Below, one piece after another: positions 1-26,997 of a stretch of 26,997 bases of DNA. The notes under the pieces were generated by a model. That model saw only the letters and a program-made list of their open reading frames with translations. It made no database searches and was not told where the DNA came from. The position numbers were made by a program, and so were the translations under genes. The DNA comes from Hormiphora californensis (taxonomy: Eukaryota; Animalia; Ctenophora). Position 1 is the first letter of the stretch; the number at the start of each line of letters is the position of its first letter. Location of the stretch: NCBI GenBank assembly GCA_020137815.1, contig WFME01000021.1:1-26997 (forward strand), read 5' to 3'.

Positions 1-53
1 ACCCGACATCAGACAGTGCCTCGCCCAAGTAAGAGGGTAATCAGCAAAGACGA

Positions 54-3000
54 GACGTCATTATATGTAAGGGAGAAAAAATTCTGGCTAGTCGACAAAA
101 TTAAAGTTTTCAAAGCAGTTATGATCCGAAATACGCAAACAAACCGAATTACGTTGATAAGAAAGACGCCGAAAGGTCAGTTTGTAATTTTGAATTTCGA
201 TACCAAAAGTCGATCTAGACAGATGAGATGAGAGGGACCATTGGTCCATTGTTTGTTCAACCCTTTTGTTTTTCAAAAATGTTAGCTCCGACGGGGTGAA
301 GCCGAGTCAAGGCAAGAGGACCGAAGCTCTTAAAAAACGAATCATATTAAGAAATAATCCAGTAATCTAATGCATAAAGAAGAAAGGCCAGGGCAGTATA
401 ATTATTCCTTCAGGTATACACATTTTATCTAGCAATGATGAAAAATATATTCGATCTCTACTCTCAGGTAGCATACATTATCGTGACTTATGTTGATTGT
501 AGAGAGACGTCAAATTAAGAGCTGAATTTTGTTTGGCGAACTAGTATTGAGCCATCTTACTGTTTGAAATTTAAAACAAAATAAAATGTTAGCTAGTATG
601 GTTCAGTGGAAACGTGGTACGAGACAGAGGAATTTCAGCGATTTTGTGTCCTTTCTATTTCGTTCTGCGTAAGTTCGCTCTCTATAAATTCCCCCGATTG
701 GGTGGAAACTGATTCAATCATGCATGTATGTGCAGCTTGGTTAACCAATTACTTGAAAATGAACATATATTTTGCACGACACATATCACCTTATCATGAG
801 ACGAAATCGAACATCCCGTGGTCACCGATCATTGGTTGTGTTGTCATTGGTTTGTTGCTGTTGTTCTTACTTACTTCGAGCTGTTTCAGTTGTTCTGAGG
901 CACTAGCTTTTTTTTTCTTTGCGGATATATCTGCAGATATAAATAGGTATTCAATCAAATTTATCAGCTACAACTACTATCCGGGGCCGCACATCTGAAA
1001 AACTTTCCAATCAAATCAGTCTAGGTTACTCCTGATAGGATCAGGAGAGGGTTGAGAGGAGAACATTGGAAAGAGAGGGGGAGCGGATCAGGGGGAGAGG
1101 ATCAGGGCCAGATGGGCTATTCTAATACAATTAGAATAGCCCATGCACATTTCTCTGGCTCTATCCTTTAGTAATAGTCATGTGAGGAGAGTGATTTCTG
1201 ATGAGGGAGATTCCAGTTAATGAGGGAAATGAGTTATTGTAATTGATAGATTTGAAACCGTTATAAGAACACACGGGGGGCTCTTCACGGTGGGGCAAAG
1301 AATCAAGCACCACATTTAGTAAGTCCCAGTGCAGCTGACCTCGTTACGCCACCTGAACCCTCCCTCATGAGCGTTCAGTCCCGCTAAAGTGGTTCATCTT
1401 TTTTCATTAGATTCATTACAGGTCAACACAGCTCTGGTAAAAACCCTCTTACTAGCCAATCATATTAACCAAGAAAACACGGTGGCTTATCATGGAGCTG
1501 TGGCCACCACAGAAGAATTTAATTCGAATGTCATATGTTTTTTGAAGTTCTGTGCTGCATCAACTACGTGAAAGCGATGCAATCGATTGATTAAATCTTA
1601 TAAAGAGAGTTCCACTTCCAAAGGAAGTTGGTTATATGAGCATGATGGGAGGGATCCCAGAACGTATAGTGGTTTTGTTTGCTTTCCCTAAAGTTTCTGA
1701 TTGCAATTGCAATATAACACGCGCCATATTATAGCTATCCCCACTTGATTATGATCACCCAAGATCGATAGCAGCTCGCTAGTATTGCTGTTGGACCATT
1801 ACTTGCATTCAGTGGTTCTCGTGGGAAAGGCCAGCGGAGACAAAGAGAGGTCTGTTGTAAGAGGAGCGAAATTTTTTGATATTATGAGAAAGTTAATCCC
1901 AAATAAGTTCTCACCATTTAGCACGGTGTGATGGCTAACTGCAGCAGGCAGCGACTACCGGAATTCACTCATCAACCTAAGACTAAAAAATGGACAGGAT
2001 TCGATTAACATAGTTTATACCATCCATCTTCTGGTAGGAACACCCCTCAACTTCTCTGTTTCCTCTATACACCTCCTGGCCTGTGAGAAGAGCAACTCCG
2101 CCTAATTTACCTCTGTGGGGCCATAACCTCCCTGATTCCCGATTGGTTTCATATCAGGGTGATCGCAAAGCATCCTTTGCTGACTTTCAATGGAGGTTTG
2201 CTGGACATTGGATGGATATGTAATGTGTATGGATGATACTACAGGTCGCTTTTCAGCTTTCATACTTCCTTGTCACGGTCATGAGTTGATACCAGTGTGT
2301 TGCACTCAAGTACCCGCATTCATGATCCGACGAGAATGATTTTAGTGGTGATGGTTTGTTACCGCCATTTATATCGGCATTCCTTGTGTTTTTTCTTCGC
2401 AGCCGGTGAACCAGTTAAGGTCTACAACAATATATACAGGGCTGCTCTACCGTACTACCGACAGATAATCCAGTTCAGTTGAAAAAACGAGGTGCGTTCT
2501 ACATTCATTAGGCTGCGTGATTAGCCACTCCGGGAGCCCTAACAATGGAGAAGTGCAATTTGATCTTGCTTGTCACTCCGGCTGGACTCGTGCGAAACGC
2601 AGTCCAAGCTATAAAAGGCGCCACATCACGTACATCTATCTGAACGGTGGCAGCGTCCAATAACACTCCCTTCAGTGGTATTTCTTTTGTATTTCCATTG
2701 ATGATGGTATATTTTACCAATTCTCTCCTCAGCGTTAAAACCGGATCGCATGGGAACTACTCCCCCCCGATGCCCCTAATTCGGTTGTCAATGTGTGATT
2801 CATCGTAGGACGAGAAAATGCGTCAGTTTCATACATGAGATGATAACAAGTCTGCGTCGGACCAGAAGACTCAGAAAGTCAGGGAGGAGAAGGCAGGGTT
2901 ACCGCTCGGACTACTGCAGCTGAACACTCCAAAAGAGCAGTTGATAAAGTGTCATCCGGAGTGTCATCTAGAGTGTCATCACAGACTTAATTCACCTACT

Positions 3001-3629
3001 GACCGAAAGAATTCAGTCAAGTCGAGGACCTTGGTTAACTTAAAAACACTTCGATAGGTCTAATGTTCATATGCTGAATGATGTTCAGTTTGTCATAAAG
3101 ATAGAATTATAGATGCTATGTATTCACCATCATGATCAAAAGATCACGTACCTTTTCTCGCAGACTACATAAAGGCGCAGCGGTGCATGCTATTTAGTTT
3201 TATACCCCGCGTGTGCAAGGAGGCCGAGAAAGTGAAAGGTGCCTTGAATTTTATCGTTTGTCGATTGAATTTTACCCTAGTTTTCTCCATTTACAAATTG
3301 TTTCTTGCTTCGAACAAGTTGTTATTTTCTAACCCTCCTCGCGAAAAGGGGGTCGAGCTAGGCAACGAACAAGTAGGCTGTTACAGTAGGACTAGGCCTG
3401 TTCGGAAATTGATCTTTCTGGTCAGTGGTCATTAGACCAGACTTCGTTTTCGCGAGTTTGGACAGGTTGGGCGACATGAGACAGAATTAGGCGTAGGCTG
3501 AAACTGAAATCAGCCGGAATTTCTGAAATCAGACGGAACTTCTGAAAGCAAACACGTGTCAATGACTTTTGACTTCATCTGAAACGTCCAGACGTCTTCT
3601 AGGGCAAATCGTCCAGACGTCTTCTAGAC
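54..3629 (+). repeat. Left arm of ~7.2 kb fold-back palindrome
   Basis: Reverse complement of 3646-7275 throughout, e.g. GACGTCATTATATGTAAGGGAGAAAAAATTCTGG at 54 vs CCAGAATTTTTCTCCCTTAACATATAATGACGTC ending 7275; 16-nt spacer 3630-3645. Confidence 0.97.
1031..1396 (+). mobile_element. Degenerate 3' fragment of a LINE-ORF1-bearing retroelement, same family as 25448-26315 (mirrored at ~5930-6295)
   Basis: Encodes PDR...ERVERRTL, matching SDRTVEERVERRTL of the 25802-26332 ORF; followed by a conserved 3' region (CTCGTTACGCCAC...TGAACCCTC) also found inverted at ~25530-25670. Confidence 0.6.
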
Positions 3630-3645
3630 ATGAATGTAGGAATCC

Positions 3646-6600
3646 GTCTAGAAGACGTTTGGACGATTTGCCCTAGAAGGACGTCTGGACGTTTTCAGAT
3701 GCAAGTCAAAAGTCATGACACGTGTTTGACTTTCCAGAAGTTCCGTCTGATTTCAGAAATATTCCGGCTTGAATTTCAGTTTTCAGACCTACGGGCCTAA
3801 TTTCTGTCTCCATGTAGTCGCCCAACCTGTCCAAACTCGCGAAAACGAAGTCTGGTCTAATGACCACTGACCAGAAAGATCAATTTCCGAACAGGCCTAG
3901 TCCTACTGTAACAGCCTACTTGTTCGTTGCCTAGCTCGACCCCCTTTCGCGAGGGGGTAGAAAATAACAACTTGTTCGGAAGCAAGAAACAATTTGTAAA
4001 ATGAGAAAAAGAAAACAGGGTAAAATTCCAAAATAGTACAAACGATTAAAATCGTGCAGCCTTCACTCTCGGCCCCTCCGCCACACCGCGGGTGATTTTC
4101 AAAAACTAAAAATAGATGCACCGCCTGCGACCATTATGTATGGTCTGCGAGAGAAAATAGGTACGTGATCTGTTGATCTGATGGGAAAATACATGCATCT
4201 TAATTCTTCTTATGAAAAACTAGAACAATCATTTCAGCATATGGACAGTTAGACATCATCGAAGTGTTTTTAAGTAACCAAGGTCTCGACTGACATGAGA
4301 TTCTCTTCGGCGAGTAGGTAATTAAGTCGTGGACACTCTAGAATGACACTCGGATGACACTTCAATCAACACACTGCATTCTTTTGGAGTGTTCAGTGCA
4401 GTAGTCGAGCGGTAAACCCGGCCTTCTCCTCCCGACTTCTGAGTCTCTGTCCGACCGCAGACTTTGTTTCAATCATCTCAGATATGAAACTGACGATTTC
4501 CGATCCTAGCGATGTAAATCACCACATGACAACCGAATTTAGGGGCATCGAGAGTTCCATGCGAATCGTTTAACGCTAGGAAGAAATTGGATAAAATATC
4601 CCTCATCAATGAAATTTACAAAGAAATACCCACGTGAAAGGGAGTGTTATAGGCGCATGCACCGTCAGAAGATGATCTGATGGTGGCGCTTCCCTTTTTA
4701 TTAGCTTGGATCTTGCGTTTCCACGAGTCCGCGGAGTGACAAGAAGATACGCAATTGCCAACTCCTATTGTTAGGGATCCCGAGTGGCATAACACGCCGC
4801 ATAATGAATGTAGACAGCAGTTTTATCAAAACTGAAACTGGAATTATTCATGTCGGTAGTAGGGTAGAGCAAGCCCTGTCATATTGTTGTACTTTAAACT
4901 GTTCACCGGTGCGAAGGAAAACAAAAGGATGCCCGATTTGAAATATGGCGTAACAATACCACACCACTAAAATCAGTTTCTCGCGGATCATGAATAAGCG
5001 GTGTACTGGGTGCACAGCCCGGGTACAACTAATGACCTGACAAGGAAGTAGGAAAGCTGAGAAAGCGACCTTTAGTATCATCGCCATACACATCATTACA
5101 TATCCATCCAATGTCCAGCAAACACTCCACTTGGAAAAGTCAGAAAAAAGATGATATTGCTGATAACACTGATTATGAAAACAAATCAGGGGAATCAGGG
5201 CGAGGCTTAACCAGAGGTTAAATTAGTCCGGGAGTTGCTCGTCTCACAGGCCAGGAGGTCTGATATAGGAAACAGAGAAAGTTGAGGGAGTGTTGTTCCT
5301 ACCAGAAGATGGATGTATAAAATATGTTATCGAATCTGGTCCATTGTTTAGCTAGCGTGATGTATGAGTGAATTCAGTAGTCGCTGTGCTGCATTGCCAT
5401 AACACCGTTCTAAATGGTGATGAAATTATTGGGATTAAATTCTCAATATATATAAAATTCGCTCTCTCTACAACAATATCTTTGTCTCGACTGGCTCCTT
5501 TCCCACGAGAACACTGCATGCAGTAATGGGTCACAAACAGGCTTAACTATGCGAGCTGCCTATCGATTTGGTGATCATAATCAAGGACGCATAATATGGC
5601 GCGTTTTTATAAGTTGCAATTGCAATCAGAACACTTTAGGAAAGACAAAACAACAATCCACTATCACGTTCTGGGATCCCTCATACATTGTCATATAACA
5701 ACTTCTTTGAAGGGAACTCTCTTATAAGATTTAATCAATCGATTGCATCGCTTGTCACGTAGTTGATGAGCACAGAACTTTCAAAAAAATATGACATTCG
5801 AATGTAATTCTTCTGTGGTGGCACACAGCCCATGATAAGCCACCGTTTTGTTTCCTGGGTAATATGATTGGATGAAGACCGGGTTTTACCAGAGCTGTGT
5901 TGACTGAATGAATCTAAATGAAGGAAAATGAACCACGTAGCGGGGAACTGAAGGCCTCAGAGGAGGGTCAGGTGGCGTAACGAGGTCAGCTGCACTGAGG
6001 ACTTACTAAAAGTGTGCATTGAGTCTGTTACCCCCACCGTGAAGGCCCCACCGTGTGTTCTTATAACGCGTTCAAAATCTACAAATTACAATAACTCAGT
6101 TTACCCCCTCTTAACTGGAATCTCCCTCATCAGAATCACTCTCTCATCATGACTATACTATAGATGAGAGCCAGAGAAGTGCATGGGCTATTCTAATTGT
6201 ATAGCAATAGCCCACTTGGCCCTGATCCTCTCCCCTGATCCGCTCCCCCTCTCTTCCACATGTTCTCCTTCAAACCCTCTCCTGATCCTATCAGGATGTA
6301 ACCTAGCGACTGATTGATGGAAAGTTGTTTCAGATGTGCGGCCCCCGATAGTATTGTAGCTGGATAAATTTGATGAATACCTATTATATCTGCAGATATA
6401 TTCCGCAGAAGCCTACCTCAGAACAACCTGAACCAGCCTCGAAGAGAAGAACAACAGCAAACAAAAACCAATGACAACAAACCAAGTCGGGACCAACGGG
6501 ATGTTGATTTGTCGTCTAAATGATAAAGGTTGATATGGTCTGCAAAATAATATTTCAATTTTCAAGGTAAATTGGTTAACCAAGCTGCAATACATGCATG

Positions 6601-7275
6601 ATTGAATCCAGTCACCAATCGGGGGAATTATAGAGAGCGAATTACGCAGAATGAGAATAGAAAGACACATCTCTGTAATTCCTTGTCTTCGTACCAACGT
6701 TCCACTGAACCATACTAGCTAAACCCATTTATTTGTATTTAAATTTCAAACAGTTAAGATTGGCTCAATACTAGTTTCCGCCAAACAAAAATTTCAGTCT
6801 TCTAATTACGTCATCATGCTACTAAAATCAAATAAGTCACGATAATGTATGACTACCTGACGAGGTAGAGATCGAATATATTTTTCATTCATGCTAGATA
6901 AAATGTATACCATGAAGGAAATTATATCTGCCCTGGCCTTCTTCATTAGCATTAGATTAGATTATTTTCTAATATGAATTCGTTTTTTAAGAAGCTTCGG
7001 TCCCTTGCCTTGACTCTGTCTTCACCCCAGGTACGGAGAAAACATTTTGAAAAACAAAAAGGGGTTGAAACGAAACAATGACAATGGTCCTCTCATCTCT
7101 GGTCTAGATTCGACTTTTTGGTATCGAAATTCAAAATTACAAAACTGACCTTTCGGCGGTCTTTCTTATCACACGGAATTCGAGTTTGTTTGGCGTATTT
7201 CGGATCATAACTGATTTGAAAACTTTAATTTTGTCGACTAGCCAGAATTTTTCTCCCTTAACATATAATGACGTC
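3646..7275 (-). repeat. Right arm of fold-back palindrome (indel-rich copy, likely sequencing/assembly artefact)
   Basis: Colinear inverted copy of 54-3629; near-perfect around 3820-3940, elsewhere dominated by 1-2 nt indels. Confidence 0.95.
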
Positions 7276-7904
7276 ATTCGCACTGTTTTATTTCTCTCTC
7301 TTTCATTTCTCTCTAGTCTGGTGAGCAGGGCTGAATCATTTGTCTCCCATTACATGGGGTCTCATGGGTCTTCCGTCCGTGTTTTTATTCTTTAAATTTC
7401 GGCCAATTATTTTCCTAATATAAGTTGTGTGTAATGTTTGCTCATTTCATTAACATTTCTGGCATATCTATGATCTAAAACATAATTAGAGTGACTTGAG
7501 ATCACTCACAGTTTCGAATTTTGGGTAGATTATGTTTCAGTTAATCTCCATGCACTCTCCACTCTCAAGTAACTCTTACCTCCAGTTATCTTTCGCTGTA
7601 TGTGACGCTGGAACTTTAACACGATTAACTTAAATTTTGTTTTAATGTTATCAATGTCTTCCAAAGACCCTGCATTCATCCTTTTATCTCGTCTCATTCC
7701 CGCTCTTGCATTCAGCTCAAACTTGCAAACTGAATCCATGCCCTGGTAGCCCTGGTAGATAAAATTTGAACCAGTAATATTCGATATAGTAAATTGTTTA
7801 CTGGCCACATGTTACCTATCCTTTGGTAACGAAGTTACCCCTCCCTTGCCAGCGCACGGCGGAGAAGTTATTTCTTAATTACTATCGTTACTGTTTCGAT
7901 GCAG

Positions 7905-8065
7905 GCAATGACCGTTGAAGTTGAGTCGCCTGACAATTGCACTGTGTATCAACAATTCAATGTTGAGGAGCAGTCAGTTAAATTTGGAGGAGTTGCGGAG
8001 GCCCTTGACAAGGCCAACAAAAGATTCATCCTGAGTGGTGAGCGGTGCGCGACGAAAAACTCCCC
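7905..8065 (+). CDS. Candidate host-gene exon, product unknown
   Basis: gcag|GCAATG...CTCCCC|gtaagt; open frame AMTVEVESPDNCTVYQQFNVEEQSVKFGGVAEALDKANKRFILSGERCATKNSP; a phase-compatible acceptor follows at ~8247. No recognisable family. Confidence 0.3.
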
Positions 8066-8536
8066 GTAAGTTATATCTTAACTAGTTTTTGTTTTAAACT
8101 ACTCTATTAAATTGTGTTGAGTGTTCTAGTTTGTTCCCGAGATCAATACTCTTTCCATCGCAATTTAATTATTTCCTAATTTCAAACATACCCGCGTCCT
8201 GCAATGAGATATTGCAGACACAATGACAAATTCTACATCATATTTCAGACATAGAATGACAAATTTGGTCGAGCCCAATAATTTCTTACAGATAGTTTTA
8301 GGATAATTCCCTGACGTCCCTGAATATTTCGCACGGTAACCCTGCCTTTCGATAGCTTACCAATAACTTACAAATTGCTTTGTTATTGCTAAATTTGTAC
8401 GTGTTCGAATCTGACTGCCAGCTCTTTTATAGTATGTGATCACAATGCAAGTGCCACAAAAAGTACTCAGTCTGCACACCTTCAGGCTAACATATCCTAT
8501 GCCACTATATGCAGTATCATTCCTGTGAGGGTTGTC

Positions 8537-9421
8537 CAGTGGCGTAGCCAGGGTTTTGAGCATGGTAGTGCATTAAGAATTTGAAGTAGTGCACCTTTAA
8601 TCACGGAAAATTTTACCGATTTTTAACAATCTGAGAGCAATTTGAAACAATATGAAGGAGGCACAGCCCCCACGGGCAGGGACCAGGAATTGTAAGCCCT
8701 GGTGGGGTCGTGGGGCGAAGCCCCCGGAAATTTTTCCTGATTTTTGTCAATTTTGACAATCTGAGAGCAATTTGAAAACAATAATTTAAGCAATATGTCG
8801 GGAATAAAGCCCCCACTAGCAGGGTCCAGGGACTGCAAGCCCTGGTGGGGGTGTGGGGCAAAGCCCCCAGAGTTTTTCCCGATTTTTGCCAATTTTGACA
8901 ATCTGAGAGCATTTTCAAAACAATAATTCAAATGACATGAAGGAGGCAAAGCAGGGTCCAGGGACTGCAAGTCCTGGTGGAAGCATGGGGCGAGGCCCGG
9001 AGCCCCCCAGAAATTTTCCCCAATTTTTGTCAATTTTGACAATCTGAGAGCATTTTGAACACAATCACGCAAACTAAGAAGGGTAATACACCATAAATAG
9101 CACAATTCTAGCAATTGGGTGTCGTGCTGTTATCCCATCGAGACAGGGAACGCATGGTACTGGCGATTGCTCTCTATTATGTCACCTGAACCCCTCTCTT
9201 TTTCTCGATCTTTGTGCTTTATCTCTATTTGTTTGGGATTGAGTGTCGTACATTACATCTCAAACGCTAATTTCAAGTTTATATCCTACCCAACTTCGAA
9301 GTAGTGCAATTTTGATGAAAATTTAGGCGTGGTAGTGCAAATCACGAAAATTTGAGGTAGTGCAGTTGGGAGCGCTCAGGTAGTACAATGCACGTTTGCA
9401 CATACCCTGGCTACGCCACTG
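8537..9421. mobile_element. Non-autonomous hAT-superfamily DNA transposon (MITE-like)
   Basis: 18-bp TIR CAGTGGCGTAGCCAGGGT / ACCCTGGCTACGCCACTG; perfect 8-bp TSD GGGTTGTC at 8529-8536 and 9422-9429; no transposase. Confidence 0.93.
8620..9060. repeat. Imperfect ~130-145 bp tandem repeat (about 3 copies) inside the hAT element
   Basis: Recurring TTTTGACAATCTGAGAGCA...CCAGGGACTGCAAGCCCTGGTGG...AAGCCCCC; explains spurious repetitive ORFs 8613-9114. Confidence 0.85.
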
Positions 9422-11718
9422 GGGTTGTCAGGCAACATCACGCACGTAGCGAGGCCTTTGTTATGGCCCGGGGCCCGTTACGGAGAGGACAGTCTTATAT
9501 GAAACAATGTAAGGGTTTGAGTGCTAGAAATTCTAGCCTAGAATGTGTCTAATGAGACTCATTGCGATTAACCATACATAATACATATGGTACCTTACTT
9601 ACGAGATGAATCAAACGATCACCGCAAAAAAACTAACAATCGCTCGCTAAATTAAGCAATTGAATAAAATATAAACCATAAATAATGCTCAAACTTATAG
9701 TCTCATCTCCTGATCCTCCTATAATATAAACATAACTTTGAGATCAGCATAGATACCACCGCTATATGCTAGGAGCTGATCTTGCAACACCTGAACATGC
9801 AGGTGGAATTGATTGCAAACTGTAATATCATCTTGGCTCCCACCCCTATAATTATTGCATATTGCTTGTGCGGAGGGGTAATTTCATTACCAAAATATCA
9901 TCGGAGTTAGTTTCATATCCAATCCCACGCTGCTGCAGGGCGATTGGAAATGAAACAGTGGGATCATTATGCTATGTAGTGAATTCAGTCATATTTTAAT
10001 AAATATATCTGAGCAAGCAAAACCCACTAAAATCAATCACATACATTAGAGCTGAGAAAAGGGGTACAGTGAGCTTATTATGTCGTAGACACGGTCTTTG
10101 TACGTATTTAGGAATATCTAAAGGTGGCAATATAGGACCAGTTGCACCGGTCACACCCTTGCCAATTAATCTGGTATTCTAGAATTAGGGAGATATTATA
10201 TTTGGTCACCTTTGGGTGCCGTGCATCCAACCCCAGAAATTACCTCGAAGAGCCGGGTAAATCGAGGTTTGGCCAAGCAAATGCAGGTTGAACAGCAGCT
10301 AATAGCGTCAGGAGAGCACTCTCTGTTTGGACTACAAAATAACAGCATTAGCTATATTTCGCAAGACAAGAGGGAGACTAGGCCTGTTATTGCAGTTGAC
10401 AAGATAACTAAATGGGTACTGCGTTGTGGCACCAAATCTATGTATGGTCCAATCAAAAAAGCTCATTCTACGACATGCAAGATTAATAAAATGAACTGTG
10501 TGGTGAATTTAGTTAATTAACTCTCAGAAAGAGACGGGAGAGAGAGACGGAGAGGGAGAGAGAGAAGTAAAGAGGGCCCTAATAAATGTTAAGCCCTTTC
10601 TGCCCGTCGTGGGTGAGAGAGAGATGGCGTTGGGTATTGAGCAAAGCAATGGATTGTATTGTTCCAGCGCACGAGACCGTATGATAAGGCAAGGCAATTG
10701 GAAATTGGTTTCTGACTGATCTGTATTAATTTGTTAACTTCCTAGACACACACCAAACTATTAACTATATTAAAAGGGATATCACAAATGCAACTTCCCA
10801 TTTTCAGTATTTCGAACGCAGGTCCTCCCACGGTTACCAGCAAACAGTCTCCCGGCATTGTTTCGGGCATAGTCCCGTGACACGTCACTAGTTTATTACA
10901 GCATTTTTGAATCATAAATCACCTAACGTCCCTCGATATCATTCTATCGACGAGACAATCTGGTGAGGACTCCGAAAATTAGGATGATCCGCAGCAGCGG
11001 CAGCTGGGATAATGAAAGTCGAAATGAATGGCCAGTGTGACTGTGAATTGACCATGCTTATTGTGTTCTAACCCTCTACTACATTGTTAAAATAGCGGGA
11101 ACCGCACGGAAAGATGTCGATCAGCTAGACAAAACCATGCTAGTCAACCTGAAAATGTCGAAGAAAGACGCTGGAACAAACCATTTTGCTTTATCGTTTA
11201 CTGTTCTCCCTCCACTCGACATTTTGTCTGTAGGCGGCCATACCCGATTTGATTTTCTTCTCGGATGGGTCCACTGCAGCGCCGGACAGCTCGACCACGT
11301 ACAGATCAATATTGGGTTCAACCTAAAAATACCGTTATACATATATGATCTGCTGTATGGATATCTCTGTTACTTTCCACCTTGTATTGTAGTAGTTAGC
11401 TCAATAAAACATATACCGGGAGGTTTTATCTCTATTTGCATATTGTTATGTTAGGTTAAACCTATCACAATATTCTCCGGCAGTAGCAGCCTTAAAGAGC
11501 ACGTGTATGTAATATTCTGAGAACATGATGGGGAGGAGCTGTTGAAAAAATAGATAGGAGAGGGAGAGAGTTTTAGAGAGAGAGCCATATGAAGTGGTGG
11601 GAGGACGGAGAGAGATCTGAAGAACACTTAGAGCCATAACATGTTTCAGTTGAACTGATATTGCTCTTCGTATTGGAGGACAGTGAAAGATGGAGATCTA
11701 GATAGAGAGCAGACAGAT

Positions 11719-11769
11719 TCTCTTCTCCTCTCTCTCCTCTCTCTCTCTCTCCTCTATCTCTCCTCTCTC

Positions 11770-11817
<48 letters not shown>

Positions 11818-11857
11818 ATTCCTCTCTCCTCTCTATCTCTCTCTCTCTCTTTTCTCG

Positions 11858-11926
<69 letters not shown>

Positions 11927-12014
11927 CCCTCTCTCTCTCTCTCTCCCTCTCTCCCCCCCCCCCCTCTCTCTCTCTCCTCTCTCTTCTCTCTCTCTCTCTC
12001 TCCCCTCTCTCTCT
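11719..12014. repeat. Imperfect (CT)n microsatellite / polypyrimidine tract (~295 bp)
   Basis: Direct reading; gives spurious (LS)n and (RE)n ORFs. Confidence 0.97.
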
Positions 12015-13236
12015 AAACTTCTCTTTCCGGGTCTACTGTGTGTGGCTTCCAGGCGCTGTCTGCAGCTGTACTCTATTTGTGTCCACACAGAGTTATATTG
12101 TGTACTATGAGCGGCAGAACACTATATAGGAGTCTTGTTTGGAGGTCTTCTCGTACCGTCTTTTGAGAGAACTTCTCCGTACCGTACCTTTTGAGAGAGA
12201 CCCTCTCTCCTTTGTTTTTATGTTCTTTTGTCAACGGATTCAGGATGATGTAGAAAGCTGCTATTTTTCAAAAACTGAAACCTTATATTTTGGCATACAC
12301 AGCAGTCGCTTGCCTTGCTCGACCCTGATTCACAACCAGTCGAACGTTTGCCTACTTTTTCCTACCGTCAATATCGTATGACGTAGTAATCGTTGCTCAC
12401 CATGTTTTCTCTCAATATCAAGTTGGTGTGTTTCGATCTGAATGTCTTCGTTTTACCTCGATAACGGTGACGGTAATCCCGGACCAGATTGGCCTCAACA
12501 CCGCGAGGAGGACAATAAGACCTTTGGGAAACGGTACAGGATCATCGCTCTGCTTCCATTTTGCTAGCTGTGCAGTACTGTGGCTGAAACTTTATCAGAG
12601 ATAAACTATCTCTCATGTTGTTGGCTGATAATGTCAGAGCATTGTTCTCATCCTATTCTCATTCCTTTCAAGCGGTCAGAGCATTGGCCTGACAGCTATG
12701 AGTGGATAGCCTCTTGGCGCTGACCGTATGGTGGGCGCTGAGTGCTGACGCATTTACACCATTATTGAAGCTAAATGTCGTGGCATTGTAGTGATTTATG
12801 TAGGGACTTTAGAGATTATAATAGCACCCTGATTGGTTCAAGTTACAGTTTTTGCATGTGGTTGATATTTTCTGGAGTTGATCGAATTATTCCTTCGAAC
12901 TCCTTTATAATTCAACCTCAAAGATATTTGAGGTGGGGTTACCATATCCATGACGCCCGGGCTGTTCTTTTGACTTCAGATTTTATGCTCCCCCTCAAAG
13001 GCCATTATTTTCCATCTCGAATGGAATATGCAGGGCGACTGGTCCAGATTAATTAGGATCTCAATAGCAGAATAGTATCATGCAGGGTCTAGGAAGTAAT
13101 CAGTCAATGTGCTGCTCTGTCTTCTTTTGACTTGTAGACTCTATATCTAGTGAGTAGTGAGCCTCACTCTAGTAGTATAGTGTGGACAGTTGGGACCCCT
13201 TTTTTGCTCGAGTTTGTGGCTACCATATATGGGCAT

Positions 13237-13265
13237 GTCACGTGACCCCACGGTTACCTAGCAAC
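13237..13265. promoter_or_regulatory. Palindromic E-box GTCACGTGAC plus RFX X-box-like GTTACCTAGCAAC
   Basis: Motif match only (13237-13246; 13253-13265); a similar CCCACGGTTACC-AGCAA occurs at ~10826. Confidence 0.35.
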
Positions 13266-13321
13266 AACCCTACCGTCGTGGCACCTAGCAGCAACCCTAA
13301 CCCTAATGTGTAGCCAAGTGA

Positions 13322-13652
13322 TAACCCTAGATTAGGTCATAGCGCTGACAAGGGCCACAGTGCAGTAACCTTAAATTGAAATGACTCTACACGATAACAT
13401 ACCTCCTAATCACTTTCCATATCCTTAATTTTGTACAAGTAACATCAATATTACTCCCGTGGTGTAGTGCTAACCCTAGATTAGGTCATAGCGCTGACAA
13501 GGGCCACAGTGTAGTAACCTTAAATTGAAATGACTCTACACGATAAAATACTCCTAATCACTTTCCATATCCCTAATTTTGTACAAGTAACATCAGCATT
13601 ACTCTCGTGGTGTAGTGCACCCTAGATTACGTCATAGCGCTGACAAGGGCCA
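13322..13652. repeat. 149-bp subterminal tandem repeat, ~2.2 copies
   Basis: TAACCCTAGATTAGGTCATAGCGCTGACAAGGGCCA starts at 13322 and 13471; partial third copy ~13618-13652; mirrored at 26761-26976. Confidence 0.95.
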
Positions 13653-14102
13653 GCTCAAACTCTACATATTTTCTTACCTTCTGACCCTCATTACTTGTCC
13701 CTGTTGAGCCATCATAAAACTAGGTTCACACCTTTGAGACAAACAACCCTGTTGTCCCTTTAAATAAAAATACAGTACACTGTTTATTCAAATTGGACAT
13801 TACCAAATCGAGAATGTGCATCACAAGATTTAAGATTCAGTAGTCAGTACAGAGTAGTTCTTTCGATGGTTTCTTGCCTGAAGAATCAACACTCAACAGC
13901 TTTCTTATTGGAAGTTGCAGGTTTTTGGGCGGCAGGTTTTGGTGACAACCACAAGATTCTTTCCGGATGTTTTACCCTTTACTGAAGACACCTGCATCTT
14001 CGTAGCTGGATTTACAGGTTTTTTTTTACCGGGGCCGCTACAGTTTGCGTTTTTTTTCTGGCCGGAACAAGAGATTTACTTTTGGTAGATGGAGTTGAAG
14101 CT
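13441..14102 (+). repeat. Long inverted repeat, left copy (candidate TIR portion)
   Basis: Reverse complement of 26312-26976; I see only about four small indels and no substitutions. Confidence 0.95.
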
Positions 14103-14505
14103 TCTCCACCAGACGCTGATACCGTTCAACTGGCTTCTAACCAGATGAGCTTGGTGCCGGTCTTTTCCGCTGTCCTTTAGAACCAGATGCCGCCTCTGAT
14201 ACTTGAACTGACTCAAACAAGGTTCTCGAGCCTTGAGCCACCATAAAGCCAGGAATTTCAAACGGGTCTCCACCTTGGAGATAAAGAAACCTGTTGTATC
14301 TTTGATATCCTTGATATGAGTAGGCCATGACTGCACCTAGTAGCTGAATTTGCAGATTTTTAGCCAGTGCTGATGGCCCGGGCTGATTTTCACCGCTGTA
14401 GGATTTCTGGATGGAAAGATATTTTTAAATGTTGATAAACCAGAAGCAGTCTTGAACCATCATAAAACCAGCGCTTTGGTTTCCACCTTCGAGATAAAGC
14501 ACTGC
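13886..14505 (-). pseudogene. Frameshifted remnant of a small K/P/S/A-rich basic protein gene
   Basis: Pieces across frames: SASGGEASTPSTKSKSLVPARKKTQTVAAPVKK / PVNPATKMQVSSVKGKTSGK / SPKPAAQKPATSNKKAVEC*; duplicated upstream motif FISKVET at ~14265 and ~14480; AATAAA on minus strand at ~13783. Confidence 0.35.
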
Positions 14506-15192
14506 TCCTAGAGTTACTACTACATCAACACAGTTAAAGACACAGAATTCTCTGAACATGGATATTTCCCTCGACTATTCAGTGGAATTTGTAATATTCT
14601 GCACTGAAATTGGACTGTGCTGGCAAGCAATTATTGGAATTAAAAATATACGTTCAAGTCTTGTAAACAAAATTTCGTGGATAAAACATCAATAATATTT
14701 AAACACGATTTTTTACTTTTAATAATTTATAATAATCAATCAAAGAACTCAAAACCATGATTTGCAAGGCTACGGTATAACATTCTCATATTCCGTTTTA
14801 ATAGTACATAAATTCTCGCAGACTGAATTTTCGCAACACTTACAACATACTGTCCTATTTCGAAACACTATTGTAACAATTATTACACAACTTTGCTTGC
14901 AGTGACAACTTTATGCAACATTTGCAATTTTTCATAACAGTAATTTTACGATAGTCTTTACAACGCTTGCAAAAGTTGTTTTTAGATTTACAAAATTTTG
15001 TCATTTTTTCTATAGCATTTGTAATTTTTCACTAGTAATTTTGCGATATACTTTTTACGAAGCTGGCAAAAATTATTTAAAGTTTATAAAATATCGAAAT
15101 TTTTGTAGCATTTTTAATTTTTAACTATGTTGTAATTTTACAATATAACCTCTGAAAATCGTACTATGCATTTGTTTAGGAGTGAACTGAAG

Positions 15193-18100
15193 TTAAATAT
15201 CGAGATATGTTGTTCTGAGTCCATCCTCCAGAACCTTTCTTTTGACATAGATATGATTAAGTCCCGACTTTTTCACAGCGTATGTGTGCATACTCCCTTC
15301 TTTCATCCTGAAACCCATGTTTGTCTGTTGGTTGACAGGTTTCTTCAGTAACACAGCTCTGTAGTCTTCGAACGTAAGTTTATTGGTGTGAGACACTCCC
15401 TTCGAGCTGTACTTCGGATCAGGTCCAGAACAAAAGTAAGTCTTTGCGTTGAGACCGATGAATCCGTCACCGGACCACTCCACTTTGAACAGGCCTATGA
15501 AATGTCAAATATTACTTACTCCAGATCATTTGAAACTCATGACACATCTTGGAAGAAAAATGAAAGATAAGAGATCGAATACCTGGAGTACGCTTGTCAT
15601 AAGCTTTGTGGGTCGCTCTTGGAAAATACTGCTTCTTTACAACGTCCCACTCGTCTTCCATCCCTTCTTTGACAAGCTCGTCCAGTGAGTCTCCGGATAA
15701 AGCCAGGTATAAACTATCTAAAAATTTCATGGATTTGAGTATTCAATATTCACGGATATTTTAACTAAAATATTGGCTTTAAGGGAGACATCACTACCTC
15801 CTGAAACTGTTCAAACTTCGTTTAGGATACTTCCTCAAGCAAAGGGGTGTGTTCATGCAGAATTTCATATTTTTGGCTTATCGGGTAGTTACAGTTCCCA
15901 CCACTTCCAAAAACGTGCACTCATGGCACTCTATGCTAGAAGTTGTTTTTGTTGTTGCGGCGACGCAGCTGAAAATTGATTGGGGCTTGAACCGCAACTA
16001 GACGAAAATTCCCGCCCTGTATTGAAAGTAGACACGGCCCGGCGGGCATTGTAAGAAACATTATCGTACACTAGCGTGGGAAAAAGTTTGTATGCTAGTC
16101 CAAAATCACGTGATAGTCCTAATTTCCAGACTACTCAACTTTAACAGCAAAAAAAAAACAGGTGAGTGATTCTAAGTCAAAAATCGCCTACAAATCTAAA
16201 CTTACCCGTATCCATCTCAAGAAGACAGAAATCCTTCCTGTCAATAAAACGATCTATTACTTCATAATAGAAAACCAGCATCTTCAACCTAAAATGAAAT
16301 AGGTTTATACATATTTTTTGAGAAATAAAAAGCAGAAACCTAGATACAGAAATCATGTAGAATTCTGTCATTGGAGTAAAATGGCGTACTGTCATTGGAG
16401 CATTCGCAGGACACATACGGGACAGTGGACACATACGGGGCACATTCAGGACACACGTTAAGTTATACTCTTGGACAGGGAAAAAAACTTACTTTGCATA
16501 CGCGTATACAAAGAAACCGAGATGTACTGGTAAATCGTATGTGACTCGTCGCTTCTTAGAAACAACCTAAGATGATCACAGAATTAGACAGAAATATGTG
16601 TTGTGGTAGCAGGAAAACCTGATGCATCATGAATGGAGCTTGAAAGGAAGACATCACCGCTTCCTGAAACTGTCCAAACTTCTTTTAGGATACTCAAGTT
16701 GATACAGAATTTAATATAGAATTTAATACAGAATTTAATTTCAGGCATGCAGCAGTGTTCAATATGACCTAAATATGACCCATAGCGATTTTGAGCGTCT
16801 TCTTCCGGTCATTTCGAGCACCAATAAGCTATACTTTCTCCAAAAGATAAAGATAGACATTTTTTTTTGTTACAAGATATTTGCTGGCTTTAGGAGACCT
16901 CAAAAAATCCAAAAACCTAAAATTTCGATTTGAGTGCTCAAAATCGCTATGGGTTATATTTAGGTTTGCCTAGCTAGACTGTGTTTCGTGTGCCCCACCC
17001 GCGACCTTCGCCTGGTCAGGTTCATGCTAGCTGATACAAGGCTGAGAGTGAGAGTTGATAACTGTCTGTCTGAGGAGTTTAACGTTTCCATCGGAGCTTT
17101 TCAGGGAGATAGTCTGTCTGGAAATCTCTTTACTTTATACCTTGCGGGAGCCCTCAATCACCTACGCTCCATAACATCAACTACCCGACCAAACCCACCA
17201 ATACAAGAAAACCTACTCCCAGTAGAGTGGGAATATGCAGACGATGTAGATTTCATCGACGAATCTGTTGATAACCTGACAGCCATGTTACCTATCTGCC
17301 AGGAGATTTTAGAGGAGTGGAATCTTCACGTCAACGAGACTAAAACCGAGCACGTTCATGTATATCTTGCCAGCAAAGATGAGGTCGATCACAAGGGCGA
17401 GCCTGTGAAAGACCGAGAACCATGGAGAAATTGTATCTCACTTGACTCTAAACTTGGATGCAAGGAGGACATTGAACGACGTTGCAACCTATCAAACCTT
17501 GTTTTTAGGAAATACAAAGCAGTCTGGGAACAAGGGCCTAGGATCTCCCTTGCCACTAGGCTAAAAATATACGAGGCGCAAGTGGTTTCGGTGTTGATGT
17601 ACAACTGCAGCAGTTGGGCAGCACCTAAAAAGACATTGCACTCACTTGATGTATGTCATAGGAAGCACCTTCGGAACATCCTTAACATCCGGTTTCCTAT
17701 TTGTATCTCCAACAAAACACTGTACAAAAGGTGCAATCCGGGCACAGTGGAAAATGTTTGGTCATATTCTTAGGAGCCAGACCAACGCCCCTGCTATGAT
17801 GGCTCTTAAATTCGCTGTATCATGTGATATGAGGGGTAGACGAGGGAGGCACCAAACAAACCTCTTATCAGTACTTAAATGTGACCTCAAGGATAGGGGT
17901 TTTGATATTATGCATTATTTTGATGCGGTTATGGAGGCTGCGAGAGACAGAGTTGGGTGGAGAAGTATGAGTGTCACTCATCAGTTTTTTTAGGAGCTAT
18001 ATTTTATATGCCATATCAAAACTGCACGAGTTCTATAATAATAATAATAATACATAATAAAGGAGGGTCACTGCGCTGGTAAGTGCAAGCTGTAATTTAG

Positions 18101-21100
18101 TAATGAGACCAGGCTGGGCCCGAGAGACAGTTCAGTGGTAACTGGGGGGGGGGTCATGTGTGATGGAAATGAGAACTAGAGACAGATTTGAGTTGCATTT
18201 TATTGAGGAAAATAGCCCTTTTTGGTGTCTGAGACAAGCAAAAGTGAAACGAAATGCAACGTAACGAACGAGTAATCCACTTCTGTGGTGCTAGAGGTTG
18301 TTTTTTTGTTATTGTTCCAGCGGACGCAGCCAAAAATTAGATGTCCTATATAGAAATTAAGCTGGGTGGTGGTTACTGGTTATGAGCAACGCTATCGTGG
18401 GAAAAGCATGTATACTAGTACAAAATCACATGATTGTCCTAATGACACCCTTTTAAATGAACTGTAGACTGTAAACTATAGACTGACATACCTCAAAGGT
18501 GTCCTCCTCTAGCTCATCGAAACTAATCAGTAATGGGTCGTTGACCATTTTGCTGGCTCTCTCGATGTCTGCTAGCCGGACAGTAGTGTGACGATCCTTC
18601 CTCATGATAGAATGTCCGTAGACACTATTCCCTATGAGCTTGGAAGTCTCAGCTATGATGGACTTATTAGGATCCTTATCTCCTGAAGAAAAAAAATTTC
18701 TTGCACCTAAGCTGAGTTTGGTTCTGCTATAGTGCGTTATCTTCAAATTATGACTCCAGGAATCCAATTTTCTTACCAGCTCGACGATCATCTGACACAT
18801 TCTGAGCGAATCTGGCGAAGCACTTGACTGGATTGAACTGAACAAATTGGTAGACATTTGTCACGACAAGTCCATTATCCAGGTACCACTTTAGCAAAGG
18901 AGTGATCAACAGAATTTTCTCGGCAAACATGGAACCTATCAGGTTTCGACGATCTTTGAAAGTTTCCCCTGTCTCCTTTAGAAAGGCAGTCATGTACTCT
19001 CCAATGTCCTCGCTACTAATCGTAGCGTTCTTGAAGAGAGGAGTCATTTCACCAAACCTGGTAAATTATTGTGATCAGCGGATCATTACCATTGAACGTA
19101 ATTTGTTCAGTTAGTCTTAGTCGGACTCATAGTCTTTTTTACCTTTGTTTGAGATGATTAGGCACATGTATGTCGACCTCGGCAACGCCGAAAATTTCAC
19201 CACTCTGAACAGATTCCAAAATTTGTGTTTCTGTCAACCGGTACGAGTCTTCAAGAGGGTAGTGATACTTCTTTATTACCTGAAGAGACTTCCTTGTCTC
19301 CCGCCACTCGCATTCCCACATTTCCACCACCTAGGAGAGACTATACATTATTGCGATTTACAGATTACAAAATTTCATCAGACTTGTCGAAATTCTTAAA
19401 CCCTTTGAGGCCCATAGTGATTGGCTGAACGAAATTTTCTAATTTTTCCCAGATATACCCAGCATGATACTCTAAGATTAGGGGAAAAATAGTTTTTCAA
19501 ATCGGTTCATTACTTTTTCAGATACAGCATGGGTCATATATGACCCTCTGGGTCGTTTGGGAAGTTAAGAATTTCAAGCGGCCTAGGGTCCTCCATATGC
19601 CTTCCAAGCCTCAAAAGCTGGTTAGTCAGTGCCCTAGAGATGAAACGAGTTGACAGGAACCGTTACATGAACTTAATTGACTGAATTCTCTAATAAGGGG
19701 TAGGTTTCAGGTCATATGACCCTCTGGGTTGTTCATTGCACATCACCTCACATGTGTAATTCAGGCTTTAGACGCTGTTTATGATCAAATAAGATGCCAA
19801 GCCCGCAGTCATAACCCTATATTCAAATAATACTGACCTCAAAGCCAAGCGAACGGATTTCAGAGTTGATATCTTGAGTCTTTTTGAACCTGGAATCATG
19901 ACTTTTCCAGCCAGATTTTTCAACATCACGATCTTCTTGGAAACACTCGGGGCAGCCATGATACCAACAGCCGTGGAACTGGAAGACCGTCTTGGACTTT
20001 CTGAAAATAGTAGATAAAGTGTATAAGTGATAGTTTTACAGTCTGTATTCAATCCTGTAGTTAATTACCGATGAAAACCGTCTACTGGTATTTTCTTTGG
20101 ACCAAGTCTAACTTCTCCGCTGTTCCTAGCATGCTGGATATCAATCCCACGCTGATCCTCAACCCAACCCAGCCATTCACATGATACTTTTGAGGTAGCG
20201 GTGGGGTACTCTAATATGTAGTCTGGGGCACGCCTTCGTAAAAAAATCCCACATGGCATTTCTCTCCCCATACATTCTGTTGGAAACATGTTTTACAGTA
20301 CCATAATTAATTCAGTGTATATGATACATTTGAGCACAGTCGAATAATATAGGTTATACATAGTTCACTTCTGGATTAGTAATAATTATACATGCTGTAT
20401 TATAGTATACCAAACTTCTTACCCAAGTACAGGGCGTTGGCGTCGAAACCGACTACCTTCTTACACAGCTTTCCTTCCGCGTTATGACGGATTTTCGTAA
20501 CACCTAAATAATATTCTTGCTTAAAATATCTTATAATAATTAATAGTAATTAACAAAAATGGATAAATAAAAATAAATATTTATAAAGTAAATAAGCGAA
20601 TATAAGTAAATAATTATATAAATAATTAAGCAAATAAGTAAATGAGCGAATAAGTATAAAAAATAGATAATTAAATAAATCAATACACATATATACAGTC
20701 GGACCCCGATTTAGTGGCATCCTCGGGGGAAAAAATCCTGCCACTAAATAGGGGTGCCACTGAATCGGGTTCAAATAATGTTAATTTTCGTATATCGGGG
20801 AAAAAAATCCTGCCACTAAATCGGGGTGCCACTAAATCGGGGGCCACTAAATCGGGGTCCGACTGTATAAGTAAATAAGTAGAAAAGTTAATACGGAAAT
20901 AAGCAATTTTATAATAAGCAAATAAGCAATTTTATAAAGAGTAAATATGAGAAGAAAAATTAAATAAGTAATAAATAAAATGTTTTGCAATAAAATGTAC
21001 TACAATAACCTGCTTCTGCGTAACGGTCATAGATAATCGCTGGACCGCCAACGTTGTTGGACAGGAACAGTTGCACTAGATCTTTGTTTTTACCATTGAA

Positions 21101-23812
21101 GAGGTGGAACGTCTCATCGCGGTTGTTTAGCCCCTTGAATGCTATCCGTTCTGCGATTCCAGGAACTGCGAAAAAATTACATCAACGTAGCTGGCTCTTT
21201 CCGAGTCAATATCTTATAAATTATGACTCGTTGTCAATACTAATTTTTTACGGTTCTTAAAAAAAAGGTTTGTGATTTAGTATCAATACCTGACAATGCG
21301 TCCTTGAATACGTCCACTCCTCTGTCCTTGTAGTACTGAACCAAGTTCTCGATCGCCTCGAGGAAGGATGTAACATCGAGGTTGTTATAAAACTTTAGAT
21401 AGTCTCCAATGCACCAGTTTTTCTGTTCGAACATGGTCTTCAAGTTCTCATATCGTAGACTTCCTACTTTCTTTACTTCGAATGGAATGAGGGGCTCTGC
21501 TTTTGTTGGCTGTCGACCAATGAACTCTACTTCCGCGCTGGATAACTCCTCCCCAAGAGCCGGTTCCAGCATGTTCTTCTGTTTGAGTGACGAGAAGAAG
21601 CTGCTGTACTCAGGGAACTCCTTGAGACCAAGCTTCTCGAAAGAGTCCAAAAACTCGTAGGGAAAGAAGGACTTTCTATCATTAGCTCCGTAGGCTTTAT
21701 TAAACTTATCGAGGGAGTAGCCAGGTGCAACATAATTCATGACATCCAGGAACTTTAGTTGATCTGTTGAGATAGTCATGTAGCTAGAACCCTTTTTTAT
21801 CATAAACTGGACCGAGTCTTCCTGAGCCAGAATTGGGAATAAGTGCTCTCTTAGAACGTTTATATCATATTTTGCTCCATTGAAGGCCAGAACGGGGAGC
21901 TGATTGACATAGTTCTTCCACCTTGTCAGAACCTTTTCATCCTCTATCTCATCAATGTTGTATTCCTCGTACAGCTCTCTTACCCTCACAGCAGCCTCAT
22001 CACTAATTTGCCGAAGATACTCCAGAAATTTGGTTACCAGATCTTTTTGTCCATCGGTTTTCTCGAGAATGAAGCATTTCGGACTTGTGTAACCAGGAAC
22101 ATTGGATGCGATGGATATCGAAACCAGATGATGTGTGTTTTCAAAGCTAGTTTTATCAGTCTTGGTAATGCTCACTTCCTTTGAGAGAAGACATTCAATA
22201 TCAAACACTGCACGGAAAGGGTAGGCGCGTAGATCATGTGGTACATTGACTCCTTGGTTCTCCAATTGATCGAAAATCGTTGGTTTCACACTGAAAGTTC
22301 CGCCAACATACTTCTCCCTGATGCTGATGTCACAAGTTTTAGTGTGCCGCTTGTAATGACCGTGGTGGTTGAAGAACTTATCACACTGGATACAACGGTA
22401 CGATGTGGAGTATTTTTCGAGGTCTCGAATAAAGCAAAAATGGTTCTGAAACAAGTTTATGTGCATGAGATTCTCTTCACTGATGGAACGCCAAACTGTC
22501 GAAGTTGATCTGTCTTCCTCTTGCTCATATACCACGATACCCACTTTGAAGAGCCTTGAGATGTCCTCTAGTTGATCGAGTGTTACGCCTGTGAAGTCCT
22601 TGGTCTTGATCGAGGCCATTTTACAGTACTCACGCACGAGCTTATTGGACTTATTTTCCAGTGACAGCGGGTCTGCACCCTGATGTAGTGCAAGGCATCT
22701 GAAAAAACACTTCTGGTCTTCGTAAGGTTTTCCAGTTTTTCTCGAGGTGACAAGAGAAATCAGCCCCTTATTTCGCAACAAATGGACAGGTAGGTCGACT
22801 CCGCCCCCAATGGCAGTCCCTCTCAAGCGAAACACGTAAAAGCTTAAATTCGTTACTTTTACAGCACTCCATTCTGTCGATGGTCGCCTAATAGCTTTAT
22901 CTAAATCAATCCCCTGTAACGAGTTGATGAAGCCCCTCTTATCCTCTGAGTTCTTTATCAAGATTGGAGTGTCGAGAAGGAGCTGATTGTTCTGGGAAGG
23001 ACGATAGTAAGCAAGTTCACCGGTTCTTCTGTGCTTCAAAATGACTCCCAAGGAAACCTTCACCTTGAACGCGTTATTTTGGTGTCTGTAAAGCTTTTTG
23101 AAGTTGTCTACAAGCTCATCAGTTGTTAGATTATCTACCTGAATATTGTAAACATCCATAATTCTACCAATTTTTACACTCGTTCTGATACCAGGGTGTT
23201 CTTTGTAGATGGTTTCAAATTCTGGTTCAATATGGAATTCTCGCATAGGAGAAGTAGGACTGGGCTGGGAATGGGAGAAACTGTGCTCAAGATTGATCAC
23301 ATGCTCTCTCTGGTGAGCCTCAAACTCTCTGCCAGGGATCTTACGCAAACAGACACTGCACTCCCTTTTACATTGTCTCCCTCCCTTATGCTTTTGTAGA
23401 TGAGTTCCCCGGACTGTATTTTGACACAATGGACAAGTAACCGCTCTGTTCTTTGTCTGAAGTAATGGAGAAACCTGTTAGTTATGGGAATTGTATTGAA
23501 TAATGAATCGAAGAATGGACCTTCGGTAGAACTTACATGGTGGAGAGAAGAAGGCCCAGGTTTTTCATCTTTTTCATCATCGTCCTGAAGGAAAACTCAC
23601 TTTAAATATGTAATGAAATTTATCTTACAATTAACATGAATAAATCCTACATAACAATACACTTAAATTAGTCTTTGGACAAAATATTCCTTTAGTGTTT
23701 TATCCAAACAGCGACATAATCTCACCTTTCGCTTCAAATTCAATAAGGCAGACAGTTGAGGTTGGACGAAGAAAACTCCCAGAAAGAAAAGAAGGTAGAT
23801 CCGACTCGCCAT
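15193..23812 (-). CDS. polB: Polinton-type protein-primed DNA polymerase B (pPolB), 14 exons, 1393 aa
   Basis: Exons (minus): 23812-23726, 23584-23537, 23474-21290, 21165-21010, 20503-20423, 20276-20069, 20000-19838, 19330-19143, 19057-18777, 18682-18492, 16566-16493, 16288-16206, 15717-15583, 15494-15193. All introns are GT-AG with compatible phases; total 4182 nt. Motifs: ExoI VFDIE, ExoII FNGAKYD, ExoIII YNNLD, VGGPAII, motif A GFDANALY, motif B KLIGNSVYG, motif C EMDT|DS, RTPGLFKVE, AKTY, SSKG. Exons 1-2 are less certain than exons 3-14. Confidence 0.92.
16767..16965. mobile_element. Small inverted-repeat element (MITE-like) in pPolB intron 10
   Basis: 30-bp IR with 1 mismatch: ACCTAAATATGACCCATAGCGATTTTGAGC (16767-16796) / GCTCAAAATCGCTATGGGTTATATTTAGGT (16936-16965); TSD not identified. 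Confidence 0.65.
16988..18060 (+). mobile_element. 5'-truncated non-LTR retrotransposon (RTE-like reverse transcriptase), antisense in pPolB intron 10
   Basis: GAFQGDSLSGNLFTLYL, EYADD, LHVNETKT, RLKIYEAQVVSVLMYNCSSW; frameshift near 17740 into WKMFGHILR..RGRRGR; (TAA)n-like tail 18035-18060. Confidence 0.92.
19143..20276 (-). CDS. polB: pPolB exons 6-8: Vsr-like PD-(D/E)xK nuclease domain inserted after polymerase motif A
   Basis: Spliced peptide EWLGWVE..IQHARNSGEVRLG..VDGFHR|KSKTVFQFHGCWYHGCPECF..IRSLGFE|VVEMWECEW. Confidence 0.85.
20696..20865. mobile_element. Tc1/mariner-pogo-type MITE (170 bp) in pPolB intron 4
   Basis: TA|CAGTCGGACCCCGATTTAGTGGC ... GCCACTAAATCGGGGTCCGACTG|TA; 23-bp perfect TIR, TA target duplication, internal GCCACTAAATCGGGG repeats. 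Confidence 0.92.
21290..23474 (-). CDS. polB: pPolB exon 3: two Zn fingers, terminal-protein-like domain, vOTU-like protease, Zn finger, 3'-5' exonuclease
   Basis: Covers the 729-aa ORF; CPLC..H..C, CSVC..H..H; EDQKCFFRCLA (Cys) and NLFQNHFCFI (His); CIQC..H..C; DIE / NGAKYD / YNNLD. Confidence 0.92.
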
Positions 23813-24318
23813 CCTCAGATATTGTCGATTATACTAAGTCATTAAGAAGCTGTGTACGCCCACACTCGTGACTATCTAAAAGAATTAAGAAATTACACAC
23901 ATGTGAAAATACATGTATGATGTAAGCATCACGGATAGATGTCAAGACCAGTAAGACTAAAAGGACAAATAACATAAGTTCCGAAGCTGAACCTAGAAAC
24001 ATGTGCTAACAGGTCAAAAAAAAAAGAGAGTACAGTGAGTAACTGAGCTCCATGCACTGCAAAGTGCAAACTGGTATCTGTACATTTTTTGTTATTCATT
24101 ATAGTGCAAAGCAACGGAAATTTGGCACATAGCAACCGGAATTCAGGCTTTCAAGCAATATCAACTACAGCTTTAGTTTGAGCTGCATCAGTCACACATT
24201 GAACGCACGTATAAAGAGAGGTAACAAAAGCACTGGACCTGTAATTACCCCGGTACCATGTGGACACCTGTTGATATTCGCTAGCCAAATTAGGAATAAA
24301 CTGGGTCACATGATGTAG

Positions 24319-24322
<4 letters not shown>

Positions 24323-24369
<47 letters not shown>
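24323..24369. repeat. (AG)n microsatellite in the divergent intergenic region
   Basis: Direct reading. Confidence 0.97.
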
Positions 24370-24375
<6 letters not shown>

Positions 24376-24671
24376 TGTGGATAAGTTGAAGTCTGTAGAC
24401 ACTGCAGCTACAATCACTGCAGCTACATACAATTACTGCAGATCATATCGTATACGATCGTACATTTCTCTGGTGTATCTGTCGTAGCACGTCTGGCCAG
24501 GACGTAACGGACATTGAGGGTGAACTATTGAGGCTGAACGGGAGGAGAGGGATAGAGAGACGTATGGGTTCGATAAAAAAATTGGTGTTCTATAATCTTG
24601 ACTACTAATTGCGGGTAGCACATCGCGAGAATTTAAAATTACGCAATAGTTCAGCTAGGTCTCTCACTGAG

Positions 24672-24677
24672 TATAAA
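24672..24677 (+). promoter_or_regulatory. Candidate TATA box of ORF 24712-25146
   Basis: GTATAAATA about 40 nt upstream of the ATG. Confidence 0.5.
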
Positions 24678-24711
24678 TACAAGTGAGATTTAGAACTATT
24701 TCATTTCCATC

Positions 24712-25146
24712 ATGGATGATTTTCTGAAGAACGTAGCCGATTCAGTAAAACCGCTTTATCGAAAAAACTGGAAAACTATCAAGCAAAGTGTTAAGAAAGG
24801 GATTCTCAAGGATATGTATCATTTTCCAATCTCTCCTTATGATAGCATCCCAGGGAAGCTCGGTGGAGTACTGAAATATTACAAAAAACCTGTAAAAATC
24901 AATGCAGCTTTTGGATACATATTAAGGAACACTGAAACGGATGAATTGAAGTTTTACCATCCATCCAACAATACAATGGTATTTGAAACAGCTCAAGTCA
25001 TAACAAATCAAGACGATATAATGAAAGTAAAGAATGAAATCGAAAGAGATGATTTGATCGAAATAGCACGCGAATCAAGACATTCCTCGAAGTGGGTGGT
25101 TGAGACCATTGTTTGTATACGTTTTGATGTATACAGATATTCTTGA
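24712..25146 (+). CDS. 144-aa stand-alone paralog of the pPolB N-terminal (terminal-protein-like) domain
   Basis: Intact intronless ORF; colinear similarity to exon 3: IKQSVKKGILKDMY/IRTSVKIGRIMDVY; KINAAFGYILRNTETDELKFYHPSNN/KVKVSLGVILKHRRTGELAYYRPSQNN; RHSSKWVVETIVCIRFDVYR/RPSTEWSAVKVTNLSFYVFR. Confidence 0.85.
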   Translation: MDDFLKNVADSVKPLYRKNWKTIKQSVKKGILKDMYHFPISPYDSIPGKLGGVLKYYKKPVKINAAFGYILRNTETDELKFYHPSNNTMVFETAQVITNQDDIMKVKNEIERDDLIEIARESRHSSKWVVETIVCIRFDVYRYS

Positions 25147-25447
25147 AGTATTTATTTACAAAATCGGTGTTTTATTTGTTAAATATATTTATAACGCAGT
25201 CGGACAAAATTCTTTGGAAGTGACCTAGGTTTTTTGTTTGTTTATGTCCCAAAATACAGAAGTTTTAAACAGATTTTGAAAACAAATCGTATTGTAATAG
25301 TAAAATCAAAAATCATTGGTAATTTGTAATATATTTCTAAAATGTTGAATTATAGTAAAAATGTGTCCCGAAAAAAAGGGAAGGAATGTGTATTGTGTTG
25401 CAAGTGTTGTGAAATAGGGCAGATATTATATGTTGCAAGTGTTGCGA

Positions 25448-26315
25448 TCAATCAATCAATCAATCAATCAAAGCTACCACGGTGGGTAGTGGCACTGAGC
25501 CGCAATTAAACATATAATATTATGAAAACTGAACCACACGGACCAAACTGGGTGAGGGTTCAGAGTGGCGTAACGAGACCAATTGCACGAAGTCGGGTAA
25601 GGACTTTTGTGTGCGTTGACCCCGTTACCCCACCCTGGCCCCCACCATGTCCTTACAAGAAACGGTTTTCAAACAACAAGGATGTGAATATATAATGATA
25701 TGATATCTGGAGAATGAAGAATGTTAAAATCTCTAAACTCACTCTCTCAGCTCTGACCTCTCACACATCATTCTCAGTTTTTTCATTTTCAGTCTCCACA
25801 ATTAACCCTCGTCTAATAGACCGAACTTTCTCTGGCTCAACTTCTCTTCTCTCTCTCTCAACTTAGCAACTAATGTTCTCCTCTCTACTCTCTCTTCTAC
25901 AGTCCTATCAGAGGCAATGAACACTGCCCGGTAAATCTCTGACTCTTTTAGCCGTGCTACCTTACCCAGGAGATCCCTGACACTCTCTCTGCTCCTCAGA
26001 ACCACCTTCACTGGCCGATAACCTCCCTCCCTGCTCCTTCCAAGCCTCTCAACCTTCGAAAGGACTGGTGCTTCCTCAAGATACTGGAACAGCTCTTTTA
26101 CCTTGTCACTTTCACTACTCCTCTCATCCTCACACAAGCCATATACAATCATATTACTGCTGCGGTCGGTTGATGCACTGGCAAAAGCAGACCGTATTTT
26201 ACTAGGGGCAAGGGCAGATGTGCATGCCTCATTCACTGCAGCAGCGGCTGTTTCGAGTACTGTTGAGTAGCTCTGAATCTCATTTTTGACGACTGTCTGA
26301 ACAGCATTTACAGCT
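25448..26315 (-). mobile_element. 5'-truncated retroelement carrying only a LINE ORF1-like (RRM-type) region, 3' UTR and (TGAT)n tail
   Basis: ORF 25802-26332: RSSNMIVYGLCE..VERLGR..RPVKVVL..VFIASDRTVEERVERRTLV, typical of CR1/L2-type ORF1; (ATCA)n at 25447-25470; no ORF2 between them. Confidence 0.8.
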
Positions 26316-26976
26316 TCAACTCCATCTACCAAAAGTAAATCTCTTGTTCCGGCCAGAAAAAAAACGCAAACTGTAGCGGCCCCGGTAAAAAAAACCTGTA
26401 AATCCAGCTACGAAGATGCAGGTGTCTTCAGTAAAGGGTAAAACATCCGGAAAGAATCTTGTGGTTGTCACCAAAACCTGCCGCCCAAAAACCTGCAACT
26501 TCCAATAAGAAAGCTGTTGAGTGTTGATTCTTCAGGCAAGAAACCATCGAAAGAACTACTCTGTACTGACTACTGAATCTTAAATCTTGTGATGCACATT
26601 CTCGATTTGGTAATGTCCAATTTGAATAAACAGTGTACTGTATTTTTATTTAAAGGGACAACAGGGTTGTTTGTCTCAAAGGTGTGAACCTAGTTTTATG
26701 ATGGCTCAACAGGGAACAAGTAATGAGGGTCAGAAGGTAAGAAAATATGTAGAGTTTGAGCTGGCCCTTGTCAGCGCTATGACGTAATCTAGGGTTAGCA
26801 CTACACCACGAGAGTAATGCTGATGTTACTTGTACAAAATTAGGGATATGGAAAGTGATTAGGAGGTATTTTATCGTGTAGAGTCATTTCAATTTAAGGT
26901 TACTACACTGTGGCCCTTGTCAGCGCTATGACCTAATCTAGGGTTAGCACTACACCACGGGAGTAATATTGATGTT
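26312..26976 (-). repeat. Long inverted repeat, right copy (candidate TIR portion)
   Basis: Reverse complement of 13441-14102; similarity stops at AGCT 26312 (junction with the ORF1 element) and at 26976. Confidence 0.95.
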
Positions 26977-26997
26977 CACAATAAGGTATGAATGTTA

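Follow-up and report, generated by a model that had tools for sequence, protein, structure and literature searches.

Background

The closest described counterparts of the polymerase gene considered here are the Vsr-type pPolB2 polymerases known from Polintons of marine nematodes and molluscs (Jeong et al., 10.1101/2023.08.22.554363, PMC10748475), which are likewise protein-primed family B DNA polymerases (PolB) of marine invertebrates, with a Vsr insert and the motifs Exo I-III, Pol A-C and KxY. In the available text of that study (PMC10748475) the term 'intron' is used twice, for group I introns, and an element had to have five or more core genes to be included; the available text of the preprint (10.1101/2023.08.22.554363) has no mention of 'ctenophor'. 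The vertebrate Mavericks, as described in the available part of Barreat and Katzourakis (PMC8097293), have terminal inverted repeats (TIRs) of 46-1447 bp with (AGT)2 as the commonest 5' end motif, and the core ORFs of the intact elements are intronless. For Polinton pPolB the domain order TP-vOTU-EXO-PALM has been given, where TP is the terminal protein, and a separate TP gene has been reported from a Stylophora polinton (Krupovic et al., PMC11161782); the word 'intron' is absent from the main text of that paper as available. Spliceosomal-type introns do occur inside the introner-containing eupolintoviral elements of dinoflagellates, where the introners are reported to be recent repeated families, mostly outside coding regions (PMC12166617).

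Neither an animal Polinton polymerase that has spliceosomal introns nor a ctenophore Polinton is described in the available text of these papers or of PMC8502044, PMC5718144, PMC12220804, 10.64898/2026.07.28.741278, PMC12859917 and PMC13465017, while early Polinton papers, Repbase and supplements may hold such cases. The window analysed here, a 26,997-nucleotide stretch at the start of contig WFME01000021.1 of the ctenophore Hormiphora californensis, resembles the vertebrate Mavericks in having pPolB and candidate terminal inverted repeats, with an AGTAGT at the left arm's outer end, but its polymerase gene is divided by 13 introns, and the other core genes were not found (PMC8097293, available part). 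The best explanation, to which a probability of about three in four is given, is that this is an intact 13-intron polymerase gene of a Polinton-type element, belonging to a likely still or recently mobile lineage that has been gaining and losing host-type introns.

Results and Discussion

Structure of the polymerase gene

The pPolB ORF is on the minus strand, where 14 exons spanning 23812-15193 join into a frame of 4182 nt that encodes 1393 aa and a stop and has no internal stops. All 13 introns, which are 62-1925 nt long, have GT-AG ends; there is a purine at donor position +3 in 11 of them, against a background of 0.47, and a YAG acceptor with a pyrimidine tract in 12, against 0.23. The gene had been proposed from the sequence alone as a stop-free 4182-nt frame in 14 exons with 13 GT-AG introns, and the frame, the splice signals and, for introns 3-13, the alignment of foreign proteins described below bear this out.

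An upstream spliced exon is needed, because the frame of exon 3 has no Met before its zinc fingers. Exon 1 (23726..23812), with an ATG and a hydrophobic leader of 29 aa, and exon 2 (23537..23584) are predicted from the frame and the GT-AG ends. The signal-like character of the predicted leader may be due to chance or to alternative 5' splicing. A hydrophobic extension of 18 aa also starts Bolinopsis isoform X2 (P0019) and P0017. Exon 3 (21290..23474) is a single intron-free block of 728 aa with the zinc fingers, the terminal-protein-like domain, the vOTU and the exonuclease.

The remaining exons, also on the minus strand, are shorter. Those placed by spliced alignment are exon 4 (21010..21165), for which the ORF ends of P0020 and P0021 suggest the same boundaries, exon 9 (18777..19057) and exon 11 (16493..16566). 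Spliced and protein alignments together place exon 5 with motif A (20423..20503), exon 7, within the Vsr insert (19838..20000), exon 10 with motif B (18492..18682), exons 12 and 13 with the first and second halves of motif C (16206..16288 and 15583..15717), and exon 14 with the KxY motif and the stop (15193..15494). Exon 6, where the Vsr insert starts (20069..20276), is fused to exon 7, and exon 8 (19143..19330) to exon 9, in contigs of a probable RNA run.

Motif C is cut by intron 12 as DT|DS, its second Asp being a split codon that is read from the exon ends, introns 6 and 7 interrupt the Vsr insert, and intron 5 directly follows motif A; these interruptions, pointed out in the sequence-only reading, are all seen in the protein alignment. 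The 11 introns that could be checked against homologs (3-13) all lie in the last 620 aa, with none in the 728 aa of exon 3 (p ~2e-4 if uniform). They also sit in the more conserved stretches of the protein (0.72 versus 0.60 background, p 0.002, the codon make-up of the motifs being uncontrolled).

Splice junctions

A spliced aligner was guided by foreign protein only, three of the guides being ctenophore proteins (P0001, P0002 and P0003) and one a Branchiostoma protein (P0005). With P0001, P0002 or P0003, introns 3-13 are recovered to the base, with no stops and no frameshifts, and junctions 3-13 have no gaps in the protein alignment. The distant Branchiostoma guide recovers 10 of these 11 introns and adds one that is spurious. 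In the non-conserved region at the 5' end, the junction chosen with the P0001 guide differs from the predicted introns 1 and 2.

The reads of four runs were compared over 14900-25300, one of which, X6, is RNA according to the guess of the tool. The depth of X6 is zero in the bins of the LINE and of the intron-4 MITE described below, where the two covering DNA runs have depths from 130 to more than 200,000, and X6 therefore behaves as RNA. All six of the long X6 contigs listed lie on exons, while short X6 contigs match repeats in introns 10 and 12 as well. Exon 6 is followed by exon 7 in an X6 contig that skips exactly the 68 nt of intron 6, and exon 8 by exon 9 where exactly the 85 nt of intron 8 are skipped. 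The X6 sequence is 93.7% identical to the window gene. The RNA support is for two of the 13 junctions and comes from a copy that is ~6% divergent. Since a second DNA individual differs from the window at 57 of 6513 bases (~1%), the X6 RNA is likely to derive from a sister copy or from a distant population. The exact removal of introns 6 and 8 from this copy in a probable RNA run supports the proposal that the gene is spliced by the host.

The polymerase protein

The Exo I-III, Pol A, B and C and KxY motifs are intact, with acidic and other motif residues that align with those of the relatives, and this alignment supports at the protein level the earlier claim of a conserved, intact polymerase. 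Among the exonic pPolB variants listed (n=4), three are synonymous and one is not. The catalytic Cys and His motifs of the vOTU are present at aa 298-307 and 389-396. A model of exon 3 (mean pLDDT 81) matches adintovirus, bidnavirus-like and adenovirus polymerases; it aligns with the phi29 exonuclease (Z 13.7, rmsd 3.0, 167 aligned), and its residues 229-353 align with several OTU structures (Z 8.4-8.7, rmsd 3.5-4.2), the OTU matches of exon 3 overall having Z 8.4-9.1. The C-terminal part of the window pPolB is 52% identical to P0048, a member of the same clade, the model of which (pLDDT 91) has phi29 polymerase as its top three PDB matches (E 1e-9 to 8e-9). A profile of 58 relatives matches E. 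coli Vsr at 2.6e-6, and the motifs of this insert are present in the window. For the N-terminal terminal-protein-like domain, the position and the alpha/beta pattern fit, and there is a weak match to Pol kappa (E 0.096).

Pfam DNA_pol_B_2 has no match in the four window exon ORFs tested or in three ctenophore proteins, and does match the more distant relatives P0004 (9e-8) and P0011 (7e-11). The check by HMM and structure searches, which the sequence-only reading had suggested with this family in mind, is thus borne out for the phi29-like fold, the OTU and the Vsr profile and fails for DNA_pol_B_2 in the exon ORFs.

As judged from its motifs, the window protein is a Vsr-type protein-primed PolB with its catalytic motifs intact, and it can be likened to the Vsr subgroup of pPolB2 by these motifs together with the Vsr insert. 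Its layout appears to be TP-vOTU-EXO-PALM (PMC11161782) with the addition of the Vsr insert of the marine pPolB2 (10.1101/2023.08.22.554363), the TP being assigned by position. The order of the domains appears to be the same as in the Polinton polymerases of Krupovic et al. and the vOTU Cys and His are shared with them, but the TP-like domain of the window is present twice, once fused to the polymerase and once as a stand-alone paralog (compared with PMC11161782 as available).

Relatives and copy number

The best full-length matches are to proteins of Bolinopsis microptera (51%) and Mnemiopsis leidyi (45%), and other full-length relatives reach at most 39%. In an IQ-TREE phylogeny of 38 rows the window is in a clade of 13 rows (support 100/100) together with the Bolinopsis and Mnemiopsis proteins and marine contigs, and a FastTree of 112 rows agrees with a clade of the window and the ctenophore proteins; locus L023, which has seven frameshifts, was excluded from the tree and from the count of shared intron sites. 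No relative was found when viral contigs were scanned with exon 3 and with the alignments A2 and A3, or when metagenomes were scanned with exon 3.

In Mnemiopsis there are three copies of 1360 aa on three contigs, differing by 2-8 residues, and in Bolinopsis there are two separate families within the clade, one of which has two copies that are 8 residues apart. Dispersed, near-identical copies such as these are, on the evidence of the protein sequences, the pattern of a recently mobile element. The sequence-only reading had left the choice between a domesticated viral polymerase and a lineage of intron-rich self-synthesizing elements, with many dispersed near-identical copies named as the finding that would speak against domestication, and in Mnemiopsis and Bolinopsis such copies are found.

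The X1 DNA depth over the window pPolB is only 24-36, similar to that of the surroundings. This low depth is in keeping with a host gene of Polinton-polymerase descent that is present as a single copy, was domesticated for a cellular role and was intronised like other host genes, as is the ~1% difference in the second individual, which would fit alleles. That the frame has stayed intact despite transposable element insertions, all of them intronic, that the gene is transcribed and spliced in the probable RNA run, and that integrase and capsid genes were not found nearby would also agree with domestication. It is nevertheless improbable, given that the sister proteins are near-identical dispersed copies, that Bolinopsis has two families rather than one gene, that the intron sets differ between families, that the gene is between near-identical inverted repeats in the company of an element gene, and that the RNA stems from the 6%-divergent copy. 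Indeed, there is no good sign here of a cellular protein-primed polymerase. Of the two possibilities left by the sequence-only reading it is therefore the lineage of intron-rich elements that is supported, by the dispersed relatives, the inverted repeats, the companion gene and the differing intron sets, and domestication that is not.

Intron positions within the clade

The metagenome sequences provided 79 loci, and the best 20 tblastn matches were run through the spliced aligner. Because the aligner calls too many introns where distant loci have insertions, the shared sites were counted in the four clade loci with strong signals (L002, L009, L017 and L037). These carry 15 introns, 7 of which match the window in codon and phase (853/1, 922/2 twice, 1197/0 twice, 1249/1 and 1294/1), where 0.08 matches would be expected by chance if any site could be used and 1.65 if 1 in 20 could. 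Intron 5 is common to L009, intron 6 to L009 and L037, intron 10 to L002 and L037, and introns 12 and 13 both to L002.

Further sites are implied by the ends of ORFs. Those of P0020, P0021 and P0048 imply that introns 3 and 4 are also present in relatives, and those of P0026 imply intron 10 plus one site of its own; for the NCBI genes of Bolinopsis and Mnemiopsis, we infer the intron content from the ORF ends of members of their clusters. With such ORF-end evidence included, 7 of the 11 introns 3-13 are taken to recur elsewhere, and the families that share intron sites with the window are ~50% identical to it in protein. Other members of the clade are intron-poor: the sister locus L001 is free of introns from aa 687 to aa 1393, and P0048 has none after intron 3, each on a contig that may be DNA or RNA. 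Outside the ctenophore clade, the polymerases of L012, L015 and L010 have one likely intron within motif B, the positions being aa 1149 phase 0 (87 nt) and aa 1153 phase 2 (203 nt). These are close to the 1150 phase 1 site of the ctenophore clade but do not coincide with it.

It might be supposed that an ordinary intronless Polinton polymerase was immobilised at this locus and that its introns were acquired there afterwards, perhaps through an introner burst, since introners do invade the eupolintoviral elements of dinoflagellates (PMC12166617, available part). The short introns of the window pPolB are mutually dissimilar, however, which argues against a recent introner burst, and only introns 10 and 12 have repeat pieces in common, these belonging to one repeat (15781-15831 and 16644-16694, 76-88% identical). 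The recurrence of 7 of the 11 introns in families that are only half identical in protein weighs further against local gain, which seems already largely refuted by the shared sites and is regarded as very improbable, more so than domestication. Unlike the dinoflagellate introners, the introns of the window are mutually unrelated, old, common to diverged families, and in an animal host.

Repeats within the introns

Intron 10 contains a 5'-truncated, broken LINE on the plus strand (16964..18050, the 3' end being approximate), of which a reverse transcriptase piece is recognised by Pfam RVT_1 (5.6e-8) and which has high DNA depth, and next to it a MITE-like element with 30-nt inverted ends (16767..16965). 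A second MITE-like element, flanked by TA and with inverted ends that match perfectly, is in intron 4 (20696..20865), and a high-copy repeat is in intron 7 (19430..19760, ends approximate), where the bin 19411-19757 has DNA depths of 1382 and 15652. It had been noted from the sequence that a LINE and at least two MITEs sit inside the gene and that all are intronic, and this is so for the LINE and both MITE-like elements. The sole Rfam match over 13000-26997, a sub-threshold SNORD50 match in exon 10, was rejected as chance.

Inverted repeats and companion gene

An inverted repeat with arms of ~660-950 bp brackets both pPolB and a gene of 144 aa. The left arm, a candidate TIR, is at 13153..14102 and contains 149-bp tandem units; the right arm, at 26312..26997, runs off the end of the window. 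Between 13441-14102 and 26312-26976 the arms are identical at 661 of 661 aligned bases, with 4 indels. Through its tandem units the left arm extends outward to 13317, and 13153-13316 has no partner inside the window. The last 21 nt of the window continue the right arm noisily, with none of 2000 random 40-mers scoring as high. AGTAGT is found at 13153 and 13171, two of its 10 plus-strand occurrences in the window, and the right end of the element, and with it any 6-bp target-site duplication, lies outside the window. Two telomere-type CCCTAA hexamers are at 13295-13306, and similar words recur in the 149-bp tandem units. A reading of the inverted repeat as the 5' ends of two LINEs was dropped after the arms were compared.

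At the other end of the contig, window positions 54-7275 form a giant fold-back with arms that are 83% identical and a centre near 3600, which has probably arisen as an artefact of long-read assembly where the contig begins; the inverted repeat around pPolB could therefore also be an assembly product.

The gene of 144 aa (24712..25146, plus strand) is head to head with pPolB and is the stand-alone paralog of the TP-like domain, at 27% identity to pPolB exon 3 (E 5e-12). There are 19 homologs, which form many clusters and include a Pleurobrachia bachei protein at 87% identity. Together with the best pPolB matches in Bolinopsis and Mnemiopsis, this similarity points to a comb-jelly host that is probably close to Pleurobrachia. 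An ortholog (41%, 1.6e-31) adjoins the pPolB of L001, and the gene can therefore be assigned to the element. Its DNA depth is above that of the polymerase, 76-97 against ~32 in X1 and ~560 against 54 in X5, and it has more variants too, of which 7 of the 12 listed are synonymous; it may be that this gene rides on more numerous non-autonomous elements. The ESM Atlas had no usable match for it or for the ORF at 14140-14424. Short ORF pieces on the minus strand at 13700..14574, partly inside the left arm, have a 20-nt motif three times (13704-13723, 14233-14252 and 14452-14471), and these have no Pfam, Rfam or Atlas match.

Missing genes

No rve integrase was matched by Pfam among 82 further ORFs of at least 40 aa in the non-exon parts of 13100-26997, a search that very short exons escape, and the integrase of the outgroup locus L007 has no tblastn match outside pPolB. 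Nor was a packaging ATPase, protease or major or minor capsid gene recognised between the arms, in a search with no positive control for capsid and protease. In L007 itself, which has the layout pPolB + ATPase + rve, Pfam finds rve and Pox_A32. The DNA between the arms that is left over after the known features amounts to ~2.6 kb. Since the integrase was not found, the membership of the element in the Polintons proper is not established.

On its inner side, the right arm abuts a LINE ORF1-like fragment on the minus strand (25802..26311), which has no Pfam match at the cut-off and is presumably LINE ORF1. The missing genes may have been lost at this point. On such a reading the locus would be a decaying deletion derivative of a complete, intron-bearing Polinton, its integrase and capsid module having gone at or near the LINE fragment at the right repeat. 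The inner edge of the right arm does coincide with this ORF1-only piece, the continuation of the left arm was not found beyond it, and the outgroup locus L007 has the canonical layout. Against decay, the arms are still identical at every one of the 661 aligned bases and the polymerase is without lesion. A deletion of this kind is a realistic possibility, held at somewhat short of even odds; like the best explanation it assumes an intron-rich mobile lineage, and it departs from that explanation only over the interpretation of the missing genes.

A more specific proposal, which is tentative and on balance unlikely, is that of a comb-jelly lineage of polymerase-only, Polinton-derived replicons, consisting of inverted repeats, an intron-rich pPolB and the stand-alone TP paralog, in which the integrase and capsid have been given up. 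These would serve a split or helper-dependent virus as its replication half, and would have been nuclear for long enough to acquire a host-like exon-intron structure, with introns in the polymerase half and biased to the conserved motifs.

Replication and the persistence of introns

As the polymerase gene of a Polinton-type element in a mobile, intron-rich lineage, the gene works like a Polinton replication module. Transcription of an integrated copy of the element would take place in the nucleus, with the host splicing the transcript, and the polymerase would use its own terminal-protein domain to prime replication at the ends of the inverted repeats, with the vOTU cutting off the terminal-protein domain, as has been proposed for polintons (PMC11161782, available part). 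Because the element copies itself as DNA, the introns, and the transposable elements parked in them, would be carried along, and the intron-poor sisters would arise through occasional loss. With no integrase, ATPase, protease or capsid recognisable between the repeats, the window copy would need the integrase and any capsid in trans, from another element.

The intact Mavericks have been defined and mined as intronless (PMC8097293, available part), so that an intron-rich polymerase would count as a dead fragment and lineages of this kind would be missed. Through the pPolB gene, a self-synthesizing element is linked to the host spliceosome. Intron numbers in the families of the clade range from 0 to 13, and the sites are shared in part, which makes a compact and testable case of intron gain and loss, and one in a DNA element whose movement requires no RNA step.

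Sequence outside the left arm

At 12130-12640, outside the left arm, there is a degraded frame on the minus strand that is presumably LINE ORF1-like. Further out, possible exons of a host gene, with GT-AG ends read by eye, are on the plus strand at window positions 7870-8340.

Follow-up and report, generated by a model that had tools for sequence, protein, structure and literature searches.

The closest described counterparts of the locus reported here are the polymerases of Polintons (pPolB), in which a fused terminal protein (TP) is predicted to prime via a loop hydroxyl and a vOTU protease is predicted to cut the TP off (10.1101/2024.03.18.585575). For the Polinton TP as well as its vOTU-mediated release, the basis is structure prediction (10.1101/2024.03.18.585575). 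The same work links PRD1-like TPs to LF/PAD, a DNA-binding fold, with the linking residue between alpha2 and beta4, and the separate TPs it describes, in adenovirids and in one coral polinton, are splits. In the accessible text of the literature, including PMC8502044, PMC8097293, PMC11957031 and 10.64898/2026.10.13.758929, no description was found of an element with both a free and a fused TP. The 26,997-nucleotide stretch analysed here (the window; Hormiphora californensis contig WFME01000021.1) combines a stand-alone TP gene with a polymerase that retains its own TP, and this is a real, conserved and apparently undescribed arrangement of the Polinton replication module. We put the probability that the free 144-aa paralog acts as a ready-made primer supplied in trans at about 0.5.

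The stand-alone gene comprises the following features:

24712 to 25146, plus strand: stand-alone TP-like gene, 144 aa, intronless (BLASTP, shuffles, model and profiles)
25087 to 25089, plus strand: codon of the predicted linking residue Ser126, in the alpha2-beta4 loop (model and alignment)
24672 to 24677, plus strand: TATAAA box, 40 nt 5' of the free-ORF ATG (consensus match only)

The free ORF is a TP-like domain homologous to the fused TP of pPolB. BLASTP aligned it with the 745-aa ORF at 21240-23477 (minus strand) at 35 identities in 128 residues (27%, E 5e-12), and the local score of 129 between the free and fused TPs compares with a mean of 36 and a maximum of 62 in 2000 shuffles. When a profile of the free family (44 rows) was compared with one of the fused N-terminal region (31 rows), 144 columns were aligned with a probability of 99.9% (E 2.4e-35). 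The fused segment that matches the free ORF lies at about 23246-22821, between a Zn-finger region and a vOTU-like domain, as the original prediction had proposed; its further statement that the ORF stops where the fused copy continues is likewise borne out, since the free protein (C-terminus FDVYRYS*) ends at the position of the Arg directly preceding GTAIGGG, within the TP-vOTU linker, which is where a TP set free by vOTU would be expected to terminate. Among terminated free proteins, 50 of 56 end 16-21 residues from the beta4 Trp and before the linker Gly, which is retained in 57 of the 67 fused forms.

Neither the free ORF nor exon 3 of the polymerase gene had a Pfam match above cut-off. 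A sequence search of the PDB returned nothing beyond weak bromodomain matches (E 0.008 or worse), and a bromodomain identity was dropped at that level. The TP-vOTU linker of the window had also been read as similar to a ubiquitin tail; this was abandoned because Arg and Gly occupy those positions in just 19 and 20 of 67 forms, so that the likeness is not general. TATA[AT]A occurs within 70 nt upstream of nine of the 14 free ORFs looked at (a count without shuffle control), and a sigma-70 scan, which has no relevance for a eukaryote, gave chance-level results. Run X1, whose RNA origin is a guess, yielded four contigs, three on pPolB exon 3, one short and elsewhere and none on the free ORF, which carries no weight either way.

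The neighbouring polymerase gene lies on the opposite strand:

15193 to 23812, minus strand: pPolB gene model with 14 exons, 13 GT-AG introns and an open frame of 4164 nt (homology for exons 3-14)
22821 to 23246, minus strand: fused TP (D1) domain of pPolB, in exon 3 (alignment, model and profiles)
22877 to 22875, minus strand: predicted linking Thr of the fused TP (alignment)
22420 to 22802, minus strand: vOTU-like protease domain, approximate bounds (sequence comparison)
22709 to 22707 and 22442 to 22440, minus strand: predicted vOTU catalytic Cys and His, both present (alignment)
23290 to 23456, minus strand: Zn-finger-like Cys/His region, N-terminal of the fused TP, approximate bounds (sequence and model)

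A protein-primed PolB, a Polinton hallmark, is thus present in the window. Its exons were placed from 23456 to 15193 by homology with related polymerases, and the 14-exon model has GT-AG at 13 of 13 introns, consistent phases and a single terminal stop. Exons 1 and 2 (23812-23726 and 23584-23537) are in frame and without homology support and form a putative gene start; with that qualification, the divergent orientation of the free ORF and pPolB stands as first described. The vOTU Cys is found in 31 of 31 rows and the His in 26 of 31, with four gaps, and both residues, together with the fused TP hydroxyl, are intact in the window and in a second locus, L016. Judged from sequence, the TP has been duplicated, as opposed to the published splits, because the polymerase keeps its own TP and the vOTU catalytic residues in both contigs.

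Several further observations concern the polymerase gene. The putative first exon (23812-23726, minus strand) is hydrophobic and signal-peptide-like, which is odd for a nuclear polymerase, and may not be the true exon 1. The 13 introns are of spliceosomal type, and the polymerase of L016 (144-3460) is split at several matching places, suggesting an intron-rich Polinton polymerase lineage; ten close pPolB homologs were called as ORFs of 680-741 aa that resemble exon 3. A 1925-nt pPolB intron carries a reverse-transcriptase fragment antisense to the gene (16964-17773, plus strand; Pfam RVT_1, E 5.6e-08). At 20692-20869, among AT-rich repeats in a pPolB intron, is a small element, likely a MITE, that has inverted ends of 27 nt and repeats inside.

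The model of the free protein (pLDDT 92) has the same order of helices and strands as the model of the fused domain and shows the four-stranded sheet and two helices of an LF/PAD-like fold. In a wide fold search, eight of the top 14 structural matches were Y-family LF/PAD domains (Z 4.6-5.3); a designed protein outranked them (Z 5.9), and the LF/PAD match is middling. The best BFVD match was an adintovirus protein (E 1.4e-4, TM 0.53), followed by weaker bidnavirus-like and MELD polymerase rows, with no adenovirus or PRD1 TP named in the best 50. Foldseek returned no PDB structure at E<=0.001, polymerase kappa ranking third, and the ESM Atlas held no usable match for the free protein.

Ser125 and Ser126 lie in the model within loop 123-127, between alpha2 and beta4. 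The predicted linking position, two residues before the beta4 Trp, is Ser or Thr in all 67 fused domains and in 52 of the 58 free ones; the preceding residue is Ser or Thr in 53 of the 58 free proteins, and all 58 have a hydroxyl at one position or the other. Five of the six exceptions at the linking position show deviations elsewhere in the core as well, compared with 13 of the 52 others (Fisher p=0.009, for core positions picked from the same free clade), while the protein of locus L004 is an exception without any other core deviation. The window copy reads RHSSKW, with a His before the serines, and is without the adjacent helix-breaking Pro that is present in 42 of 58 free and 64 of 67 fused domains. 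Homology, the LF/PAD-like model and the retained predicted linking Ser together agree with the initial identification of the ORF as a TP-like domain. Free-specific residues are His37, Cys135, Arg137 and Asp139, where fused domains mostly have Asn, Asn, Thr/Ser and Tyr/Phe; His37 is found in 54 of 58 free proteins (Asn in 62 of 67 fused) and Cys135 in 55 of 58 (Asn in 59 of 67 fused). The 144-aa protein has no large N- or C-terminal helical extensions: it ends with beta4, and its N-terminal helix is common to the fused domain.

These properties could also be those of a protein that does not prime and is not linked to DNA, but binds TIR DNA or fills the TP site of the polymerase, thereby protecting the ends, aiding origin opening or limiting replication. 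Such an end-binder or decoy would suit a DNA-binding fold, a basic protein (net charge +5, pI 9.2) free of polymerase-binding extensions, the near-fixed, clade-specific His37 and Cys135, and a linking position relaxed in six of 58 rows, including the otherwise undeviating L004. However, the fused TP is equally basic (net +6), and a decoy would not need the loop hydroxyl that all 58 rows keep at one of two adjacent positions. We regard this alternative as rather unlikely, and continue to favour a primer supplied in trans.

The core was covered by 186 of 243 domain hits, and 185 of these entered a tree. One clade of 58 contains the window free ORF together with every one of the 23 complete free ORFs from DNA, and excludes all 67 vOTU-fused domains. 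Its support is 100/98 in a thinned tree of 33 of the 58 free and 44 of the 67 fused domains plus the fused TP of L016, a tree for which the group had been taken over from the first one and whose bootstrap was not yet fully stable. The clade is set off by a long, strongly supported stem branch. The fused TP of the window falls in a different clade of nine (100/99), which includes that of L016. With the better tree, the AU test rejected a forced pairing of the two window domains (p=0.00013); with the quick tree it did not (p=0.056). The quick tree gave no rejection of an origin of the free clade from this polymerase lineage (p=0.85), an origin that is absent from the careful tree, the deep nodes being weakly separated. 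The best named relative of the free ORF is a protein of Pleurobrachia bachei, at 87% identity compared with 27% to its fused neighbour.

Start and stop are conserved among relatives of the free ORF. From 25 coding sequences and 300 pairs, the 30 closest pairs were used for dN/dS; these are non-independent, all among relatives, and the window ORF is in none. Values were 0.02-0.23 in 15 measurable pairs, 14 pairs were saturated, and one had a single nonsynonymous and zero synonymous changes, which supports purifying selection in the relatives of the window ORF. On the tree, the free ORF belongs to an old, conserved stand-alone clade and is not a recent local copy; of the earlier description as a copy of the polymerase domain, the homology is retained, and descent from the domain of this particular polymerase is not.

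The same data bear on whether the ORF is a recent partial duplication or a decaying, functionless fragment of the polymerase gene. Six short ORFs of fused-type sequence, all outside the free clade, show that broken or exon-limited TP pieces exist, and the quick-tree AU test left a pairing with the neighbour standing. Set against this are the far closer match to the P. bachei protein than to the neighbour, the rejection on the better tree, the conserved start and stop and the purifying selection in relatives. This reading is largely refuted by the sequence comparisons and is highly improbable.

A length-limited search returned 19 relatives of the free ORF, and an unfiltered one 636 at E<=0.001, with short and long sequences mixed among the 150 listed. 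The metagenome scan gave 47 loci, 26 of the free type (23 complete, one cut at the 5' end and two running off the contig) and 21 of the fused type. No relative was found in the viral contigs scanned or in phage records, and the single match in prokaryote genomes, a 725-nt contig end (L048), is likely misbinned. Two other proteins have a duplicated TP, as a pair of TP-like domains on a single chain: P0102, which has C2H2 arrays and in which no vOTU motif was seen, and P0104, where the tandem TPs stand ahead of vOTU. In L005, L015-L017, L020-L022, L024 and L026, the free TP gene is followed by a conserved ORF that is small and helical, by one that contains Cys, or by both; neither has Pfam matches.

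Both TP forms occur on a single contig twice, in the window and in L016, where the free gene is divergent from a TP-bearing pPolB with two other ORFs in between. In L019 and L036 the free gene lies in tandem 3' of the polymerase, on the same strand, with the polymerase N-terminus off the contig. Orientation is therefore not conserved, and because it varies among loci the bidirectional promoter that the original prediction placed at 23813-24711 is unsupported; the free ORF moreover has its own TATAAA. A polymerase is visible in three of the 26 free-clade loci, 0.2-3.4 kb from the free gene. Co-occurrence with a TP-bearing pPolB was seen in the window and L016, and none of the 21 fused-type loci shows a free copy; most of these are short, just five reach 8 kb, and three of the five look near-identical.

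In L015, L016, L017 and L020 the free gene stands in a row of accessory and integrase or ATPase genes, away from the polymerase. An rve integrase adjoins it in L004, L015 and L020, an A32-like ATPase is near it in L015 (weak Pfam match) and L020 (by similarity), and an adenovirus-type protease in L014. Such rows, together with the long stem branch, could potentially be explained by an accessory that has taken on a new function outside priming, for example as an adaptor of the integrase or packaging ATPase, or as a host-directed protein with a new His/Cys site; a 2026 preprint speculates, in its accessible text, on an adaptor between pPolB/TP and DDE integrases (10.64898/2026.10.13.758929). This role is distinctly unlikely. 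The priming loop is conserved, and the ORF is intact in the window element, where the search detected no gene for an integrase, ATPase, protease or capsid, although its persistence may be passive in a young copy. A role in priming remains our preferred reading.

The window element is bounded by two inverted arms:

13171 to 14102, strand not applicable: left arm of a likely terminal inverted repeat (TIR), matched over 13317-14102, with a possible terminus (AGTAGT) at 13171
26312 to 26997, strand not applicable: right arm of the inverted repeat, matched to 26976 and likely continuing beyond the window end

Polintons are recognised by long TIRs that end in AGT or AG repeats and by a 6-bp target site duplication. 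AGT-repeat termini are the Maverick terminus type (PMC8097293). Of the Polinton TIR, the window shows inverted arms that are 99.2% identical across 666 nt and the AGTAGT at 13171; the right terminus is beyond the window. Between the TIRs, no Polinton genes other than the free ORF and pPolB were detected. Probes from related loci (13) and tblastx against the 47 loci found no integrase, ATPase, protease or capsid gene in the window, a search in which intron-split genes could be missed, and because of this the element looks like a reduced Polinton of about 14 kb.

With two TP paralogs and two genome ends, the free protein might serve as a primer specific to one end, as had been suggested. This is very unlikely because the TIR arms are 99.2% identical, and the two ends would probably look alike to a primer, the extreme right end lying beyond the window.

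The arms and flanks contain other repeats. Both arms (13290-13652 and 26762-26976) carry a 149-nt tandem unit and telomere-like CCCTAA runs, and TAACCCTA occurs six times against 0.8 expected, an excess inflated by the repeats themselves. An ORF at 25802-26310 (minus strand) abuts the inner edge of the right arm; it has no Pfam match above cut-off and resembles a LINE ORF1 fragment. At the inner edge of the left arm, 14100-14500 (minus strand) holds two similar short coding-like segments without a Pfam match. The 7.2-kb region at 54-7275 matches its own reverse complement at about 83%, as a decayed long foldback would, and contains a perfect 131-nt inverted pair (3345-3475 and 3817-3947).

If the free protein primes in trans, the following steps may be envisaged. 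After the vOTU cut, the built-in primer of each polymerase would be spent, and further starts from the fused form would therefore call for another spliced protein of 1387 aa. Excess primer would come from the small intronless gene, with Ser126 accepting the first nucleotide at the TIR end in the manner of the separate TPs of adenoviruses and PRD1; His37, Cys135, Arg137 and Asp139 could form a remodelled surface that engages polymerase or DNA without a covalent tether. This scheme is consistent with the retained loop hydroxyl, the C-terminus in the linker, the LF/PAD-like fold and the low dN/dS, as well as with the proximity of polymerase in three of 26 loci and the pairing of free ORF and pPolB between the TIRs. 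Against it are a linking hydroxyl less strict than that of fused domains (52/58 versus 67/67), the Pro missing from the window copy, the lack of the long helical extensions suggested for polymerase binding in stand-alone TPs, and fixed beta1 and beta4 changes that could equally mark a new function. The four loci with the gene away from polymerase, the restriction of both forms to two contigs and the 21 fused-type loci without a free copy also count against it.

More tentatively, a lineage of animal Polintons may use a two-primer system, in which the vOTU-released built-in TP would serve the first start and the dedicated free TP gene later ones. The lineage could then represent a living intermediate toward the separate TP of adenoviruses, with duplication first and loss of the fused copy and vOTU activity later, and not a one-step fission.

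The analysis also gives a domain identity to a Polinton ORF family that recurs without annotation and for which Pfam yielded nothing above cut-off. A small, intronless, stand-alone TP beside its polymerase would be a convenient substrate for a first direct test of priming. Should it prime, it would explain how a one-primer polymerase starts many genome copies, and would illustrate a duplication route toward the adenovirus arrangement.

Among known systems, Y-family LF/PAD domains resemble the free protein in structure over about 87-98 residues (rmsd about 3-4.7), with middling Z scores tied with unrelated alpha/beta folds and 3-7% identity; they are non-priming and lie C-terminal to the polymerase. 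The window polymerase has the same order, TP-vOTU-EXO-PALM, as described for Polinton pPolB, and likewise the LF/PAD-like fold, alpha2-beta4 hydroxyl and vOTU Cys/His (10.1101/2024.03.18.585575). It differs from that description in adding a second, free TP gene, a duplicate not mentioned in the accessible text of that source, and its 13 introns contrast with the intronless intact vertebrate Mavericks (PMC8097293). Adenovirus pTP and PRD1 TP are, like the free protein, encoded by a separate gene, and share its predicted core fold and linking-loop position (10.1101/2024.03.18.585575). In those systems, however, the polymerase is without a TP and the adenovirus vOTU is inactivated, whereas the polymerases of the window and L016 keep the TP and the vOTU residues; their TPs also bear large helical extensions, suggested for polymerase binding (10.1101/2024.03.18.585575), whereas the free protein is a bare 144-aa domain. 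The polinton of the coral Stylophora resembles the window element in having a gene of its own for the TP while its pPolB carries an active vOTU (10.1101/2024.03.18.585575). By its description it is nevertheless set apart as a split, with a vOTU-pPolB as in adenovirids (10.1101/2024.03.18.585575), whereas the window element is a duplication in which the fused TP was retained.
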